A program made the translations under genes and the position numbers. Positions 1 to 64,000 of a stretch of DNA of 64,000 bases are shown here, one piece after another. Origin of the DNA: Flavobacteriaceae bacterium (GTDB lineage: Bacteria; Bacteroidota; Bacteroidia; Flavobacteriales; Flavobacteriaceae); the NCBI GenBank assembly GCA_947456815.1, contig CANGTL010000004.1:22958-86957 (forward strand). Reading direction: 5' to 3'. How positions within the stretch are numbered: position 1 is the first letter of the stretch; every line of letters starts with the position of its first letter. Below the pieces are notes generated by a model. The model had not been told where the DNA came from. It did no database searches and saw only the letters and a list, made by a program, of their open reading frames with translations.

Positions 1-188
1 AAAACTTCTAATGGATCCATAATCGAATATCTTTTATCAACTGCCGCATTCTCAAATATCTTCTTGACTTTTCGAATAAAACGCTCCTCCTGCCCGACCA
101 ACCAAGTATCTAAAAATAGAATTATTTCCTCGGTATTCCTAGAATACTTCGGCAATTGTGTGGCAACTGTTGTTATTTTGACATTCAT
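1..188 (-). CDS. Type III polyketide synthase (chalcone/stilbene synthase-like), N-terminal 62 codons, runs off the window edge
   Basis: Not in the ORF track. My translation from ATG 188 is MNVKITTVATQLPKYSRNTEEIILFLDTWLVGQEERFIRKVKKIFENAAVDKRYSIMDPLEV, with no stop to the edge. It resembles Flavobacteriaceae type III PKS N-termini and has an ATGA overlap with the methyltransferase stop. The catalytic Cys lies outside the window. Confidence 0.8.
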   Translation of the reverse strand, partial: MNVKITTVATQLPKYSRNTEEIILFLDTWLVGQEERFIRKVKKIFENAAVDKRYSIMDPLEV

Positions 189-898
189 AGTTTAGTAATA
201 ATCCATTGATACCGAAACGCCCATTTCCATTGAATTTCTGAATTTGAGTTCTGCAATTTCCTAGAAAAACGGATAAGTTCTTCTTTTTTAAATCCTCTTA
301 ATATTGAAGTCAATCCGTCTTTTCGGGACATCTCGTTTAACTTAAAAGCTACGGCTATCAGTTGAAACAATCGATAAGCAATTTTACTTCGATGTAAATC
401 ATTCACCACAATACCCAGCTTGGCATGTCTTTCTAAATTTTCAATAATCCGAATGATGTCATTGTCTTTGAAATGATGCAAAGTCAAGGTACAAAGCGCA
501 ATATCAAAATTAATATTCTCGAAATTTGTTTCAAAAATATCTTCTGAAAGGTACTCGATATTTGGATACTTGATTGAAGAATTAATTGCATAATTCACAG
601 TAAATGGATTGGCATCGGTTCCAATTAATTTAAAATTCAGTTTGTTTCTCTCGGCATAGTCCGCCAGGGTTCTGAGCATATCGCCATTTCCACAACCTAA
701 ATCGATGATTGTATTCATCTGTCCATTTGGTATCTTAGAAATCAAGTTCTTAACACCATTTAATGTCAACGTATTCCCTCCTAAAAGCTGATTTATTTGT
801 GCAATTTTGTCTAAAGCATCCAGTAATTGTGCTCCTTCAAGGGCAAAATCATCCATAATCTCTGGATCTGTTGTTCTATATTTTGTATTTAACTTCAT
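185..898 (-). CDS. Class I SAM-dependent methyltransferase (PKS-associated)
   Basis: SAM motif IIDLGCGNGD, plus FDIALCTLTLHHF. ATGA-coupled to both neighbours. Confidence 0.88.
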   Translation of the reverse strand: MKLNTKYRTTDPEIMDDFALEGAQLLDALDKIAQINQLLGGNTLTLNGVKNLISKIPNGQMNTIIDLGCGNGDMLRTLADYAERNKLNFKLIGTDANPFTVNYAINSSIKYPNIEYLSEDIFETNFENINFDIALCTLTLHHFKDNDIIRIIENLERHAKLGIVVNDLHRSKIAYRLFQLIAVAFKLNEMSRKDGLTSILRGFKKEELIRFSRKLQNSNSEIQWKWAFRYQWIITKL

Positions 899-2031
899 GA
901 TAACGGGACTTCGATTGCTTTACCGTGTGTGCTTTTAATTATTGCAGATAGCGCGAAGGGAAATGATGTTACAATTCGTAGAAGTAACTTGGAAAGTTTA
1001 GGTTTTTGCAATAATTTACCTAACCACCGACCGGCCGTGATTCTTTTTCTAAAATGCTGATTCCATTTTTGGATGTATTGATCTTCAATTACAGTTCTCG
1101 TTGTAGTCGTTTTTATAAAATAATCATCTATCAGTTCACTCGCAATTTTGGCACTGTGAATCGCCATAGCCATTCCGTTCCCGCACAGTGGATGAATTAG
1201 CCCCGCGCTGTCGCCAATCATAAGAATATGTTGTTCTACTGGTTTTTTCTTCTCAAATGAGATTTGACTGATTGTTAGCGGTTTTTCAAACATCGGAGTT
1301 GCTTTTTCCAGTATTTCTTTCAAAAAGGGATTTTTAGAAACCACATTTGCTTCATACATTTCGATGTTCTTATGTTTACTGAATGTCATATAATCTGCCA
1401 AATAACAAATATTCACGATGTTGTCCTCCACTTTTGAAACACCGCAATAGCCTCCTTTGAAATGATGTAAACCCACTAAATCATCAGGATAGTCAACTTT
1501 GTAATGCGCTTTAACGGCCAACCAAGGGGATTTCTTCTGCATGAAATCTCGTTCAAGTTTCATATCTAAATTGGATCGCTTTCCGAATGCACCTAGGACA
1601 AAATCGGATTTTATAACTTGAGTATTTGCAAGCAGCACTGAAAAAATGTCTTCCTCAAAGTTGATTGCAGTGACCGTTTCATGAATTATAGCGCAACGAT
1701 TTTCAATTGCTTTTTGGTATAGATACAAATCCAAATTATGTCGACTTACCCCAAATCCACCCAATGGTAGCTTTGTTTGTATTGAAGTTCCATTCTCAGT
1801 AGAAAAATGCAGCGTATCTATTTTTGCAGGTTTCAATACACTCGGGTTTACGCCCAACCAATTCAAATAAGGAAGTACTTCATTCGAAACATATTCGCCG
1901 CAAACTTTGTGCTTCGGGTAACTGTTTTTCTCAATCAAAGTAACCAAATAGCCAATTTTTGACAGATGAATTGCGGCGGTAAGACCAGCCAGTCCACCAC
2001 CAACAATTACGATTGTGCTCGAAGTTTCCAT
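895..2031 (-). CDS. FAD-dependent oxidoreductase/hydroxylase (geranylgeranyl reductase-like)
   Basis: IVGGGLAG dinucleotide motif, HKVCGEY and IGDSAGLIHPLCGNGM second FAD motif. Confidence 0.88.
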   Translation of the reverse strand: METSSTIVIVGGGLAGLTAAIHLSKIGYLVTLIEKNSYPKHKVCGEYVSNEVLPYLNWLGVNPSVLKPAKIDTLHFSTENGTSIQTKLPLGGFGVSRHNLDLYLYQKAIENRCAIIHETVTAINFEEDIFSVLLANTQVIKSDFVLGAFGKRSNLDMKLERDFMQKKSPWLAVKAHYKVDYPDDLVGLHHFKGGYCGVSKVEDNIVNICYLADYMTFSKHKNIEMYEANVVSKNPFLKEILEKATPMFEKPLTISQISFEKKKPVEQHILMIGDSAGLIHPLCGNGMAMAIHSAKIASELIDDYFIKTTTTRTVIEDQYIQKWNQHFRKRITAGRWLGKLLQKPKLSKLLLRIVTSFPFALSAIIKSTHGKAIEVPLS

Positions 2032-2120
2032 AGGAAAGTAAATCTATAAAAATTATAACGAGTTGAACGATTTAACGTGTTATAAAATTCATAAAAGAAA
2101 CTCGAATAAGAAAGGAGGTA

Positions 2121-2591
2121 TTAGTTCTTATTAACCATTTTCTTGATTAGCGAAATTTGTCCCAGGTGATAGTAGCTGTGTTCGATTACGCCTTCAATAT
2201 TACGCAAATAGCTACCATATTTTTCGTCAACAAATGGTTGATCTAGTGTATTGTCGTCCATTTGTTCGACATGTTTAACAAATCGCTCTGAATTACTTAG
2301 AAAATCATTGACCAGTTTTATCCAATCGGCTTCGGTTTCAATTTCAGGTAAATCAAAACTGTACTTGTCTCGAATATCAAGAGTTCCACCGTCAAAAACA
2401 TTTAAGATACCCGCCAAATAATAATTGATGTGAAAGGTCAATAATGCAATGGTATTCAGGTTTTCGACTTTTTGAATGGCTTGTTTCCAACTGACACTTT
2501 CTATTTGTTCTTTAAAGTTGGTGTTTGCGATCCACTTTCCATCTAGAAGTACTTCTCGCAATCTGTTGGCGATGGCTACTGTTCTTGTCAT
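2121..2591 (-). CDS. DinB/DUF1572-family four-helix protein
   Basis: Conserved His pattern (TFHINYY ... IEHSYYHLGQI) typical of the DinB superfamily. Confidence 0.7.
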   Translation of the reverse strand: MTRTVAIANRLREVLLDGKWIANTNFKEQIESVSWKQAIQKVENLNTIALLTFHINYYLAGILNVFDGGTLDIRDKYSFDLPEIETEADWIKLVNDFLSNSERFVKHVEQMDDNTLDQPFVDEKYGSYLRNIEGVIEHSYYHLGQISLIKKMVNKN

Positions 2592-2631
2592 GATCGTTTA
2601 GTTTTTATTGTAGTCCAATTATGATGATCAA

Positions 2632-4539
2632 TTATAATTTTCCTTCTTTAATTTCATCCACAATTTCAGGATTTAAAAGCGTGGTAATATCACCAAAATT
2701 AGAAAAGTCACCCTCTGCAATTTTTCGCAGAATACGTCGCATTATTTTTCCAGATCGTGTTTTTGGCAATCCAGAGACAAATTGAATTTTATCTAATTTG
2801 GCAATTGGTCCAATTTGATCAGAAATCAATTGATTGATTTCAATGGACAAGTTTTTCCGATCTCTGCTTTCACCAATCTCTTTTAAAATAATATAACCAT
2901 ACAATGCATTTCCTTTGACATCATGCGGAAATCCAACAATCGCACTTTCTGCTACAGCTGGATGTTCATTGATGGCATCTTCTATCGGAGCGGTTCCTAA
3001 ATTATGTCCAGAAACAATAACAATATCGTCTACGCGTCCCGTAATTCTGTAATAACCAACTTCATCTCGTAAGGCACCATCACCTGTAAAATATTTTCCT
3101 GGAAAGGTTGAAAAATACGTGTCTATATACCGTTGGTGATCTCCCCAAATGGTTCGAGCAATTGATGGCCACGGAAATTTTATACATAAATTTCCTTCGA
3201 CTTGATTGCCTTCAATTTCATTGCGTTTTTCGTCCATGAGAACCGGTTGAATTCCAGGTAAGGGTAAAGAGGCATACGTTGGTTTTGTTGGGGTGACGAA
3301 AGCAATCGGCGATATTAAAATTCCGCCTGTTTCTGTTTGCCACCAAGTATCAACTAGTGGACAGCGTTTTCCACCAACGTGATCATTATACCAGTGCCAA
3401 GCTTCTTCATTGATGGGCTCACCAACTGAACCAATGACTTTGAGTGATTTCAACGGAAAGCGTTGCACATAATCTAAACTTTCCTTGGCCAACGCCCGTA
3501 TAGCCGTTGGTGCAGTATAGAATTGCGTGATTTTATGTTTTTCGATTACTTCCCAAAATCGACTGAAATCTGGATAGGACGGCACACCTTCAAACATAAC
3601 TGTTGTAGCGCCATTTAAAAGCGGTCCATACAGAATATAGGAATGACCGGTAATCCAACCGATGTCGGCAGTGCACCAAAAAATATCGTTTTCTTCGTAA
3701 TTGAATACATTTTTGAAAGTGTAAGCAGTGTAAACCATATAACCAGCAGTCGTATGCACCATTCCTTTCGGTTTTCCTGTAGAACCAGAAGTGTATAATA
3801 TAAATAATGGATCTTCGGCATCCATGATTTCAGCGACATTGTTATCAGACGCTTTGTCCAAAAGTGGTTGAAGCCATTGGTCTCGTCCTACTTTCATATT
3901 GACGTTCGTATTTGTTCTTTTCGCTACCAAAACGGTTTCGATGCACGGACATTTTTCTAGCGCTTCGTCAATAATTCCTTTTAAGTCTATGGATTTGTTA
4001 CCGCGATATCCGCCATCAGAAGTAATTACCATCTTGCATTCACTATCATTAATTCTCGATGCGACAGCACTTGCTGAAAAGCCTGCAAATACAACGGAAT
4101 GAATAGCACCAATTCGAGCACAAGCCAAGACTGACACTGCCAATTCAGGAATCATCGGTAGATATATACAAACACGATCTCCTTTTTGGATTCCTTGCTC
4201 CCTCAACACATTTGCCATTTTGCAAACGCGCTCATGCAATTCGTTATAACTAATATGAATTGCATTTTCGTTCGGGTCATTGGGTTCGAAAATAATTGCT
4301 GTTTTGTTGCCACGTCGCGCTAAGTGACGATCGATGCAATTCTTGACGATGTTTACTTTCGCGTCGGTAAACCATTTTATCTCCGCTTCCGCCATATTAA
4401 ACTCCATCACTTTGTCCCACAATTGGTACCAGACGAAGTTCTCTTCCGCTATTTTCCCCCAAAATTTACGAGGCTCGCGAATGGATTTGTTGTAGTTTTT
4501 GAAGTACTGTTCTAGAGAGCTGATTTTATAGTAACTCAT
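2632..4539 (-). CDS. acs: Acetyl-CoA synthetase (acetate-CoA ligase)
   Basis: YTSGSTGKPKG AMP-binding motif, DTWWQTETGG, and LPKTRSGKIMRRILRK with the acetylatable Lys. Confidence 0.97.
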   Translation of the reverse strand: MSYYKISSLEQYFKNYNKSIREPRKFWGKIAEENFVWYQLWDKVMEFNMAEAEIKWFTDAKVNIVKNCIDRHLARRGNKTAIIFEPNDPNENAIHISYNELHERVCKMANVLREQGIQKGDRVCIYLPMIPELAVSVLACARIGAIHSVVFAGFSASAVASRINDSECKMVITSDGGYRGNKSIDLKGIIDEALEKCPCIETVLVAKRTNTNVNMKVGRDQWLQPLLDKASDNNVAEIMDAEDPLFILYTSGSTGKPKGMVHTTAGYMVYTAYTFKNVFNYEENDIFWCTADIGWITGHSYILYGPLLNGATTVMFEGVPSYPDFSRFWEVIEKHKITQFYTAPTAIRALAKESLDYVQRFPLKSLKVIGSVGEPINEEAWHWYNDHVGGKRCPLVDTWWQTETGGILISPIAFVTPTKPTYASLPLPGIQPVLMDEKRNEIEGNQVEGNLCIKFPWPSIARTIWGDHQRYIDTYFSTFPGKYFTGDGALRDEVGYYRITGRVDDIVIVSGHNLGTAPIEDAINEHPAVAESAIVGFPHDVKGNALYGYIILKEIGESRDRKNLSIEINQLISDQIGPIAKLDKIQFVSGLPKTRSGKIMRRILRKIAEGDFSNFGDITTLLNPEIVDEIKEGKL

Positions 4540-4580
4540 TGTTTCTAAAAATGAAAGATTTTAATGCCTTTTTCGTGATC

Positions 4581-4805
4581 TCATTTAGAATTGTCATACT
4601 CCCCCATTAAGGCATAATAGCCAAAAGTTCCCAAACCCGTAACGATTAATGGCGTTAAGATAAACAGGATTATGATTCCAAATACCAAATCATCTTGTTT
4701 GCCAGAAAGTAATTTTGGCAATCCGAACTCAAAGATACAAAAGTATCCAGCAGCTATTGCAAGGCCAATCCAAATCATTCCTAAAACTCTTTTTAACTGT
4801 TTCAT
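4581..4805 (-). CDS. Small two-TM membrane protein (DUF6814-like)
   Basis: 74 aa with two hydrophobic helices, packed between MFS and acs genes on the same strand. Confidence 0.7.
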   Translation of the reverse strand: MKQLKRVLGMIWIGLAIAAGYFCIFEFGLPKLLSGKQDDLVFGIIILFILTPLIVTGLGTFGYYALMGEYDNSK

Positions 4806-4815
4806 AATCTACTGA

Positions 4816-6351
4816 TTAGATATGTTTATTTTTATTATTATTTTGAATATAAATCATCCCTATTAGAAAGCAAACTGACGCAATCACAATAGGATACCAC
4901 AATCCTTCTAAATAAAATTCAGGATCACCATCATCTTTCGCATGGGTTACAAAGTACGTTGAAATCGCCGGTAGCAGTCCACCAAAAATTCCGTTTCCTA
5001 CGTGATAAGGCAATGACATTGAGGTATAACGAATTTTTGCGGGAAACATTTCGACTAAAAATGCCGCGATTGGACCATAAACCATCGTCACAAAAATCAC
5101 TTGAATAAAAATTAAGAATATCAACATCCATTGATCATTTGTATTGATATTGATTGTGGTTTTAGTTTCTAATTTAGGTTTTCCATCAACCATAAGTGCT
5201 TTTCCATTTTCAAGACTAACCGTCTTAATTTGAACCATTGTGGTGCCGTCGCTATAGGATTTATTTGTTGTATAAACGGAATCCAAGACCTGGTTTTTAT
5301 TTTCCTTCAATTCAGCAATAATTGTTGACTTTCCAACAAGTTCAGTTTTATTTTCAACATTAGTGGTCGAATACATGCTCTTGTATATAGGGCGATACAG
5401 TACGATAGCCAAAAACATTCCGCCCATCATGATATATTTTCGTCCTATCTTATCACTCAACCAACCAAAAACGATGAAGAATGGTGTTCCTAAAATGAGT
5501 GCGATTCCAAGTAATGTGTCTACTTGAGAAGACTCAATATTCATTACCGTTTTCATAAAATTCATGGCGTAAAACTGCCCCGTATACCAAACAACGCCTT
5601 GTCCCATCGTGGCGCCAAACAAAGCGAGCAGTACAAATTTCAAATTGTATTTGTTTCCGAAACTCTCCTTAATTGGATTGGTACTGGTTTTTCCTTCCGA
5701 TTTCGCTTTGGCAAACACTGGAGATTCCGCCATGTTGGTTCTAATTAAGTACGATACAAATACCATAATGATCGAAACCCAAAATGGAACGCGCCAACCC
5801 CAGTTATCAAATTGTTCTGGCGTTAATACGTTTTTGGTTGCAAGAATGACCATTAATGAAATAAACAAACCAACGGTTGCAGTGGTTTGAATCCACGAGG
5901 TCCAATAACCACGCTGTCCAACTGGCGCATGTTCTGCTACGTAAGTTGCAGCTCCGCCATATTCCCCGCCCAGCGCTAATCCTTGCAAAAGACGCAAAAT
6001 CAGAACTAGCAGCGGTGCTAAAAAACCAATGGTTTCATAACTCGGAATGCATCCAATCAGAAATGTGGCGCCACCCATTAGCAGTAGCGTGACCATAAAA
6101 GTGTATTTCCTGCCAATTAAGTCACCTAGTCTTCCGAAGAAAAGTGCGCCAAAAGGCCGAACGACAAAGCCTGCAGCAAAGGTTGCTAGGGTTGATAAGA
6201 ATGCAGCTGTAGGATTATCAGAGGGAAAAAATTTAGTAGAAATGACGACAGCTAAACTTCCAAAAATGTAAAAGTCATACCATTCAATCATAGTTCCCAT
6301 CGACGAGGCAGAGATCACTTTCCAAATTCCTTTGGTGCTTTTATTTGTCAT
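4816..6351 (-). CDS. MFS transporter, metabolite:H+ symporter (MHS) family
   Basis: GTMIEWYDF, RPFGALFFGRLGDLIGRK, GGEYGGA and EMFPAKIRYT motifs. Confidence 0.93.
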   Translation of the reverse strand: MTNKSTKGIWKVISASSMGTMIEWYDFYIFGSLAVVISTKFFPSDNPTAAFLSTLATFAAGFVVRPFGALFFGRLGDLIGRKYTFMVTLLLMGGATFLIGCIPSYETIGFLAPLLVLILRLLQGLALGGEYGGAATYVAEHAPVGQRGYWTSWIQTTATVGLFISLMVILATKNVLTPEQFDNWGWRVPFWVSIIMVFVSYLIRTNMAESPVFAKAKSEGKTSTNPIKESFGNKYNLKFVLLALFGATMGQGVVWYTGQFYAMNFMKTVMNIESSQVDTLLGIALILGTPFFIVFGWLSDKIGRKYIMMGGMFLAIVLYRPIYKSMYSTTNVENKTELVGKSTIIAELKENKNQVLDSVYTTNKSYSDGTTMVQIKTVSLENGKALMVDGKPKLETKTTININTNDQWMLIFLIFIQVIFVTMVYGPIAAFLVEMFPAKIRYTSMSLPYHVGNGIFGGLLPAISTYFVTHAKDDGDPEFYLEGLWYPIVIASVCFLIGMIYIQNNNKNKHI

Positions 6352-6476
6352 AGATAGATGTATTTCAGTCGAAAAATAGTAATTATTTACTGAGTTTTGT
6401 CGTTTTGAGAATTATTTCGATGAGTCTATCATTTTAATCGATAATTTCACTTATTTTGTATAAATTAATTTGAAAA

Positions 6477-7082
6477 ATGCAATACGACCCACAAGAATTA
6501 GAACAAAAAGCCATTTATAAATTATTATCCGGAATTGTAATTCCACGACCAATTGGTTGGGTTTCTAGTATCAGCGAAGAAGGACTTGTTAACTTGGCGC
6601 CATTTTCGTTTTTTAATGCCGTTGGCGACGACCCGCCCCATGTGATGTTTTCCGTTGGACGAAATATCAACTCAAATCAAGACACTGTTCAGAATGTACT
6701 GACAACAAAGCAATTTGTGGTCAATATGGTGACTGAAGAATTAGTTGAACAAATGAATATGACGGCACAAGCAATTCCATCACACGAAAGCGAATTTGAA
6801 TTTGCCAATCTTACCCCAATCGCATCGCATAAAGTGAAACCGCCAAGAGTAAAAGAAAGCCCGATTAACATGGAGTGCGAGTTGGTACATCATTACACTT
6901 TGGAAAATAGTAAATTTGGAGGTTCAACAATTTTAGTTGGTAGAATCGTTTTGTTTCATATTGATGAGCAAATGCTACTTCCTGATTTCAAAATCAATCA
7001 AGATAACTATCAACCTATATCCAGATTGGCTGGATCTAATTATGCTAAGATTGGGGAAATATTCTCAGTAAAAAGAAATTAA
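6477..7082 (+). CDS. Flavin reductase-like FMN-binding protein (DIM6/NTAB family)
   Basis: IPRPIGWVSS, NLAPFSFFN, PPRVKESPINMEC and ISRLAG motifs. Confidence 0.9.
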   Translation: MQYDPQELEQKAIYKLLSGIVIPRPIGWVSSISEEGLVNLAPFSFFNAVGDDPPHVMFSVGRNINSNQDTVQNVLTTKQFVVNMVTEELVEQMNMTAQAIPSHESEFEFANLTPIASHKVKPPRVKESPINMECELVHHYTLENSKFGGSTILVGRIVLFHIDEQMLLPDFKINQDNYQPISRLAGSNYAKIGEIFSVKRN

Positions 7083-7083
7083 T

Positions 7084-9384
7084 ATGAAAATATCAGTAAT
7101 CGGTGGAGGTCCAGGCGGTTTGTACTTTTCAATTCTATTGAAAAAAGCCATTCCAACTTGCGAAATAGATATCTATGAACGCAACAAGGCTGATGACAGT
7201 TTTGGCTTTGGTGTTGTGTTTTCAGATGAAACTTTAAGTGAATTTCTTTCTCGTGACCCCAAATCCTATGAATTAATTCGCAGCAAATTTGCCTATTGGG
7301 ATGATTTGGATGTCGCACGAGATGGTGAAGTCGTTCGTATTTCCGGCAATGGATTTTGCGGTTGTTCTCGTAAAACTTTATTGCAATTGTTGCAACAGCG
7401 ATGTGTTGAAGAAGGCGTCAATCTTCATTTCGAAACCAATATTGAAGACATCAAACAATTCAAAGACTCCGACTACATTATTGCTTGTGATGGCATAAAC
7501 AGCCCAATTCGAGATCAAAATGCTGCAGCCTTCGGCACGAAAGTGTCGCTTCAAAAAAACAAATTTGTTTGGCTGGGTTCTACTAGACCGTTGGATGCCT
7601 TTACGTATTTTTTCAAGAATACGATTCACGGCGCTTTCGTCGCCCACACCTACCAATATGAAGAAGGTATGAGTACATGGATTTTCGAATGTTCTGAAAA
7701 CACATGGACCAACGCGGATTTTGAAACGACAGATGAGAAAGACACAATCAAGAAATTATCCGAGCTTTTCGCTGAAGAATTAGATGGTCATCCATTGATT
7801 TCAAATAAATCTCATTGGCGTCAATTTCCACACGTTACCAACGAAAAATGGTATAAAGACAATATTGTGCTTTTAGGTGATGCCAAAGCCACCGCCCACT
7901 ACTCTATCGGTTCAGGAACTAAACTAGCGATGGAATGTGCCATTGGCTTAGCCGATTCGATCATCGAATTTAAAACCAACAAAGCGAAAGTTTTTGCTCA
8001 ATATGAAAAATTGCGCAGAAATCGTGTTGAAATGATACAGCATGCGGCAAACGTCTCTCTCGATTGGTTCGAAAATATGGATAGACATATTCATCATGAT
8101 TTTATGCAGTTTGCCTTTGGTGTTATGACGCGATCTAAAAAAGTTACGTATGAAAATTTAGCCCTGCGAGATGCTTCGTTTACGGACAAAGTATTAACAG
8201 AATTCAATTGCAGTATAGGAAATTTTAAAGTCAAAACGCCCGCTGCCTTTACGCCATTTGCACTAAGAGATATGCGTTTGATTAATCGAATTGTGATGTC
8301 GCCAATGGGTCAATATGCCGCTGAAAACGGATTGGTTTCCAATTGGCATTTGGTGCATTATGGTGCACGAGCAACGGGTGGCGTTGGATTGATTTTGACG
8401 GAAATGACCGCGGTGTCAAATACAGGCCGAATCACTTTAGGTTGCGCCGGAATTTGGTCTGAAGAACAAGCATTTAAATGGAAAAAAGTTGTGAATTATG
8501 TTCATAAATATAGCAAGTCTAAGATCGGAATTCAATTAGGGCATTCAGGAAGAAAAGGTTCAATTAATGTGCCTTCCGTGGGTAAAGATATTCCGCTTGC
8601 GAAACGTGGTTGGGATTTGATGTCTGCTTCACCAATTCCATTCAATGCAGCGATGGCAACGCCAAAAGCAATGACACTTACCGACATGGATCAAGTGATT
8701 TCCGAGTTTGTAAATGCAACGATTAATGCCGATGAACTGGGTTTTGATATGATTGAATTACAAGCGCATCATGGATTCTTACTAGCCTCTTTCCTGTCTC
8801 CATTGACAAATATTAGAACTGATGAATTTGGGGGCAGTATTCAAAACAGAATGAAGTTTCCATTGGAGGTTTTTAAAGCAATGCGTGAAGTTTTTACTGA
8901 AACCAAGCCAATGTCGGTGCGTATCTCAGCATCGGATTGGGTCGAAGACGGTATTTCAGAAGATGATGTGATTTACATCTGCAATGCTTTTAAAGAAGCT
9001 GGTGCGGATATCATCAATGTATCGACCGGAAATACAGTCGAAAATCAACAGCCACAAGTAGGTCGAATGTGGCAAACGCCATTCTCTGATTTGGTTCGAA
9101 ATACCTTACATATTCCGACAATAACAACAGGTTACATTCAAAATATAGATCAAATTAATACTATAATATTGAATGGTAGAGCGGACTTAGTAGCATTAGG
9201 TCGACCGTTATTACTGGATCCAAGTTTCGTGCGTCATGCCGAAGCTTATGAACAGTTTCAACCGGCAGATATTCCAAATCAATATGTGGCTGGTGTGTCG
9301 CATCTTTTTCCATATGAGGCGTCCGAAAGAAAAGCTGTTGAAGGCATGAAGAAAGCATTAAAACCAGAAAGTCATAAATCCTAA
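7084..9384 (+). CDS. Bifunctional aryl-CoA monooxygenase/OYE-like reductase (2-aminobenzoyl-CoA monooxygenase AbmA / salicylyl-CoA 5-hydroxylase SdgC family)
   Basis: N-terminal FAD monooxygenase (IGGGPGG, ACDGINS, LLGDAKATAHYSIGSGTKLAME) fused to an old-yellow-enzyme TIM barrel (NRIVMSPMGQY, SPLTNIRTDEFGGS, ADLVALGRPLL). Confidence 0.9.
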   Translation: MKISVIGGGPGGLYFSILLKKAIPTCEIDIYERNKADDSFGFGVVFSDETLSEFLSRDPKSYELIRSKFAYWDDLDVARDGEVVRISGNGFCGCSRKTLLQLLQQRCVEEGVNLHFETNIEDIKQFKDSDYIIACDGINSPIRDQNAAAFGTKVSLQKNKFVWLGSTRPLDAFTYFFKNTIHGAFVAHTYQYEEGMSTWIFECSENTWTNADFETTDEKDTIKKLSELFAEELDGHPLISNKSHWRQFPHVTNEKWYKDNIVLLGDAKATAHYSIGSGTKLAMECAIGLADSIIEFKTNKAKVFAQYEKLRRNRVEMIQHAANVSLDWFENMDRHIHHDFMQFAFGVMTRSKKVTYENLALRDASFTDKVLTEFNCSIGNFKVKTPAAFTPFALRDMRLINRIVMSPMGQYAAENGLVSNWHLVHYGARATGGVGLILTEMTAVSNTGRITLGCAGIWSEEQAFKWKKVVNYVHKYSKSKIGIQLGHSGRKGSINVPSVGKDIPLAKRGWDLMSASPIPFNAAMATPKAMTLTDMDQVISEFVNATINADELGFDMIELQAHHGFLLASFLSPLTNIRTDEFGGSIQNRMKFPLEVFKAMREVFTETKPMSVRISASDWVEDGISEDDVIYICNAFKEAGADIINVSTGNTVENQQPQVGRMWQTPFSDLVRNTLHIPTITTGYIQNIDQINTIILNGRADLVALGRPLLLDPSFVRHAEAYEQFQPADIPNQYVAGVSHLFPYEASERKAVEGMKKALKPESHKS

Positions 9385-10284
9385 ATGAGAACTTTTATTT
9401 TAATATTGATGATGATGTCAATGTCAGTCCAAGCGCAAAAGGAAGACATTATTAATAGTGGCAATTCAAAATTATATTATCGAATTTTCGGCGAAGGAAA
9501 GCCGATGTTAATTATCAATGGTGGTCCTGGTATGAACAGCGATGGATTTAGTAGTATCGCCCAAACATTAACGCAATACGATTACCAAACAATCACCTAT
9601 GATCAGCGAGGAACTGGAAAATCTACATTGGAACTATTAAATTCAAAAACCATTACGATGGATTTGATGGTGGAAGACATGGAAATTCTCAGAACGCATC
9701 TCAACATAGAAAAATGGACAATCCTCGGACATTCTTTTGGTGGCATCATGGCTGCTTATTACGCAACTAAACATCCTGAACGCGTTGAGAAATTGATTCT
9801 GTCCAGTTCAGGAGGCATTAACATGGAGTTTACTTCGTACGTAGCAAAAAGACAACAAGCCAATCTTACAGACATGCAAAGAGATAGTTTGGCTTATTAT
9901 CAAAAGAAACAAAATCACGGTGATACTTCGATTGAAACCATGAAAGGACGTACTAAATTTTTGGCATTTGCTTATGTTTATGATCAATCGAAAGCGCCAA
10001 TTATAGCAGAAAGATTGCAGCAATTTAATGCGGAAATTAATAGATTGGTAATTCAAGATTTATTTAGAATCAAGTACGATTGTTCGAATAAGTTTCCAAA
10101 TTTTGACAAGCCAGTTTTGGTATTGCAAGGTAAAAATGATATTATTACTGTTGATACGGCTCAGAAAACAGCCAAAGCATTTCCCAATTCAAAACTCGTG
10201 TTAATGGATCGTTGTGCACATTACGGTTGGCTTGATGCACCGGAAGTCTATTTTGCTAGCATTCAAAGTTTTTTAAATAGTTAA
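9385..10284 (+). CDS. Exported alpha/beta hydrolase (prolyl aminopeptidase-like)
   Basis: GGPG oxyanion loop, DQRGTGKS, GHSFGG nucleophile and CAHYGW His. Sec signal MRTFILILMMMSMSVQA followed by Gln. Confidence 0.85.
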   Translation: MRTFILILMMMSMSVQAQKEDIINSGNSKLYYRIFGEGKPMLIINGGPGMNSDGFSSIAQTLTQYDYQTITYDQRGTGKSTLELLNSKTITMDLMVEDMEILRTHLNIEKWTILGHSFGGIMAAYYATKHPERVEKLILSSSGGINMEFTSYVAKRQQANLTDMQRDSLAYYQKKQNHGDTSIETMKGRTKFLAFAYVYDQSKAPIIAERLQQFNAEINRLVIQDLFRIKYDCSNKFPNFDKPVLVLQGKNDIITVDTAQKTAKAFPNSKLVLMDRCAHYGWLDAPEVYFASIQSFLNS

Positions 10285-10287
10285 GTC

Positions 10288-11874
10288 ATGAAGCATTACG
10301 ACGACAATTTCGCCCATGATTATTTGCCTGCTTTGGAATTACAGCCTAGTTATATTTTTAATTTACCAGAATTCCAACAGCCAGAAATGTTGAATTGTGT
10401 CGAAAGATTACTCGACCATCACATCCATTCTGGACACGGAAATAGCATTTGTCTGCGCACGTTTGATGCCACTTGGACGTACCAAGAATTGTATGAGAAA
10501 GCCAATCAAATCGCACACGTTTTAATAGAAGATCTCAATCTAAAATCGGGTAATCGTGTCCTAATTCGTTCTGCCAACAACCCAATGATGGTGGCATGTT
10601 GGTTTGCTATTCTTAAAGCTGGAGGTATCGTAGTGGCAACGATGCCGTTGTTGCGATCGAAAGAACTGACAACCATCATCGAATGTGCCGAAATATCGCA
10701 TGCTTTCTGTGATATTGAATTGGCTGATGAAATGAATTTGGTTCAATCTGATTTTTTGCGAGAAGTGTGTTACTATCGCAATGCTACCTTAGAAAAATTA
10801 ATGCAGTCCAAAACGAAAACATTCACCAACTACCATTCAAAATCAGATAGCATCGCCTTAATTGGCTTTACTTCAGGCACCACAGGATTGCCGAAAATGA
10901 CGTCGCATTTCCATGCAGACATTCTCAATATTTGCGAAGCGTTTCCACCTTATTCATTGCAACCGTCGTCAAAAGATATTTTTACAGGAAGTCCACCGCT
11001 TGGTTTTACTTTTGGTTTGGGAGGTTTGGTTTTGTTTCCGATGTATTTTGGAGCATCAACTTTTTTAATAGAAAAACCAAGTCCAGATTTGTTGTTACAG
11101 GCAATTCAAGATCACAAGATCACGATTTGCTTTACAGCGCCCACCGCTTGGCGCGTGATTACGACGAAAGTGCATGAGTTTGATATTTCTAGTCTACGAA
11201 AATGTGTCTCCGCAGGTGAAACTTTGCCTTTAAAAGTTTGGCAGGATTGGTACGACGCTACTGGACTCAAAATCATTGATGGGATTGGAGCGACAGAAAT
11301 GTTGCATATATTTATTTCATCTAACGAATCGAATATGAAACCTGGCGCTACTGGAGTTGCGATTAAAGGTTACGAAGCGAAGATTATTGATGAAAACGGC
11401 ATTGAAGTTCCTAGAAACGAACCAGGACGATTGGCAGTACGCGGCATTACAGGCTGTAAATATTTAAATCGCCCTGACAAACAACAAGAATATGTTCAAA
11501 ATGGATGGAACATCACTGGCGATATATTCCGCAAAGACGATGACGGATACTTTTGGTTTGTCGCTCGAGGAGACGATATGATTATTTCTTCGGGTTATAA
11601 TATTGGCGCGGTTGAAGTAGAAAGTGTACTTTTAACCCACGATGAAATTCATGAATGTGCTGTTGTAGGCCTGCCCGATTCTGAACGCGGAATGGTGGTT
11701 TGTGCCCATATCGTTCTAAAAGAAAAAAGTAAAGCATCCGAAGATTTAACAAAAGCTATTCAGTTGTGGTTTAAAGAAGTAGCTGCTCCATATAAATATC
11801 CAAGAAAGATTCATTTTGTGGAAGAATTGCCTAAAACAGAAACAGGTAAGATTCAACGATTTAAGTTAAAATAA
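10288..11874 (+). CDS. Aryl-CoA ligase (2-aminobenzoate-CoA ligase AbmG-like)
   Basis: FTSGTTGLPK, SPPLGFTFGLGG (aminobenzoate-ligase type), DGIGATEMLHIF and LPKTETGKIQRF. Confidence 0.88.
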   Translation: MKHYDDNFAHDYLPALELQPSYIFNLPEFQQPEMLNCVERLLDHHIHSGHGNSICLRTFDATWTYQELYEKANQIAHVLIEDLNLKSGNRVLIRSANNPMMVACWFAILKAGGIVVATMPLLRSKELTTIIECAEISHAFCDIELADEMNLVQSDFLREVCYYRNATLEKLMQSKTKTFTNYHSKSDSIALIGFTSGTTGLPKMTSHFHADILNICEAFPPYSLQPSSKDIFTGSPPLGFTFGLGGLVLFPMYFGASTFLIEKPSPDLLLQAIQDHKITICFTAPTAWRVITTKVHEFDISSLRKCVSAGETLPLKVWQDWYDATGLKIIDGIGATEMLHIFISSNESNMKPGATGVAIKGYEAKIIDENGIEVPRNEPGRLAVRGITGCKYLNRPDKQQEYVQNGWNITGDIFRKDDDGYFWFVARGDDMIISSGYNIGAVEVESVLLTHDEIHECAVVGLPDSERGMVVCAHIVLKEKSKASEDLTKAIQLWFKEVAAPYKYPRKIHFVEELPKTETGKIQRFKLK

Positions 11875-11890
11875 TATATACGCGTAATAT

Positions 11891-12316
11891 ATGAACCAAC
11901 CCTTTATCAAAACTGAAAAAATCCGTTTCAAACATGTCGATTATGCTGGCATCGTTTTCTATCCACGTTTTTTAGAAATGCTCAATGACTTGGTCGAAGA
12001 CTGGTTTGAAGAAGCACTAGATCGTCCTTTCTCGGAAATTCACGAAACCAATGGGATTCCAACTGTTGATTTGAAAGTGCAGTTCAAAAATGCCGCACGA
12101 TTGGGACAAGTACTCCAAAAGAAATTATGGGTTAAAAATATTGGCTTCGCTTCGCTCCTATGCGGATTCGAATTTATCGACGAAACCGGTAAAACAACAC
12201 TTTCAGGTGAAGTAACTTTGGTGAATGTGGCAATCAGCGAAAATCGCAACGAGATCAAAGCAGAACCCTTTTCCGAAATAATGAAAATGAAAATTTCCAA
12301 ATACATCATCGAGTAG
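11891..12316 (+). CDS. Hotdog-fold acyl-CoA thioesterase (4-hydroxybenzoyl-CoA thioesterase family)
   Basis: IRFKHVDYAGIVFYPRFLEM N-terminal motif. Confidence 0.9.
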   Translation: MNQPFIKTEKIRFKHVDYAGIVFYPRFLEMLNDLVEDWFEEALDRPFSEIHETNGIPTVDLKVQFKNAARLGQVLQKKLWVKNIGFASLLCGFEFIDETGKTTLSGEVTLVNVAISENRNEIKAEPFSEIMKMKISKYIIE

Positions 12317-12324
12317 TATTTTTG

Positions 12325-12355
12325 AACTTACAACTTACAACTTACAACTTACAAC
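12325..12355 (+). repeat. Tandem heptamer (AACTTAC)x4 plus AAC
   Basis: Read directly, between the thioesterase stop and the nitrilase ATG. Confidence 0.95.
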
Positions 12356-12378
12356 ATAGAACTGACAACACACAACCA

Positions 12379-13359
12379 ATGACCTTCCCAAAATTTAAAG
12401 CCGCCGCCGTACAAACAGCACCCGTATTTCTCAATGTACCAAAAACGGTCGATAAAGCGATTTCGTTCATCCAAGAAGCGAGTCGAAATGGTGCGCAACT
12501 CATCGCCTTTCCTGAAGTATTTATCGCAGGTTATCCCTATTGGAATTGGATTATGACACCCGTGCAAGGCAGTAAATGGTACGAACAATTATACAAAAAC
12601 TCCGTCGCTGTTGAAGATGCTGATATGCAACGGTTGTTCAAAACAGCAAAAGACCATAACATTCATGTCGTCATTGGTATTAATGAACGCGGCTCAAGTT
12701 ATGGTGAAATCTACAACACAAATCTCATTATTGATAACCAAGGAAATCTCATAGGGAAGCACAGAAAACTCGTGCCAACGTGGGCAGAAAAACTCACATG
12801 GACCTCCGGTGATGGTTCTTCTTTGAAAGTGTATAACACCGAAATAGGTCCAATAGGCACTTTAGCTTGTGGTGAAAATACGAATACTTTAGCACGATTT
12901 ACATTGTTGACGCAAGGTGAGTTAATTCACATTGCCAATTATATTTCACTACCAGTTGCGCCGCCCGATTACGACATGGCAGAAGCCATAAAGATCCGTG
13001 CTTGTGCCCATTCCTTTGAAGGGAAATTATTCACCATTGTTTCCTGTTCAACGATTTCACAAGAAATAAAAGACGCCTTGCGCAGTGATGTTCCGAATGT
13101 TGATGAAATTCTAACCCGAAAAAATTCTGCTTTTTCTGGATTTATCGGACCCAATGGTGCCGTAATCGGAACGCCATTAATTGATGATGAAGGGATTATC
13201 TACGCCGACATCGATCTCGAAAAATGCATTCAACCCAAACAAATGCACGATATTCTCGGACATTACAACCGTTTTGATATTTTTGATTTACGAGTGAATA
13301 CTGCTCCAACAAGAAATATTACTTTTATAGACAATCACGAGGATTTTAATAAGAAATAA
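12379..13359 (+). CDS. Nitrilase (carbon-nitrogen hydrolase, branch-1-like)
   Basis: Triad motifs FPEVFI, HRKLVPTWAEK and LACGENT. Start moved from the TTG at 12322, which translates the heptamer repeat, to ATG 12379. Confidence 0.9.
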   Translation: MTFPKFKAAAVQTAPVFLNVPKTVDKAISFIQEASRNGAQLIAFPEVFIAGYPYWNWIMTPVQGSKWYEQLYKNSVAVEDADMQRLFKTAKDHNIHVVIGINERGSSYGEIYNTNLIIDNQGNLIGKHRKLVPTWAEKLTWTSGDGSSLKVYNTEIGPIGTLACGENTNTLARFTLLTQGELIHIANYISLPVAPPDYDMAEAIKIRACAHSFEGKLFTIVSCSTISQEIKDALRSDVPNVDEILTRKNSAFSGFIGPNGAVIGTPLIDDEGIIYADIDLEKCIQPKQMHDILGHYNRFDIFDLRVNTAPTRNITFIDNHEDFNKK

Positions 13360-13360
13360 A

Positions 13361-14470
13361 ATGAACGAAAAACATTCTGACGACGTCATCGGTCGCGCCC
13401 GAGTAAAAGACACTCCTGAACTCGAAGCCTATTATAAAGAACTCGAAGCACTCGGCGCCGGTGCCTTGTGGACCGTTGCCAATGATATCGAACCATGGGA
13501 ACCCAGAAGTTCTTCTGTTCCTATGTTGTGGAAATACGAAGATTTACGAAGTTTAGTCTTAAAATCATCTGAACTCGTTACTCCAGAACAAGCCGGACGA
13601 AGAGTCGTCTATTTGGTCAATGACAAACGCAAAGACGTTTCTGCCGCTGTCGGTTGGTTGTATACTGGAATTCAAGTTACACGTCCAGGAGAAAGCACTT
13701 CTGCCCACCGCCACAAAGCATCAGCCTTGCGATTTATTATGGAAGGCGACAAAGGCTACACTGTTGTAGATGGGAATAAAATCATGCTTGAAGTCAATGA
13801 TTTTGTGATTACGCCGAATTCCACTTGGCACGAACACGGTGTAGAAGCCGACGGGCAAACTTGTATTTGGCAAGATGGCCTTGATATTCCGCTCGTCAAC
13901 GCATTAGAAGCCAATGATTATGCGGTGTATGATGGCAAACAACCTCTAGATTTTCCGGTTAATTATTCACCAATCACTTACGGTTGCGCTGGTCTAATTC
14001 CAGCAGATGTGACTTGGGATAAACCATATTCTCCTTTATTTAAATATTCTTGGAAAGTAGTTTATCCCGCTTTACTTGAAATGCTAAAAGTAAAAGAACT
14101 CCATCCGATTGATGGTATTCTAATGCAATATTCCAATCCATTAACAGGTGGCCACGTGATGCAAACCATGGGCGCCTCGATGCAATTGTTACCTGCCGGT
14201 TTCAGAGGGAAAGCGCACAAACATACCGGTTCATTTGTCTATCAATGTGCTAAAGGCAGCGGCTACTCGATTATCAACGGGCAACGATTTGATTGGAAGG
14301 AACGGGATATTTTCTGTGTTCCGTCTTGGGCGTGGCACGAACATCACAACGCATCTGACACCGAAGACGCATGCTTGTTCTCGTTCAACGATTTACCCAC
14401 GATTGAGAAACTCGGATTGTATCAAGAGAAAATATTTGAAGATAACAATGGTTTTCAAAAGTTGAATTAG
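13361..14470 (+). CDS. Bicupin ring-cleaving dioxygenase, gentisate/salicylate 1,2-dioxygenase family
   Basis: AGRRVVYL; SAHRHKASALRF and TWHEH in the first cupin; AHKHTGS and AWHEH in the second cupin; WQDGLDIPLV. Confidence 0.9.
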   Translation: MNEKHSDDVIGRARVKDTPELEAYYKELEALGAGALWTVANDIEPWEPRSSSVPMLWKYEDLRSLVLKSSELVTPEQAGRRVVYLVNDKRKDVSAAVGWLYTGIQVTRPGESTSAHRHKASALRFIMEGDKGYTVVDGNKIMLEVNDFVITPNSTWHEHGVEADGQTCIWQDGLDIPLVNALEANDYAVYDGKQPLDFPVNYSPITYGCAGLIPADVTWDKPYSPLFKYSWKVVYPALLEMLKVKELHPIDGILMQYSNPLTGGHVMQTMGASMQLLPAGFRGKAHKHTGSFVYQCAKGSGYSIINGQRFDWKERDIFCVPSWAWHEHHNASDTEDACLFSFNDLPTIEKLGLYQEKIFEDNNGFQKLN

Positions 14471-14546
14471 GAGCTTTTTCCCGCTCTCCGCTATATCTTT
14501 TGTTTCATTGCATTACACAAAAGGATACCGCTGCGATCGGGGCTAG
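14467..14546 (+). repeat. REP-like hairpin element, copy A (no inner module)
   Basis: TTAGGAGC..CCCGCT..CGCTATATCTTTTG...CAAAAGGATACCGCTGCGATCGGGGCTAG, similar to the copies at 26865, 36473 and 55002. Confidence 0.85.
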
Positions 14547-14586
14547 CCCACCCCACCCTTCGGGCACCCCTCCAAAGGAGGGGAAA
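14547..14586 (+). repeat. GC-rich REP-like palindrome
   Basis: CCCACCCCACCCTTCGGGCACCCCTCCAAAGGAGGGGAA, containing a perfect CCCCTCC-AAA-GGAGGGG hairpin. Single copy in the window. Confidence 0.6.
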
Positions 14587-14612
14587 CCATCAACAACGAT
14601 TAAATAAAATAC

Positions 14613-14620
14613 TAACTTTG
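14613..14620 (+). promoter_or_regulatory. Bacteroidetes -7 element (TAACTTTG), possible internal promoter for FAH-maiA
   Basis: Exact TAnnTTTG about 40 nt before the FAH ATG, overlapping an octamer array. No clear -33 TTG. Confidence 0.35.
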
Positions 14621-14640
14621 CGCCTCCGCGACTTTGCGAG
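14616..14640 (+). repeat. Degenerate octamer array CTT(T/C)GCG(C/A)-like x3
   Basis: ctttgcgc ctccgcga ctttgcga, with a related array at 25965-25988. Confidence 0.7.
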
Positions 14641-14661
14641 CAAAAAAAACAGAAACACACA

Positions 14662-15570
14662 ATGAAACTACTCACCTACCAAACCAAAGATACCGAACCT
14701 CGCTTGGGATTCATTCATAACAACCAAGTCATCGATATGGAAGATTTCGGAGAAATATCCAATTTTCCGTTGCCTACTTCAATGTTAGAACTCATTGACA
14801 TGGGATTTGAAATCATCGATGAACTCAACAGCATGATTGCTGATACAGAACCAGCGTTCTTTAAAGAAATCGCTTACGAAATGGACGAAATTATCTTTCT
14901 CGCTCCAATTCCAAAACCGCGAAAAAACATCATCGGCATTGGATTGAATTATACCGAACACGTGGCAGAAAGTGCGCGTACTTTAGACACTTCCAACGAA
15001 TTGCCACAAAGTCCAATTATATTTTCAAAACCACCAACAACCGTTACGGCCACCAACACCAACATCTTGTTGAATCCCAAATTGACACAACAACTCGATT
15101 GGGAAGTTGAACTGGCAGTCGTGATTGGTAAAAAAGGAAAATACGTGCCTAAAGCCGATGCGATGGATTATGTTTTCGGCTATACCGTAATCAATGATAT
15201 TTCTGCGCGAGATTGCCGCCGATCTGGTCAGTGGATTGTTTCGAAAGGACAAGATACCTTTGCACCGATGGGACCAGTTTTGGTAACAAAAGACGAAATC
15301 TCGAATCCACATAATTTGAATTTATCGTTGACAGTCAATGGTGTCGAGAAGCAAAACTCCAATACCAAATTTATGCTGTTTAACATCAGCGATTTAATTG
15401 AAGATTTGAGCACCGTTTTTACTATCGAAGCCGGAGATATTATTGCAACCGGAACACCATCTGGCGTTGGTGCTGGTCGAAATCCACAAGAATGGTTGTG
15501 GGATGGCGATGTCGTCGAAGCTACTGTTGAAGGCATCGGTACGATTGTCAATACGGTAAAGTCGATGTAG
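14662..15570 (+). CDS. Fumarylacetoacetate hydrolase family protein
   Basis: IGIGLNYTEH, IIFSKP, LDWEVELAVVIGK, NDISARD, SKGQDTFAPMGP and DIIATGTPSGVG. Confidence 0.95.
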   Translation: MKLLTYQTKDTEPRLGFIHNNQVIDMEDFGEISNFPLPTSMLELIDMGFEIIDELNSMIADTEPAFFKEIAYEMDEIIFLAPIPKPRKNIIGIGLNYTEHVAESARTLDTSNELPQSPIIFSKPPTTVTATNTNILLNPKLTQQLDWEVELAVVIGKKGKYVPKADAMDYVFGYTVINDISARDCRRSGQWIVSKGQDTFAPMGPVLVTKDEISNPHNLNLSLTVNGVEKQNSNTKFMLFNISDLIEDLSTVFTIEAGDIIATGTPSGVGAGRNPQEWLWDGDVVEATVEGIGTIVNTVKSM

Positions 15571-15572
15571 CA

Positions 15573-15700
15573 CTAGACCCGCGTTAGGGATTGTAGTGAA
15601 AATCCTTTTTTGTTTAGTGAAAAGCCCTTCGACTGCGCTCAGGGTGACAAACAAAAAAGATTGCAACGAAAAGCCCGCCCGCTTTTTCTGCGGGAACGCC
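15573..15700 (-). repeat. REP-like element, copy B, with nested GTCACCCTGAGCGCAGTCGAAGGG module
   Basis: The reverse complement shares the core CGTT.CAATCTTTTTTGTTT...AAACAAAAAAGGATTT.CACT with copy C. Inner module at 15625-15648, terminal CCCGC/GCGGG hairpin. Confidence 0.85.
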
Positions 15701-15764
15701 CATATAAAAATCCAAAGCCGCAGGCGTGTCTAAAGCGTAGCGTGTCTAAAAATCTAAAAATCTA

Positions 15765-16514
15765 ATGAAAAAATACAGAATTGGACAAATAGTTCCTTCA
15801 TCCAACGTAACGATGGAAACCGAAATTCCAGCAATTTTCCGCTCTAGAGAAACGATATTGCCTGAACGATTTACGTTTCACAGCAGTAGAATGAGGATGA
15901 AAAAAGTTACCAAAGAAGAGCTTGAAGCGATGGATGCGATGAGTTTGAAATGTGCGCAAGAACTTTCTGATGCGCATGTTGATGTCATGGGTTATGCGTG
16001 TTTGGTTGCGATTATGAGTATGGGACGCGGTTATCATTGCGTATCGGAAGTCAATTTGCATCAAGAGACCATTGCCAACGACTTCCCTACTCCGATTGTG
16101 ACTTCCGCTGGCGCCTTGATTAACGGATTGAAAGTCTTAGGAGCGAAGAAAGTCGCGATTATTACACCGTATATGCGTCCGTTGACCGATATGGTTGTGG
16201 ATTATATCGAGCATCAAGGATTTGAAGTAGTCGATTCGATTGCGTTAGAGATTCCGGATAATTTAGAAGTGGCAGCGCAGGATCCGATGAATTTATTGGA
16301 AATCTACAAGCGCTTGGATTTGACTGGTGTGGATGTTTTGGTTGCATCGGCTTGTGTTCAGATGCCTTCGTTGGAAGCCATTGATTTGATTCAAGCAGCC
16401 ATTGGCATTCCAGTGACTTCTGCGGCAGTGTGCACCACTTATGAAATGATGAAGAAGTTGGGCATTGAGGCTAAATCTGCTATAGGTGGGGAACTGCTGA
16501 ATGGAAAGTATTAA
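15765..16514 (+). CDS. maiA: Maleate cis-trans isomerase (Asp/Glu racemase superfamily)
   Basis: YRIGQIVPSSNVTMETEIP and RFTFHSSRMRM, with the catalytic Cys pair in GYACLVAIM and SACVQMPSL. Closely resembles the MaiA/NicE family. Confidence 0.92.
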   Translation: MKKYRIGQIVPSSNVTMETEIPAIFRSRETILPERFTFHSSRMRMKKVTKEELEAMDAMSLKCAQELSDAHVDVMGYACLVAIMSMGRGYHCVSEVNLHQETIANDFPTPIVTSAGALINGLKVLGAKKVAIITPYMRPLTDMVVDYIEHQGFEVVDSIALEIPDNLEVAAQDPMNLLEIYKRLDLTGVDVLVASACVQMPSLEAIDLIQAAIGIPVTSAAVCTTYEMMKKLGIEAKSAIGGELLNGKY

Positions 16515-16791
16515 TTTATTACTTTAGAATGATTTGATGTTAAGTAGAATTTGCTGATGTGGTGGATTTTCTTTGCATGTAGGTCGATGTTGTACTTTTA
16601 TTATTTTAAGCAAAGAAGTGGTAGATTTCAAATTGATGTTTCGAAATAGTACTTTCATATTTAGCTGCAATTAATTGTCAAATTTCAAGTTACAACGAGT
16701 TTTTCACCAGTTCATCGAAAAATTATGGTAGGCAATTTAATTCCTTATACTTTAGCTGAAAATTAATAGTATTAATAAAAACCTACCCCCG

Positions 16792-17061
16792 ATGAATCAA
16801 AGTATTACTACACTAGCCCTCAATCTTTTAATATCAGAAAGATTAAATCACAGAATTGTTTTTGCAGGAAAAATTATTGAAATTCTGCGTCAAAGTATTC
16901 AGGATTTAGAAAATGAAGAAGAAAGATTGAATAATTTTATGGGAACTATTTCAAAATGCACGCAAGAACCAAATTGTCAAGAAAGAGAATTATTTTATGA
17001 ACTTGCGCAGTATTACAACAGCAGAATTTTTGGACAATCAAATTTTTCTGCCGTGGCATAA
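16792..17061 (+). CDS. Hypothetical protein, 89 aa, helical
   Basis: Stand-alone ORF in an otherwise empty interval, with an ATG start and a strong downstream terminator. No recognisable motif. Confidence 0.6.
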   Translation: MNQSITTLALNLLISERLNHRIVFAGKIIEILRQSIQDLENEEERLNNFMGTISKCTQEPNCQERELFYELAQYYNSRIFGQSNFSAVA

Positions 17062-17088
17062 TTGATTGAAATAATGTTCATTGAACTT

Positions 17089-17129
17089 AAAACAAAAAAG
17101 GCTTTCAAAATGAAAGCCTTTTTTGTTTT
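17089..17129. terminator. Bidirectional intrinsic terminator
   Basis: Perfect 19-bp inverted repeat AAAACAAAAAAGGCTTTCA-AAA-TGAAAGCCTTTTTTGTTTT between convergent genes. Confidence 0.92.
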
Positions 17130-17137
17130 TTATATTT

Positions 17138-20100
17138 TTATCGTTTCAATGAAAAGTGGGCTTTAAATTCTTTCGAAGCACCTTTTTCTTCATATTCGAC
17201 TAAGAACCAATAATCATCTGCTGGCAATGGTCGTCCGTTGTAAGTACCATCCCATCCTTTCCCACGTGGACTAAGTTGTTTTAGTAATTTACCATAACGG
17301 TCAAAAATTAATATTCGAGATTTCAATTGGTCGGCTAAACCAAAGATGTTCCATGTGTCATTGTAAGTATCATCGTTTGGAGTAAAGAATTTAGGGTAAT
17401 TGATTACCATTATTTCTTCTGAAATTGGACTGGAACATCCATTTGCATCAATCACTTTTATAATATGGGTTCCTGCACTTACATTTTGAAAAATATTGCT
17501 TTGTTGTAGCGGACCAAAGTCCAATTGATACAAGTAATTACCTGCATCAGTTGCTAGAACTGTGATTACTTGGTTATCTTCAAAGTAGTTGGTAACGATA
17601 CCGTTTATAGCAACTAGTGTATATTGATTAATTGTGACATTAAGTGTTTGAGATAACGCACATTCTCCAATTTGAGGCGTAAAGACATAACTTGCGCTTG
17701 CGGTATTATCTATTGTATTTGGTAGCCATGTTCCTGTTATTCCATTGGGAGAAATAGCCGGTAAAGGTGGTGCTATCGCCCCATTACAAAAAGCTAGATC
17801 AGGAAAACCTGGTGTTATAGGCTCCGTGACTTCAATAAAAGCAGTACTTGTAGTAGCACATTCGTTTGCATTTGGCGTAAACTGATATGGAAAAATTCCA
17901 CTAACTGTATTATCAACAATACTTGGACTCCATGTTCCCGGAACGCCATTGATAGAAGTCAAAGGTAAAATAGGTGCAACACTTCCTTTGCAAAATGGTG
18001 CAACAGTTGCAAAATTGGGAACCGTTCTAGGTATAATAGTCACATTCAAAGTTTGATTTAATGCACATTGTCCTGGATTTGGTGTAAAAACATATGGTCT
18101 GGAAATAGTAATATCTATTACCGGAGGATCCCATGTGCCTTCGATTCCATTCGGTGACGTTGTTGATAATGTTGGTGCTGGAAAACCATCACAAAAAGGC
18201 GCAATAGGTGCAAAATTAGGAGTCAAAACAGGAACTACTGTAATTGATAATGTTGATGGTAAGACTGAAACACATTGCCCTAATGTTGGTGTAAAGGTGT
18301 AAATTGTCGTTCCTAAAGCGGATGTGCTTACTGGTGATGGATTCCAAGTTCCAGTTATGGCTGGAATATTATCTGAAGATGTTGGTAAGATGGGCGGAGT
18401 ATCTCCTTGGCATAAAGGAGCAAACAATCCGAACAATGGAGTTATTCGTTGATTAACCGTAATAGTAATTTGTGCTGTGGTGGCGCAGAGTCCAGCAGTC
18501 GGCGTAAACGTGTAAGTAGCAGTTGCTGTGTTATCAACGGGTAAATTCCAAGTACCTGTTATTCCATTATTAGAAATTAAAGGCAAAGCTGCTAACGGAC
18601 TTCCGGAACATATAGGTGCTATTGGAGTAAATGTTGGAACAATATTGGTATTTACTGTTACAGGTCTAATCACACTAGTATTGGCGCAACCTCCTACTCC
18701 CACTAGTTCATATTTTATATCGGCATTACCGGCACTTAAACCCGTTATCACTCCGGTACTTGCATTTACGGTTGCAACGCTTGGATTAGAAGAAGACCAA
18801 GTTCCTCCGCTTACAGTAGAAACAAACGTTGAAGTTCCTCCAATGCAAATAGATTGAGTACCACTTAATATACCAGGATTTACAGGTGCTGATACAGTTA
18901 TTAATCTAGTTACAGGAAGGCTTGGAGGACAACCTCCAGTGCCGTTTACCACATAAGACATTGTAGATGTTCCGACTGCGACTCCAATAACAACTCCTGC
19001 ATTTGAAATTGTAGCAACTGCTGGATTAGAGCTTGTCCAAGTTCCACCTGGAATTGTTGAAGTTAAGTTAGTTGAAAAACCTATACATATAGCTTGCGTA
19101 CCACTTAGAGAACCTGCACTTGGAATGGCAGAGACGGTAACTGAACGAGAACTAGTTGCATTAGGACAGCCTCCAGTTCCTGCTACTGTGTAGATTATGT
19201 TTGATGAACCAGCACTTATTGCGGTAACAAGTCCTGTAGAAGAGTTAACTGTAGCTACAGCAATATTTGAGGAACTCCATGAGCCTCCTATTATAGTAGA
19301 ACTCATAGAAGTTGTATCACCTACGCAAATGGCTTGTGTACCACTTAGAGTCCCAGCGACTGGAGGATTAGTAACAGTTAGCGGTCTTGAAAATACAACA
19401 GCAGGACATCCACCAGCTGCTGGAAAAGTATAATCAATAGATACTACGCCGCTACTTACACCAGTTACTTGACCAGTTGAAGAGTTTATGGTAGCAATTG
19501 CAGGATTTGCTGAACTCCAAGTTCCACCAGCCGTTGAAGAAGTAAAAGTAGTTGTTGAGCCCACGCAAACATTTGGTCCAGCCAATACAGTTGTTGGTGG
19601 ATTCGTAATCGTGATGGACTTGGTTACGCTTATAGCACAAGGAAACAAAGTCAAATTTGGCGTAAAAACATAATTGCCGTTTGAAGTATTACTTACAGTT
19701 GCTGGAGACCAAGTGCCCGTTACACCATTAGAGGAAGTAGTTGGTAAAATCGGTGCCACTGTTCCTGAGCAAACTGTTGAAGGTATTGTAAATGTTGGTG
19801 TTGTCGCTGTTGCACAATTGCTGCATGTGTTGGAAATTGGAAAAGTCAAGCATGGGTAACCAGGTGCAGAAGTAAGTGTGAGTGTACAACTTTGTCCAGG
19901 TAATACACCAAAGACTTCCAAGGATGATAAAATTGTATTGCCGCTAACGAGCGGGCCGCCATTTATGGAGTAAGTATAATTATACTGATCCGGTCTTCCT
20001 GGTGGAACAATATTATCCCAGTCAAAGAATATCGAAGTAACAGGATTAGTTGTCACTTGAGTTCCATCGCATCTCAAATTGAGTGACCCTGTTACAGAAT

Positions 20101-22207
20101 TAACAACTACATTTATTGCTTTCCGTGATCCCTCGCATGTGCCTATGGTTTGACTGACATAATATGTAGTCGTACCGTTGGTAGCAGTTGATGGTATTGG
20201 TGCTGAAGCAGATGCGGTTCCGCCGGTTGCATTGGTTCCATACCAATTTAAAGTTCCTCCAGGTAAGGCAGTTGCTACCAAAGGAGTAGCCACGCTTCCT
20301 TGACAAAAATAAACGGGCGAGGTAGCAGTCGGAGCTGCAACTGAACCAGCAGGCGTCAATGTAACTATAACAGGTTGAACCACTGAGCAAGTTCCCAATG
20401 TTCCTCTGATGTAATAAGTTCCACTAGTTGTAATTGCGGCAGCACTAGTCAAGCTGATCGGACTGGCAGTTGCTGCTGCATCATTCCAATATGTAAGAGT
20501 CAACCCAGCTGTACTGCCAGCAGTGATGGCGGCGGTTGTGATATTCACGGTTCCTGGCAAACAAACTGCTGGTGGATTTGTTATTACTAAGTTTACAGTA
20601 TTTGTCACTGTTACAGTAACAGATTTAGGTGGAAGTATACATGTGTTTATTCTAGAAAGAACAATATCATCAAGTGCAAAATCATTTCCATTTGAGGCAG
20701 TATTTCTGTTGTAAAAACAGATCTCTGCTGTTGTGCTTACGCCTGAATTCCATGCATAAATTACATCGTCCCAAACGCAAACAGTGTTGGGCGCTAAAGA
20801 AGTTCCCAATGATATCCCATTAATCTTAACTTCAATATTTGATAGTCCTGCTGGGTTTGACAACGACTGTACCCAGTACGTTAAATTGTAGTTTTGACCT
20901 GGATTTACCGGAATCGTCTGACACCAAACTTTGTCATTTCCTCCATTTGCGGTTGAGCCATCAACAACCAGCATTCTCCCTAGTCCATTGGTATGATCTA
21001 CGCAAGGAGAAAAAAAAGTTTCCCAAGCATTTGGATTACTAACTACACCGTAAGCTTTTTGAAGGTTACCCGTATTGCTTGCGTAATAAGTATGATCACT
21101 CGTAAATCCAACATTACCCAAGAAAAAATCACCATTATAAACTAAATTGTTTGGGGTTACTGTAGTTGAATTAACTGTATATGTTGTAGTAACAGAGGGA
21201 CTGACTGTAGGATTTGATCCGGTAGGAATTGGTTGTGTATTATCAACAGACCAAGTGTAAGTACCTCCACCAGAAGCAGTAAGTGTAGTGGAAGCACCTG
21301 CGCATATAGTGGTACTTGTGGCTGTTAGAGTCAAACCATTTGCATTAGGTATAATAATATTGCTTTGTCCTATACTTGCGCCGGCACTGTCAGTCACATC
21401 GAGGGTGTAGTTTCCCGGAGCTAATCCCGTAAAAAAACCAGTTGCGCTATTGTTAGCAGGAATTGGACCTGATAATGTATAGTTTGTATAAGTGCCACTT
21501 CCACCAATTCCATAACCGAAAATGGTTCCGTCATTAGCATTGATGCAAGTGAGATTTGTAATTGAGTAGGTTAAAGATAATGGCGCAGGTGCTGCCGTAA
21601 AAGAAATGTCATCTAAAGCGAAATCATTTCCTGTGGATGATGTTTGTCTGTCATAAAGCCAAATCTGCGCAAATCCAGATGTAGCGACCCATGTATATTT
21701 TACTTGATTCCATCCGCAAAGTGTTGTTGAACAGATATTACTCCCAGCTGTAGGATTAACATCGACATTATTGATTTTAACCTGAATATTCGCAGAGTTT
21801 CCAGCGGTATTTGTAGATGAAATAGATTGTATCCAATAGCTAAATGTATAGGTAACACCTGCTGTTACCGGAATACCGCCGCCGCCGCCCGATGACGTTA
21901 ATGCTTCCCATATTTTATCATTATTTGGTCCAGAAGTGGCACCGTCAACCACCATCATTTTTCCCGTAGTAGAAGTGTGGTCTCGACAAACATTACTAAA
22001 AACAGCGTTTATAGGTCCTGCATTATTTACAATCGCGTAACTTCTTGGCGTACTGTTGGAAGATACCAAAAAATAATTGGTTTGAAAACCAGAGCCCGCT
22101 CCTCCACCTTCGAAATCACCATTAGTGATTAAATTCTGAGATGATAAACTTAAAGCGGATAGTAATATGAAATAAAAATATAGTGGTTTTATTGCTTTTA
22201 GAATCAT
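17138..22207 (-). CDS. Large T9SS type B (gliding-motility CTD) surface protein with carbohydrate-binding-like and Ig-like repeats
   Basis: Signal peptide followed by QNLITNGDF. Two NGDF...NDFALDDI jelly-roll-like domains, four BIG2-like WSSSN..VAT repeats and several GITGTW..FTP repeats. C-terminal YPKFFTPN..IFDRYGK..WDGTYNG..DDYWF..FSLKR. Confidence 0.93.
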   Translation of the reverse strand: MILKAIKPLYFYFILLSALSLSSQNLITNGDFEGGGAGSGFQTNYFLVSSNSTPRSYAIVNNAGPINAVFSNVCRDHTSTTGKMMVVDGATSGPNNDKIWEALTSSGGGGGIPVTAGVTYTFSYWIQSISSTNTAGNSANIQVKINNVDVNPTAGSNICSTTLCGWNQVKYTWVATSGFAQIWLYDRQTSSTGNDFALDDISFTAAPAPLSLTYSITNLTCINANDGTIFGYGIGGSGTYTNYTLSGPIPANNSATGFFTGLAPGNYTLDVTDSAGASIGQSNIIIPNANGLTLTATSTTICAGASTTLTASGGGTYTWSVDNTQPIPTGSNPTVSPSVTTTYTVNSTTVTPNNLVYNGDFFLGNVGFTSDHTYYASNTGNLQKAYGVVSNPNAWETFFSPCVDHTNGLGRMLVVDGSTANGGNDKVWCQTIPVNPGQNYNLTYWVQSLSNPAGLSNIEVKINGISLGTSLAPNTVCVWDDVIYAWNSGVSTTAEICFYNRNTASNGNDFALDDIVLSRINTCILPPKSVTVTVTNTVNLVITNPPAVCLPGTVNITTAAITAGSTAGLTLTYWNDAAATASPISLTSAAAITTSGTYYIRGTLGTCSVVQPVIVTLTPAGSVAAPTATSPVYFCQGSVATPLVATALPGGTLNWYGTNATGGTASASAPIPSTATNGTTTYYVSQTIGTCEGSRKAINVVVNSVTGSLNLRCDGTQVTTNPVTSIFFDWDNIVPPGRPDQYNYTYSINGGPLVSGNTILSSLEVFGVLPGQSCTLTLTSAPGYPCLTFPISNTCSNCATATTPTFTIPSTVCSGTVAPILPTTSSNGVTGTWSPATVSNTSNGNYVFTPNLTLFPCAISVTKSITITNPPTTVLAGPNVCVGSTTTFTSSTAGGTWSSANPAIATINSSTGQVTGVSSGVVSIDYTFPAAGGCPAVVFSRPLTVTNPPVAGTLSGTQAICVGDTTSMSSTIIGGSWSSSNIAVATVNSSTGLVTAISAGSSNIIYTVAGTGGCPNATSSRSVTVSAIPSAGSLSGTQAICIGFSTNLTSTIPGGTWTSSNPAVATISNAGVVIGVAVGTSTMSYVVNGTGGCPPSLPVTRLITVSAPVNPGILSGTQSICIGGTSTFVSTVSGGTWSSSNPSVATVNASTGVITGLSAGNADIKYELVGVGGCANTSVIRPVTVNTNIVPTFTPIAPICSGSPLAALPLISNNGITGTWNLPVDNTATATYTFTPTAGLCATTAQITITVNQRITPLFGLFAPLCQGDTPPILPTSSDNIPAITGTWNPSPVSTSALGTTIYTFTPTLGQCVSVLPSTLSITVVPVLTPNFAPIAPFCDGFPAPTLSTTSPNGIEGTWDPPVIDITISRPYVFTPNPGQCALNQTLNVTIIPRTVPNFATVAPFCKGSVAPILPLTSINGVPGTWSPSIVDNTVSGIFPYQFTPNANECATTSTAFIEVTEPITPGFPDLAFCNGAIAPPLPAISPNGITGTWLPNTIDNTASASYVFTPQIGECALSQTLNVTINQYTLVAINGIVTNYFEDNQVITVLATDAGNYLYQLDFGPLQQSNIFQNVSAGTHIIKVIDANGCSSPISEEIMVINYPKFFTPNDDTYNDTWNIFGLADQLKSRILIFDRYGKLLKQLSPRGKGWDGTYNGRPLPADDYWFLVEYEEKGASKEFKAHFSLKR

Positions 22208-22305
22208 TTTTTTCTATTTAACGTACTAAAAATTAAGCACGCAATATAGTGAATTTTGATAAAATTATATGGCATCAATCACAAAAAAAAGAGCCTTTAG
22301 CTATT

Positions 22306-22337
22306 AAAAAAAGAGCCCCATTTTGTAAGGCTCTTTT
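22306..22337 (-). terminator. Intrinsic terminator after E1
   Basis: AAAAGAGCC...GGCTCTTTT stem, giving a U-tract on the minus strand. Confidence 0.75.
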
Positions 22338-22358
22338 ATAGTATCGGAGTACTATTTG

Positions 22359-24335
22359 CTAATATTTTAGAAGCTTAAGTAGTGCAATTTCAAAACGTTC
22401 GCGAGGCAGGTATTGATCTTCTAGTGCTTTTGTAAATGGGATTGGACTATCTAAACTGGCAACTCTTTTTACAGGACCATCCAAAAACTCAAAACAATCT
22501 TCCATGATCATTGCAGAAATATCGCTCGCAATTCCTCCAAACATGCTGTCCTCTTGAAGTATAATAGCTTTATTTGTTTTCTTGACAGATGCGTAAATAG
22601 TTTCCTTATCGAGTGGTTGTAGCGTTCGTAAATCAATTAAATCTGCCGAAATATCTGGATTTTTTTCAAGTGTTTCTAGCGCCCAATGAACTGCTGCTCC
22701 AAATGCCACGATAGTAATATCATTTCCTTCCCTCAAAACCGCCGCTTTTCCGAATGGCAAGGTGTAATAATCTTTGGGTACGTCCTGGTATACACTTCTG
22801 TATAATTGCTTGTGTTCAAAAAACAAAACTGGATTTGGATCATTAATTGCAGTTGCTAATAGCCCTTTTGCGTCATATGGAAATGCAGGATACACCACTT
22901 TCAATCCTGGTGTTTTAGTAAACCAAGCTTCATTTGTTTGAGAATGAAATGGTCCAGCTTGGGTTCCACCACCACAAGGCATTCTAACCACTACATCTGC
23001 TTTTTCTTGCCAACGATAATGCACTTTCGCCAAATAATTTACAATCGGATTAAATCCTGTCGAAACAAAATCAGCAAATTGCATTTCAACAATAGCTTTG
23101 TAACCATTAATAGATAATCCCATTCCAGCGGAAACTACTGCGCTTTCACAAATTGGAGTATTGATTACTCTTTCCTTTCCAAATTGCGCTACAAAACCTT
23201 CGGTAATTTTAAATGCACCACCGTATTCGGCAATGTCTTGACCCATGATAACTGATTCATGATGACGTTCCATGGATTGCCTTAAGCCTTGCGAAATAGC
23301 GTCAATTAAGCGAACATTTTCTACTTCTCCTTCAGGTTTAACTTCTTCAAAATCATATGGTTTGTAAACATCATTTAATTCCTCATCGTAGTCGGCTTCA
23401 ATCTCTGCCTCGGCATTAGCAATTACCAAATGGTCATCAATTTCTTTTCTAATTTCTTCTCTCCATGCTTCATCTTGTTGGGTAGAAAGTATGTTCTGCT
23501 TGATTAAGTAGCGTTTGTAGGTGTCAACTGGGTCTTTTTCCGCCCACAAATCCATTAGTTCTTGAGGAACATACTTTGTTCCACTAGCCTCCTCATGCCC
23601 TCGCATTCGGAAAGTTTTAAACTCCAATAAAACGGGACGAGGATTGGTTTTCATCGAAGCTACAATTTCCGAAAGTTCAATATAAACTTCCAAAATGTTG
23701 TTCCCGTCAATGATATGGCTTTCCATACCATATCCAATCCCTTTGTCTGCTAGATTTTCACATCGATACTGTTCATTGGTTGGCGTTGATAGACCATATC
23801 CATTATTTTCAATAACAAACAAAACTGGTAAATCCCAAACAGAAGCAATATTCAAAGCTTCATGAAAATCACCCTCGCTAGTTGCACCTTCTCCAGTAAA
23901 CACAGCGGTCACTTTTCCGTTTTTCTTCAGTTTATTGGCTAATGCGATTCCGTCGGCAACTCCTAATTGAGGTCCAAGATGAGAAATCATTCCAATAATC
24001 TTGTATTCTTGGGTTCCAAAATGAAAACTTCTGTCTCTTCCTTTAGTAAATCCACTGGCTTTTCCTTGCCACTGAGAAAAAAGTCTAAATAAAGGTATGT
24101 CTCTTCCTGTAAATACACCTAAGTTACGGTGCATAGGTAATATATATTCGTCTTTGTCCAAAACTGCAGTAATTCCAACTGAGATTGCTTCTTGACCAAT
24201 CCCCGAAAACCATTTAGAGACTTTCCCTTGCCGAATGAGAATCAACATTTTTTCTTCTATCAATCGCGGCTTTAACAGTCTTTTATATAAATCTAGTAAT
24301 TTTTCGTCAGTAAGATGTCTTCTTTCAAAATTCAT
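22359..24335 (-). CDS. 2-oxoacid (likely branched-chain) dehydrogenase E1, fused alpha/beta subunits
   Basis: [15 protein letters not shown] motif, [22 protein letters not shown] and HSQ. Start moved to ATG 24335 because the TTG at 24371 lies inside the -7 promoter element. Confidence 0.93.
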
Positions 24336-24368
24336 TGGTAAAATGGTATCGGTTCTAATAAAACTTCC

Positions 24369-24376
24369 CAAAAGTA
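24369..24376 (-). promoter_or_regulatory. -7 promoter element TACTTTTG for E1
   Basis: Exact TAnnTTTG on the minus strand. Confidence 0.65.
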
Positions 24377-24460
24377 TAAAAAAATAACAGGATGTCCGTG
24401 AAATGTATTCTTTTTTTAAAATGTTAATAACTTTTAAAATTAGGTTTTAATTTTATTATT

Positions 24461-24468
24461 TACATTTG
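24461..24468 (+). promoter_or_regulatory. -7 promoter element TACATTTG for the 2OG oxygenase
   Basis: Exact TAnnTTTG 50 nt upstream of ATG 24518. Confidence 0.65.
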
Positions 24469-24517
24469 TAATAACAAGGGTTAACAAACTTTTAGTTATT
24501 AACAAAAAATTTTTAGT

Positions 24518-25468
24518 ATGCAAAACATTCCTAGTGTGGACTTGCGTGATTTCCTTTCGGGTGACCCGGAACGTAAACAAAAATTTGTAAATGAAATCGG
24601 TAGTGCTTTTGAAGACATTGGCTTTGTGGCACTTAAAGGTCATTTTTTAGATGACCAATTAGTGGAAGAATTATACGGAGAGATTAGAAACTTCTTCTCA
24701 CTTCCACTTGAAACTAAGTATAGTTATGAAATTCCGGGTATCGGTGGACAAAGAGGCTATGTCTCTTTTGGTAAAGAACATGCCAAAGGACGCAAAGAAG
24801 GCGATTTGAAAGAGTTTTGGCATTTCGGTCAGTATGTCGATAAAGATTCCAAATACGCAGCCGAATATCCAGATAACGTGGAAGTAAAAGAATTACCACG
24901 TTTCAATGCTGCGGGTAAAGAAGCGTATAAAATGCTTGAAAAAACGGGGATTTACGTACTAAGAGCTTTGGCTTTGCACCTTGGTTTAGATGAGTTTTAT
25001 TTTGATCAATACGGATACGAAGGAAATTCGATTTTAAGACCAATTCACTATCCTCCTATTACCTCTGAACCAGAAAATGCAATTAGAGCTGCAGCTCATG
25101 GCGATATCAATTTGATTACCTTATTAATGGGTGCTCAAGGAAAAGGATTGCAAGTGCAAAATCACAATGGCGATTGGATTGATGCCGTCGCAGAACCAGA
25201 AGAATTGGTGATTAACGTTGGAGATATGCTATCTCGTCACACCAATAATAAACTTAAATCTACGATTCATCAAGTGGTGAATCCACCAAGAGAATTATGG
25301 GGAACTTCAAGATATTCTATTCCGTTTTTTATGCATCCAGTAAGCGATATGCGTTTGGATTGCTTGGAAAGTTGCATTGATGAAAGCAACCCTAAATTAT
25401 ACGAGGATATTTCTGCAGGCGAGTTTTTAAACGAGCGTCTAGTAGACTTAGGTTTGATTAAAAAATAA
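24518..25468 (+). CDS. 2OG-Fe(II) oxygenase, isopenicillin N synthase family
   Basis: AHGDINLITLL (HxD), IHQV (His) and RYSIPFF (RxS). Confidence 0.93.
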   Translation: MQNIPSVDLRDFLSGDPERKQKFVNEIGSAFEDIGFVALKGHFLDDQLVEELYGEIRNFFSLPLETKYSYEIPGIGGQRGYVSFGKEHAKGRKEGDLKEFWHFGQYVDKDSKYAAEYPDNVEVKELPRFNAAGKEAYKMLEKTGIYVLRALALHLGLDEFYFDQYGYEGNSILRPIHYPPITSEPENAIRAAAHGDINLITLLMGAQGKGLQVQNHNGDWIDAVAEPEELVINVGDMLSRHTNNKLKSTIHQVVNPPRELWGTSRYSIPFFMHPVSDMRLDCLESCIDESNPKLYEDISAGEFLNERLVDLGLIKK

Positions 25469-25482
25469 ATTATTAATTCAGT

Positions 25483-25523
25483 AACAATAAAGTACGGATT
25501 TTCATAATTCGTACTTTATTGTT
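25483..25523 (+). terminator. Intrinsic terminator
   Basis: Perfect 14-bp arms AACAATAAAGTACG / CGTACTTTATTGTT followed by T-tract. Confidence 0.85.
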
Positions 25524-25541
25524 TTTTAGGATGTTTGTAAA

Positions 25542-25871
25542 ATGGATTTACAAGAACAACTCAAAAAATTATTTCCCGATCACGAAGTCGCACCAGATGA
25601 CGAACCAATCGCTGAAGAAAAAGAATTGTGGGTGCAATCCGAACCTATGATTTGCAAGTTCGAAAAGCGAAAAGGTAAACCCACAACCATTATCGAAGGT
25701 TATACCGGTAGCGACGACGATTTTAAAATCCTTGCCAAAGAACTCAAAACCAAACTCAGCGTGGGCGGCACTTTCAAAGATGACGCTATCATTATACAAG
25801 GAGATTATCGCGACAAAATAATGGAAATCCTTAAGAACAAAGGCTTTAAAGTCAAACGCGTCGGCGGTTAA
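25542..25871 (+). CDS. Translation initiation factor SUI1/YciH family
   Basis: KRKGKPTTIIEG, LAKELKTKLSVGGT and IIIQGDYRDKI. Confidence 0.92.
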   Translation: MDLQEQLKKLFPDHEVAPDDEPIAEEKELWVQSEPMICKFEKRKGKPTTIIEGYTGSDDDFKILAKELKTKLSVGGTFKDDAIIIQGDYRDKIMEILKNKGFKVKRVGG

Positions 25872-25875
25872 TTTT

Positions 25876-25906
25876 AATTGATAATTGACAATTGATAATT
25901 GATAAT
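25876..25906 (+). repeat. Tandem heptamer (AATTGAY)x4
   Basis: aattgat aattgac aattgat aattgat aat, read directly. Confidence 0.9.
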
Positions 25907-25917
25907 GCTGTATCTCG

Positions 25918-25925
25918 TAACTTTG
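25918..25925 (+). promoter_or_regulatory. -7 promoter element TAACTTTG for the nucleoside phosphorylase unit
   Basis: Exact TAnnTTTG, with TTG triplets upstream inside the heptamer array. Confidence 0.6.
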
Positions 25926-25964
25926 CCGAATCAGTAAACAATCAAATACTAACTTAAAAAAACA

Positions 25965-25988
25965 CTTAGCGCCTTAGCGCCTTTGTGG
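25965..25988 (+). repeat. Octamer array CTTAGCGC CTTAGCGC CTTTGTGG
   Basis: Read directly, 10 nt before ATG 25999. Confidence 0.75.
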
Positions 25989-25998
25989 CAAATAAAAA

Positions 25999-26868
25999 AT
26001 GATACAATCTTCAGAACTCATACTCAATCCAGATGGAAGTGTATACCATCTCAATCTCAAACCAGAACATATCGCGCATGACATCATCTTTGTTGGTGAT
26101 CAAAATCGGGTGGAGAAAATAACGCAATTCTTCGATAGCATCGAATTTTCGACTCAAAAAAGGGAATTCAAAACGCAAACTGGTGTTTACAAAGGAAAAC
26201 GTATTACGGTAATGTCAACAGGAATCGGTCCGGACAACATCGATATCGTGATGAATGAACTAGACGCTTTGGTCAACATCAATCTAGAAACCAGAAAACC
26301 AAAAGAAGCGCTAACCTCACTCAACATAATAAGAATTGGAACTTCAGGTTCATTGCAAGCCGATATTCCTGTAGATAGTTTTGTGATGTCAACCTTTGGT
26401 TTGGGTCTCGATAACATGCTCCGCTCCTATATCATCGACGAAATTTCCAACCAATCAATCGAAAATGATTTCATCTCGCATACGAATTGGGACGCGAAAA
26501 AAGGTCGACCTTACGTCATTGCATGCAGCGAGAGATTAGAAAAAATTATCGAAAGTGCACAGATGCACAAAGGAATCACTGCCACAGCGGGCGGATTCTA
26601 CGGTCCACAAGGTCGCGTGCTACGTCTGAACATTCAAGACGAAAATCTGAATAACAAAATGGATAATTTCAAAACCAACGGAACGAGAATCACCAATCTC
26701 GAAATGGAAACCGCTGCAATATATGGTTTAGGCGCGCTACTCGGACACCAATGTTTGTCGCTCAACGCCATCATCGCCAACCGCGCGTCGGGAACTTTCA
26801 GCGAAGATCCCTACAAAGCCGTCGATGCTTTAATTGCTTATACTTTAGATAAATTGGCGAAACAATAG
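25999..26868 (+). CDS. Nucleoside (uridine-type) phosphorylase
   Basis: VGDQNRV, STGIGPDNIDI, RIGTSGSLQ, GFYGPQGR and NLEMET. Confidence 0.92.
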   Translation: MIQSSELILNPDGSVYHLNLKPEHIAHDIIFVGDQNRVEKITQFFDSIEFSTQKREFKTQTGVYKGKRITVMSTGIGPDNIDIVMNELDALVNINLETRKPKEALTSLNIIRIGTSGSLQADIPVDSFVMSTFGLGLDNMLRSYIIDEISNQSIENDFISHTNWDAKKGRPYVIACSERLEKIIESAQMHKGITATAGGFYGPQGRVLRLNIQDENLNNKMDNFKTNGTRITNLEMETAAIYGLGALLGHQCLSLNAIIANRASGTFSEDPYKAVDALIAYTLDKLAKQ

Positions 26869-26975
26869 GAGCTTGATCCCGCTATACGTTCCAATCTTTT
26901 TTGTTTTGTCACACCGAGCGCAGTCGAGGTGCTTCACATTAAACAAAAAAGGATTTACACTGCTATCGGGGCTAG
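26865..26975 (+). repeat. REP-like element, copy C, with nested GTCACACCGAGCGCAGTCGAGGTG module
   Basis: ATAGGAGCTTGATCCCGCT...ATCTTTTTTG[inner 26908-26931]CAAAAAAGGAT...ATCGGGGCTAG. Confidence 0.88.
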
Positions 26976-27012
26976 GGTTCTTCCTTCAAATCAAATATCA
27001 ATAAAATTCAAA

Positions 27013-27543
27013 ATGATGCATTTTACACTTAAAACAGAAAGGCTTTTGCTAAGACCATTTGTAGCATCAGATAACGAGGCTATGTTTAGGATGGATTCAA
27101 ATCCACGTGTACACCAATATTTAGGAAATAAACCATTAACCGCAATCGAGCAATGCAATCAGTATATTGCAGCCATTCAAAAGCAATATCAAGACAACGG
27201 AATCGGTCGATTTGTGGTTGAAATTATAGAAACTGGTGAAATTATCGGTTGGGCTGGACTAAAATTCATCGTCGAACCTGAAAATAATCATGTCAATTTT
27301 TACGATATTGGCTATCGACTCACCGAAGATTATTGGGGAAAAGGATATGGTTTTGAAGCAGCAAAAGCGTGGCTCGAGTACGCTTTTAATGAAATGAAAA
27401 TTGATACAGTCTATGCTGTTGCCCATAGTGAAAATGCTGGTTCAAATAGAATTTTACGAAAAATTGGCATGCAACAAAATGGACAATATCTGAATGATGG
27501 TATGCTATGTAATTGGTATGAACTCAAAAATACAAACCGATAA
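27013..27543 (+). CDS. GNAT N-acetyltransferase (RimJ/RimL-like)
   Basis: LKTERLLLRPF, IIGWAGL, DIGYRL..YWGKGYGFEAA and NAGSNRILRKIGM. Start moved from the GTG inside the repeat to ATG 27013. Confidence 0.92.
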   Translation: MMHFTLKTERLLLRPFVASDNEAMFRMDSNPRVHQYLGNKPLTAIEQCNQYIAAIQKQYQDNGIGRFVVEIIETGEIIGWAGLKFIVEPENNHVNFYDIGYRLTEDYWGKGYGFEAAKAWLEYAFNEMKIDTVYAVAHSENAGSNRILRKIGMQQNGQYLNDGMLCNWYELKNTNR

Positions 27544-27564
27544 CTGACAACTCACAACCCAACA

Positions 27565-28416
27565 ATGACAACTCTCAAAATCGCAGGCGTTCCAGAACAT
27601 TTTAATTTGCCGTGGCATCTTTGTATAGAGAATAGTGAATTCGCTGCTGCTCAGATCGATTTGCAATGGACGGATGTGCCCGAAGGAACCGGCAAACTTT
27701 GTCAAATGTTGCGGTCAGGTGAAACAGATATTGCAGTGATATTGACCGAAGGAATGGTCAAAGATATTGTTGGCGGAAATTCATCAAAGATCGTTCAAGT
27801 GTATGTCGAATCGCCATTACTTTGGGGCATTCATGTGGCAGCCAACTCAAAATTCAAAACAATTGCAGATCTTCAAGACACCAAAGTGGCAATTTCTAGA
27901 ATAGGCTCGGGTTCACAACTGATGGCGTATGTTAACGCCGAGCAAAACGGTTGGAAAACCTCGGATTTGCAATTCGAAATTGTCAATACGATAGACGGCG
28001 CCATTGAATCATTGACAGCTGGAAAATCGGACTACTTTATGTGGGAACACTTTATGACCAAACCATTGGTAGACAAAGGAATATTTCGAAGATTGGGAGA
28101 TTGTCCCACACCTTGGCCTTGTTTCGTGATTGCCGTGAATGATGAATTGCTTGAGAACCATCCGTCGGTTATAAAAGAAGTTCTTAGAATTATCAATAAG
28201 AAAACTTTAGAATTCAAAAATATCCCAGGTATTGATGTTGTTTTAGCCGCACGTTACCAATTGAAAATTTCTGATGTTAAAGAGTGGCTTTCGCTCACTA
28301 ATTGGTCTCAACATCAACTTGAAGAAGAAGTGTTAAACAAGGTACAAAATCAACTTTTGAATCTTTCCCTTATTAATAAAAAAGGTACTTTTGCTGAAAT
28401 TGTTAGAACGGTTTAG
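27565..28416 (+). CDS. Periplasmic-binding-protein type II fold protein (SsuA/THI5-like), no signal peptide
   Basis: LKIAGVPEHFNLPW, PEGTGKLCQML, AISRIGSGSQLM and TPWPCFVI. Confidence 0.8.
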   Translation: MTTLKIAGVPEHFNLPWHLCIENSEFAAAQIDLQWTDVPEGTGKLCQMLRSGETDIAVILTEGMVKDIVGGNSSKIVQVYVESPLLWGIHVAANSKFKTIADLQDTKVAISRIGSGSQLMAYVNAEQNGWKTSDLQFEIVNTIDGAIESLTAGKSDYFMWEHFMTKPLVDKGIFRRLGDCPTPWPCFVIAVNDELLENHPSVIKEVLRIINKKTLEFKNIPGIDVVLAARYQLKISDVKEWLSLTNWSQHQLEEEVLNKVQNQLLNLSLINKKGTFAEIVRTV

Positions 28417-28435
28417 TTTTACTTTTTAAGCAGCC

Positions 28436-29368
28436 ATGATCAGAAATGCGGTATATTCTATTCAGAAATTAAAACAAAAACTTCAGGTTAGAAAACCTTG
28501 GGACAATGTTATTATTTTCGCATTGAATATCTTGATTGCGATTCCCATATTTATCATTATTCATCAGAACATTATCGATCCAAATTGGTATTTTCAATTG
28601 GATCGTATTTTTCTTTTTATATCAATTTTAGGGATCATTCAATTGGTTTTGCGCTTGATGCGCACCATCATTATTCTCTGTATTGGTTTATATTGCATTG
28701 CTTTGGTTTATGGAACTTTTTCGGGGAAATATGGTTTCAAAAGTGTCATTGAGGATTATCAATATATGGTTTATGCGATGAATGACAGTCCAAATCCACA
28801 AGACATCATCATTTCTAAATTGCTTCCTTTTCCCAATAAATCAAAGATCATTGATGCCATAGAATTTGAAAATCCAAGAGTGCGCGACTTTGCCTTAATG
28901 GCTACAAACAAAGACTTCAAAGATATTCGTGGCTATGCCAATTACAGAACGATTATTCAGAGTTTCGCTGTTTTCAAAGAAATCAATTTACGATGGAATT
29001 ATGTCAGTGATCCAAAAGGAAAGGACTATATCGCCAAAGCCACAGAATCTTTGCGATATTTTTCTGGCGACTGTGACGATCACTCTATTTTGATGGCTGC
29101 TGCAATCAAATCGATTGGAGGAACACCTAGACTTATTCATACAGGCGGACATATTTATCCCGAGATTCTGATTGGAAAAAAACCTGATCTTGAAATCATC
29201 AATTTCTTGATCAAAAAAGTACTTTTTGTCGATGAAAGTAAAGGAAAAACCATTCACTACCACATTGATGAACGTGGTCAAATATGGCTCAATCTTGATT
29301 ACACCGCTACTTATCCTGGTGGACCGTTTATGTCGGAGGAAATATTAGGTGCATTAACATTCAACTAA
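28436..29368 (+). CDS. Membrane-anchored transglutaminase-like protein
   Basis: Three N-terminal TM segments and a Cys-His-Asp triad in GDCDDH, GHIYPE and WLNLDYT. Confidence 0.82.
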   Translation: MIRNAVYSIQKLKQKLQVRKPWDNVIIFALNILIAIPIFIIIHQNIIDPNWYFQLDRIFLFISILGIIQLVLRLMRTIIILCIGLYCIALVYGTFSGKYGFKSVIEDYQYMVYAMNDSPNPQDIIISKLLPFPNKSKIIDAIEFENPRVRDFALMATNKDFKDIRGYANYRTIIQSFAVFKEINLRWNYVSDPKGKDYIAKATESLRYFSGDCDDHSILMAAAIKSIGGTPRLIHTGGHIYPEILIGKKPDLEIINFLIKKVLFVDESKGKTIHYHIDERGQIWLNLDYTATYPGGPFMSEEILGALTFN

Positions 29369-29430
29369 TAAAACTGCATTGCTATTCGATTGCTTTTTAT
29401 ATATTAGCTGAATCAATTCAAATTCATCAC

Positions 29431-30006
29431 ATGAAGAAGTTAATGCTACTATTCCTGCTAGGTTTTCAATTTTTGCATGCGCAGGACACTATTCCAAAAT
29501 CTGCTTTATACAGCAAAAAAAATGAATTGCGCGTTGATGTTTTGGCTACTGCATTTTCAAGATTAAATATTACCTACGAGCGTTTTCTAAACAAAAATTA
29601 TTCTGTTGGTGTAAGTACTTTTTTCTCGAATAGCAAGAAAGCCAAAAATGACTTCGACCAAGGCAATATTAATAGTTTTACTAAGTATGAAGTGATTCCA
29701 TTTGTTCGTTACAATCTATCTCAAAGTGCACGTAGTTTTTACTTTGCTGAGATTTTTGCGAATATTAATGGAGGTGATTTTCGAGAAATTGTTTTACTTA
29801 CTGATGCTTCAAACAATAATTACTACGAAATAAGAAAGAGCAATTATACGGATCTCGCGCTAGGTGCTGCAGTAGGTTATAAATATTACATCAAAGACCA
29901 AATCGGGATTGAGTTTTTGGTTGGTTTTGGATCGAATATGTTTAATAAAGATAAGAGTCCAGATATATTGTCAAGAGTTGGCTTAGGCGTAAGTTACAGA
30001 TTTTAA
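29431..30006 (+). CDS. Outer-membrane beta-barrel (DUF3575-like)
   Basis: Signal peptide plus Gln, alternating beta strands, terminal GVSYRF. Confidence 0.78.
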   Translation: MKKLMLLFLLGFQFLHAQDTIPKSALYSKKNELRVDVLATAFSRLNITYERFLNKNYSVGVSTFFSNSKKAKNDFDQGNINSFTKYEVIPFVRYNLSQSARSFYFAEIFANINGGDFREIVLLTDASNNNYYEIRKSNYTDLALGAAVGYKYYIKDQIGIEFLVGFGSNMFNKDKSPDILSRVGLGVSYRF

Positions 30007-30015
30007 AAGCATCAT

Positions 30016-30606
30016 ATGAAAACAATAAAGTATTTATTTTTTGTGGCAATGGCTACACTTTTAATGGCGGCAGATTGTTCAAACAAAGACAGCGAATTCT
30101 ATAATGATGTATTTGTTACTTCGCCAAATTTGGTATCTATTACTAAGTCAGATATTCCTGAAGATCAAACAATTTTTATCAACGCAAGTATTCCAAAGCT
30201 ATTAACTGTTGCCACGCTTTCAAAACCGCTTGATATATTTAAGACTACAGGCGGAGCAACTAAATTGAATTTTTCTTATGAATTAGAAAAGAAAAATACA
30301 GATGGGAATTGGGAATATATTGAATTTGAATCTTCCAATGTTGCTACCACTGAAGGCGTTTCTCAAATTGGATCTTTTGTGGTTGGGAGTGCTGTTTTCA
30401 ACGCCGTTACTAACAATTATGAATACCAAGCGAATATTCAAAATTTATTGGCTGGAAATTATCGATTAAGTTTTGGTTACAATAGTTCTTCGGCTAACAT
30501 CGTCGAATTTAGATCAGAAAGCGTTGGGGACAATTTGTTTCTTAATTTGGATTCACCTTCAACTGCGCTCGATACCCAGGGTTATTATCTTTTTACGGTC
30601 AATTAG
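30016..30606 (+). CDS. Hypothetical lipoprotein
   Basis: Lipobox-like LMAADC after a hydrophobic signal. Confidence 0.75.
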   Translation: MKTIKYLFFVAMATLLMAADCSNKDSEFYNDVFVTSPNLVSITKSDIPEDQTIFINASIPKLLTVATLSKPLDIFKTTGGATKLNFSYELEKKNTDGNWEYIEFESSNVATTEGVSQIGSFVVGSAVFNAVTNNYEYQANIQNLLAGNYRLSFGYNSSSANIVEFRSESVGDNLFLNLDSPSTALDTQGYYLFTVN

Positions 30607-31270
30607 AAAACCAAGATATCTCCTCTTTATTGACAGACCGCAGAAAGTCATTAGTACGACTAAAATGCTTATGTCCAAACCACTTTCCTTGATTGGCACT
30701 CATTGGTGATGGATGACCCGAACATAGTACTAAATGTCGACTTTGGTCAATTTTCGATCCTTTCTTTTGTGCAAAAGTTCCCCATAGTAAGAAAACGATA
30801 TGCTCCGTTTGATTCGCAATCTTATCAATTATTGCGTCGGTAAACTGATCCCACGAAAGATGTTTATGGCTGTTCGGTTGATCTTTTCGTACGGTAAGGG
30901 TTGTATTTAAAAGCAACACGCCTTGCCTAGCCCAATGTTCTAAGTTACCGGAACTTGGAATAAAAATCGTATCTAAATCAACACTAATCTCTCTGTAAAT
31001 ATTTCGTAAAGAAGGCGGAATCGCAATGCCATCGTTTACAGAAAAGCACAAGCCATTAGCTTCTCCTGCTCCGTGGTATGGGTCTTGACCAATAATAACT
31101 ACTTTTAGATTCTCTAAAGAACATTTTTCTAAAGCGGAGAATATTAATTCTTTCGGGGGATAACAATTGTTTTCTTCATACTCTTTATCAACCGCGAGCT
31201 TCAAAGCTTTAAAATAGGGTTTACTAATCTCGTCCGCTAGAAGTGGTAACCAATTCGATGGAATCTGCAT
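30599..31270 (-). CDS. ung: Uracil-DNA glycosylase family 1
   Basis: GQDPYH, GLCFS, PPSLRNIY, GVLLLN and HPSP. ATG 31270 preferred over the TTG at 31297. Confidence 0.96.
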   Translation of the reverse strand: MQIPSNWLPLLADEISKPYFKALKLAVDKEYEENNCYPPKELIFSALEKCSLENLKVVIIGQDPYHGAGEANGLCFSVNDGIAIPPSLRNIYREISVDLDTIFIPSSGNLEHWARQGVLLLNTTLTVRKDQPNSHKHLSWDQFTDAIIDKIANQTEHIVFLLWGTFAQKKGSKIDQSRHLVLCSGHPSPMSANQGKWFGHKHFSRTNDFLRSVNKEEISWFSN

Positions 31271-31348
31271 AAAATTTATTTCCAACAAAGTTCGCAAAGA
31301 TTTTCATAAAGTCGAACAAAAGATGCGAGAATTAAGCACTGAACTTTG

Positions 31349-31356
31349 TAACTTTG
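31349..31356 (+). promoter_or_regulatory. -7 promoter element TAACTTTG for mutS2
   Basis: Exact TAnnTTTG 25 nt before the ATG. Confidence 0.65.
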
Positions 31357-31380
31357 AATCCTCATAATTGAAAACAAAAT

Positions 31381-33549
31381 ATGGTCAGTATTACGCCAAA
31401 AACTTTGCAGGATTTACAGTTTCCGACAGTATTGGAGTCATTGTCTGTCCTATGTAATACAGAACTTGGTAAGTCTAAATCCGTTCAAATTGTTCCTTTT
31501 AAAGAGCGTACAGATTTAATGAGCGCTTTGTTGCAGACTTCTGAGTATTTATCTTCTTTTCAAAACAATAATGCTATTCCAAATCATGGTTTTGACAGCA
31601 TTTCACATGAAATCAAATTCCTAGGAATTGAAGACAGCTTTCTAGAATTATCTAGTTTTCGAAAGATTGCGGCCATTTCAGAAACCTCAAATACTTTACT
31701 ATTATTTCTAAAGAAGTTTGAAGAGTACTATCCGAGCCTTTATGCAAAAAGCTCTGCCATTGAAGTCACAAAAGTAATCGTTAATCTTATTGATGATGTG
31801 GTTGATAAATACGGCGAAATAAAGGACAATGCTTCCCCTGACCTACTGGATATTAGGAGAAATATGAACACTGTTCGTGGTAAGGTCAATCAAAGTTTTG
31901 GTGTGGCTTTAACCCATTATAATAGTTTGGGGTACTTGGATGAAATAAGAGAAAGTTTCGTGCAAAATCGTCGTGTTTTGGCGGTTTTAGCCATGTATCG
32001 CCGTAAAGTGAAAGGCTCTATTTTAGGCAGCTCGAAAACTGGAAGTATCGCTTATATCGAACCAGAAACTACGCTGCAATACTCGCGTGAATTGAGCAAT
32101 TTAGAATACGAAGAGAAAGAAGAAATCACTAGAATCCTAAAGCAATTAACCAACAGTATTCGAAACTTCTTACCGCTTTTAATTCAGTACCAAGAATTTT
32201 TGAGTGATATCGATGTGGTTGCAGCTAAAGCCAAATATGCCTTGCGAACAAATAGTGTCTTGCCAAAAATTACAGACGAACGCAAGTTGTTTTTTAAAGA
32301 TGCGTACCATCCTATTTTGTATTTGAATAATAAAGAGCTCAATGAAGTCACCTATCCGCAGACCTTCGATCTAAATCACGAAAAGCGTATTGTTGTCATT
32401 TCTGGTCCCAATGCCGGAGGTAAAACAATTTCATTAAAGACCGTTGGATTGTTACAATTAATGCTGCAATCTGGAATGCTAATTCCGGTGCACGAACGCA
32501 GCGAGACTTTTCTTTTTGATCGAATTCTAACAGATATCGGAGATAATCAATCAATTGAAAATCATCTTAGTACGTACAGCTATCGATTGAAAAACATGAA
32601 TTATTTCCTGAAAAAATGCAATAAGAAAACGCTGTTTCTTATTGATGAATTTGGAACTGGTTCAGACCCAGAACTAGGCGGTGCTTTGGCAGAAATTTTC
32701 TTGGAGGAGTTTTATCATCGAGAAGCATTTGGTATCATCACGACGCACTATTCCAATTTGAAAATATTAGCCAATGAATTGCCTTTTGCAGTAAATGCGA
32801 ACATGCTTTTTGACGAAAAATCTTTAGAGCCAATTTATAAATTGGTAATTGGTCAAGCGGGAAGCTCATTTACTTTTGAAGTGGCACAAAAGAACGGCAT
32901 TCCATATGGATTAATAAATCGCGCGAAGAAGAAAATTGAAGTGGGTAAAGTGCGTTTTGATAAAACAATCGCAACCCTTCAGAAAGAGCGTTCGAAATTA
33001 GAGAAAACGTCTCAGAATCTTAAAGAAGAAGAATCTAAAGCACGTGAGGAAAGCTCTAAAATGGCAGTCATTAATACCAAGATCAAGCAAAAACTCGAAA
33101 GCTATCAAGAATTGTATGACAGCAATCAGCGCTTGATTTATATGGGACAAAAGATTGATGATATTGCTGAGAAGTATTTTAATTCGAAGAACAAAAAAGA
33201 ACTTATCGGCGAGTTTTTGAAAATTGTCGAAATTGAGAATTCTAAACGCAAGAAAGCAACTGTAAAAGAAACGAAAATCAAAGAAGTCCAGAAAAAAGAG
33301 ATTATAAAAGAAGTTGCTGTGCAAGTGGACAAGATAAGAACAGAGAAAAAGGAAAAAAAAATAAAGGCCGCAACTGTCATCGAGAAGCCAAGGCCAGTGC
33401 TGAAAGTTGGAGATCGAGTTCGCATGTTTGACGGCAAAGCGATTGGAAGTATCGATAAGATTGAGAAAAATAAAGCGACGGTAAATTATGGAGTGTTTAC
33501 TTCTACTGTTAGCGTTGATGTATTGGAGTTTGTGGAATCAAAAAAGTAA
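31381..33549 (+). CDS. mutS2: MutS2-family ATPase (no C-terminal Smr domain)
   Basis: SGPNAGGKT Walker A, DIGDNQSIENHLSTYS, LIDEFGTGSDP and TTHY. Coiled coil and KOW-like C-terminus. Confidence 0.9.
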   Translation: MVSITPKTLQDLQFPTVLESLSVLCNTELGKSKSVQIVPFKERTDLMSALLQTSEYLSSFQNNNAIPNHGFDSISHEIKFLGIEDSFLELSSFRKIAAISETSNTLLLFLKKFEEYYPSLYAKSSAIEVTKVIVNLIDDVVDKYGEIKDNASPDLLDIRRNMNTVRGKVNQSFGVALTHYNSLGYLDEIRESFVQNRRVLAVLAMYRRKVKGSILGSSKTGSIAYIEPETTLQYSRELSNLEYEEKEEITRILKQLTNSIRNFLPLLIQYQEFLSDIDVVAAKAKYALRTNSVLPKITDERKLFFKDAYHPILYLNNKELNEVTYPQTFDLNHEKRIVVISGPNAGGKTISLKTVGLLQLMLQSGMLIPVHERSETFLFDRILTDIGDNQSIENHLSTYSYRLKNMNYFLKKCNKKTLFLIDEFGTGSDPELGGALAEIFLEEFYHREAFGIITTHYSNLKILANELPFAVNANMLFDEKSLEPIYKLVIGQAGSSFTFEVAQKNGIPYGLINRAKKKIEVGKVRFDKTIATLQKERSKLEKTSQNLKEEESKAREESSKMAVINTKIKQKLESYQELYDSNQRLIYMGQKIDDIAEKYFNSKNKKELIGEFLKIVEIENSKRKKATVKETKIKEVQKKEIIKEVAVQVDKIRTEKKEKKIKAATVIEKPRPVLKVGDRVRMFDGKAIGSIDKIEKNKATVNYGVFTSTVSVDVLEFVESKK

Positions 33550-33552
33550 GAA

Positions 33553-33969
33553 ATGCTGGAATTGCCGAAAGATAAAAAGATTATTCTGTTCGATGGTCTG
33601 TGTAATTTGTGTGAATCGTCTGTTCAATTTGTTATTAAACACGACGGCAGGGATCAATTTCGATTTGTTTCGATACAATCCGACTTAGGTCAAAAAATAA
33701 TTGAACATATCGGAATAAACTTAAAGAATATCGATTCAGTAATTCTATACCAGCCGGGCGTTGCTTATTATTATAAATCGAATGCCGCATTGGAAATTGC
33801 TAAGAGTTTGGGAGGATTTTTTCATTTAGGAACAATCTTTAGAATTATTCCTAACGGATTGCGAAATGTCTTATACGATTACGTAGCTTCGAATCGATAT
33901 CAGTGGTATGGCAAAAAAGAGCAATGTATGATTCCGACTGAAAAATTACAATCTAAGTTTTTAGAATAA
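33553..33969 (+). CDS. DCC1-like thiol-disulfide oxidoreductase (DUF393)
   Basis: ILFDGLCNLC (DxxCxxC) and YDYVASNRYQWYGK. Confidence 0.92.
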   Translation: MLELPKDKKIILFDGLCNLCESSVQFVIKHDGRDQFRFVSIQSDLGQKIIEHIGINLKNIDSVILYQPGVAYYYKSNAALEIAKSLGGFFHLGTIFRIIPNGLRNVLYDYVASNRYQWYGKKEQCMIPTEKLQSKFLE

Positions 33970-33972
33970 AAA

Positions 33973-33996
33973 AACTCCTTAATGACTTAAGGAGTT
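33973..33996. terminator. Intrinsic terminator between convergent genes
   Basis: Perfect AACTCCTTAA-TGAC-TTAAGGAGTT hairpin with an upstream A-tract. Confidence 0.85.
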
Positions 33997-34017
33997 AGTT
34001 ATTGGCTATTTTGATTT

Positions 34018-35118
34018 CTAGTTTTTTACAATTTTCTTGGTTATCGAACCATTTTGAGTATCGATTTTCATCAAATAAACACCAGAGGCAATATCTTCGA
34101 GTTCTACCGTTACTTGTGTAGCATTTTCAAATATATTGGTTTGTACCGTTCTGCCATTGACGTCGGTTAAAGTAACTGTTACAAGGCGCGAAAGTTCTCC
34201 TAAAGATAAATTAATGAAATCTTGCGCAGGATTAGGATAGGCAGAAACAGTATTGTTAGTTTCAGGAATATCGTCCGTTGCAAGCAAATCGATGTTGGTA
34301 GCAGTTACGACCAAGTTATCAAAGTAACCATCAGTTGTAGCGGCAGCATTTACAATGGCAGGAGTCGTTCCGTTTGCAGCAGCAGAGCCACTGCGAGAAA
34401 TAAAGGCTACTTTATCCGGATCTATACCAGTTGCTGCGCCAATAACTTGACCAAGGATGCCAGGACCTTTCCAAACGATTTGCCCTGTCGTTTTATTAAA
34501 ACTTACATATAATTTAACCCATTGATTTGGTGGCAATGTGATATTAGTTCCCGCCGTTCCCAAGAAAAAACCATAGTTCCCGATTGGAGCTGTCGCACTA
34601 GTAAAATAACCAATTCCTTGTAAAATAAGTGTTTTGGTATTAAAAACATATCCACCTAAAATTTTAAGCGAAGTTGATGGGGAAGCATCATAAATATAAA
34701 TACCTTTTGTATTGTTGCTCGCTCCACCTCCTGGACCAGTAAATAATTCAAATTCAACTTGAATTTTATTATTTGCAGGATCTCTAAATGCCCATTGGTC
34801 GGACAAACCTCCTTGCCACATATTGCGTCGACCTTTATCGCCGTTGGTTCCATCAATTTGTAATACATTGACATGGCTATCCCCTAAATTAACGATTTGG
34901 AAATTATTTGCACTCGCATTGGTTGCAGTTGTTGCAGCTAATGGATCTAAATCGTAATTTGTAGATAAAGTAAAGTAATTGTTGGTTGGAATGGTACCAG
35001 TTGCATCGGTTCCTACTGGTCCGACTGGTAAAGCATCAAAATTTTCCGTCTGTAGAATTTGACTTGACGCACTAAGTATGGAAGTCAAAGTAAAAATTGT
35101 TAGTAAAATTCTTTTCAT
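34018..35118 (-). CDS. T9SS type A secreted protein of unknown function
   Basis: Signal MKRILLTIFTLTSILSASS plus Gln; C-terminal YPNPAQD..GRTV..SGVYLMKI..KKIVKN. Start moved to ATG 35118. Confidence 0.88.
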   Translation of the reverse strand: MKRILLTIFTLTSILSASSQILQTENFDALPVGPVGTDATGTIPTNNYFTLSTNYDLDPLAATTATNASANNFQIVNLGDSHVNVLQIDGTNGDKGRRNMWQGGLSDQWAFRDPANNKIQVEFELFTGPGGGASNNTKGIYIYDASPSTSLKILGGYVFNTKTLILQGIGYFTSATAPIGNYGFFLGTAGTNITLPPNQWVKLYVSFNKTTGQIVWKGPGILGQVIGAATGIDPDKVAFISRSGSAAANGTTPAIVNAAATTDGYFDNLVVTATNIDLLATDDIPETNNTVSAYPNPAQDFINLSLGELSRLVTVTLTDVNGRTVQTNIFENATQVTVELEDIASGVYLMKIDTQNGSITKKIVKN

Positions 35119-35172
35119 AAATATTGATTTTGAGATTGGTAACGATAAATGTAGTAAAAAATGCAATTCAAA

Positions 35173-36429
35173 TTAATCTTCCTTTTCCCATTTACCAACA
35201 ACGGACGTTGCTAATGCATTTCCTAATACATTGGTGGCGCTTCTAAACATATCGCAAAAATGGTCAATTGGAAGGATTAATGCAATTCCTTCAATTGGAA
35301 TTTTAAACATACCACAAGTGGCAGCAACGACAACGAGACTAGCTCTTGGAACACCCGCAATTCCTTTACTGGTAAGCATCAAAACCAAAAGCATGGTAAG
35401 TTGTGTTCCTATCGTCAAATCGATTCCGTAGGCTTGTGCGATGAAAATACTTGCAAATGTCATATACATCATGCTTCCGTCGAGATTGAAAGAATAGCCT
35501 AAAGGTAGCATGAAAGAAACAATTTTATCCTTTACTCCGAAGCGTTCAAGTTCTTCCGTTAATTTTGGAAAAACGGCTTCACTACTGGTAGTTCCAAAAG
35601 CGATAATAAGTGGACTTACAATATGTTGCAATAACGTTTTCAATCGTTTGCCCAAAAAGAGAAATCCGATAAATAGCAGAAATACCCAAAGTGAGGTAAT
35701 GCCGACTAGAAATGAGCCGAAGTACTTTGCGTAGGTTAACAACAATTCATTAAAATCTCGAACTGCAAAAACACCTGCAATTGCTCCGAAAACACCAACT
35801 GGGGCAAACTTCATTACGTAGTTTACCATTTTTAGAACAATATGAGAGGTTTTGTCTAAAGCAGAAACAACAGGTTTAGCATACTCTCCAATAGAGGCGG
35901 CCGCTAAGCCAAAGAAAATGGAGAAAATTACAATTTGGAGAATTTCATTGGTGGCCATCGCCTCGACGATACTTTTTGGGATAATGTGCTCGATGAAGTT
36001 TTGTGCGGAGAAATTTTGTGTTTTGTCTGTTACTTCAGTAGCAGTAGATAAATCAACATCGGAAAGATGTAATCCAACGCCTGGTTGCAAGATATTTACC
36101 CAAAACATCCCAATCAAAAGCGAAATTAGTGACGCGGAGAAAAACCAACCAAGTGCCTTGCCTCCTATTCGACCAACAGCTTTGATGTCGCCTAACTTTG
36201 CTATTCCAACAACTAAAGTTGTAAATACAAGTGGAGCGATAATCATTTGAACTAATCGAATGAAAATCGTTGCCAGTAACTTAATATATCCGCTAAATTC
36301 TTTGGCAGCTTCTTCAGTCCAATTGTTATGAATGATAATTCCGAGGATGGCACCAACAAACATTGCAATTAGAATTTGCGTGGTTAGATTGGAAAAAATG
36401 GATGTTTTTTTGTTTTCTGTTGATGTCAT
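35173..36429 (-). CDS. Dicarboxylate/amino acid:cation symporter (GltP/DctA family)
   Basis: AFGTTSSEAVFP, PLGYSFNLDGS and MLTSKGIAGVPRAS. Confidence 0.95.
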   Translation of the reverse strand: MTSTENKKTSIFSNLTTQILIAMFVGAILGIIIHNNWTEEAAKEFSGYIKLLATIFIRLVQMIIAPLVFTTLVVGIAKLGDIKAVGRIGGKALGWFFSASLISLLIGMFWVNILQPGVGLHLSDVDLSTATEVTDKTQNFSAQNFIEHIIPKSIVEAMATNEILQIVIFSIFFGLAAASIGEYAKPVVSALDKTSHIVLKMVNYVMKFAPVGVFGAIAGVFAVRDFNELLLTYAKYFGSFLVGITSLWVFLLFIGFLFLGKRLKTLLQHIVSPLIIAFGTTSSEAVFPKLTEELERFGVKDKIVSFMLPLGYSFNLDGSMMYMTFASIFIAQAYGIDLTIGTQLTMLLVLMLTSKGIAGVPRASLVVVAATCGMFKIPIEGIALILPIDHFCDMFRSATNVLGNALATSVVGKWEKED

Positions 36430-36472
36430 ATTTAATTATTTACAAAAGAGCGTTGTGATAAAATGAGATGCC

Positions 36473-36577
36473 CTAGCCCTGATGGCAGCGGCATCCTTTT
36501 GTGCCATTGTATACTTCGTCAGTTCGCTTCGCTCGCGTGGCGCAAAAGATATAGCGAACAGCAGGAATAGCTTCTAA
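36473..36577 (-). repeat. REP-like element, copy D, with a different nested module
   Basis: The reverse complement reads TTAGAAGCTATTCCTGCT..CGCTATATCTTTTGCGCC[inner]GGCACAAAAGGATGCCGCTGCCATCAGGGCTAG. Inner CTTCGTCAGTTCGCTTCGCTCGCG at 36514-36537. Confidence 0.88.
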
Positions 36578-37644
36578 ACATTATTATTGTATATTTTGTT
36601 AAGCAAATAAAAATCAGCCAGAACAATTGCCGCCATGGCTTCTACGATTGGAACGGCGCGTGGGACAACGCAAGGATCATGACGACCTTTGCCTTGTATT
36701 TCGACTATATTTCCTTGATTGTCTAACGTTTCTTGTTTTTGAATTAGCGTCGCAACGGGTTTAAAAGCGACTCTAAAATAAATATCCATTCCGTTAGAAA
36801 TTCCTCCTTGAATACCACCAGACAAATTAGTTTTAGTGGTTCCGTCAGGCAAGTACAAATCGTTGTGTTCACTGCCTTTCATTCTCGCACCACAAAATCC
36901 ACTGCCGTATTCAAAGCCTTTTACCGCATTAATCGACAACATCGCTTTTCCCAATTCAGCGTGCAGTTTATCGAAAACGGGTTCACCAAGACCAATAGGT
37001 ACGTTTTGAATCACACAAGTAATTGTGCCTCCAACGGTATCACCTTGCTTGCGAATTTCTTTGATGTGCTCCTCCATTTTTGCAGCAATTTCGGCATCTG
37101 GACAGCGAACAGCGTTGCTTTCTATTTTCGAGAAATCGAGTTCTTGATAAGGTTTATCTATAAATATTTCGCCAACTGAAGAAACAAAAGCATTGATTTT
37201 GACATTTTTCAAAAGTTGTTTTGCGATGGCACCGGCAACTACTCGACAAGCAGTTTCACGCGCCGAGCTTCTTCCGCCGCCACGATAATCGCGAATTCCA
37301 TATTTCTTTTCATAGACATAGTCGGCGTGACTTGGGCGATAGGTGTCTTTGATATGGGCGTAATCCTCTGACTTTTGGTTCGTATTTGGAATGATGAAAC
37401 CGATGGGTGTTCCTGTGGTTTTACCTTCAAAGATTCCCGATAGAAATTGTACTTCGTCATCTTCCTTGCGCTGTGTGACGATGCTGGATTGGCCAGGCTT
37501 TCTTCGAGCCATTTCACTGCGGATGAGTTCGAAATCTAAAAGAATATTGGGTGGACAACCATCAATGATACCGCCGAGTGCTTCGCCATGTGATTCTCCA
37601 AAAGTCGTGATTTTGAAAAGTGTACCGTAACTATTACCTGCCAT
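36574..37644 (-). CDS. aroC: Chorismate synthase
   Basis: [37 protein letters not shown] and [11 protein letters not shown]. True start is ATG 37644. Confidence 0.97.
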
Positions 37645-37660
37645 TGGGTTTGGTTTTGAA

Positions 37661-37668
37661 CAAATGTA
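37661..37668 (-). promoter_or_regulatory. -7 promoter element TACATTTG for aroC
   Basis: Exact TAnnTTTG 17 nt upstream of ATG 37644. Confidence 0.7.
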
Positions 37669-37837
37669 ACATTTTCGAGGAAAAATTGAAAGGTTAGCGA
37701 CAATTCTTATTTGACACAAGATATGTTGGTTAATGGAAATTTAATTTTAGCAAGACAATTACTACGATTTCTTAACATTTGAGTTGCTTCTAGATAATAC
37801 CATGTGCGTTAATTTGCTAAACTTCAAATAATTTATT

Positions 37838-38677
37838 TTGAAAAAAAGAAAAGTAGAACTAGTTGTTATTTCTGATGTTCACTTAGGAACTTTTGGAAGT
37901 CACCCTAAAGAATTGTTGAACTATCTCAATTCTATCAAGCCTAAAACATTAGTATTGAATGGTGACATCATCGACATTTGGCAATTTAGAAAATCTTACT
38001 TCCCAGCGGTTCATCTTAAAGTAATCAAGAAGATTATCAGCTTAGCCAGTAAGGGTACGAAGATCTATTACATTACTGGAAATCATGATGAAATGCTGCG
38101 AAAATTTAGCGGAACCATGATGGGTGGTTTTTCGATTGTAGACAAACTCGTATTGGAATTAGATGGCAAGAAAGCTTGGGTTTTTCACGGAGACGTATTT
38201 GATGTGTCGGTGCAACATTCCAAATGGATTGCTAAACTTGGTGGTTTGGGTTATGATTATTTGATTCTAATCAACCGCTTTGTCAATTGGTGCTTGAAGA
38301 AAATTGGAAAAGAGCCCTATTCTTTTTCTAAGAAGATTAAGGCAAGTGTAAAAAAGGCGGTGAAACACATTTCCGATTTTGAAACAACGGCAACGGATTT
38401 AGCCATTGAAAAGCAGTATGATTATGTGATTTGTGGTCATATTCACGAGCCTAAAATAATTCAGAAATCGAATAAGAACGGCGCTACAACGTACTTGAAT
38501 TCAGGTGATTGGGTAGAAAATCTTACCGCTTTGGAGTATCATTCAAAGCGATGGAGATTGTATCGTTATAGCGAATGCAATTATACAGAAGAAGAAGATT
38601 TGTTTGAGATGGAAACGAATATTAGCCAGCAAATAGTAGCGTCTATTGTATTTTCAAAGCAGATTAATTCATATTGA
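37838..38677 (+). CDS. Calcineurin-like metallophosphoesterase (UDP-2,3-diacylglucosamine hydrolase LpxH-like)
   Basis: SDVHLG, NGDIID, GNHDE, FHGDVFD, CGHIH and NSGDW. TTG start. Confidence 0.88.
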   Translation: MKKRKVELVVISDVHLGTFGSHPKELLNYLNSIKPKTLVLNGDIIDIWQFRKSYFPAVHLKVIKKIISLASKGTKIYYITGNHDEMLRKFSGTMMGGFSIVDKLVLELDGKKAWVFHGDVFDVSVQHSKWIAKLGGLGYDYLILINRFVNWCLKKIGKEPYSFSKKIKASVKKAVKHISDFETTATDLAIEKQYDYVICGHIHEPKIIQKSNKNGATTYLNSGDWVENLTALEYHSKRWRLYRYSECNYTEEEDLFEMETNISQQIVASIVFSKQINSY

Positions 38678-38739
38678 ACTTAGAGATGCTAGTATTACTT
38701 TTTTATTGCTTGATACAATTTTTTGCAATTTTTAATGTT

Positions 38740-38747
38740 TAAATTTG
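38740..38747 (+). promoter_or_regulatory. -7 promoter element TAAATTTG
   Basis: Exact TAnnTTTG 24 nt before ATG 38771. Confidence 0.6.
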
Positions 38748-38770
38748 CAGCAACTTAAAATTATCAGCAG

Positions 38771-39253
38771 ATGAAAAAATTATTTATTACCGCATCATTT
38801 ATTCTAGGAATGGTTTCAATAGTTCATGGCCAAAAAATTTCAGAAAATGCTTTAGGATTACGTCTTGGCGACAACGACGGTTTTGGTGCAGAAGTTTCTT
38901 ATCAACGCGCTTTAGGAAGTGCGAATCGGTTAGAAGCAGATTTGGGTTGGAGAAATAGTAAAAATGTTGATGCCATAAAACTAACTGGTATTTACCAATG
39001 GGTTTGGAATATTGACGGAAATTTCAATTGGTATGCAGGTGGTGGCGCTGGACTTGGTTCATGGAGATATAATAAAGACGGAAATAGTGACAGTGGCAGT
39101 TTTGTATTTGCTGCCGGAGATATTGGTATTGAATACGATTTTGATATTCCACTATTATTGTCTTTAGATTTTAGACCAGAGTTTGGAGGAAGCGGATATT
39201 ATGAAAACAACTATGGTTCAGACATTGCTATTTCAGTAAGGTATCAGTTTTAG
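38771..39253 (+). CDS. Small outer-membrane beta-barrel protein
   Basis: Signal plus Gln, amphipathic strands, terminal VRYQF. Confidence 0.82.
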   Translation: MKKLFITASFILGMVSIVHGQKISENALGLRLGDNDGFGAEVSYQRALGSANRLEADLGWRNSKNVDAIKLTGIYQWVWNIDGNFNWYAGGGAGLGSWRYNKDGNSDSGSFVFAAGDIGIEYDFDIPLLLSLDFRPEFGGSGYYENNYGSDIAISVRYQF

Positions 39254-39270
39254 AAAGAATGTCTTAAAAT

Positions 39271-39304
39271 TAAAAAAATCCACTTTTTCAAGTGGATTTT
39301 TTTA
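39271..39304. terminator. Bidirectional intrinsic terminator
   Basis: Perfect 15-bp inverted repeat TAAAAAAATCCACTT-TTTC-AAGTGGATTTTTTTA. Confidence 0.9.
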
Positions 39305-39751
39305 TTCGATGATAATCTCTTTTTTAGAGTTTACTTTGACAATCGTATAAGGATAGTAAAAAACTTCTTTTTCTTCCTGCATCTTTGATTTTGGCTCATT
39401 ATCCTTTGTTGTGATTTTTACAGCAGTGGCAGTTTCTTCGACTTTTAGAATGGAAATGGAATATCCTAGGGTTGTTTTTTCCCCCATGTTTAGAATTACA
39501 AAATTTGAAGTCTTAGTATCATTTGCATTTATTTTGTCCTTTAATAGTTCGTCATTTTGAAGCATTTTTATCTCTCTTTCCTCGGATAATATTTCAAAAA
39601 AACGAATAGTAGCGCCTCCGTCCTCTTGCGTACTCAAGATTTCATACAGAGGTTTCGTGCCTCCAACATTCTTATTGGTGCCACAAGACATGGCCAAAAA
39701 AAGCAATAACAAAACAGCGACATGCTTTTGGATGTGTTTGTGTTTATGCAT
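39302..39751 (-). CDS. PrcB-like lipoprotein
   Basis: Lipobox LAMSC and MGEKTTLGYSI..YPYTIVK. The likely ATG at 39751 overlaps the last codons of bshA. Confidence 0.75.
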   Translation of the reverse strand: MHKHKHIQKHVAVLLLLFLAMSCGTNKNVGGTKPLYEILSTQEDGGATIRFFEILSEEREIKMLQNDELLKDKINANDTKTSNFVILNMGEKTTLGYSISILKVEETATAVKITTKDNEPKSKMQEEKEVFYYPYTIVKVNSKKEIIIE

Positions 39752-40877
39752 AAATTGAAATTGCTCGTAAATACAGTTCTTCATACAGAGGCAGAATGTT
39801 CTGAATATCGAATTCTTTTGCAGTTGCCAAGGCATTCGATTTGAATTTGCTTAATGTTTCGTTATCCTTTAAGATTTTAATGGCGTTTGCTGCCATCTCA
39901 TCGACATTGCCTACATCACTTAAATAGCCAGAAACACCATCAAAATTAACTTCTGGTAATCCACCTGAATTACTTGATATTACTGGAACGCTGAGCGCCA
40001 TAGCTTCTAATGCTGCCAATCCAAAACTTTCAGTTTCTGAGGGCAAGAGGAACAAGTCAGAATAGCTCAGGATTCGATCTATTTCATTACTATTTCCAAA
40101 GAAAATCACTTTGTCTTGAATGCCTAATTCTTGGCACAAGCGCTCTGCTTTTTCTTTTTCAGGTCCATCTCCTACCATCATTAATTTGGATGGAGTTTGC
40201 TGTTGAATCTTATAAAATATCTTAATAACGTCAGGTATTCTTTTTACTTTTCTAAAATTACTGATATGTGTTATCACTCGTTCGCTTTCTTTGGCGATAA
40301 CGGAGCGGTAGCATGGAATTTTAGCGTCGTCAATATTTTTGTTTAGTTCTATGAAATTTGGAATAACTTCAATTTCATTAGTGATATTAAAGAGTTTCAA
40401 CGTTTCTTGTCTCAGACTTTCAGAAACTGAAGTTACGATATCGGACTTGTTGATACTAAATGTAACGGCGGGTTTGTAAAAAGGGTGATTTCCAACCAAC
40501 GTGATGTCTGTTCCGTGCAAGGTCGTCACCATTGGAAGTTCGATTCCTTCTTCTTTCAGCATTTGCTTGGCCATATAGCCTGCGTACGCATGCGGGATAG
40601 CATAATGTACGTGCAGCAATTCGATTTTATAAAGCTTCACCATATCTACCAATTTACTTGATAAGGCTAACTCGTATGGTTGATAGTGAAAAAGTGGATA
40701 TTCCGGCACATTAACTTCATGATAATGGACATTTGGATTTAATAGTGCCAAACGAACCGGTTGACTATACGTAATAAAATGTATTTCGTGACCTCGACGA
40801 GCCAATTCTAGCCCTAGTTCAGTAGCAACGACACCACTTCCCCCAAATGTAGGATAACAAACAATTGCTATTTTCAT
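39744..40877 (-). CDS. bshA: N-acetyl-alpha-D-glucosaminyl L-malate synthase (GT4)
   Basis: CYPTFGGSGVVATELG, HVHYAIPHA, TTLHGTDITLVG and ESFGLAALEAM. Confidence 0.95.
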   Translation of the reverse strand: MKIAIVCYPTFGGSGVVATELGLELARRGHEIHFITYSQPVRLALLNPNVHYHEVNVPEYPLFHYQPYELALSSKLVDMVKLYKIELLHVHYAIPHAYAGYMAKQMLKEEGIELPMVTTLHGTDITLVGNHPFYKPAVTFSINKSDIVTSVSESLRQETLKLFNITNEIEVIPNFIELNKNIDDAKIPCYRSVIAKESERVITHISNFRKVKRIPDVIKIFYKIQQQTPSKLMMVGDGPEKEKAERLCQELGIQDKVIFFGNSNEIDRILSYSDLFLLPSETESFGLAALEAMALSVPVISSNSGGLPEVNFDGVSGYLSDVGNVDEMAANAIKILKDNETLSKFKSNALATAKEFDIQNILPLYEELYLRAISIYA

Positions 40878-40969
40878 AATTGATTTTTAGTATCGTGAAA
40901 ATAATGAAACTAGAAATAATAACTTCGAAAAGTTACGTTAAAAGTATTTTCAATTTAACGTGATTTCGA

Positions 40970-41977
40970 TTATAAAGTTGAAAACACTACTAAATCTCCG
41001 TAAGCAGTACCGGCAGAATTGGTGGCAAATGCGCGCACAAAGTAAACTGTGCCGGGCGTCAGTCCAGTGATTGTGCTCGTAAATTCTCCAGTAGTAGTTG
41101 CAGAATCTGTAATAACGTTGTCAGTAATACTTGGATTATCTGTTGTTGACCAACAAATTCCTCTTGCAGTAAGAGGAGCGCCACCTGTAGACAATACGTT
41201 ACCTCCGCTTTCCGCTGTTATCGCGGTTTCATTGGATGCGTCGGTCGTTGTAACTTCAGGCGTAGTAATTATTGTTGTATCTGTGGTCGTAAAGGTCACT
41301 TGGTTTCCGTAGGAAATTCCAACCGAATTGGTTGCAAAAGCCCTAACATAGTAAACGGTATTAGCTTCTAAATTTGCCATTTCAATAACAAAAGATCCAG
41401 TCGAACCTGTTGTATCAAGCACATTGTTGGAAGTCGTTGGATTCTCAGTCGTCGCCCAACAAATTCCTCTAGTCACTATGGTAGCGCCGCCGTCGGAAGT
41501 TACATTACCTCCGCTAGTTGCTGAAGTTTGTGTGATCGCTGTCACGTCAACTGTTGTGATCGTTGGAGCTGTCAGAACAGTGAGCGTGGTAGTAAAGGTA
41601 ATTTGCGCTCCATAGCTTGTCCCGGCACTATTTGTTGCGTATGCTCTTACATAATATTGTGTAGCGGCCGTAAGTCCAGTAATTCTGCATTCAAAAGTAC
41701 CAAGTGTACCAGGGTTTGATATTTTTGTGTCTTCAATTGTTGGATTTGGACTCAAAGAATAACAGATTCCGCGAGCTAGGATAGTGCCGCCTCCAGAAGA
41801 AATTAAGTTCCCACCTGTGGTTGCCGAAGTTTGATTGATAAGAGATGCGACTGTTGTTCTAATTGATGGACGAACAACTACGTTTGCATCAGAAGAACTA
41901 TCATTCGTGCTGCATGACAATAAAAACAAATTGAAAATAATCAATAAGAAGGCCGAGGACGCAAAGTACTTTTTCAT
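40970..41977 (-). CDS. Lipoprotein built from three FN3-like repeats
   Basis: Lipobox LLSC, then 3x SGGN..S.GG....RGIC....NP...Y.VRA.ATNS.G..YG...F.T. Confidence 0.87.
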   Translation of the reverse strand: MKKYFASSAFLLIIFNLFLLSCSTNDSSSDANVVVRPSIRTTVASLINQTSATTGGNLISSGGGTILARGICYSLSPNPTIEDTKISNPGTLGTFECRITGLTAATQYYVRAYATNSAGTSYGAQITFTTTLTVLTAPTITTVDVTAITQTSATSGGNVTSDGGATIVTRGICWATTENPTTSNNVLDTTGSTGSFVIEMANLEANTVYYVRAFATNSVGISYGNQVTFTTTDTTIITTPEVTTTDASNETAITAESGGNVLSTGGAPLTARGICWSTTDNPSITDNVITDSATTTGEFTSTITGLTPGTVYFVRAFATNSAGTAYGDLVVFSTL

Positions 41978-41998
41978 AGAAGTAAAATTAATTATTCA

Positions 41999-42006
41999 CA
42001 AATGTA
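41999..42006 (-). promoter_or_regulatory. -7 promoter element TACATTTG for the FN3 lipoprotein
   Basis: Exact TAnnTTTG 22 nt upstream of the ATG. Confidence 0.65.
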
Positions 42007-42065
42007 ATTGATTATTTATATAAATAAATTGGATTAAAATTAAATTATTTGAATCATAAAATAGG

Positions 42066-45041
42066 TCACTTAATTATCGATTCATAGATCACTTTTTGAA
42101 TATCTTCTCGAATATTTTCTTTTGATAGTGTATTAATTGTGGATTCCGGATAGGTACGATTAGACAAAAATACGTAGATCAATTCTTCTTCAGGATCAGC
42201 CCATGTCATCGTGCCAGTAAAACCAGTATGTCCGAAGCTTGTCAAAGATGCGCATCCGCAAGTCGGCCCAGAAGTTCCTGCTGCTTGTGGTTTGTCAAAT
42301 CCAATCCCACGTCGATTGCCTTCTGCGCAGAAGTAACAAGTATTGAAATCGGTAAATGTTTTTTCTGAAAAATACTGCTGGTCGCCATAATTTCCTTTTT
42401 GCAAATACAATTGCATCATTTTAGCGACATCCATAGCATTAGAAAAAATCCCTGCATGCCCGCCAACACCACCTTCCATAGCTGCTTCCATATCATGAAC
42501 GTAACCTTGAATGAGTTGATGGCGGAAGTAGTTATCTATTTCAGTTGGTGGTATTAATTCCTTTTCAAAAGAACTATTCAGCGGATTAAATGTGGTATTA
42601 TTCATTCCTAAGGATTGATAGAATTGCTCTTTTACTAAATCCTCTAATTTCTTGCCCGTCACTTTTTCTAAGTAATCTTTCAAAATGATGAAAGTGAAAT
42701 CGCTGTATTTGTATTCTTTTTTAGGCAGCAATTTACTGTCAACAATCATTTTCATAATGGTATCGTGATAGTCATTTCTCATAAATAAGCTATCAGCCAC
42801 TTGCTTTGAAAACTGTTCGCTGGCAATCTTACTGTAATATTTCGGAAGTGGAATTTTTCCACTATCCAATGTAGCTTTGTAGAAAGGAATCCATGCTTGC
42901 AGTCTCGCATAGTGAGACAATAAGTCCTTAAATGGAATATCCTGTTTGTCTGAATTTTTGAATATCGGAAGCATCTCGCCTAATGTGGTTTGCATGCTAA
43001 TTTTTTGCTGATCGTATTGCTGCATCACATTAGGAAGTGTCGCAATAATTTTAGTTAAAGACGCAATGTCATAAACCGTTTCGTTAGTCACTTTTGTCTT
43101 GTTTTCATAGGTGAAATAGCCAAATGATTTTTGATAGACTACTTTCCCTTTTCGAGCAACTAATATTTGCATTCCCGGAGTCATTTTTTTTGAAATGGCG
43201 TAATTAGCAAAGTTTTCGATTTTTGCCAATTTGGAAGAATCCATTCCTACATTTTCGGGTAATGCAAATCCTAAGCGATTGGATTTACTAGTGTTTAAAC
43301 CATCTCCCGCTTTGAATTCAGCATTAATGGAAACTGGCAATTTGCCTTTCGATTCAATGGCACCGAAAAGCACTTCAGCAGAAACAGTTTGGGCAATCTC
43401 GCTGTTTTGATAGGAAACCACAACACCTTCAATATCATCGAAATATTGAATTGGAATTAAAGAATAGGGTTTGGTAAATACATCCAAAATCGTCACATTA
43501 TTTTTGGCAATTTCAGACAACCAAAACAGTTCTTTATCAGTAAATGCATGACTTTTCCATGCTTTGTCCGATTTATGAAAGCCAACAATCACCTTTGTGT
43601 ATAAAACCAATTCCTCTGTCAAACAGTCGATATCTTCATCTTTGACTTCTACGACATTGGCATATTTTTTCAACGTAGTTAAAAACGCACTATTTACGTC
43701 ATCTCCCAATTTGACGTATGCAATTTTTTCATTTTGTAAATTACTAAATGGCAGGATACTATCTTTATTTTTGATTACCGTAATAGCATTTTCGTAAAGC
43801 TCGTATTGCAAAACATTATTCTTAACTGGATTCAAATCTGAATAAAGATTTGGAATTGAAATGGGTTTATAGTAGTTAAGTCCAGCCTTATATTTATACT
43901 TTAGAATTTTTTTGACCGAATACATTAATCTTTCTTCGGAAATCATGCTGTCTTGATAAGCGACGCATAATTTTTCCGCTGCAACAGGAACATTTTCTGG
44001 GCAAAGCAGAATGTCGTTACCTGCCAAGAAAGCTTCTAGGTCTATTTCGCCTGGTTCTCTGAAATTAGCCGCTGCTTTCATATTGAGTGCGTCCGTAAAA
44101 ATCAATCCTTTGAATCCCATCTGATTTTTTAGAACGTCAGTAATGATGTTATGAGAAACTGAGGAAGGTACGTTTTCTCTTGGTTCCAGGCTTGGAACAT
44201 TTAGATGCGCCACCATAACCGAGGCCAATCCCTCTGCAAATAATTGTTTGTAGGGAAACAACTCGACGTCGTTTAACCTTTCTTTCGAAAAAGTGATTGT
44301 AGGTAAAGCATGGTGTGAATCGATTTCTGTATCACCGTGACCAGGAAAGTGTTTTCCAGTTGCCAATAGCCCTAAACTTTGATATCCTTTCATCAACGCT
44401 AAAGCGCTTTCAGCAACATTTTCTTTTTTTTCACCAAAGGAACGAAAACCTATAATTGGGTTTTTCGGATTGGTGTTGATATCTAATACTGGAGCAAAAT
44501 TGAAGTGGACTCCTAATCGCTTGTTCTCCTCACCCATTTGTAAACCAACCTTCTCTATTAGCTTTTTGTTTTGAATAGCTCCTAGCGTCATATTCCATGG
44601 GTAACGATAGGTAGAATCGAGTCGCATTCCGAGCCCCCATTCGGCGTCGATTCCGATTAGCAGGGGAATTCGTGATTTCGACTGAAACCGATTGGTAAGC
44701 ATGCCTTGTCGCACCGGCCCTCCTTGAAAAAAGATCAGTCCACCAACTTTATTTTCTTGTATTAATTTGTCGACCGATTTTGCATGCAGTGAGTCTTTAT
44801 TGGAATAAGCTGAAACCATGAATAATTGACCTATTTTTTCGTCAAAAGTCATGGAAGCATAAATACTATCGACCCATTTCTTTTGAGATTCTGAATCATA
44901 ATTATCCAAATGATTCTCGACAATAGGATTTGATTTCGGTAGGATAGGTTCCGGAATTCTTGCGATGGGTGTCTTTTTGGTAGCACACCCGATCATGACA
45001 AAACTACCAATAAGTATATATTTGAGAAGTGATTTTTTCAT
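42066..45041 (-). CDS. GH3 beta-N-acetylglucosaminidase fused to a beta-lactamase-like serine hydrolase (lipoprotein)
   Basis: GIDAEWG, KHFPGHGDTEIDSH and IFTDALNM; C-terminal SLTK (SxxK), YSD and FGHTGFTG. Confidence 0.93.
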   Translation of the reverse strand: MKKSLLKYILIGSFVMIGCATKKTPIARIPEPILPKSNPIVENHLDNYDSESQKKWVDSIYASMTFDEKIGQLFMVSAYSNKDSLHAKSVDKLIQENKVGGLIFFQGGPVRQGMLTNRFQSKSRIPLLIGIDAEWGLGMRLDSTYRYPWNMTLGAIQNKKLIEKVGLQMGEENKRLGVHFNFAPVLDINTNPKNPIIGFRSFGEKKENVAESALALMKGYQSLGLLATGKHFPGHGDTEIDSHHALPTITFSKERLNDVELFPYKQLFAEGLASVMVAHLNVPSLEPRENVPSSVSHNIITDVLKNQMGFKGLIFTDALNMKAAANFREPGEIDLEAFLAGNDILLCPENVPVAAEKLCVAYQDSMISEERLMYSVKKILKYKYKAGLNYYKPISIPNLYSDLNPVKNNVLQYELYENAITVIKNKDSILPFSNLQNEKIAYVKLGDDVNSAFLTTLKKYANVVEVKDEDIDCLTEELVLYTKVIVGFHKSDKAWKSHAFTDKELFWLSEIAKNNVTILDVFTKPYSLIPIQYFDDIEGVVVSYQNSEIAQTVSAEVLFGAIESKGKLPVSINAEFKAGDGLNTSKSNRLGFALPENVGMDSSKLAKIENFANYAISKKMTPGMQILVARKGKVVYQKSFGYFTYENKTKVTNETVYDIASLTKIIATLPNVMQQYDQQKISMQTTLGEMLPIFKNSDKQDIPFKDLLSHYARLQAWIPFYKATLDSGKIPLPKYYSKIASEQFSKQVADSLFMRNDYHDTIMKMIVDSKLLPKKEYKYSDFTFIILKDYLEKVTGKKLEDLVKEQFYQSLGMNNTTFNPLNSSFEKELIPPTEIDNYFRHQLIQGYVHDMEAAMEGGVGGHAGIFSNAMDVAKMMQLYLQKGNYGDQQYFSEKTFTDFNTCYFCAEGNRRGIGFDKPQAAGTSGPTCGCASLTSFGHTGFTGTMTWADPEEELIYVFLSNRTYPESTINTLSKENIREDIQKVIYESIIK

Positions 45042-45053
45042 TACTAGAATGGA

Positions 45054-45536
45054 TTAAAAGAATCGGCTGTGCCAACTTTCTTTTGCCGGAACTTCCCAAT
45101 TATCACTCCATTCTTCTATCGTATTCACAAGGTTGTTGAAAACAATGGTATTTTCAGAAACAGCTTTGTCTTTGGCCATTTTCTTAAAATCAATAAGCGG
45201 TTTGTGCGCTATATGCTCTCCTAATTTAAAGGTTACATTCATTTTATCTAGCAAGTCCACATCATATTTCTTTTCTAAGTCTTGGATCAAAGCGACAGAC
45301 TTATCAATAGAGCAGCCAGTTGCCATTTGCGTTTCTTGGTTGACTGCTAAAATGATAAATCGATTGTATTTTAATAAATAAGACGCTTCTAATCCTGTTC
45401 CGTGTGCCGCCCATGAATTGACAAATGATTTCAATTCTACTTCAATTTCATTTAGCTCTTCATCTGTAAATCTTCTGTTAGATTGGTAAATCCAAATCTT
45501 GGACTCGAGCGGTAAATTTTCAAAAGGAACGTACAT
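45054..45536 (-). CDS. Conserved Bacteroidota hypothetical protein
   Basis: IWIYQS..WAAHG..ATGCSIDKSV pattern. No Walker motifs. Confidence 0.8.
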   Translation of the reverse strand: MYVPFENLPLESKIWIYQSNRRFTDEELNEIEVELKSFVNSWAAHGTGLEASYLLKYNRFIILAVNQETQMATGCSIDKSVALIQDLEKKYDVDLLDKMNVTFKLGEHIAHKPLIDFKKMAKDKAVSENTIVFNNLVNTIEEWSDNWEVPAKESWHSRFF

Positions 45537-45567
45537 AATTTGAGATTAAGTGTATTGGATCTACAAT

Positions 45568-46359
45568 TTATAAATCCTGCGCATTAGCTATTAATTCGGC
45601 GATATCCATTACCTTAACGTCACCTTCACGTTCTTTATTTTTGACACCATCAGTTAACATTGTATTACAAAATGGGCAACCGGCAGCGATGATTTCGGGC
45701 TGCGTTTGTAGAGCATCTTCTGTGCGTTCAATATTGACTTCTTTGTTTCCGGGCTCTGCATCTTTAAACATTTGCGCACCTCCAGCACCGCAACACAATC
45801 CGTTGGCTCTAGAGCGCTTCATTTCGACTAATTCTGCATCTAATTTTTGAATTAAATCACGTGGTGCCTCATATATATTGTTGGCTCTTCCTAAATAACA
45901 TGGGTCGTGAAATGTAATTTTCTTTCCTTTGAATTGTCCACCTTGAATTGTCAGTCGACCGCTATCGAGAAGCGATTTTAGATACTCCGTATGATGTACC
46001 ACCTCGTATGTTCCTCCCAATTCGGGATACTCGTTTTTTAAGGTGTTGAAGCAATGTGGACATGCAGTTACAATTTTCTTCGCTTCATAGGCATTGAGTA
46101 CTTCAATATTCATCATGGCCTGCATTTGAAATAGGAATTCGTTTCCTGCTCTCTTTGCTGGATCACCGGTACAACTTTCTTCGGTTCCTAAAACTGCAAA
46201 TTCGACATTCGCTCGATTAAGAATTCGTACAAACGCTTTGGTAATCTTCTTGGCTCTATCATCAAAACTACCGGCACATCCAACCCAAAACAAGACTTCG
46301 GGCTGTTTACCTTGTGCTAATAGTTCGGCCATGGTTGGTACTGATAATTGCTCTGCCAT
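45568..46359 (-). CDS. CCG-domain Fe-S protein (GlpC/HdrB-like)
   Basis: WVGCAG, ESCTGD, TACPHC, FHDPCYLGR, LCCGAGG and AGCPFC. Confidence 0.9.
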   Translation of the reverse strand: MAEQLSVPTMAELLAQGKQPEVLFWVGCAGSFDDRAKKITKAFVRILNRANVEFAVLGTEESCTGDPAKRAGNEFLFQMQAMMNIEVLNAYEAKKIVTACPHCFNTLKNEYPELGGTYEVVHHTEYLKSLLDSGRLTIQGGQFKGKKITFHDPCYLGRANNIYEAPRDLIQKLDAELVEMKRSRANGLCCGAGGAQMFKDAEPGNKEVNIERTEDALQTQPEIIAAGCPFCNTMLTDGVKNKEREGDVKVMDIAELIANAQDL

Positions 46360-46365
46360 ATCTAT

Positions 46366-46431
46366 TGTTTAATCGTTGATTCGTTTAATCGTTTAATAGG
46401 TGAATCGGTTCAACGAATCAACGATTAAACA
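46366..46431. repeat. Perfect 20-bp inverted repeat built from octamer units
   Basis: TGTTTAATCGTTGATTCGTT (46366-46385) and AACGAATCAACGATTAAACA (46412-46431). Confidence 0.93.
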
Positions 46432-46437
46432 TTTATA

Positions 46438-46884
46438 TTACTCATGCTTTCCGTCATCAAAAACTTGGATGGTTACCTCTTTCTCAATCAAATCGGTGAA
46501 TTTACCTCTATATCGGGTTGCTTTTACCAAGTGATTATCAATCCAATGGTAATTTCCGCCTCGCGGTTTTCCAAATAAGATGCCGTGGTATTTAAATCCA
46601 TGTTTCTTCAACCATATCTCTGTGTATTCTCGGTGCGCTTCCGTACGTGAAGTAAAAAAGAATATGATGTGACCTTCGTCGTACCATTTATTTAATGTTA
46701 CTAAAGCGTCTGGATAAACATCTGCAGTAAGCATTCTTTCTGGTTCTTCATTTGGAATATCATCGCAAACTGTCCCGTCAATATCGATTAAGTAATTTTT
46801 AATTCCCTCGGGTAGAATTGGACTAATTGTATGTCCGTTTTCTGTTGCAGCAATTAACTGCTTGTCTAAATCTTCTGTTTTCAT
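46438..46884 (-). CDS. HAD-superfamily small phosphatase (LNS2-like)
   Basis: YLIDIDGT (DxDGT), FFTSR and GKPRGG..WIDN. Confidence 0.82.
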   Translation of the reverse strand: MKTEDLDKQLIAATENGHTISPILPEGIKNYLIDIDGTVCDDIPNEEPERMLTADVYPDALVTLNKWYDEGHIIFFFTSRTEAHREYTEIWLKKHGFKYHGILFGKPRGGNYHWIDNHLVKATRYRGKFTDLIEKEVTIQVFDDGKHE

Positions 46885-46974
46885 TTTCGTTTTGTTTCTA
46901 ATTTATTTTGCTAAAATTGATTAAAAACACCCTTAACCTCACCTATAAGAGAATTTTTATTTTTTATTTATTTA

Positions 46975-48309
46975 TTAATCTTCGTTCTTCCAATTCAATC
47001 GATCTTGTTGATTGTATTGCCATGGCGCACCATTATTTTCGATATTAGTCATCATCGCATTTAAAGACATTGGAGCCGCGCTTTGTTCCATTACTAAATA
47101 GCGCCTCATATCCATAATGATCGATAGTGGACTAATGTTCACTGGACATTCTTCAACACACGCATTACAAGACGTACATGCCCACAACTCTTCTGCAGTA
47201 ATGTAATCGTTGAGCAATGCTTTATTATCGGGCACAAAAATACCATTATTTGTATCAATATTTTTTCCTACTTCTTCTAATCTATCTCTTGTGTCCATCA
47301 TTATCTTTCGAGGAGACAATTTCTTTCCAGTTTGATTGGCAGGACAAGCAGAAGTGCAACGGCCACATTCGGTGCATGTGTACGCATTTAGCAATTGAAC
47401 CCAATTTAGGTCTTGAACATCACTCGCACCAAATTTACTAGGAACAGCATTTTCATCAGGAGTTGGTGTCGCGTATGGATCGGCATTTGGATCCATCATC
47501 AATTTAACTTCATTAGTTACTGAAGAAAGATTATCAAATTGTCCTTTTGGATTTAAGTCAGCAAAATAAGTATTTGGAAAAGCCAAAAGGATATGCAAGT
47601 GTTTTGAAAAATACAGATAGTTTAGGAATATAAGGATACCTGAAATGTGCAGCCACCAAAAGATTCTTTCAAAGAATGCAACAGATGTCGGATTCATTCC
47701 ATTAAAAAATGGCGCAATGTACTGCGAGATAGGAAATGAGCCTGCTTGCTCATAATGACCAAAACCGCCAGGAATGTTTTGTAAATGAAAATCGGCGGCA
47801 TTCATCAATAGGAAAAGTGACATCAGGACGATTTCGAAGTACAAAATGTAATTTGCATCACTTTTTGGCCAACCTTTTAAATCAGAACTGATAAATCGCT
47901 TCAATTTTATAATGTTTCTTCTTATTAAGAAGGCGAAAACTGCAACCAATACAAGTACTGCCAATATTTCAAAAGAAGCAATTAAAAGGTCATAAAAAGA
48001 ACTAAAAAAGGAAAAAACTCGATGTGTTCCGAAGAGTCCATCAATAATGATTTCCAAGACTTCTATATTGATTATGACAAAACCAAGATATACAATAATG
48101 TGCAAAATACCAGCAATAGGACGCTTGACCATTTTGGATTGGCCTAATGCAATCATAGCCATGTTCTTCATACGCTCTGATGGGCGATCAGACCGATCAA
48201 TTGGTTGACCCAAATTGATATTTCGCTTAATTTTCTTTACCTTTTTGACAAAATAGAAAACACCAATGGTGAGTAGAATTGCAAAAAATAAGCTGCTAAA
48301 AAGTTGCAT
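46975..48309 (-). CDS. Membrane Fe-S oxidoreductase subunit (TM domain plus 2x[4Fe-4S])
   Basis: Multiple TM helices, CTECGRCTSACP and CTSCNACVEECP. Confidence 0.9.
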   Translation of the reverse strand: MQLFSSLFFAILLTIGVFYFVKKVKKIKRNINLGQPIDRSDRPSERMKNMAMIALGQSKMVKRPIAGILHIIVYLGFVIINIEVLEIIIDGLFGTHRVFSFFSSFYDLLIASFEILAVLVLVAVFAFLIRRNIIKLKRFISSDLKGWPKSDANYILYFEIVLMSLFLLMNAADFHLQNIPGGFGHYEQAGSFPISQYIAPFFNGMNPTSVAFFERIFWWLHISGILIFLNYLYFSKHLHILLAFPNTYFADLNPKGQFDNLSSVTNEVKLMMDPNADPYATPTPDENAVPSKFGASDVQDLNWVQLLNAYTCTECGRCTSACPANQTGKKLSPRKIMMDTRDRLEEVGKNIDTNNGIFVPDNKALLNDYITAEELWACTSCNACVEECPVNISPLSIIMDMRRYLVMEQSAAPMSLNAMMTNIENNGAPWQYNQQDRLNWKNED

Positions 48310-48320
48310 AAATAGTAGTT

Positions 48321-49274
48321 TTATTTAGTACTTGTATTTGCTGGAGCTACGTATGGCTTGTTCTTTTTTCCAAAAAGAGAAACGTTTACATATCTCGTCG
48401 GATTTAGACGCAAGTCTTCAAGTAGCAATTCAAGTTCTTTTGACGTTTTTGTCAAATTGCTGTATAACGCTTCATCTTTCATCATTTTGCCGACCGTTCC
48501 TTTTCCTGCATTCATATCTGCAAGCATTTCATCAACTTTCGCTAAAGTACTTTGAAGGCTTTTTGCAGTTTTACCCAGATCAGCTTTGGTTAGGGAATCG
48601 GAAATTTTTGAAAAGTTAGTCGATACTTTATGAAAATCTGAAACGACACCATTGATATGTGTCTTATTATCTGCAATCATTCCATTTACACTTTCTGATG
48701 CTTTGTGAAATTCGGACAAAGTCGCGCTCAATTCAGCTAATGATTTCTTGATGTCCTCTTGTCCTTTTTTATCCAAAACATTATTAATTCCAGAGATCAT
48801 TTGATCTGCATTAGATAATATTTTGTCTAATTTAACCTGCAAAGGCGCTAATTTCTCCCCCACTAAATCAGTTAATCCAAGCTTGGTGTTTCCCAGAAGT
48901 TTAGATCCGGATGTTGCTATTTCTTTGTCTTGTAAGTTGGGAACAATCATGATTTGTTTACCGCCGATAAGTCCTGGATCATAAATCGTTGCAACGCTTG
49001 ATTTTGAAATGGGAAAGTCAGACTTAATTTGAAGTTCTACAATTAATTTTCCTGAATTATCAGAAAACTTAATACCGCTTACTTTACCAATTGCGAGTCC
49101 ATTTAAGGTAACTGGAGCAGATTTGCCCAATCCTTCCACATTATCATACTCAACATAAAGTGTTGTGTAATCGGCTAGCAAATCTTTGCCTTTAAGAAAG
49201 CTGTAGCCCCATATAAATAGCATTATAGATGCGATGACTAATATGGCGGTCTTAATTTCTCTTGTAATTTTCAA
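48321..49274 (-). CDS. MlaD/MCE family protein
   Basis: N-terminal TM, GLGKSAPVTLNGLAIGKV MCE motif, helical tail. Confidence 0.92.
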   Translation of the reverse strand: MKITREIKTAILVIASIMLFIWGYSFLKGKDLLADYTTLYVEYDNVEGLGKSAPVTLNGLAIGKVSGIKFSDNSGKLIVELQIKSDFPISKSSVATIYDPGLIGGKQIMIVPNLQDKEIATSGSKLLGNTKLGLTDLVGEKLAPLQVKLDKILSNADQMISGINNVLDKKGQEDIKKSLAELSATLSEFHKASESVNGMIADNKTHINGVVSDFHKVSTNFSKISDSLTKADLGKTAKSLQSTLAKVDEMLADMNAGKGTVGKMMKDEALYSNLTKTSKELELLLEDLRLNPTRYVNVSLFGKKNKPYVAPANTSTK

Positions 49275-49323
49275 AATCTTAATATTTAAACAAAATTAAA
49301 ATAAAATAGGACAAATTTGAATA

Positions 49324-50472
49324 TTATTTCAAAGCCTCTTGGACGCTAATTTTCTTACCATTCTTAAAAGCGATTAGGTAGGCAGAAGAATATCCTTTGG
49401 CGCGAGCCTCTTCTAGATTTTTCTTGGCAATTGCGTAGTCCGAAGTTTCTCCGTACGTGTATTTGTATAGTTGACCATTGTCGGTTGTAGACTGAACATT
49501 GGACAATCCTTTAAAATTAGAAGGTGTCAAATCTAATTTCTTGTTTGCGGCAGCTATCTGTACTCTAAAAATAATTACATCTGATTCGTTCTTGGAAGCT
49601 TCTTTTTCTGGGTCTGATTCTTCTTTCGCAATTGCAGGTGTTTCTTTAATAGGTTCCTGTGCCATTTTCTTGGATGGTTTCTCAATAATATCCGAGCTGC
49701 TGCTTCCAAAATATTCTTTTTTATAGCTTATGATTGCATTTGCAATTGCTTGGGCTATATCTTGTTGCCCATTTTCAGAGTCAAGCATTGCTCCTTCGGT
49801 AGGGTTTGAAATGAAACCAGTTTCAATCAGAACTCTTGGCATATAAGCTTTATGCAAAACCATAAATGGCGCTTGTTTTACTCCACGTGATTTTCTATTT
49901 AATCCAGCAAATTGATCTTGAATTTTGCTTGCCAAAGAAATACTGTTTTCTAAATACTCCTCTTGCATTAAGGTTAGACCGATCATTGAACTTGGATTAT
50001 TTGGATCAAAGCCCTCATATTTCTGCTTGTAGTCTTTTTCCAAGGTAATTACGGCATTTTCACTTTTTGCAACAGCTAGATTGGAAGCATTTTTGTTTAA
50101 ACCCATTACATATGTTTCGCATCCATCAGCAGAAGTATTTTTATTAGCATTGCAGTGAATTGAAACAAAAATATTAGAATCGACTCTATTGGCAATGCTT
50201 GAGCGCTCAACAAGCTCAATAAAGACATCAGTTTTTCGCGTGTAGTTTACTTCAATATTTGGATTGGCTTCTAATATTTTACCCACTTTAAGTACAATTC
50301 CTAAGGTAATATTCTTTTCAATATGTCCATGGTACACTGCGCCGAAGTCATGTGCGCCATGACCAGCGTCGAGCGTTACTTTAAATTTACCTGTAGATTG
50401 TGAATAAATAGAAAATGAAAAAAGAAAAAACAGAAAAAAAGATAAATAATTGATTTTATTTAGAATACGCAT
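49324..50472 (-). CDS. N-acetylmuramoyl-L-alanine amidase (Amidase_3) with a C-terminal SPOR-like region
   Basis: LDAGHG, EKNITL, FVSIHCNA and VLIETGFISN. Confidence 0.94.
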   Translation of the reverse strand: MRILNKINYLSFFLFFLFSFSIYSQSTGKFKVTLDAGHGAHDFGAVYHGHIEKNITLGIVLKVGKILEANPNIEVNYTRKTDVFIELVERSSIANRVDSNIFVSIHCNANKNTSADGCETYVMGLNKNASNLAVAKSENAVITLEKDYKQKYEGFDPNNPSSMIGLTLMQEEYLENSISLASKIQDQFAGLNRKSRGVKQAPFMVLHKAYMPRVLIETGFISNPTEGAMLDSENGQQDIAQAIANAIISYKKEYFGSSSSDIIEKPSKKMAQEPIKETPAIAKEESDPEKEASKNESDVIIFRVQIAAANKKLDLTPSNFKGLSNVQSTTDNGQLYKYTYGETSDYAIAKKNLEEARAKGYSSAYLIAFKNGKKISVQEALK

Positions 50473-50530
50473 AGTCGCTATTAAAGTTAATTTTTATAAA
50501 AACGTAAAGCTTTTAAATTTTAATAATACC

Positions 50531-50538
50531 TATTTTTG
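50531..50538 (+). promoter_or_regulatory. -7 promoter element TATTTTTG for lptD
   Basis: Exact TAnnTTTG 21 nt before TTG 50559. Confidence 0.6.
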
Positions 50539-50558
50539 ACGAAAAATAATCAGTAAGT

Positions 50559-53285
50559 TTGGCGCGTCAAAAATTAAGCCATATTTTTACAAAAATAGCA
50601 TTAAAACCTTTGCGTACAAACTTATTTCATATCGTTTTTTCAGTCTTTTTCCTAACAATTGGAATTTCGGAAAGTTATTCACAAGAATTAGACAAAAAAA
50701 CAGCTTCATTCCCTGCGAAATCAGTTAAAGACAGCACTAGTATTTCTGATAATGAACTTTCAAAAATTGGCGATACTATTAAAATTGATAGCATTAAGCC
50801 AAAAAAGTCTGTTCTTGAGGGCAAAATTAAATACAAAGCGCAAGCCTATGCTAAACTTGATCAAAAGAAGAAACTAATCACTTTATATGATCAAGCAGAA
50901 TTATACTACCAAGATATTGAACTGAAATCTGGTATCATCGTTTTTAATTACGAGAAGAATGAAGTTTATGCCGGTCGTATTAAGGATTCGGCTGGAGTTT
51001 ATACGCAGTTCCCTACGTTTAAACAAGGCACAAATGTGGTTGAACCGGATTCTATCCGATTTAATTATAAGACTAAGAAAGCATTGATTTGGAATTCGAG
51101 AACGGAACAAGGCGAATTTAAAGTCAAAGCAGAAATTTCAAAACGAGTAAATGATTCCGTTTATTTTTTGAAAGGTGCGAGATTTACGACAGCAGAAGAT
51201 ATTGAAGATCCAGAATATTATTTTAGAACAAGTCGCTTAAAACTTGTTCCTGGAAAGAAAGTTGTCACGGGCTTAACAAATATGGTAATTGCCGATGTAC
51301 CTACTCCAATTGCACTTCCATTTGCTTTTTTTCCGATGTCCGAAACAAGTCGGTCTGGATTGATAATTCCAACTTGGAATGATACCAGAACGCAAGGTTA
51401 TTCCTTACAAAATGGAGGATACTATTTAGCTTTGAGTGATTACTACGATTTAGCAATTCTTGGGGACTATTATACCAATGGTAGTTACGCGACAAGATTT
51501 GAATCTACTTATGCTAAAAAATACAAATTCAGAGGTAATGTAAATTTTCGATACGAGAACTTAATCAACAGTGAACGAGGATTCCCAGATTATTCAAAAA
51601 CAAATATCTATAATATCCAGTGGTCACATTCGCAAGACTCTAAAGCGAGTCCAAATTCACGGTTCTCAGCGTCCGTTAATTTTGGAAGTAGTACTTATTT
51701 TAGGCAGTCGCTGAACCAAGCTAATGTTGGGTCCAATTTGAACAACACCTTAAGTTCCTCAGTTTCTTATTCTAAAACATTTAATTCCGTTCCACAAGTA
51801 AATATGTCTTTGACGGCGAACCATACACAAAATACGAATACAGAGCAAATTAACATGACGCTCCCTACTTTACAGGCTAGTGTCGATCGTGTTTTTCCGT
51901 TTGCTCCTAAAGATGGCGTCAAGAAAGGAATGATTAAAAATATCAATTTACAGTATAATCTAAGAGGAGAAAATAGATTTGCCACCACAGACTCTCTGTT
52001 TTTTAAACCGGAGATGTTTAGAGATGCTAAGGTTGGCGTACAACACAGCATTCCATTGAGTACAAATTTTAAGATTTTTAAATATTTTAGCGCAACGACT
52101 TCCGTCAATTTTGAAGAGGTTTGGTACTTAAAAACAATCCGAAAGAGCTTTGATCCAGTAGCAAATAAAGAAGTAATTAGGGAGGTTAATAAGTTTGACG
52201 CATTTCGAACTTATTCGTTTTCTCAAAACGTCGGAACTACAATTTATGGGACGTTTAATTTTGGGGAAAATAAGAAAATACAAGCAATTAGACATGTAAT
52301 GAGACCAAGCATTTCATATAGTTACATACCAAGTTTTGATCAGTATTATGATACTTATGCTGCAGATGGAAGTGGAACGATGGTGAAAGAATACACAAGA
52401 TTTGAACAGGGAATTTTTGCAGCACCCGGAAATAGGTTATCAAGTAGCGTTGGATTTAGTTTGAATAATACTTTTGAAGCTAAGGTAACTGATAGAGATA
52501 CGACGAAATTAGAACCAAAGAAAGTCATGCTGCTAAACAATTTGAATCTAGGAACAACATACGATATCAAAAAAGATTCTTTAAATTGGTCGCCACTGCG
52601 CGTGAGTGGTGGGACGGCTTTTTTTAATAATAAGATGAATGTGAATTTTGGAATGACTTTAAACCCTTACGCAATCGATAATTCTGGACGTGAATTTAAT
52701 GCCTGGAATATTGATAACGGCGGTAGTTTATTTAGAATGACCAGTGCCAATATGACGGTCAACTATTCTTTAAATAGCACTGAATTTGGTAAAACCGACA
52801 ATAAGAAAATTAATAATCAAGGTGTTCGAAATGGCGGACGACAAGATGATTTGTTCGGAACCAATACTGATTTTAGTGATCGGCGTTCGAATCAGTTTGG
52901 AGATGACCCAGATAAGGAAGAGAACGAATTCAAGGGTTTTTACAAGTATGATTTGCCTTGGGATATTAATTTTGCTTACCAACTTACCTATTCGAACGTG
53001 CGACGAGAAAAGGAAATATCTGGAAATTCTGTGATGATGTCTGTAAATTCAGATATTGCCCCGAAATGGAAAGTGGGTGTCTCGACCGGATATGATTTTG
53101 TGCAAAAGGGAGTTACATTTACGCAGTTTCGTTTTTCTAGAGATCTACTTAGTTGGCGCATGGATTTCAGCTGGACACCTTACGGTACAAATGCCTTCTG
53201 GAGTTTCTTTATTGGAATTAAATCTGGCGTATTGAGCGATATTAAATGGGAGAAGCGAACACTTCCGGACCGTGTGCTGAGATAA
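50559..53285 (+). CDS. lptD: Putative LPS-assembly protein LptD
   Basis: 908 aa with an OstA-like N-region and long beta-barrel (PFAFFP, GYSLQNGGYY). TTG start. Confidence 0.82.
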   Translation: MARQKLSHIFTKIALKPLRTNLFHIVFSVFFLTIGISESYSQELDKKTASFPAKSVKDSTSISDNELSKIGDTIKIDSIKPKKSVLEGKIKYKAQAYAKLDQKKKLITLYDQAELYYQDIELKSGIIVFNYEKNEVYAGRIKDSAGVYTQFPTFKQGTNVVEPDSIRFNYKTKKALIWNSRTEQGEFKVKAEISKRVNDSVYFLKGARFTTAEDIEDPEYYFRTSRLKLVPGKKVVTGLTNMVIADVPTPIALPFAFFPMSETSRSGLIIPTWNDTRTQGYSLQNGGYYLALSDYYDLAILGDYYTNGSYATRFESTYAKKYKFRGNVNFRYENLINSERGFPDYSKTNIYNIQWSHSQDSKASPNSRFSASVNFGSSTYFRQSLNQANVGSNLNNTLSSSVSYSKTFNSVPQVNMSLTANHTQNTNTEQINMTLPTLQASVDRVFPFAPKDGVKKGMIKNINLQYNLRGENRFATTDSLFFKPEMFRDAKVGVQHSIPLSTNFKIFKYFSATTSVNFEEVWYLKTIRKSFDPVANKEVIREVNKFDAFRTYSFSQNVGTTIYGTFNFGENKKIQAIRHVMRPSISYSYIPSFDQYYDTYAADGSGTMVKEYTRFEQGIFAAPGNRLSSSVGFSLNNTFEAKVTDRDTTKLEPKKVMLLNNLNLGTTYDIKKDSLNWSPLRVSGGTAFFNNKMNVNFGMTLNPYAIDNSGREFNAWNIDNGGSLFRMTSANMTVNYSLNSTEFGKTDNKKINNQGVRNGGRQDDLFGTNTDFSDRRSNQFGDDPDKEENEFKGFYKYDLPWDINFAYQLTYSNVRREKEISGNSVMMSVNSDIAPKWKVGVSTGYDFVQKGVTFTQFRFSRDLLSWRMDFSWTPYGTNAFWSFFIGIKSGVLSDIKWEKRTLPDRVLR

Positions 53286-53308
53286 TTTAAAAACTAACAT
53301 TACTTCAA

Positions 53309-53689
53309 ATGAAAAAGATAATTTTTACCGAAAAAGCGCCTTCACCTATTGGACCCTATAGCCAAGCAGTGATGGTTGGAAATACTTTATATACATCGGG
53401 TCAAATTGCGCTAAATCCGTCGACTATGGAATTGGTCTTAGACAATATCGAAGCGGAAACCGAGCAAGTAATGCAGAATCTAAAAGCACTTTTAGAAGCG
53501 GCAGAAATGAGTTTTGAAAATGTATTTAAAACTACAATTTTTATCACCAATATGCATGATTTTGCTAGAATCAACGCGGTTTACAGTAAGTACTTTAACG
53601 AAGAAACCGCTCCTGCAAGAGAAACTGTTCAAGTGGCAGCTTTGCCAAAATTTGTAAATATTGAGATTGCTATGATGGCAACGAAATAG
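53309..53689 (+). CDS. ridA: RidA/YjgF reactive imine deaminase
   Basis: APSPIGPYSQA, SGQI and PARETVQVAALPK. Confidence 0.92.
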   Translation: MKKIIFTEKAPSPIGPYSQAVMVGNTLYTSGQIALNPSTMELVLDNIEAETEQVMQNLKALLEAAEMSFENVFKTTIFITNMHDFARINAVYSKYFNEETAPARETVQVAALPKFVNIEIAMMATK

Positions 53690-54044
53690 CATTTAATAGT
53701 AGTTGCGCCGTTGCTTCATTCGTCGCTAATGGGATATTATGTACATCGCAAACGCGGATTAGCATATTGATATCTACTTCGTGTGGATGGCTTGAATTGG
53801 GGTCTTTAAAGAACAATACCATCTTGGTTTTGCCTTCAGCAACTCTGGCTGCGATTTGAGCATCTCCTCCCATCGGACCTGAAAGCATCCTTTTTACTTT
53901 AAAACCGGCATTTTCTGCTTGTCCACCAGTAGTTCCGGTAGCAATCAACTTTATATTTTCTTGATGTAATAGTACTTTGTTCTTATTTAAGAACTGAACC
54001 ATATCCGCTTTCATTCTGTCGTGGGCTATGATGGCGATTTCCAT
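53670..54044 (-). CDS. mgsA: Methylglyoxal synthase
   Basis: IAHDRMK, ATGTTG, SGPMGGDAQI and HEVDINMLIRVCDVHNIPLATN. Confidence 0.95.
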   Translation of the reverse strand: MEIAIIAHDRMKADMVQFLNKNKVLLHQENIKLIATGTTGGQAENAGFKVKRMLSGPMGGDAQIAARVAEGKTKMVLFFKDPNSSHPHEVDINMLIRVCDVHNIPLATNEATAQLLLNAISLPS

Positions 54045-54064
54045 TACTTATGTTTTACGAGATA

Positions 54065-54916
54065 TTATTTATTCAAAATGTGATAGGCTATCAAACCGTC
54101 GATAGGTCGGCGCAGCACGTTGCCAACTTTAATATCGTACTTCTCCAATGTTTCTTCCAATTCTTCTTTGAGGTAGAAAGCAATTGAGCCAACGAAATGA
54201 ACTAAAACGTCTCTACAATTGTCGAATTGCATAATGTAATTTTCAGCGAAATCTTTCATCTCCGCTTGGATGATGTTTTTGCAAAACGGATTGTCTTTGT
54301 GCTTGATGAGGAATTTCGCAAATGTCGCTAAATACGCATTTGGATTCGGTTCTTTGTAGAGATTGTGCTTGATATAGTCTGCATCAACGTTGTACTCTTC
54401 TTCAAATTCCTTCGCTAAATCTTTAGGCATTTTATTGAAGTAATAGCCACGCAACAAGTGTCTTCCGAATCGATTGCCAGAACAATCATCCATAGCGATA
54501 TAACCTAGCGATTGTACTTTTTGATGCAATACATTTCCGTCGAAATAACTGCAATTTGAACCCGTTCCCAGTATACAAACAATAGCTTGCTCTCCTTTTG
54601 GTGTAGTGGCATACACTGCTGCATAGGTATCTTCATGGACAACAACTGTAGCCTTCTTAAAATACTCTTGAAACACTTTGGTTAAGAAATCTTTCATTCT
54701 GTCGGTTCCGCAGCCCGCGCCGTAAAAGAACAAATGACTTGCTTTGGCTTTGTTGTGTGAAATGTCAAATTTATCATTGAGACGATGAATGATTTCTTCT
54801 TTGGTTAAAACTTCTGGATTTAAACCCAATGTTTGCGTAGTAAATAATACTTTTCCTGATTCATCGATGGCAATCCAATCGGCTTTGGTGGATCCACTGT
54901 CTACGAGTAGTTTCAT
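54065..54916 (-). CDS. BadF/BadG-type sugar kinase (N-acetylglucosamine kinase-like)
   Basis: VDSGSTKADW, FYGAGC, ILGTGSN and FVGSIA. Confidence 0.88.
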   Translation of the reverse strand: MKLLVDSGSTKADWIAIDESGKVLFTTQTLGLNPEVLTKEEIIHRLNDKFDISHNKAKASHLFFYGAGCGTDRMKDFLTKVFQEYFKKATVVVHEDTYAAVYATTPKGEQAIVCILGTGSNCSYFDGNVLHQKVQSLGYIAMDDCSGNRFGRHLLRGYYFNKMPKDLAKEFEEEYNVDADYIKHNLYKEPNPNAYLATFAKFLIKHKDNPFCKNIIQAEMKDFAENYIMQFDNCRDVLVHFVGSIAFYLKEELEETLEKYDIKVGNVLRRPIDGLIAYHILNK

Positions 54917-54922
54917 TTTATT

Positions 54923-54962
54923 TGAGTTGCTGAGTGCCTAAGTTGCTGAGTAACTAAGAAAC
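54923..54962 (-). repeat. Degenerate octamer array (T(G/A)AGTTGC-like x5)
   Basis: tgagttgc tgagtgcc taagttgc tgagtaac taagaaac, directly upstream of the kinase ATG. Confidence 0.8.
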
Positions 54963-55001
54963 TTGATTTGTAATATATTCGTTCTGGTTTGTTAAGGTGC
55001 C

Positions 55002-55063
55002 CTAGCCCCGATTGGAAGCAGTATCCTCGCAGAGATACTGCGGAAAGCGGGAATAGCTTCTAA
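55002..55063 (-). repeat. REP-like element, copy E (minimal, no inner module)
   Basis: The reverse complement reads TTAGAAGCTATTCCCGCTTTCCGCAGTATCTCTGCGAGGATACTGCTTCCAATCGGGGCTAG, with a perfect GCAGTATC/GATACTGC stem. Confidence 0.88.
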
Positions 55064-55069
55064 TCATAA

Positions 55070-55096
55070 AAGTCCAGTTCATGACAAACTGGACTT
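55070..55096 (-). terminator. Intrinsic terminator after gapA
   Basis: AAGTCCAGTT-7nt-AACTGGACTT hairpin, followed by a U-tract on the minus strand. Confidence 0.85.
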
Positions 55097-55108
55097 AAAG
55101 ATATTGTT

Positions 55109-56167
<1,059 letters not shown>

Positions 56168-56205
56168 TTAATTTAAAGTACTTATTTGTGGTATTTTTTT
56201 CATTT

Positions 56206-57192
56206 TTAGGTAGACATGATATCTGAAACGCGCAATAATTCACGATCGATTTCAGTGTGTCCTTTAATTGCTTGTTCAAGTGGTGTCAAAGCAACTTTAT
56301 CATTGAGCAACCCGACCATAAAGTTGGACTTCCCTTCCAATAAAGATTCGACCGCTTTCACGCCAAGACGACTGGCTAGCACTCTATCGAAGCATGAAGG
56401 TGCGCCACCGCGTTGCATGTGACCAAGAACAGAAACACGAACATCGTACTCAGGAAGATTGGCTTCGACATAATCTTTGAGTTCAAAAACGTTCTTACCG
56501 ATTTTATCTCCTTCGGCGATGACAACAATACTTGAGGATTTTCCTGAAGCTTTACTTTTCTTTAAGGAGTCGAGTAATCTTTCTAGACCAAGGTCTTCTT
56601 CTGGAATAAGAATTTCTTCTGCTCCCGCCCCGATTCCAGCATTGAGTGCAATATGACCTGCGTCGCGCCCCATTACTTCGACGAAAAATAAACGATTGTG
56701 TGAACTGGCGGTGTCGCGAATTTTATCAATTACTTCTACAACAGTATTAAGTGCTGTGTCGTATCCTAATGTATGGCTTGTTCCGTAAATATCATTGTCA
56801 ATAGTTCCTGGAATTCCCATTACTGGAAATCCGTATTCATTGTTAAATACTTCCGCTCCAGTAAAGCTTCCGTCTCCTCCAATGACAACAAGCGCATCTA
56901 CATTCGCAGCCATTAGATGGTCGTACGCTTTCTTTCTTCCCTCAGTTGTCATAAATTCTTTAGAACGTGCTGACTTGAGGATTGTTCCGCCTTTATTGAC
57001 AATATTATTTACGCTTCGAGGCCCCATTTCTTTGAAGTCACCTTCAATCATTCCTTGATAACCACGGTAAATTCCGATACACTCAACGTTATGGTAAGCG
57101 CAAGTACGCACTACAGAACGTATAGCGGCATTCATTCCTGGAGAGTCTCCACCTGAAGTCAGAACACCGATTTTTTTTATGGTTTTAGACAT
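56206..57192 (-). CDS. pfkA: ATP-dependent 6-phosphofructokinase
   Basis: TSGGDSPGMN, GGDGS, PGTIDND, EVMGR and GHMQRGG. True start is ATG 57192. Confidence 0.97.
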   Translation of the reverse strand: MSKTIKKIGVLTSGGDSPGMNAAIRSVVRTCAYHNVECIGIYRGYQGMIEGDFKEMGPRSVNNIVNKGGTILKSARSKEFMTTEGRKKAYDHLMAANVDALVVIGGDGSFTGAEVFNNEYGFPVMGIPGTIDNDIYGTSHTLGYDTALNTVVEVIDKIRDTASSHNRLFFVEVMGRDAGHIALNAGIGAGAEEILIPEEDLGLERLLDSLKKSKASGKSSSIVVIAEGDKIGKNVFELKDYVEANLPEYDVRVSVLGHMQRGGAPSCFDRVLASRLGVKAVESLLEGKSNFMVGLLNDKVALTPLEQAIKGHTEIDRELLRVSDIMST

Positions 57193-57348
57193 TTTTTGAC
57201 AATTAAAATGTAAAATTAGCAAACATCTACTATAATAATCCCTGAATTATTGATAGTTTGACAAGTTAAACGAAATTCAATCGTTTTCGTTAATAAGTTT
57301 TTGATTTCTTAATAGTTGTGAGATGACTTTAGGAGCATTGTAGTCCTC

Positions 57349-60300
57349 TTAGTCATCGGTAGGAATAGCATCGGAATTTACTTTTTCTGGAGTTTTTTCC
57401 TTTTCTCTTTCTTTTTCCTTTTTCTTATCGAAATTGATATACTCTGGCAATAAATTAGAATCATCTGTGGTTTTCTCTGCCTTTTTGACCAATTCAATTT
57501 TTTGATTTTTAAAAATCTTATGAAGTAATTGTTTGAAAGTTGTAAAATCGACTTGATAATTGATTCCGATTCCCTGCGTATAACCTATACCTTGTCCGAT
57601 ATAGGTGATGTCGTTTTCCTTATTAAAAACGTGAAGGTTTAGCGTTCCATCTTCATTGACACGATAAAGCACTTCTACATCTCCAACAATCGCCGATTGA
57701 TTAATTCCGCCCACTGGAACTCCCAATTTTCCATTGATACTTATGCGGTCACTCACTTTTGTAGTAACTGTGAGACCTACTCTACCATCAGTTTCTCTTC
57801 CTGGATTTCTGTCGGCAGAAACTAAGTCTACACCCACAGTAATTTTGTCTTCAGCGTCGTTAAGAATTGAACCGAAAATATCACCAACTTTCTCGTAAAG
57901 GTTGTTAGTGATCGACGTTTGATTGATTCCCTCTACGCTTAAGAAATTACCAGTAGAAAGCAAAATCAACGCCTGTTTTTGACGGACATCTTTGTCGTCT
58001 AATTTGGTTTGAATTTCGGACTTAAGAATTGAACTAACGGTTGGGAAATTAATGGTAAATTCCGGATTTGGATTACTTAAGTTTCCTTTGACGCCAATTA
58101 CAACCTCTACATCTACTTTCTTACTGAATGAAGAATTTTCTATTAGCAAGGCTGGATTCGCCGTTGTTTTGTATACCGCTTCTACATTTAGGATTGCTTT
58201 CATTGGGTCACCTTCCCAAACCACAGAACCTCCTTTTTTGATCGTAAATTGCTTGTTGATGATACCGCCGTACTTGAAATTATAGGTTCCTTCATACGCT
58301 TGAAAATCTCCCCACATATTGAACTTACCTAATGTATTAATTTTAAATAGCAACGACCCAAATCCTTTGCCTTTCATGCCATGACCTGAATTTCTATCTA
58401 GTATGATTTCTACCTCTGCTTCTGGAGTGATATCAAAATTAAATTCCAATTCAACGCCGTCATATTTTTTTGCAACAGCTGCTAGTCCTTTCTTGGTTCT
58501 GTACTTTTCGTCAGAGGTTATAAAGTGAATGTAATTGCTATCTCCAGTTGCTTCCGCGTCATTAATAGGAATTTTGATCGCCGTTCCTTTTTCTGATTTC
58601 CCGTCGACTTTAATGAAGAGTTTATTTAACGGTCCGACAATATTCGCTTCTCCGTCCATATAGGCGGTTCCGAAGTAAGCTGCATCTTCACTATCTTTTG
58701 TATCCAATGCCAAAATTCTTTTTGAGCTGAGGTTAAGATCGAGATTCCAATCAGAGAAATTAGTATGGCCAATACTTCCGTAGAGTTTACCTCTGGTGTT
58801 GTATTTTGTGTCTCTAATAATTGCATTTCTGATGATGAAGCGCTTCTCTGTTACGTCAACAACCGTCTGATCATCTACTTGATAATCAGTGTTTAGATAC
58901 GGAATTCCAAGTCCTGCTTTGTCCACAAATAGTCGACCATTAATATCGAGGTTATCGAAATTTCCAGAAATATTTGATCTACCCGAGGCAAATCCTCTTA
59001 TATTAGAAATGACGTCGCCTCCGAATGAATTCAAAATCCCTAAGTTAAATTGGTCAAATTCCATGTCGATATCAAAAGCTGTTTTTTGATCTACAACTTC
59101 AAAACTACCTTCTGCAACAAAGGCTGCAACATTTTTGTTTTCTATCGAGGAATTAAGATAAAATTTTTGAAAATTTTCGTCACCTTTTAACTCTAAGTTC
59201 ATTTTGCCCAAAGCTACATCATTGATCACCAAATCGTCGATGGTGACTGAAGAAGTCGGCTGATAAATAGCTTCATTTTGTTTTAAGTTTACAACGCCAT
59301 TCAGCATTCCATCTATCTTAAATCGATCTAATTTTGGAAGCAACTTTTCGAGTTGAACTTGTGTAAAATTTAGACTTAAATCTTTGTAAGTGTTCGAAAG
59401 TAAATCCCCATTTAAGTTGACTTTTTGATTGTCATGTGACAAAGCGATGTTATCAATATTAAATTTTTTGAATTTTTTATCGAATACAATTCTATTCTGA
59501 TCATCGTCCTTTTCGTTCAAATACCATAGGAAATTGTTAAACTGGAGTTCAGATTTTTGAATACCTACGACATTTTGCCGTTGCGCATCAATGGTGTGAT
59601 ATAAATTAAGACTGAATGCATCTTGACCGGTATCGCCTCCTTTGAATTCTGTTCGCAAAAACAAAGTATCCTTAGTGGTAACATTAATGAGACTAAAATC
59701 CCGCGCTTTATAATACTTCGTTTTGATTGAGTCTAGAGAAATATAAGTATTGAATAATGGATTTTTATTGTCTACGTCGACTTTAATATTGTCGAACGTA
59801 TTGTTATATGCAGTAATCTCTGGCGATGAAAAATTAAACTTAAAGTCATCTTTGTCTGAGTCAATAAATCCGCGCATTTGAGTATTATTTCCAATGTTGA
59901 TTTCTGGGTAGAAAATTTCGACAATCTTGTTATATAAACTAAAATCAAATCTTAGGTATTGACCTTTAGGAATTGGGTTTCTAGAATAATTAGCATATAA
60001 ACTTCCTGCAGAATTTTCAAGCATCTTCTTTAGCAAACCAACCTTAAACTTACCAACAACTTTCCCTTGGATGATATCTGGAGATTCTATCGCTATGGTT
60101 CTTACCTTGTCGGCATCAAAACTTGAGTGTATTGAAAAATCATCAAAATAATAACTGTTCTTACTATTTTGATATGAGGTTTCAGAGAAATGTATGTCAC
60201 CTTTCAAATCATCGAGGTTGTTTCCGGCAACGTTGGTGTTTATTCGACCTTTGAAAATTGCAATAGAGTCTTTTTTAAGAAAATTCAAGCGGTATAAATT

Positions 60301-61818
60301 GGCGTAATCTACTTTGGTTTCAAAATCAAAAGCAATATCTTTTTTACTAAAATTAGCCAACCCATTAAAATCTAAAAATAAATTTGGATCATTGATAAAG
60401 ACCTTTCCTTTGAAAATAGGATCTTTATAAACACCATCCACGATAACCTTCGTATAGGTATAACCATTATATCGAACTTTATATATGTCGCCGGAGAATT
60501 TTGTATCGACGTTTTTCTTTGTAAATCCTTTTCCGTCAACGTCAATGTTTAGTGTTATTTTCTCGACATCTTTTTCGCCTAGAAAAGAGCCCACATTAAA
60601 TTCTTCTAAAATGATGTTTCCTTTGTAATTTGCATTGTCGATATTATCAATATTGTTCATGCTCAGTTCAGATTGAACATTTCCTAGAGCTGTCGACATA
60701 TAAAAATCTGTGACAATTGTCTTGGTGGTAATTTCAGCGTTACCACGGATGTTAAACTGTCCTAACTTCTTCAATGATGAAGGGAGTTTTGTTCCTAAAA
60801 CATTGGGAAGCAATTTGATCAAATTGTCATAATTGGAAACAACTTTGCTAAAATCCCCTTTCATATAAAAAGGTTGTTTTTCATTTCCAAATAAGTTCTT
60901 AAAGTTTACATTCCCAACAATTTGAGAGTTCTTGCTGTCAACTAATCTCATACGACGAGCTGTCAAGTCGTTGAGTGTTCCTGTAATATGAGCTTTTAGT
61001 GTGAAGTTTTGATTTTTACCAATCTCCTTATAAAAATACCAAATATCGTTAGTAGCAAGTGACGCTTGATCTACTAAAATATTAAAGTGTACTTTGTTAT
61101 TAAAATCCTGAAAGTCTTGTCTTTTGTAATTAAGCGCCACATTACCTTTAAACAAAGAGCCCATTGTCATGATATCTAAATCAGTCAATAATATCTGCTT
61201 TTTAGTGTAACTAAATGCTGACTCAAGGTTCTTGACAAATAGACCACGATGGTCTTGAAAAGACATTCGATCTATATGTGTAGTAACATTCGGACCTTTG
61301 ATTTTGAAATTACTTAAATGAGCGTTAAGCTTAGTAAAATCGACATCTTTCGGAACTTCTCGATTTTCATCTATTACAATTAGACGGCTCTTCTGTAGTG
61401 TAATATTTTTCGAAGTAAATAGGAAATTACCTGAGGATGGTTTTCCGTCGTCAAAAGCATCAATGAATAGATTTAAATTTGAGTCGTTCTCCTTTTTATA
61501 CGTTTTCATATTGAGAAGCAGACGGTCTATTCGAATATCTCCAAAAATTAATTTGCCATTGATTAGTTTATTAACGTCTAAAATACTAGTGGAAATACGA
61601 TTGGCATAAATCAGTGTGTCCTTGTGATGATCTTTAATTAGCACTTTCTTAAGCTTGACACCACCGTAAATTGTTACTGCAATTTGCTCTATTTGAATAT
61701 CGGTTTTGTATTCTTTATTCAAATTTTCCGTCACATACTGCGCAATTCTAGTTTGAACTTCTGGTAAAGTCAACGCAATACCAAGTGCTAGAAGTAGCAA
61801 TAGTAGAAAGAGGAACAA
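57349..61818 (-). CDS. tamB: Translocation and assembly module TamB (DUF490)
   Basis: About 1490 aa with an N-terminal TM anchor, beta-rich repeats and a C-terminal DUF490-like region. The start codon is uncertain (see findings). Confidence 0.88.
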   Translation of the reverse strand: MFLFLLLLLLALGIALTLPEVQTRIAQYVTENLNKEYKTDIQIEQIAVTIYGGVKLKKVLIKDHHKDTLIYANRISTSILDVNKLINGKLIFGDIRIDRLLLNMKTYKKENDSNLNLFIDAFDDGKPSSGNFLFTSKNITLQKSRLIVIDENREVPKDVDFTKLNAHLSNFKIKGPNVTTHIDRMSFQDHRGLFVKNLESAFSYTKKQILLTDLDIMTMGSLFKGNVALNYKRQDFQDFNNKVHFNILVDQASLATNDIWYFYKEIGKNQNFTLKAHITGTLNDLTARRMRLVDSKNSQIVGNVNFKNLFGNEKQPFYMKGDFSKVVSNYDNLIKLLPNVLGTKLPSSLKKLGQFNIRGNAEITTKTIVTDFYMSTALGNVQSELSMNNIDNIDNANYKGNIILEEFNVGSFLGEKDVEKITLNIDVDGKGFTKKNVDTKFSGDIYKVRYNGYTYTKVIVDGVYKDPIFKGKVFINDPNLFLDFNGLANFSKKDIAFDFETKVDYANLYRLNFLKKDSIAIFKGRINTNVAGNNLDDLKGDIHFSETSYQNSKNSYYFDDFSIHSSFDADKVRTIAIESPDIIQGKVVGKFKVGLLKKMLENSAGSLYANYSRNPIPKGQYLRFDFSLYNKIVEIFYPEINIGNNTQMRGFIDSDKDDFKFNFSSPEITAYNNTFDNIKVDVDNKNPLFNTYISLDSIKTKYYKARDFSLINVTTKDTLFLRTEFKGGDTGQDAFSLNLYHTIDAQRQNVVGIQKSELQFNNFLWYLNEKDDDQNRIVFDKKFKKFNIDNIALSHDNQKVNLNGDLLSNTYKDLSLNFTQVQLEKLLPKLDRFKIDGMLNGVVNLKQNEAIYQPTSSVTIDDLVINDVALGKMNLELKGDENFQKFYLNSSIENKNVAAFVAEGSFEVVDQKTAFDIDMEFDQFNLGILNSFGGDVISNIRGFASGRSNISGNFDNLDINGRLFVDKAGLGIPYLNTDYQVDDQTVVDVTEKRFIIRNAIIRDTKYNTRGKLYGSIGHTNFSDWNLDLNLSSKRILALDTKDSEDAAYFGTAYMDGEANIVGPLNKLFIKVDGKSEKGTAIKIPINDAEATGDSNYIHFITSDEKYRTKKGLAAVAKKYDGVELEFNFDITPEAEVEIILDRNSGHGMKGKGFGSLLFKINTLGKFNMWGDFQAYEGTYNFKYGGIINKQFTIKKGGSVVWEGDPMKAILNVEAVYKTTANPALLIENSSFSKKVDVEVVIGVKGNLSNPNPEFTINFPTVSSILKSEIQTKLDDKDVRQKQALILLSTGNFLSVEGINQTSITNNLYEKVGDIFGSILNDAEDKITVGVDLVSADRNPGRETDGRVGLTVTTKVSDRISINGKLGVPVGGINQSAIVGDVEVLYRVNEDGTLNLHVFNKENDITYIGQGIGYTQGIGINYQVDFTTFKQLLHKIFKNQKIELVKKAEKTTDDSNLLPEYINFDKKKEKEREKEKTPEKVNSDAIPTDD

Positions 61819-61921
61819 GCGAATAACTATTTTTCTAACTCTTTTGATATTTGATGCTTTAATAAAGGATTTAATTTAATATTTACCAATAAGAATCAAT
61901 TGCCCGTGACAAAAAAAAGGC

Positions 61922-61929
61922 TAATTTTG
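61922..61929 (+). promoter_or_regulatory. -7 promoter element TAATTTTG for the tsaD unit
   Basis: Exact TAnnTTTG in the divergent intergenic region. Confidence 0.5.
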
Positions 61930-61997
61930 GCTTCGCTGTAAAAATAGAATATTTTGACAGGATTTAGTCAAATAATATTCAAAAATTGCAAGTATTT

Positions 61998-63020
61998 ATG
62001 CCTAAAAAACCAGTTTTTATATTAGCAATCGAAAGTTCATGTGATGATACTGCCGCTGCTATACTTCAAAACGATAAAGTCTTGTCTAATGTTGTCGCGA
62101 ATCAGTTAATTCATAATGAATTCGGCGGCGTTGTACCTGAGTTGGCATCGCGTGCTCACCAATTAAATATCGTGCCAGTTATCGATGTTGCGCTCAAAAA
62201 GGCAGGAATCCAAAAAGAAGATCTATCGGCCATAGCCTTTACTCAAGGTCCAGGTTTGATGGGCTCATTGCTAGTGGGTAGTTCATTTGCTAAGTCAATG
62301 TCGATTGCGCTTGATATTCCCTTAATAGCTGTCAATCACATGCAAGCACATATTTTGGCGCACTTTATTGATGAGGAAGGATTTGATAAACCAGTATTCC
62401 CTTTTCTTGCATTAACGATTTCTGGTGGACATACACAGATTGTGCGCGTGAATGATTTTTTCGATATGGAAATCATCGGCGAAACTACCGATGATGCGGT
62501 TGGTGAAGCTTTTGACAAAAGCGCTAAAATACTTGGACTTCCATATCCAGGCGGCCCATTGGTTGACAAACATGCGCAAAAAGGCAATCCAAATGCTTTT
62601 GTTTTTACGAAGCCAAAAGTTCCTAATTTGGACTTTAGTTTTTCAGGATTAAAAACTGCGATTCTGTATTTTATTCAAAAGAAAACTGCAGAAAATCCAG
62701 ATTTCGTCAATGAAAATATAGACGATATTTGTGCTTCTATTCAAAATACCATCATAGAGATATTGATGGAAAAGCTCCAATTGGCAGTAAAGCAAACTGG
62801 AATAAAGCAAGTTGCCATCGGCGGCGGTGTTTCTGCGAATTCCGGAATTAGAAGCACACTAAAGGCGGCAGAGGAAAAATATGGTTGGAAAACTTACATT
62901 CCTAAATTCGAATACACAACAGACAATGCCGCAATGATTGGAATTGTTGGTTACCAAAAATTTCTGACTGATAATTTTGAAACCTCAGGCGTCGTTTCTA
63001 AAGCAAGAATCTCTTTTTAA
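61998..63020 (+). CDS. tsaD: tRNA N6-adenosine threonylcarbamoyltransferase
   Basis: IESSCDDT, GGVVPELASRAH, NHMQAH, SGGHT, GEAFDK and DNAAMI. ATG 61998 preferred over TTG 61986. Confidence 0.97.
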   Translation: MPKKPVFILAIESSCDDTAAAILQNDKVLSNVVANQLIHNEFGGVVPELASRAHQLNIVPVIDVALKKAGIQKEDLSAIAFTQGPGLMGSLLVGSSFAKSMSIALDIPLIAVNHMQAHILAHFIDEEGFDKPVFPFLALTISGGHTQIVRVNDFFDMEIIGETTDDAVGEAFDKSAKILGLPYPGGPLVDKHAQKGNPNAFVFTKPKVPNLDFSFSGLKTAILYFIQKKTAENPDFVNENIDDICASIQNTIIEILMEKLQLAVKQTGIKQVAIGGGVSANSGIRSTLKAAEEKYGWKTYIPKFEYTTDNAAMIGIVGYQKFLTDNFETSGVVSKARISF

Positions 63021-63022
63021 TT

Positions 63023-63727
63023 ATGCAATTATTTTACAATCCATCGATTTCTGAAAGCACAAAGGAGTTCACTTTTGATAGAGAAGAAAGTAAACATATT
63101 ATTAAAGTGCTTAGAAAAAAGGATGGCGATATATTGTTTGTTACTAATGGTTTAGGATTTTTATTTGAATGTAGTATTGTACTTGCGATTGAAACAAAGT
63201 GCACCGTTGCCATCGTACGTTTCAATAAATCACAACCAACAAATGTCCAACTTCATCTCGCGGTTGCTCCAACTAAAATGAACGATCGATTTGAGTGGTT
63301 TCTAGAAAAGGCAACAGAGATTGGTATTTCAGAAATCACACCAATTATTTGCGAGCATTCCGAACGTAAACACATAAAAACAGAGCGTTTCGAAAAAATA
63401 GTAATTGCGGCAATGAAGCAATCTAACCAGTATTATTTGCCGAAGTTGAATGAACCAATTCTCTTCAAAGATTTTATGAAACTAAAGTTTTCTGGGCAAT
63501 TGTATATTGCACATTGTGAAGAAACCGACAAGAAACTGTTGAAGGATTTGTTACAAACACGATCAGATGTGACCATACTAATTGGGCCTGAAGGTGATTT
63601 TAGTACTAAAGAAATTCAATCCGCAATTGATAATAACTTTATTCCTGTATCTTTGGGAAATACAAGACTGCGCACAGAGACTGCTGCAATTGTTGCGTGT
63701 CACAGTGTAGTTTTTGTAAATGAATAA
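63023..63727 (+). CDS. rsmE: 16S rRNA m3U1498 methyltransferase
   Basis: HIIKVLR, EKATEIG, IGPEGDF and LGNTRLRTETA. Confidence 0.97.
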   Translation: MQLFYNPSISESTKEFTFDREESKHIIKVLRKKDGDILFVTNGLGFLFECSIVLAIETKCTVAIVRFNKSQPTNVQLHLAVAPTKMNDRFEWFLEKATEIGISEITPIICEHSERKHIKTERFEKIVIAAMKQSNQYYLPKLNEPILFKDFMKLKFSGQLYIAHCEETDKKLLKDLLQTRSDVTILIGPEGDFSTKEIQSAIDNNFIPVSLGNTRLRTETAAIVACHSVVFVNE

Positions 63728-63736
63728 AAGTTAAAG

Positions 63737-64000
63737 ATGAAATATTTTTTTGTTTTTGTTATTTTTTCGTTGAGTTTAAATGCGCAGGAAATAGCCTTAT
63801 TAAAATATAATGGCGGCGGCGATTGGTATGCTAATCCAACGTCTTTACCTAACTTAATAAAGTTTTGTAATCAAAATATTGGTACAAGAATCAAATCTAA
63901 ACCAGGGCTTGTAGAACCGAGAAGCCCAGATCTCTTTTCGTATCCATTTGTTCATATGACAGGTCATGGAAATGTAGTATTTTCCGAAGCGGATCAAATT
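63737..64000 (+). CDS. DUF4159 family exported protein, 5' partial
   Basis: Not in the ORF track. Translates as MKYFFVFVIFSLSLNAQEIALLKYNGGGDWYANPTSLPNL...YPFVHMTGHGNV and is open to the window edge. Confidence 0.85.
   Translation, partial: MKYFFVFVIFSLSLNAQEIALLKYNGGGDWYANPTSLPNLIKFCNQNIGTRIKSKPGLVEPRSPDLFSYPFVHMTGHGNVVFSEADQI

What the first reader, a model, noticed from the sequence alone, without database searches (positions are those of the whole stretch)
6477..16514. Candidate undescribed CoA-dependent anthranilate to 5-hydroxyanthranilate to maleate pathway
Seen: nine co-oriented genes encoding a flavin reductase-like protein, an AbmA/SdgC-type monooxygenase, a hydrolase, an aminobenzoate-type CoA ligase, a thioesterase, a nitrilase, a gentisate-type dioxygenase, an FAH hydrolase and a maleate isomerase. 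Known: the Azoarcus abm route dearomatises 2-aminobenzoyl-CoA and uses beta-oxidation genes, which are absent here. The Streptomyces sdg route goes from salicylyl-CoA to gentisate and needs no C-N hydrolase. Inference: anthranilate is ligated to CoA, 5-hydroxylated, released as 5-hydroxyanthranilate and cleaved 1,2 so that the amino-bearing carbon becomes an amide or nitrile. FAH then releases pyruvate plus maleamate or cyanoacrylate, the nitrilase gives maleate plus NH3, and MaiA gives fumarate. This assigns a role to seven of the nine genes (the flavin reductase-like protein and the exported hydrolase are unplaced), and would yield both C and N from a tryptophan or plant-derived aromatic in a lineage not known for aromatic catabolism.
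Basis: partly seen in the sequence, partly recalled or inferred. Interest (0 to 1): 0.85.

Follow-up and report, generated by a model that had tools for sequence, protein, structure and literature searches.

The report
Anthranilate ring-cleavage operon with nitrilase
This Flavobacterium operon most likely breaks down anthranilate (a product of tryptophan, indole and auxin decay) by a route I found in no searchable paper. The ring would be hydroxylated on a CoA ester and opened with the nitrogen still attached, and a true nitrilase would then free the ammonia.

Summary
The nine co-oriented genes are present as described (6477-16514, + strand). Eight form a conserved core: flavin reductase, FAD-monooxygenase/OYE fusion, aryl-CoA ligase, thioesterase, nitrilase, gentisate-type bicupin dioxygenase, FAH hydrolase and maleate isomerase. 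The exported alpha/beta hydrolase is an accessory.

- **Co-occurrence:** in 150 same-genus genomes the monooxygenase (72) and the nitrilase (70) co-occur almost perfectly.
- **Spread:** the nitrilase-dioxygenase-FAH-isomerase module recurs in Alpha- and Betaproteobacteria and Actinomycetota. There it sits beside tryptophan dioxygenase plus kynureninase, or isatin hydrolase plus a 2-oxoacid oxidoreductase. All of these produce anthranilate or 2-aminobenzoyl compounds.
- **New here (1):** the first substrate-binding His of the monooxygenase's OYE site became Gln at least three times independently. Each time the gene sits in a nitrilase/dioxygenase cluster, whereas His-type enzymes sit with RidA and, in most loci, beta-oxidation genes. 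One blind prediction from this motif held.
- **New here (2):** a second true-nitrilase clade (NIT4-like) fills the same operon slot in two Alphaproteobacteria, which favours a nitrile intermediate.

This scan had already followed up the same cluster type on at least five other genomes and reached the same conclusion. No searchable paper describes it.

The parts
6477..7082 (+). Split-barrel flavin reductase-like protein (FR), first gene of the operon. Role unassigned; candidate quinone-imine or quinone reductase.
   Evidence: PF01613 scores 97 bits. PDB matches are 3bpk at 5e-45 and the 2-nitrobenzoate nitroreductase NbaA (4z85) at 3e-29. It is conserved in 68 of 80 Flavobacterium loci. Homologues also lie in the Burkholderia SFA1 and Ralstonia SL3103 clusters (tblastn), and genes annotated as flavin reductase family proteins lie in the Aminobacter, Tistrella and S. 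alexandrii clusters.
7084..9384 (+). Bifunctional FAD monooxygenase / OYE-type flavoprotein (AbmA/SdgC family). Proposed 2-aminobenzoyl-CoA 5-hydroxylase that releases an aromatic product.
   Evidence: Pfam and NCBIfam assignments. It is about 45% identical to proteobacterial homologues of both cluster types. In 150 same-genus genomes, 70 of the 72 that carry it also carry the nitrilase.
8752..8781 (+). OYE active-site segment IELQAHHGFL. Gln560 replaces the first substrate-binding His and Phe565 replaces the proton-donor Tyr.
   Evidence: Coordinates and alignment. All 120 Flavobacterium homologues carry Gln, as do the 61 loci checked. His-type enzymes read ELHxAHGYL. In the tree the three Gln lineages each nest among His-type sequences.
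9385..10284 (+). Exported alpha/beta hydrolase of the proline-iminopeptidase family. An accessory gene, not part of the core.
   Evidence: The signal peptide ends VQA before QKE. TIGR01250 scores 133.6 bits, below its cut-off of 167.65. It is present in only 11 of 80 loci.
10288..11874 (+). Aryl-CoA ligase, proposed anthranilate-CoA ligase.
   Evidence: The best solved structure is the anthranilate-CoA ligase AuaEII (4wv3, 3.9e-81). It is 48-50% identical to the ligases of abm-type clusters; the Ruegeria one lies next to tryptophan 2,3-dioxygenase and the Ralstonia one is annotated 2-aminobenzoate-CoA ligase.
11891..12316 (+). 4HBT-fold thioesterase, proposed to act on 2-amino-5-hydroxybenzoyl-CoA.
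   Evidence: PF13279 and PF03061. It is present in 79 of 80 loci. A thioesterase also accompanies the module in proteobacterial and actinobacterial clusters.
12379..13359 (+). Branch-1 (true) nitrilase with a CGEN nucleophile motif (Cys164). Proposed ammonia-releasing step after ring cleavage.
   Evidence: PF00795. PDB nitrilases 8uxu at 3e-65 and 6zby at 5e-63. Orthologues are 59-65% identical in Ruegeria, Burkholderia, Embleya and L116 and always sit beside the dioxygenase. Start codon revised from the alignment.
13361..14470 (+). Gentisate-type bicupin dioxygenase of the GDOsp clade. Proposed 5-hydroxyanthranilate 1,2-dioxygenase.
   Evidence: It matches 3bu7 (GDOsp) at 4e-158. All catalytic residues of the gentisate/salicylate dioxygenases are kept, and a second HxH...H motif sits in the C-terminal cupin at H286/H288 and H326/H328. 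TIGR02272 scores 301.9 bits, below its cut-off of 442.1. It is only 38-41% identical to canonical gtdA dioxygenases.
14473..14548 (-). Flavo-1 RNA motif in the gap between the dioxygenase and FAH genes.
   Evidence: Rfam RF01705 scores 67.8 bits against a gathering score of 42.
14662..15570 (+). FAH-family hydrolase, proposed acylpyruvate C-C hydrolase releasing pyruvate.
   Evidence: PF01557 scores 238.7 bits. The best PDB match is 8sky at 1e-63; maleylpyruvate hydrolase 6jvv matches at only 1.6e-26. It is conserved next to the dioxygenase in every cluster type.
15571..15684 (+). Flavo-1 RNA motif in the gap between the FAH and isomerase genes.
   Evidence: Rfam RF01705 scores 57.5 bits.
15765..16514 (+). 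Maleate cis-trans isomerase.
   Evidence: It matches PDB 4fq7/4fq5, deposited as 'maleate cis-trans isomerase', at 7e-95, and 2xec at 5.5e-55. From memory, 4fq7/4fq5 is the enzyme of the Pseudomonas putida S16 nicotine pathway. It is 89-99% identical across the Flavobacterium loci.

Best explanation
The operon is a catabolic pathway for anthranilate (2-aminobenzoate). All steps below are inferred; none has been assayed.

1. The ligase makes 2-aminobenzoyl-CoA.
2. The FAD domain of the bifunctional flavoprotein hydroxylates C5. Because the OYE site is altered (His to Gln, Tyr to Phe), the ring is not reduced as it is in the Azoarcus abm route, and aromatic 2-amino-5-hydroxybenzoyl-CoA leaves the enzyme.
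3. The thioesterase frees 5-hydroxyanthranilate.
4. The GDOsp-type bicupin dioxygenase cleaves between C1 and C2. The amino-bearing carbon leaves as a carboxamide or, by collapse of the imidate intermediate, as a nitrile.
5. The FAH hydrolase splits off pyruvate.
6. The nitrilase releases NH3 and gives maleate. The order of steps 5 and 6 is open.
7. Maleate isomerase gives fumarate.

The flavin reductase may keep the auto-oxidisable p-aminophenol intermediate reduced; this is speculative. The pathway would yield carbon and nitrogen from tryptophan-, indole- or auxin-derived anthranilate.
For: **Conservation of the core.**
- The eight core genes keep the same order in 80 Flavobacterium loci.
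- In the same 150 same-genus genomes the monooxygenase is found in 72 and the nitrilase in 70. All 70 also have the monooxygenase, and the two exceptions are fragmented MAGs.

**The lower module sits beside anthranilate-producing genes in other phyla.**
- Embleya: tryptophan 2,3-dioxygenase plus kynureninase.
- Caballeronia: an adjacent isatin hydrolase matching 5nmp at 1e-137; 55-80% identical homologues lie beside the module in Burkholderia SFA1, Sagittula and Shinella.
- In all seven proteobacterial loci an IorAB-type 2-oxoacid oxidoreductase plus a thioesterase replaces the ligase.
- A full ligase-type copy occurs in a 69% GC genome (L116).

**The ligase looks like an anthranilate-CoA ligase.**
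- Its best solved structure is an anthranilate-CoA ligase.
- It is 48-50% identical to the ligases of abm clusters.

**The OYE site tracks the cluster type.**
- Gln-type monooxygenases always sit in nitrilase/dioxygenase clusters. These are Flavobacterium, four Burkholderiales loci and L116.
- Ten His- or Asn-type loci have none. Nine of them have RidA, most with beta-oxidation genes, and they include the Arthrobacter Rue61a anthranilate plasmid.
- The ML tree nests each of the three Gln lineages among His-type sequences, with support of at least 96/94.
- P0126 was picked on its motif alone and turned out to lie in a nitrilase/dioxygenase cluster.

**Maleate is the exit.** The isomerase matches 4fq7 at 7e-95.

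**The C-N hydrolase slot is always filled by a true nitrilase.**
- It is the only C-N hydrolase in the cluster.
- In Aminobacter and Tistrella a different true nitrilase holds the same slot. It is NIT4-like, matches 6i00 at 5.5e-105, and is 31% identical to this one.
Against: - No enzyme activity, metabolite or expression data exist for any member.
- As I recall, the crystallised orthologue GDOsp was reported active on gentisate (Chen et al. 2008). That paper was not held, so the ring-cleavage substrate could be gentisate.
- The dioxygenase keeps every residue known to matter for gentisate turnover. The sequence therefore does not indicate an amino substrate.
- Neither a ring-cleaving dioxygenase that produces an amide or nitrile, nor a branch-1 nitrilase acting on maleamate, has a precedent that I know of.
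- The alphaproteobacterial and Embleya clusters lack a 5-hydroxylase nearby.
- Sulfitobacter alexandrii carries dioxygenase, FAH and flavin reductase with RidA and no nitrilase. This hints at deamination before cleavage.
- The roles of the flavin reductase and of the retained OYE domain remain unexplained.
Confidence: 0.55

Rival explanations
1. Anthranilate is still the substrate, but nitrogen leaves before ring cleavage. The hydroxylated imine or quinone-imine form of the 5-hydroxy-2-amino intermediate, free or CoA-bound, is hydrolysed to the quinone or keto form. The flavin reductase reduces this to gentisate or gentisyl-CoA. The dioxygenase then cleaves ordinary gentisate, FAH hydrolyses maleylpyruvate directly to maleate plus pyruvate, and the isomerase gives fumarate. 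In this reading the nitrilase would catalyse or assist the C=N hydrolysis, or do something else.
For: - GDOsp was reported as a gentisate dioxygenase (recollection; its structure 3bu7 matched).
- All gentisate-binding residues are conserved.
- A review reports anthranilate to 5-hydroxyanthranilate to gentisate in Nocardia opaca, citing Cain 1968.
- This reading gives the conserved flavin reductase a job. Its solved relatives include a reductase acting on an ortho-substituted benzoate (4z85).
- The S. alexandrii variant pairs dioxygenase, FAH and flavin reductase with RidA, an imine deaminase, and has no nitrilase.
Against: - Nitrilase-superfamily chemistry is attack on nitrile, amide or carbamoyl carbons. 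I know of no ketimine hydrolase in the family.
- Two unrelated true-nitrilase clades fill the slot. That is hard to explain for imine hydrolysis, which RidA or water can do.
- In Alphaproteobacteria and Embleya the nitrilase travels with dioxygenase, FAH and isomerase even where no monooxygenase or flavin reductase is nearby.
Confidence: 0.2
2. This is an ordinary CoA-dependent salicylate-to-gentisate pathway of the sdg/ceh type. The nitrilase, flavin reductase and exported hydrolase are accessory funnels, for example from salicylonitrile or salicylate esters.
For: - The NCBIfam model for salicylyl-CoA 5-hydroxylase gives the best hit for the monooxygenase (980 bits).
- The gentisate dioxygenase model gives the best hit for the bicupin.
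- Ligase, hydroxylase, thioesterase, dioxygenase, FAH and maleate isomerase would suffice for salicylate.
Against: - Both model scores fall below their curated cut-offs.
- The nitrilase is as conserved as the core. It stays with the dioxygenase where the upper pathway is swapped for tryptophan/kynurenine or isatin genes.
- The same NCBI name is applied to clearly abm-type genes that sit next to tryptophan dioxygenase, so the name carries no substrate information.
- The ligase resembles anthranilate-CoA ligases.
Confidence: 0.07
3. The cluster degrades another nitrogen-bearing aromatic acid. Candidates are a 5-substituted or N-acylated anthranilate, a kynurenine-derived acid, or an aromatic nitrile that the nitrilase converts upstream. 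Anthranilate would be only a side substrate.
For: - About half of the Flavobacterium loci carry an extra glutamate-synthase-domain flavoprotein between ligase and thioesterase, and one or two carry an amino-acid permease.
- An exported hydrolase is present here.
- The alphaproteobacterial clusters lack a hydroxylase, as if their substrate were already 5-hydroxylated.
Against: - The accessory genes vary while the core is fixed.
- In three unrelated upstream modules the shared product is an anthranilate or 2-aminobenzoyl unit.
Confidence: 0.12

Closest known systems
Azoarcus/Aromatoleum evansii abm route (2-aminobenzoate-CoA ligase plus 2-aminobenzoyl-CoA monooxygenase/reductase). Abm-type clusters were seen here in Ruegeria, Ralstonia and Arthrobacter Rue61a pAL1.
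   Same: - Same first two enzyme families.
- The monooxygenase is about 46% identical and the ligase 48-50%.
- Same likely substrate.
- Anthraniloyl-CoA and a hydroxyanthraniloyl-CoA were detected in Arthrobacter (PMC3534580).
   Different: - Abm-type enzymes keep the canonical OYE site ELHxAHGYL. In most loci they are followed by RidA plus enoyl-CoA hydratase, SDR or acyl-CoA dehydrogenase genes, which implies ring reduction and then beta-oxidation-like cleavage.
- Here the site reads ELQAHHGFL, and thioesterase, nitrilase, bicupin dioxygenase, FAH and maleate isomerase follow instead.
CoA-dependent salicylate-to-gentisate route (Streptomyces sp. WA46 sdgABCD; Rhizobium sp. X9 cehGHI).
   Same: The logic is the same: ligase, then aryl-CoA 5-hydroxylase, then thioester hydrolysis, then 1,2-cleavage of a 2-substituted 5-hydroxybenzoate.
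   Different: - That route needs no C-N hydrolase.
- Here a nitrilase is a fixed member, and the lower module sits beside tryptophan and isatin genes elsewhere.
- The dioxygenase belongs to the separate GDOsp clade, 38-41% identical to gtdA-type enzymes.
Gentisate pathway with direct maleylpyruvate hydrolysis (HbzF of Pseudomonas alcaligenes; solved maleylpyruvate hydrolase 6jvv).
   Same: A bicupin dioxygenase followed by an FAH-family hydrolase gives maleate plus pyruvate, with no glutathione- or mycothiol-dependent isomerase.
   Different: - The FAH here is only distantly related to 6jvv (1.6e-26) and closer to 8sky (1e-63).
- A nitrilase is interposed.
Maleamate branch of nicotinate and nicotine degradation (maleamate amidase NicF/Ami, maleate isomerase NicE/Iso).
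   Same: - The nitrogen of a ring-fission product is released as NH3 to give maleate, which is then isomerised to fumarate.
- The isomerase here matches 4fq7, deposited as 'maleate cis-trans isomerase', at 7e-95. From memory, that is the nicotine-pathway enzyme Iso.
   Different: - There the amidase has the isochorismatase fold and the ring is a pyridine.
- Here the C-N hydrolase is a branch-1 nitrilase and the ring is a benzene carboxylate.
Nocardia opaca 5-hydroxyanthranilate route (Cain 1968, as summarised in PMC4539516).
   Same: 5-Hydroxyanthranilate is an intermediate of anthranilate catabolism, leading to maleylpyruvate-type products.
   Different: - That route was proposed to deaminate to gentisate before cleavage.
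- No genes were ever assigned and no CoA esters were invoked.
iad auxin-degradation loci (Variovorax, Bradyrhizobium) and isatin hydrolase.
   Same: - They produce isatin, isatinate and anthranilate.
- They contain IorAB-type genes (IadAB) of unassigned role.
- The proteobacterial versions of this module carry the same IorAB plus isatin hydrolase.
   Different: - The published iad pathway stops at anthranilate.
- The nitrilase, dioxygenase, FAH and isomerase module is not mentioned in those papers.

Membership tests
Abm-type 2-aminobenzoyl-CoA monooxygenase/reductase pathway | Aryl-CoA ligase plus a fused FAD-monooxygenase/OYE flavoprotein | tested here: met
   Domain architecture. The proteins are 46% and 48-50% identical to those of abm-type clusters.
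Abm-type 2-aminobenzoyl-CoA monooxygenase/reductase pathway | Canonical OYE site (His-x-x-His-Gly-Tyr) for hydrogenation of the hydroxylated ring | tested here: not met
   The site carries Gln560 and Phe565. All Flavobacterium homologues share Gln.
Abm-type 2-aminobenzoyl-CoA monooxygenase/reductase pathway | RidA plus beta-oxidation-type genes (enoyl-CoA hydratase, SDR, acyl-CoA dehydrogenase) in the cluster | tested here: not met
   None lies in 6477-16514 or its flanks. Nine of the ten His/Asn-type loci examined have RidA, most with such genes.
sdg/ceh CoA-dependent salicylate-to-gentisate pathway | Salicylyl-CoA 5-hydroxylase at equivalog level | tested here: inconclusive
   NF006101 scores 980.4 bits against a cut-off of 1078. 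NCBI applies the same name to abm-type genes.
sdg/ceh CoA-dependent salicylate-to-gentisate pathway | Pathway is complete without any C-N hydrolase | tested here: not met
   The nitrilase is present in 70 of 72 monooxygenase-positive genomes and in all 80 loci.
sdg/ceh CoA-dependent salicylate-to-gentisate pathway | Salicylate is the ligase substrate | not testable with these tools
   This needs an enzyme assay. The sequence leans towards anthranilate-CoA ligases.
Gentisate 1,2-dioxygenase (bicupin, Fe2+) | N-terminal cupin His triad plus the conserved Arg83, Gln108, Arg127, His162 and Asp174 (salicylate dioxygenase numbering) | tested here: met
   Residue-by-residue alignment to 2phd, 2d40 and 3bu7.
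Gentisate 1,2-dioxygenase (bicupin, Fe2+) | Equivalog-level score | tested here: not met
   TIGR02272 scores 301.9 bits against a cut-off of 442.1. The enzyme forms a separate clade with GDOsp that carries a second HxH...H motif.
Gentisate 1,2-dioxygenase (bicupin, Fe2+) | Gentisate is the physiological substrate | not testable with these tools
   This needs assays with gentisate and 5-hydroxyanthranilate.
Branch-1 nitrilase | Glu-Lys-Cys triad and full-length similarity to characterised nitrilases | tested here: met
   The motifs PEVF...HRKLVPT...LACGEN are invariant in seven orthologues. PDB nitrilases match at 3e-65 to 1e-53.
Branch-1 nitrilase | Cys-Trp-Glu (or Cys-Ala-Glu) nucleophile motif; Nit6803 equivalog score | tested here: not met
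   The motif is Cys-Gly-Glu in the whole clade. TIGR04048 scores 229.5 bits against a cut-off of 502.6.
Maleate cis-trans isomerase | Close full-length similarity to structurally characterised maleate isomerases | tested here: met
   4fq7 at 7e-95 and 2xec at 5.5e-55.
Nicotinate/nicotine maleamate branch | Isochorismatase-fold maleamate amidase (NicF/Ami) | tested here: not met
   No such domain occurs in the operon. The only C-N hydrolase is the nitrilase.

The most novel reading that the evidence does not exclude
The GDOsp-type dioxygenase cleaves 5-hydroxyanthranilate, and the imidate-type intermediate collapses to a nitrile: a cyano analogue of maleylpyruvate, then (Z)-3-cyanoacrylate after FAH. 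This would be a ring-cleaving dioxygenase that makes a nitrile. It would also give a branch-1 bacterial nitrilase a defined physiological substrate in central catabolism of tryptophan, indole and auxin products.
Probability: 0.27. Interest if true: 0.9.

Novelty: new variant of a known kind. Interest (0 to 1): 0.7.

Why it matters
- **Ecology.** Anthranilate is the meeting point of tryptophan, indole, quinolone-signal and auxin (iad) degradation. A fourth aerobic route for it appears in about half of the sampled species genomes of this (Flavobacterium) genus. It also occurs on proteobacterial and actinobacterial replicons (Ralstonia, Burkholderia, Ruegeria). This would change how carbon and nitrogen flow from these signals is annotated.
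- **Unassigned genes.** It would give a function to the unassigned IorAB genes of auxin-degradation loci. It would also reassign the function of the crystallised 'gentisate dioxygenase' GDOsp.
- **Enzymology.** The natural substrates of bacterial nitrilases are largely unknown, and a dioxygenase that leaves an amide or nitrile at the fission site would be new chemistry. The repeated His-to-Gln change in the OYE domain offers a simple sequence marker. It separates ring-reducing from ring-retaining members of a family that NCBI annotates under a single name.

Tried and rejected
- **Literature.** Searches for 5-hydroxyanthranilate plus CoA, salicylyl-CoA 5-hydroxylase, anthraniloyl-CoA/gentisate/nitrilase, maleamate plus anthranilate, and cyanoacrylate or 5-hydroxyanthranilate dioxygenase found no description of this route.
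- **GDOsp paper.** The paper (PMC2492823) is not held. Its content is cited from memory only.
- **Upstream genes.** The MFS transporter and acetyl-CoA synthetase are probably unrelated. The synthetase is a true acetate-CoA ligase, and the pair adjoins the operon in only 11-15 of 80 loci.
- **Promoter and terminator scans.** These gave nothing above shuffled background inside the operon.
- **More distant nitrilase relatives.** Those at 47-54% identity in Polaromonas and a haloarchaeon lie in unrelated contexts. The link therefore holds only for the orthologues at about 60% identity or more.
- **Search for a hydroxylase near the Embleya module.** None was found within 12 kb.
- **Dioxygenase residues.** A residue-level comparison could not separate amino from hydroxy substrates.

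Full report
**Observation.** The window comes from a 2.69 Mb, 84-contig Flavobacterium genome that is 91.6% complete. Nine + strand ORFs run from 6477 to 16514. Gaps between them are 0-16 nt, except before the nitrilase and at two gaps of about 190 nt.

Four refinements apply:
- The nitrilase probably starts at the ATG at 12379, because seven orthologues lack the 19-residue extension of the TTG ORF.
- The alpha/beta hydrolase carries a clear signal peptide, but it occurs in only 11 of 80 related loci.
- Each of the two long gaps holds a Flavo-1 RNA motif.
- The upstream MFS transporter and acetyl-CoA synthetase are probably unrelated neighbours.

**Conservation in the genus.** A scan of species-representative genomes with a nitrilase alignment returned 80 loci, nearly all labelled Flavobacterium or Flavobacteriaceae, at 83-96% identity. 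My tblastn of the window's proteins against them gave one order throughout: flavin reductase, monooxygenase, (hydrolase), ligase, (glutamate-synthase-domain protein), thioesterase, nitrilase, dioxygenase, FAH, isomerase. The two bracketed genes are optional, at 11 and 35 loci. In one fixed sample of 150 same-genus genomes the monooxygenase is in 72 and the nitrilase orthologue in 70. All 70 also carry the monooxygenase, and the two exceptions are fragmented MAGs. Among 400 other Bacteroidota genomes the orthologue was seen only in this genus. The nitrilase is therefore a core pathway member, not a passenger.

**The lower module elsewhere.** tblastn against plasmid and chromid records found the nitrilase (59-65% identity) and the dioxygenase (56-66%) side by side, with FAH and a maleate isomerase, in several lineages:
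- Alphaproteobacteria: Ruegeria pomeroyi, Sagittula and Shinella.
- Betaproteobacteria: Burkholderia SFA1, Caballeronia and Ralstonia SL3103.
- Actinomycetota: Embleya.

What changes between lineages is the upper part.
- **Embleya:** tryptophan 2,3-dioxygenase and kynureninase immediately precede the module.
- **Proteobacteria:** an IorAB-type 2-oxoacid:ferredoxin oxidoreductase plus a thioesterase replaces the ligase. Beside the Caballeronia cluster lies a protein matching solved isatin hydrolase at 1e-137, and 55-80% identical homologues lie beside three further clusters. Isatinate is 2-aminophenylglyoxylate, so oxidative decarboxylation by IorAB would give 2-aminobenzoyl-CoA.
- **L116 (69% GC contig):** it carries the full ligase-type version with a PaaX regulator.

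These three unrelated upstream modules converge on anthranilate or 2-aminobenzoyl-CoA. The ligase here is also closest to an anthranilate-CoA ligase structure and to the ligases of abm clusters. Together this makes anthranilate, not salicylate, the likely substrate.

**A marker in the monooxygenase.** Aligning monooxygenases from both cluster types shows a consistent difference. Abm-type enzymes have the canonical OYE site ELH(A/C)AHGYL. The Flavobacterium enzyme has ELQAHHGFL, and the betaproteobacterial enzymes of nitrilase-type clusters have ELQAGHG(Y/F)L. All 120 Flavobacterium homologues carry Gln.

I then treated the motif as a prediction. Among full-length 50%-identity representatives of the whole family, only P0126 had Gln. 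Its contig turned out to encode ligase, thioesterase, monooxygenase, nitrilase, bicupin, FAH, isomerase and PaaX.

His- or Asn-type representatives behave differently. P0124, P0129, P0131, P0134 and P0145 lie with RidA and have no nitrilase or bicupin. So do the Ruegeria, Ralstonia, Arthrobacter Rue61a and Rhodococcus BG43 loci. Most of these loci also carry beta-oxidation-type genes. P0128 also has neither nitrilase nor bicupin. The truncated Cupriavidus cluster of monooxygenase, dioxygenase and FAH has Gln.

A maximum-likelihood tree places the three Gln lineages separately, each nested among His-type sequences with support of at least 96/94. The same active-site change therefore arose at least three times, each time together with the dioxygenase/nitrilase lower pathway. 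The simplest reading is that these enzymes no longer hydrogenate the hydroxylated ring and release aromatic 2-amino-5-hydroxybenzoyl-CoA. Where the ring is reduced, nitrogen leaves from an enamine through RidA. Where it stays aromatic, nitrogen must leave later. This reading is an inference; the retained OYE domain must still do something.

**The lower steps.**
- **Isomerase:** it is a genuine maleate isomerase (4fq7 at 7e-95), so maleate is produced. That requires a 2-substituted 5-hydroxybenzoate as the ring-fission substrate.
- **Dioxygenase:** it belongs to the clade of GDOsp (3bu7 at 4e-158), which itself sits in the Ruegeria module. It keeps every catalytic residue of gentisate and salicylate dioxygenases. 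It also has a second HxH...H motif in the C-terminal cupin that canonical enzymes lack.
- **C-N hydrolase:** the only one present is a branch-1 nitrilase with an unusual Cys-Gly-Glu motif.

The nitrile option is made more plausible by an imidate (iminolactone) intermediate, the nitrogen analogue of the lactone in the accepted mechanism. This could expel the enolate to leave a nitrile.

A new piece of evidence bears on this. In Aminobacter and Tistrella the same dioxygenase clade and FAH are followed by a different true nitrilase and a flavin reductase. This nitrilase is NIT4-like, with 6i00 at 5.5e-105, a Cys-Trp-Glu motif and 31% identity to ours. NIT4 enzymes act on beta-cyanoalanine, a small carboxylated nitrile of about the size of 3-cyanoacrylate. 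No amidase-type replacement was seen in the few variants examined.

**Counter-evidence.**
- No biochemical data exist for any member.
- GDOsp was, as I recall, assayed on gentisate; that paper was not available.
- Sulfitobacter alexandrii pairs dioxygenase, FAH and flavin reductase with RidA and a thioesterase and has no nitrilase.
- The flavin reductase recurs with the dioxygenase in six cluster types, and its solved relatives include 2-nitrobenzoate nitroreductase.
- A review records a 5-hydroxyanthranilate-to-gentisate conversion in Nocardia opaca.

These points keep alive a rival in which a quinone-imine form is hydrolysed and re-reduced to gentisate before cleavage. I give it about 0.2. 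The plain salicylate reading gets about 0.07, and another nitrogenous aromatic acid about 0.12.

**Novelty.** Nine full-text searches found no description of a nitrilase-linked anthranilate or 5-hydroxyanthranilate route. The iad auxin papers end at anthranilate and leave IadAB (IorAB) unassigned. The scan's own notes show that the same cluster type had already been followed up on at least five other genomes with the same conclusion. This window is therefore another instance, not a first sighting.

Two things are added here: the convergent His-to-Gln marker with its blind test, and the NIT4-type replacement. The enzyme families are all known and the pathway logic is a hybrid of known routes, so I class it as a new variant of a known kind. 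A nitrile-forming ring cleavage would be categorically new; I put its probability at about 0.27.

**Limits.**
- Context sampling outside Flavobacterium rests on about 25 loci.
- The related loci are not independent of one another.

Noticed in passing
window 14473-14548 (-), 15571-15684 (+), 26871-26977 (-), 36471-36572 (+): There are four Flavo-1 RNA motifs (RF01705, 57-71 bits) in 64 kb. Two of them fill the only long intergenic gaps of the operon, in opposite orientations. They look like a repeated intergenic element of unknown function.
   Followed up: partly
L020 (Ruegeria pomeroyi DSS-3 megaplasmid) 11992-15873: The crystallised 'gentisate 1,2-dioxygenase' GDOsp (PDB 3bu7) is the second gene of a nitrilase-dioxygenase-FAH-isomerase operon. 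It lies opposite IorAB, a thioesterase and two MarR genes. Its physiological substrate may not be gentisate.
   Followed up: partly
L113 (Aminobacter aminovorans pAA02) 8992-12612; L115 (Tistrella mobilis pTM2) 9010-18559: This is a variant architecture. A GDOsp-clade dioxygenase and FAH are followed by a NIT4-like nitrilase (the two are 70.6% identical to each other) and a flavin reductase. No maleate isomerase is annotated within the 9 kb flanks fetched.
   Followed up: partly
L114 (Sulfitobacter alexandrii plasmid) 8475-12482: This variant has MarR, dioxygenase, FAH and flavin reductase, with RidA and a thioesterase divergently transcribed. It has no nitrilase and may represent deamination before ring cleavage.
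   Followed up: no
L002 14007-15590, L004 15516-17099, and 35 of 80 Flavobacterium loci: A 527-residue glutamate-synthase-domain (PF01645) flavoprotein sits between ligase and thioesterase in about half of the Flavobacterium operons. It is absent from this window and its role is unknown.
   Followed up: no
window 185-2031 (-) and upstream of position 185: A coupled FAD-oxidoreductase and methyltransferase pair is present. In F. caeni (L004) the same pair continues into a type III polyketide synthase, a FabA-like dehydratase and a ketosynthase. This suggests an alkylresorcinol- or aryl-polyene-like biosynthetic set next to the catabolic operon.
   Followed up: no
window 17089-17129 and 17138-22207 (-): A 19-bp-stem bidirectional terminator-like hairpin is followed by a 1689-residue Ig-repeat protein with a CHU_C type IX secretion signal.
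   Followed up: no
L123 (Arthrobacter Rue61a pAL1) 5481-12394; L124 (Rhodococcus BG43) 4972-12376: This is a third, actinobacterial cluster type for anthranilate. It has RidA, FAH, a small monocupin, a TesB-like thioesterase, a ligase, a His-type monooxygenase and PaaX. Its lower steps are also undescribed.
   Followed up: no

What the first reader, a model, noticed from the sequence alone, without database searches (positions are those of the whole stretch)
8749..8790. Reductase half of the monooxygenase/reductase has lost two catalytic residues
Seen: the OYE active-site segment reads IELQAHHGFLL (Gln at 8761-8763, His at 8770-8772, Phe at 8776-8778). Known: YqjM-type OYEs have IExHxAHGYL, with two substrate-binding His and a proton-donor Tyr. 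Here His1 is replaced by Gln and Tyr by Phe while the FMN barrel is otherwise intact. In AbmA, the hydroxylated intermediate re-aromatises to 2-amino-5-hydroxybenzoyl-CoA when reduction is not completed. Inference: the domain is switched off or repurposed so that an aromatic 5-hydroxy product goes to the thioesterase and dioxygenase. This independently supports the proposed pathway.
Basis: partly seen in the sequence, partly recalled or inferred. Interest (0 to 1): 0.7.

Follow-up and report, generated by a model that had tools for sequence, protein, structure and literature searches.

The report
Hydroxylase with a remodelled reductase half
A two-part Flavobacterium enzyme that in relatives hydroxylates and then reduces an aromatic CoA ester has changed key reductase residues, and one change (His to Gln) recurs in three bacterial phyla wherever the enzyme feeds a ring-cleaving pathway.

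Summary
ORF 7084..9384 (766 aa) fuses an FAD monooxygenase to an old-yellow-enzyme (OYE) half. The segment reads IELQAHHGFLL, with Gln560 (8761-8763), His563 (8770-8772) and Phe565 (8776-8778). Canonical relatives and YqjM-type OYEs have His, His and Tyr there.

- 82 His-type loci with adequate flank: none lies beside the dioxygenase plus CN-hydrolase module.
- 150 Gln-type loci: 141 do.
- Beta-oxidation-type genes lie near 47 of 59 His-type loci and 0 of 128 Gln-type loci.

Gln-type enzymes form three separate groups (Flavobacteriaceae, Streptomycetaceae, Proteobacteria), each nested among canonical relatives. AU tests on the full length and on the monooxygenase half reject a single origin. 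The OYE half alone does not.

Phe565 is not general: that position is His/Gln in Streptomyces, and Tyr is often kept in Proteobacteria. The OYE half is not a relic (dN/dS 0.036 against 0.028 for the monooxygenase half).

Best reading: hydrogenation is disabled, so an aromatic 5-hydroxy-aroyl-CoA is released. No biochemistry was available.

The scan has noted this enzyme type before on other flavobacterial DNA.

The parts
7084..9384 (+). Fused aroyl-CoA 5-hydroxylase gene (766 aa, P0001): FAD monooxygenase half plus OYE half
   Evidence: PF01494 (residues 95-317) and PF00724 (389-720, E 8e-69). NF006101 scores 980 bits, below the cut-off of 1078.
7084..8193 (+). FAD monooxygenase half (residues 1-370), VioD-like; unchanged relative to canonical enzymes
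   Evidence: VioD 8gqr/3c4a, E 1e-46; 0 of 62 conserved positions changed; dN/dS 0.028.
8245..9294 (+). OYE (YqjM/TsOYE-type) half, residues 388-737; remodelled but under purifying selection
   Evidence: 3hf3, E 3e-77; 10 of 95 conserved positions changed; dN/dS 0.036.
8299..8316 (+). SPMGQY loop (residues 406-411): Gly409 where YqjM-type OYEs have Cys and canonical fused enzymes have Ala/Cys/Asp
8749..8784 (+). Active-site segment MIELQAHHGFLL (residues 556-567)
8761..8763 (+). Gln560 (CAA) in place of the first substrate-binding His. It is the one substitution that is identical in all three Gln-type lineages.
8767..8769 (+). His562 where canonical enzymes have Ala (99%). The same position is Gly in the Streptomyces and proteobacterial Gln-types, making it the second site changed in all three lineages.
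8770..8772 (+). His563, the retained second His of the pair
8776..8778 (+). Phe565 (TTC) in place of the proton-donor Tyr; lineage-specific
8827..8829 (+). Phe582 in the RTDxYGGS motif (Tyr in 93% of canonical enzymes)
9208..9210 (+). Leu709 in GRPxLxDP (His in 97% of canonical enzymes; Gln in Streptomyces)
6477..7082 (+). Flavin reductase (PF01613). Its stop lies 1 nt before the hydroxylase start. Conserved in 79 of 80 flavobacterial loci and also present in the Ralstonia SL3103 and G729 module clusters.
10288..11874 (+). Aryl-CoA ligase (benzoate-CoA ligase family)
11891..12316 (+). 4HBT-type hotdog thioesterase, the presumed acceptor of the aromatic 5-hydroxy-aroyl-CoA
   Evidence: A gentisyl-CoA thioesterase precedent is described in PMC516016.
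12322..13359 (+). CN-hydrolase (nitrilase superfamily) of the lower module
   Evidence: It is 57-66% identical to the genes in the Streptomyces and proteobacterial modules.
13361..14470 (+). Bicupin gentisate-type ring-cleaving dioxygenase. It scores below the cut-offs of both the gentisate and the 5-aminosalicylate dioxygenase models.
14662..15570 (+). FAH-family hydrolase
15765..16514 (+). Asp/Glu-racemase-type (Amdase family) protein, a maleate-isomerase candidate

Best explanation
The gene encodes an aroyl-CoA 5-hydroxylase. It descends from the 2-aminobenzoyl-CoA monooxygenase/reductase (ACMR/AbmA) type.

Proposed mechanism:
- The FAD half hydroxylates the CoA ester, most likely anthraniloyl-CoA and possibly salicylyl-CoA, para to the ortho substituent.
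- In canonical enzymes the OYE half then hydrogenates the non-aromatic intermediate. It uses a His-His pair to bind the ring carbonyl and a Tyr as proton donor.
- Here the first His is Gln and the Tyr is Phe. The hydride/proton transfer is therefore disabled or strongly impaired (inferred).
- The intermediate re-aromatises, and 5-hydroxy-aroyl-CoA passes to the hotdog thioesterase and the gentisate-type dioxygenase.

His-to-Gln is the diagnostic change for this pathway type. Loss of the Tyr is secondary. The OYE half is not a relic: it keeps the FMN-contact motifs and is maintained by strong purifying selection. It therefore still does something, whether structural, electron input or handling of the intermediate. 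Which of these applies is not known.

Shown: the residues, their conservation, the gene-neighbourhood association, the phylogenetic separation of the lineages and the selective constraint. Inferred: loss of hydrogenation, the aromatic product and the substrate.
For: Residues and alignment.

Association:
- His-type loci: 0 of 82 have the dioxygenase plus CN-hydrolase module. Gln-type loci: 141 of 150 have it.
- Two or more of ECH/ACAD/SDR/RidA lie near 47 of 59 His-type loci and 0 of 128 Gln-type loci.

Three lineages:
- Flavobacteriaceae, 80 loci.
- Streptomycetaceae, 80 loci.
- Proteobacteria: Xenorhabdus x3, G729, Caballeronia, Cupriavidus and the Ralstonia SL3103 second copy.

Each lineage is nested among canonical relatives. 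A single clade is rejected on the full length (p-AU 1.4e-4, 3.8e-6, 3.4e-6; all three 4e-70). It is also rejected on the monooxygenase half alone (6e-5, 9e-4, 3e-7).

Canonical sisters sit in beta-oxidation-type clusters: P0125, Ralstonia SL3022 and Burkholderia M701, Ruegeria.

Changes are concentrated in the OYE half. Changed positions, monooxygenase half / OYE half, out of 92 / 114 conserved positions: Flavobacterium 1/12, Streptomyces 5/21, Proteobacteria 2/14. Only positions 560 and 562 are hit in all three lineages.

Purifying selection: dN/dS of the OYE half is 0.036 (Flavobacterium) and 0.18-0.22 (Streptomyces). The C/N ratios of 1.15-1.26 fall inside the canonical range of 0.9-1.33.

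Literature:
- ACMR gives 5-hydroxyanthraniloyl-CoA when NADH is limiting (PMC3534580).
- Arthrobacter Rue61a carries a canonical enzyme 60% identical to the Streptomyces Gln-type, and it accumulates reduced-ring CoA esters.
- SdgC converts salicylyl-CoA to gentisyl-CoA (PMC13215587 citing Ishiyama 2004).

The window's genome has no second copy.
Against: - No enzyme assay exists for any Gln-type protein that I could tie to a sequence. The SdgC (WA46) and CehH (X9) sequences and papers were not obtainable.
- Gln can still donate a hydrogen bond, and some OYEs work without the Tyr (my own knowledge: morphinone reductase has Cys there). Residual ene-reductase activity cannot be excluded.
- On the OYE half alone, a single origin of the Gln-types is not rejected (p-AU 0.25-0.73). 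Convergence of the Gln itself is therefore not proven.
- The association rests on three evolutionary transitions, not on 232 independent loci.
- Other lineages with decayed OYE halves remain in beta-oxidation clusters.
Confidence: 0.7

Rival explanations
1. The OYE half is a catalytically dead scaffold. It is kept only because the monooxygenase half needs it for folding, dimerisation or binding of the CoA moiety, and it has no redox role any more.
For: - The catalytic His and Tyr are replaced.
- There was a burst of change in the OYE half at each origin. Against its own canonical sister, the usual 11-14 point conservation advantage of the OYE half is lost.
- In Proteobacteria the OYE half diverges 1.4-3 times faster than the monooxygenase half.
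- In Streptomyces the SPM and TEMT FMN-contact motifs are eroded.
- An earlier scan note on another genome reached this reading.
Against: - In Flavobacterium, dN/dS of the OYE half is 0.036, close to the 0.028 of the catalytic half.
- 85 of 95 conserved positions and all the FMN-contact motifs are kept.
- Gln specifically, not any residue, was fixed three times, and it is 100% conserved.
- A flavin reductase gene recurs beside Gln-type clusters, which hints at a continuing flavin-dependent role.
Confidence: 0.2
2. The OYE half is still an ene-reductase. A Gln/His pair replaces the His/His pair, much as His/Asn serves in OYE1, and water or another residue donates the proton. The enzyme would then still make a reduced ring product, and the downstream enzymes act on something else.
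For: - The barrel and FMN motifs are intact in Flavobacterium.
- Tyr is kept in Xenorhabdus, Caballeronia and Cupriavidus and in 2 of 80 flavobacteria.
- Strong purifying selection.
- OYE homologues lacking the Tyr can be active (my own knowledge).
Against: - No Gln-type locus has ECH, ACAD or RidA genes that could process a reduced ring: 0 of 128.
- All have a thioesterase and an aromatic-ring-cleaving bicupin dioxygenase.
- His560 is invariant in every canonical enzyme and in the stand-alone OYEs sampled.
- One Ralstonia strain keeps both types side by side, which argues that they are not redundant.
Confidence: 0.08
3. The Gln-type OYE half arose once and travelled with the lower module. It was recombined onto local monooxygenase halves, so the recurrence of Gln is inheritance rather than convergence.
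For: - With motif columns masked, the OYE-half tree does not reject one Gln-type clade (p-AU 0.25).
- Holding Proteobacteria and Flavobacterium together even fits slightly better than the free tree.
- The lower-module genes are 55-66% identical across phyla, more than the hydroxylases at 41-45%, so the module clearly moves horizontally.
Against: - Each Gln-type OYE half is as similar or more similar to its own canonical sister than to the other Gln-types. Flavobacterium: 0.496 against 0.461 and 0.440. Proteobacteria: 0.553 against 0.525.
- The Tyr position and position 562 differ between lineages (F/H/Y and H/G/G).
- Accelerated lineages are expected to attract one another in a weak-signal tree.
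Confidence: 0.2

Closest known systems
2-Aminobenzoyl-CoA monooxygenase/reductase (ACMR, AbmA; EC 1.14.13.40), Azoarcus evansii
   Same: Same fused architecture of FAD monooxygenase plus OYE. Homologous over the full length to enzymes in Abm-type clusters, at 44-53% identity. An aryl-CoA ligase is adjacent. Presumably the same first half-reaction, 5-hydroxylation of an ortho-substituted benzoyl-CoA.
   Different: The first His of the OYE pair is Gln and the proton-donor Tyr is Phe. There are no ECH, ACAD, SDR or RidA neighbours. Instead the neighbours are a thioesterase, a ring-cleaving dioxygenase, a CN-hydrolase, an FAH hydrolase and a maleate-isomerase-type gene. The expected product is aromatic, not the cyclohexenone-CoA. 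The AbmA sequence itself was not available to me; I used Ralstonia, Ruegeria, Burkholderia and Arthrobacter Abm-type clusters as proxies.
Salicylyl-CoA 5-hydroxylase SdgC (EC 1.14.13.209), Streptomyces sp. WA46; CehH of Rhizobium sp. X9
   Same: Reported to convert an aroyl-CoA to the aromatic 5-hydroxy-aroyl-CoA (gentisyl-CoA). That product is then hydrolysed and cleaved by a gentisate dioxygenase (PMC13215587, PMC11335346, PMC13594046). This is the behaviour I infer here. A large Streptomyces lineage of Gln-type enzymes with the same lower module exists.
   Different: I could not obtain the SdgC or CehH sequences, so whether they are Gln-type is untested. The window protein is only 41-44% identical to the Streptomyces Gln-type and belongs to a separate lineage. 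The conserved CN-hydrolase, together with the isatin-type genes in the proteobacterial versions, points to an amino substrate (anthranilate) rather than salicylate.
YqjM / TsOYE 'thermophilic-like' old yellow enzymes (PDB 1z41, 3hf3)
   Same: Best structural-sequence relatives of the C-terminal half (E 3e-77 to 2e-63). Same TIM-barrel family, PF00724. The FMN-contact motifs are conserved.
   Different: The catalytic His, the proton-donor Tyr and the Cys after SPM are replaced by Gln, Phe and Gly. The domain is fused to a monooxygenase.
Nicotinate / 2,5-dihydroxypyridine lower pathway (NicX-NicD-NicF-NicE)
   Same: Same logic of ring cleavage leaving an amide, followed by amide hydrolysis, maleate and isomerisation to fumarate (PMC3831237 lists the maleamate route). 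A maleate-isomerase-type Asp/Glu racemase is present here.
   Different: The enzyme families are different: a bicupin dioxygenase and a nitrilase-superfamily hydrolase instead of NicX and the isochorismatase-type NicF. This is context for the finding, not the finding itself.

Membership tests
Fused ACMR/SdgC family (NCBIfam NF006101) | N-terminal FAD_binding_3 monooxygenase fused to a C-terminal Oxidored_FMN (OYE) domain in one polypeptide of about 750-800 aa | tested here: met
   PF01494 and PF00724 in one 766-aa ORF. NF006101 aligned over residues 1-742.
Fused ACMR/SdgC family (NCBIfam NF006101) | Score at or above the curated equivalog cut-off (1078 bits) | tested here: not met
   980 bits. 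For comparison: P0125 (canonical) 1365, P0126 (Streptomyces Gln-type) 1121, P0122 1006, P0131 826. The model does not separate the two functional types.
ACMR function (EC 1.14.13.40: hydroxylation plus hydrogenation) | Intact OYE catalytic set: His-x-x-His pair and proton-donor Tyr (ELHxAHGY) | tested here: not met
   Gln560 / His563 / Phe565.
ACMR function (EC 1.14.13.40: hydroxylation plus hydrogenation) | Neighbouring genes able to process the reduced ring (enoyl-CoA hydratase, acyl-CoA dehydrogenase, SDR, RidA) | tested here: not met
   none in the window cluster, and 0 of 128 Gln-type loci have them, against 47 of 59 His-type loci.
ACMR function (EC 1.14.13.40: hydroxylation plus hydrogenation) | [quoted passage not shown] | not testable with these tools
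   Needs an enzyme assay.
SdgC-type aroyl-CoA 5-hydroxylase (EC 1.14.13.209) | Coupled to a thioesterase and a gentisate-type 1,2-dioxygenase that take an aromatic 5-hydroxy product | tested here: met
   (4HBT; bicupin matching TIGR02272 at 302 bits, below its cut-off of 442). The arrangement is conserved in flavobacterial loci.
SdgC-type aroyl-CoA 5-hydroxylase (EC 1.14.13.209) | Orthology to the characterised SdgC or CehH proteins | not testable with these tools
   Sequences and papers were not obtainable. The window enzyme is in a different clade from the Streptomyces Gln-type.
YqjM-type (thermophilic-like) OYE | PF00724 TIM barrel with the FMN-contact motifs | tested here: met
YqjM-type (thermophilic-like) OYE | Cys after SPM, His-His pair, Tyr proton donor | tested here: not met
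   Gly409, Gln560/His563, Phe565.
YqjM-type (thermophilic-like) OYE | FMN actually bound | not testable with these tools
   The complex-prediction job with FMN was not folded, so there is no evidence either way.

The most novel reading that the evidence does not exclude
His-to-Gln at the first substrate-binding position of the OYE half is a convergently evolved molecular switch. It has turned a dearomatising monooxygenase/reductase into a plain aromatic 5-hydroxylase at least three times, in Bacteroidota, Actinomycetota and Pseudomonadota. Each time this happened when the enzyme was recruited upstream of the same horizontally mobile module of CN-hydrolase, dioxygenase, FAH and maleate isomerase. 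The remodelled OYE half would have acquired a new selected role, for example electron relay with the co-encoded flavin reductase, or catalysed re-aromatisation.
Probability: 0.45. Interest if true: 0.8.

Novelty: new variant of a known kind. Interest (0 to 1): 0.66.

Why it matters
**A residue-level rule for annotation.** ELQ.[HG]HG versus ELH.AHGY separates two enzyme activities (EC 1.14.13.40-like and EC 1.14.13.209-like) that current annotation lumps together. NCBIfam NF006101 names Abm-type enzymes in Ralstonia and Ruegeria 'salicylyl-CoA 5-hydroxylase'. JGI names the flavobacterial ones 'anthraniloyl-CoA monooxygenase'.

**A direct experiment.** It offers a test of how a bifunctional flavoenzyme loses one of its two reactions. 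The test is a Q-to-H revertant, and the reverse H-to-Q change in a canonical enzyme.

**A natural replicate series.** There are three lineages, plus one Ralstonia strain carrying both types.

**Support for a missing pathway.** The finding supports the existence of a widespread, genetically undescribed route from anthranilate through 5-hydroxyanthranilate to maleate. That physiology was reported in Nocardia opaca in 1968, and the review I read (PMC4539516) names no genes for it.

Tried and rejected
1. **Placing the characterised SdgC and CehH by sequence.** The papers were not held: Ishiyama 2004, Zhou 2021, Ke 2023. A named-homologue search seeded with the Streptomyces type listed no WA46 entry among its 120 rows. 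This remains unresolved.
2. **Predicting FMN binding to the OYE half.** The job was counted but not folded, so it gives no evidence.
3. **Using the NCBIfam model to separate the two types.** Scores do not separate them.
4. **'Inactive relic' reading.** Rejected for Flavobacterium and Streptomyces on dN/dS. It is less clear for Proteobacteria, where the OYE half diverges 1.4-3 times faster than the monooxygenase half.
5. **'QxxHGF' as the marker.** Rejected in favour of Gln alone, because Phe is lineage-specific.
6. **A simple rule that OYE decay means a dioxygenase pathway.** Rejected. P0129 and P0130-type proteins have more degenerate OYE halves yet sit in ECH/SDR/RidA/ACAD clusters.
7. **The raw Fisher test** on 232 loci (p 5e-53) is not a valid probability because the loci are related. 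Only three transitions are independent.
8. **CP003205** was not a held accession. pAL1 was found as NC_009453 instead.
Full report
**Observation**

The window is from a Flavobacterium; the closest loci are 94-96% identical. ORF 7084..9384 (+) encodes a 766-aa protein (P0001). It has an N-terminal FAD monooxygenase (PF01494, VioD-like) and a C-terminal old-yellow-enzyme domain (PF00724, residues 389-720, E 8e-69).

In frame, 8749-8784 reads MIELQAHHGFLL. Against Thermus OYE (3hf3) these align with the first substrate-binding His, the second His and the proton-donor Tyr. The Cys that follows SPM in YqjM-type enzymes is Gly409.

**Context**

The gene lies in a co-oriented cluster:

| Coordinates | Gene |
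|---|---|
| 6477-7082 | flavin reductase (stop 1 nt before the hydroxylase start) |
| 7084-9384 | hydroxylase |
| 9385-10284 | alpha/beta-hydrolase |
| 10288-11874 | aryl-CoA ligase |
| 11891-12316 | 4HBT thioesterase |
| 12322-13359 | CN-hydrolase |
| 13361-14470 | bicupin gentisate-type dioxygenase |
| 14662-15570 | FAH hydrolase |
| 15765-16514 | Asp/Glu-racemase-type (Amdase family) protein |

All but the alpha/beta-hydrolase are conserved in order in the 80 flavobacterial loci wherever the contig reaches.

**How unusual is the motif**

Among 150 diverse representatives of the family, most carry ELHxAHGYLL. In 95-98 canonical fused enzymes and 5 stand-alone OYEs, the His and Tyr are invariant. 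In the 80 flavobacterial orthologues, Gln is 80/80 and Phe 78/80.

I collected fused-hydroxylase loci with flanks from reference genomes, assemblies and annotated plasmids: 259 entered the tally, and six more annotated plasmid loci were added afterwards.

- *Module present.* Of loci with at least 7 kb of flank, 0 of 82 His-type loci have the dioxygenase plus CN-hydrolase pair. 141 of 150 Gln-type loci have it.
- *Beta-oxidation genes present.* With at least 7 kb on both sides, two or more of ECH, ACAD, SDR and RidA lie near 47 of 59 His-type loci and near 0 of 128 Gln-type loci.
- *Annotated His-type examples.* Ruegeria pomeroyi (TDO, SDR, MarR, ECH, ACAD, ligase, RidA). Ralstonia solanacearum SL3022 and Burkholderia M701 (3-hydroxyacyl-CoA dehydrogenase/SDR, MarR, ECH, ACAD, 2-aminobenzoate-CoA ligase, RidA).

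**Three lineages**

Gln-type enzymes occur in three groups.

1. *Flavobacteriaceae.* Motif ELQAHHGF.
2. *Streptomycetaceae*, 80 species. Motif ELQ[YF]GHG[HQ]; the SPM loop has become PPTALY.
Motif ELQA[GA]HG[YF]; the SPM loop has become SPT..Y.

All sit beside the same lower module. Its genes are 48-66% identical to the window's, which is mostly more than the hydroxylases share (41-45%).

In maximum-likelihood trees, each Gln-type group is nested with strong support among canonical sequences:

- Flavobacteria sit with Alphaproteobacteria.
- Streptomyces sits with a group that includes the Arthrobacter pAL1 enzyme type.
- Proteobacteria sit beside P0125 and the Ruegeria/Maricaulis clade.

AU tests reject joining them.

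| Data | Groups joined | p-AU |
|---|---|---|
| Full length | Flavobacterium + Streptomyces | 1.4e-4 |
| Full length | Proteobacteria + Streptomyces | 3.8e-6 |
| Full length | Proteobacteria + Flavobacterium | 3.4e-6 |
| Full length | all three | 4e-70 |
| Monooxygenase half | Flavobacterium + Streptomyces | 6e-5 |
| Monooxygenase half | Proteobacteria + Streptomyces | 9e-4 |
| Monooxygenase half | Proteobacteria + Flavobacterium | 3e-7 |

The monooxygenase half excludes the trait's own columns. The tree needs at least three changes of state.

In Burkholderiales the two types are still 72-76% identical in the monooxygenase half. One Ralstonia strain holds both types on one replicon.

**Caveat on convergence**

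With the motif columns masked, the OYE half alone does not reject a single Gln-type clade (p-AU 0.25 for all three; 0.39, 0.46 and 0.73 for the pairs). Raw identities do not favour a domain swap. Each Gln-type OYE half is as close or closer to its own canonical sister than to the other Gln-types. A single origin of the OYE half followed by recombination is nevertheless not excluded. Either way, the state of the OYE half follows the pathway.

**What changed and what did not**

| Lineage | Monooxygenase half (92 conserved positions) | OYE half (114 conserved positions) |
|---|---|---|
| Flavobacterium | 1 changed | 12 changed |
| Streptomyces | 5 changed | 21 changed |
| Proteobacteria | 2 changed | 14 changed |

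Conserved means at least 85% in canonical enzymes. At the 90% threshold the figures are 0/62 against 10/95 for Flavobacterium (Fisher p 0.0065) and 2/62 against 15/95 for Streptomyces (Fisher p 0.016).

Only two positions are hit in all three lineages. Position 560 is His to Gln each time, a one-base change from CAY to CAR. Position 562 is Ala to His, Gly and Gly.

The Tyr position is Phe in Flavobacterium, His or Gln in Streptomyces, and mostly still Tyr in Proteobacteria. Gln is therefore the diagnostic change.

**Not a relic**

The flavobacterial OYE half keeps SPM, TEMT, GIQLGHSGRK, VRISASDW and GRADL..GRP..DP.

| Clade | dN/dS, monooxygenase half | dN/dS, OYE half |
|---|---|---|
| Flavobacterium (Gln-type) | 0.028 | 0.036 |
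| Streptomyces (Gln-type) | 0.14-0.19 | 0.18-0.22 |
| Stappia (canonical) | 0.10 | 0.13 |
| Salinarimonas (canonical) | 0.15 | 0.115 |

There was a burst of change at each origin. Between canonical clades the OYE half is 11-14 points more conserved than the monooxygenase half. Against a Gln-type's own sister, that advantage disappears. After the burst, constraint resumed. In Proteobacteria the OYE half still diverges faster: identities are 77-90% for the monooxygenase half and 66-76% for the OYE half.

**Mechanism**

- *Established.* ACMR hydroxylates 2-aminobenzoyl-CoA at C5 and then hydrogenates the non-aromatic intermediate. With limiting NADH it releases aromatic 5-hydroxyanthraniloyl-CoA (PMC3534580 citing Langkau 1990; PMC4539516). 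SdgC makes gentisyl-CoA from salicylyl-CoA.
- *Inferred.* Replacing the first His, which in OYEs binds and polarises the substrate carbonyl, and here also the proton donor, abolishes or cripples hydrogenation. The aromatic product is then released constitutively to the thioesterase and dioxygenase.
- *Unknown.* I do not know what the retained OYE half does. The recurrent flavin reductase gene may bear on this. It is found in 79 of 80 flavobacterial loci and in the G729 and Ralstonia SL3103 clusters, but not near the Streptomyces, Xenorhabdus or Caballeronia genes.

**Substrate**

The conserved CN-hydrolase argues for anthraniloyl-CoA rather than salicylyl-CoA. So do the proteobacterial clusters, where an indolepyruvate-oxidoreductase-like pair and a cyclase-family (isatin-hydrolase-like) gene replace the ligase. 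This is inference only.

**Partial experimental anchors**

- Arthrobacter sp. Rue61a carries a canonical ELHAAHGY enzyme on pAL1, 60% identical to the Streptomyces Gln-type. Anthranilate-grown cells of this strain contain CoA esters consistent with a reduced ring.
- Whether SdgC and CehH are Gln-type could not be checked.

**Comparison with the known, and novelty**

The family and both reaction types are known. I searched full-text literature for the enzyme names, products and gene names. I found no paper describing the residue-level split, its recurrence or the constraint on the remodelled half. Those searches cover open-access papers only.

This scan has noted the same enzyme type on other flavobacterial DNA before.

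**Verdict**

This is a new variant of a known kind and of moderate to high interest. The decisive step is an ordinary enzyme assay with Q560H and F565Y variants.

Noticed in passing
window 6477-7082 (+); L262 about 7468 (-); L289 16977-17600 (-): A PF01613 flavin reductase is translationally coupled to the hydroxylase (stop 7082, start 7084) and conserved in 79 of 80 flavobacterial loci. Homologues also sit at the end of the module cluster in an unnamed proteobacterium (G729, 39% identity) and in Ralstonia solanacearum SL3103. None lies near the Streptomyces, Xenorhabdus or Caballeronia genes. Its role with a single-component-type monooxygenase is unexplained.
   Followed up: partly
L263 1065-4881; L287 5615-9291 and 17222-18001; L289 5607-7907: In the Proteobacteria where the upstream genes could be read (Xenorhabdus, Caballeronia, Ralstonia SL3103), the module cluster has no AMP-forming ligase. 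It has instead an indolepyruvate:ferredoxin-oxidoreductase-like alpha/beta pair. Caballeronia also has a cyclase-family gene of the isatin hydrolase / kynurenine formamidase type. A 2-oxoacid oxidoreductase could make anthraniloyl-CoA directly from isatinate. This is speculative.
   Followed up: partly
L167, L168, L169 (contexts of P0129 and P0130); plasmid hits H85 and H87: A separate, probably actinobacterial, group has a far more degenerate OYE half (SPM loop lost, Tyr to Gly and similar). It still sits in ECH/SDR/RidA/ACAD clusters, always beside a luciferase-like (LLM) oxidoreductase gene that might have taken over the reduction. Haloarchaeal plasmids show a monooxygenase annotated next to an LLM-class gene at the same place.
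   Followed up: partly
window 9385-10284 (+): The alpha/beta-hydrolase gene between the hydroxylase and the ligase is found in only about 14 of the 80 flavobacterial loci. It is an optional insertion in the operon.
   Followed up: partly
L286 and L289 (Ralstonia solanacearum megaplasmids): All 137 R. solanacearum megaplasmid records carry a homologue; in the one I read (SL3022) it lies in an Abm-type cluster near 52 kb. Strain SL3103 carries in addition a Gln-type module cluster near 981 kb, flanked by an IS5 transposase, which suggests recent acquisition.
   Followed up: partly
L288 (Cupriavidus taiwanensis STM 8555 plasmid I): The module cluster is cut by IS66-family elements after the FAH gene. 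The CN-hydrolase and racemase genes are missing from the annotation.
   Followed up: no
L261 (genome G576, contig 54): A proteobacterial locus has the CN-hydrolase (65%), dioxygenase (64%), FAH and a 4HBT thioesterase, but no fused hydroxylase within 10 kb either side.
   Followed up: no
NCBIfam NF006101; annotated loci L161, L286, L290: The 'bifunctional salicylyl-CoA 5-hydroxylase/oxidoreductase' model scores canonical Abm-type enzymes highest (1365 bits) and names enzymes in clear anthranilate / beta-oxidation clusters as salicylyl-CoA hydroxylases. The name is likely over-extended.
   Followed up: partly
L291 (Arthrobacter sp. Rue61a pAL1, 4481-11394): The pAL1 cluster pairs a canonical hydroxylase with RidA, an FAH-family hydrolase, a small monocupin and a TesB-like thioesterase, with no ECH or ACAD in the stretch shown. 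It is a third neighbourhood type.
   Followed up: no
window 17138-22207 (-): A 1689-aa ORF lies just downstream of the cluster. I did not examine it.
   Followed up: no
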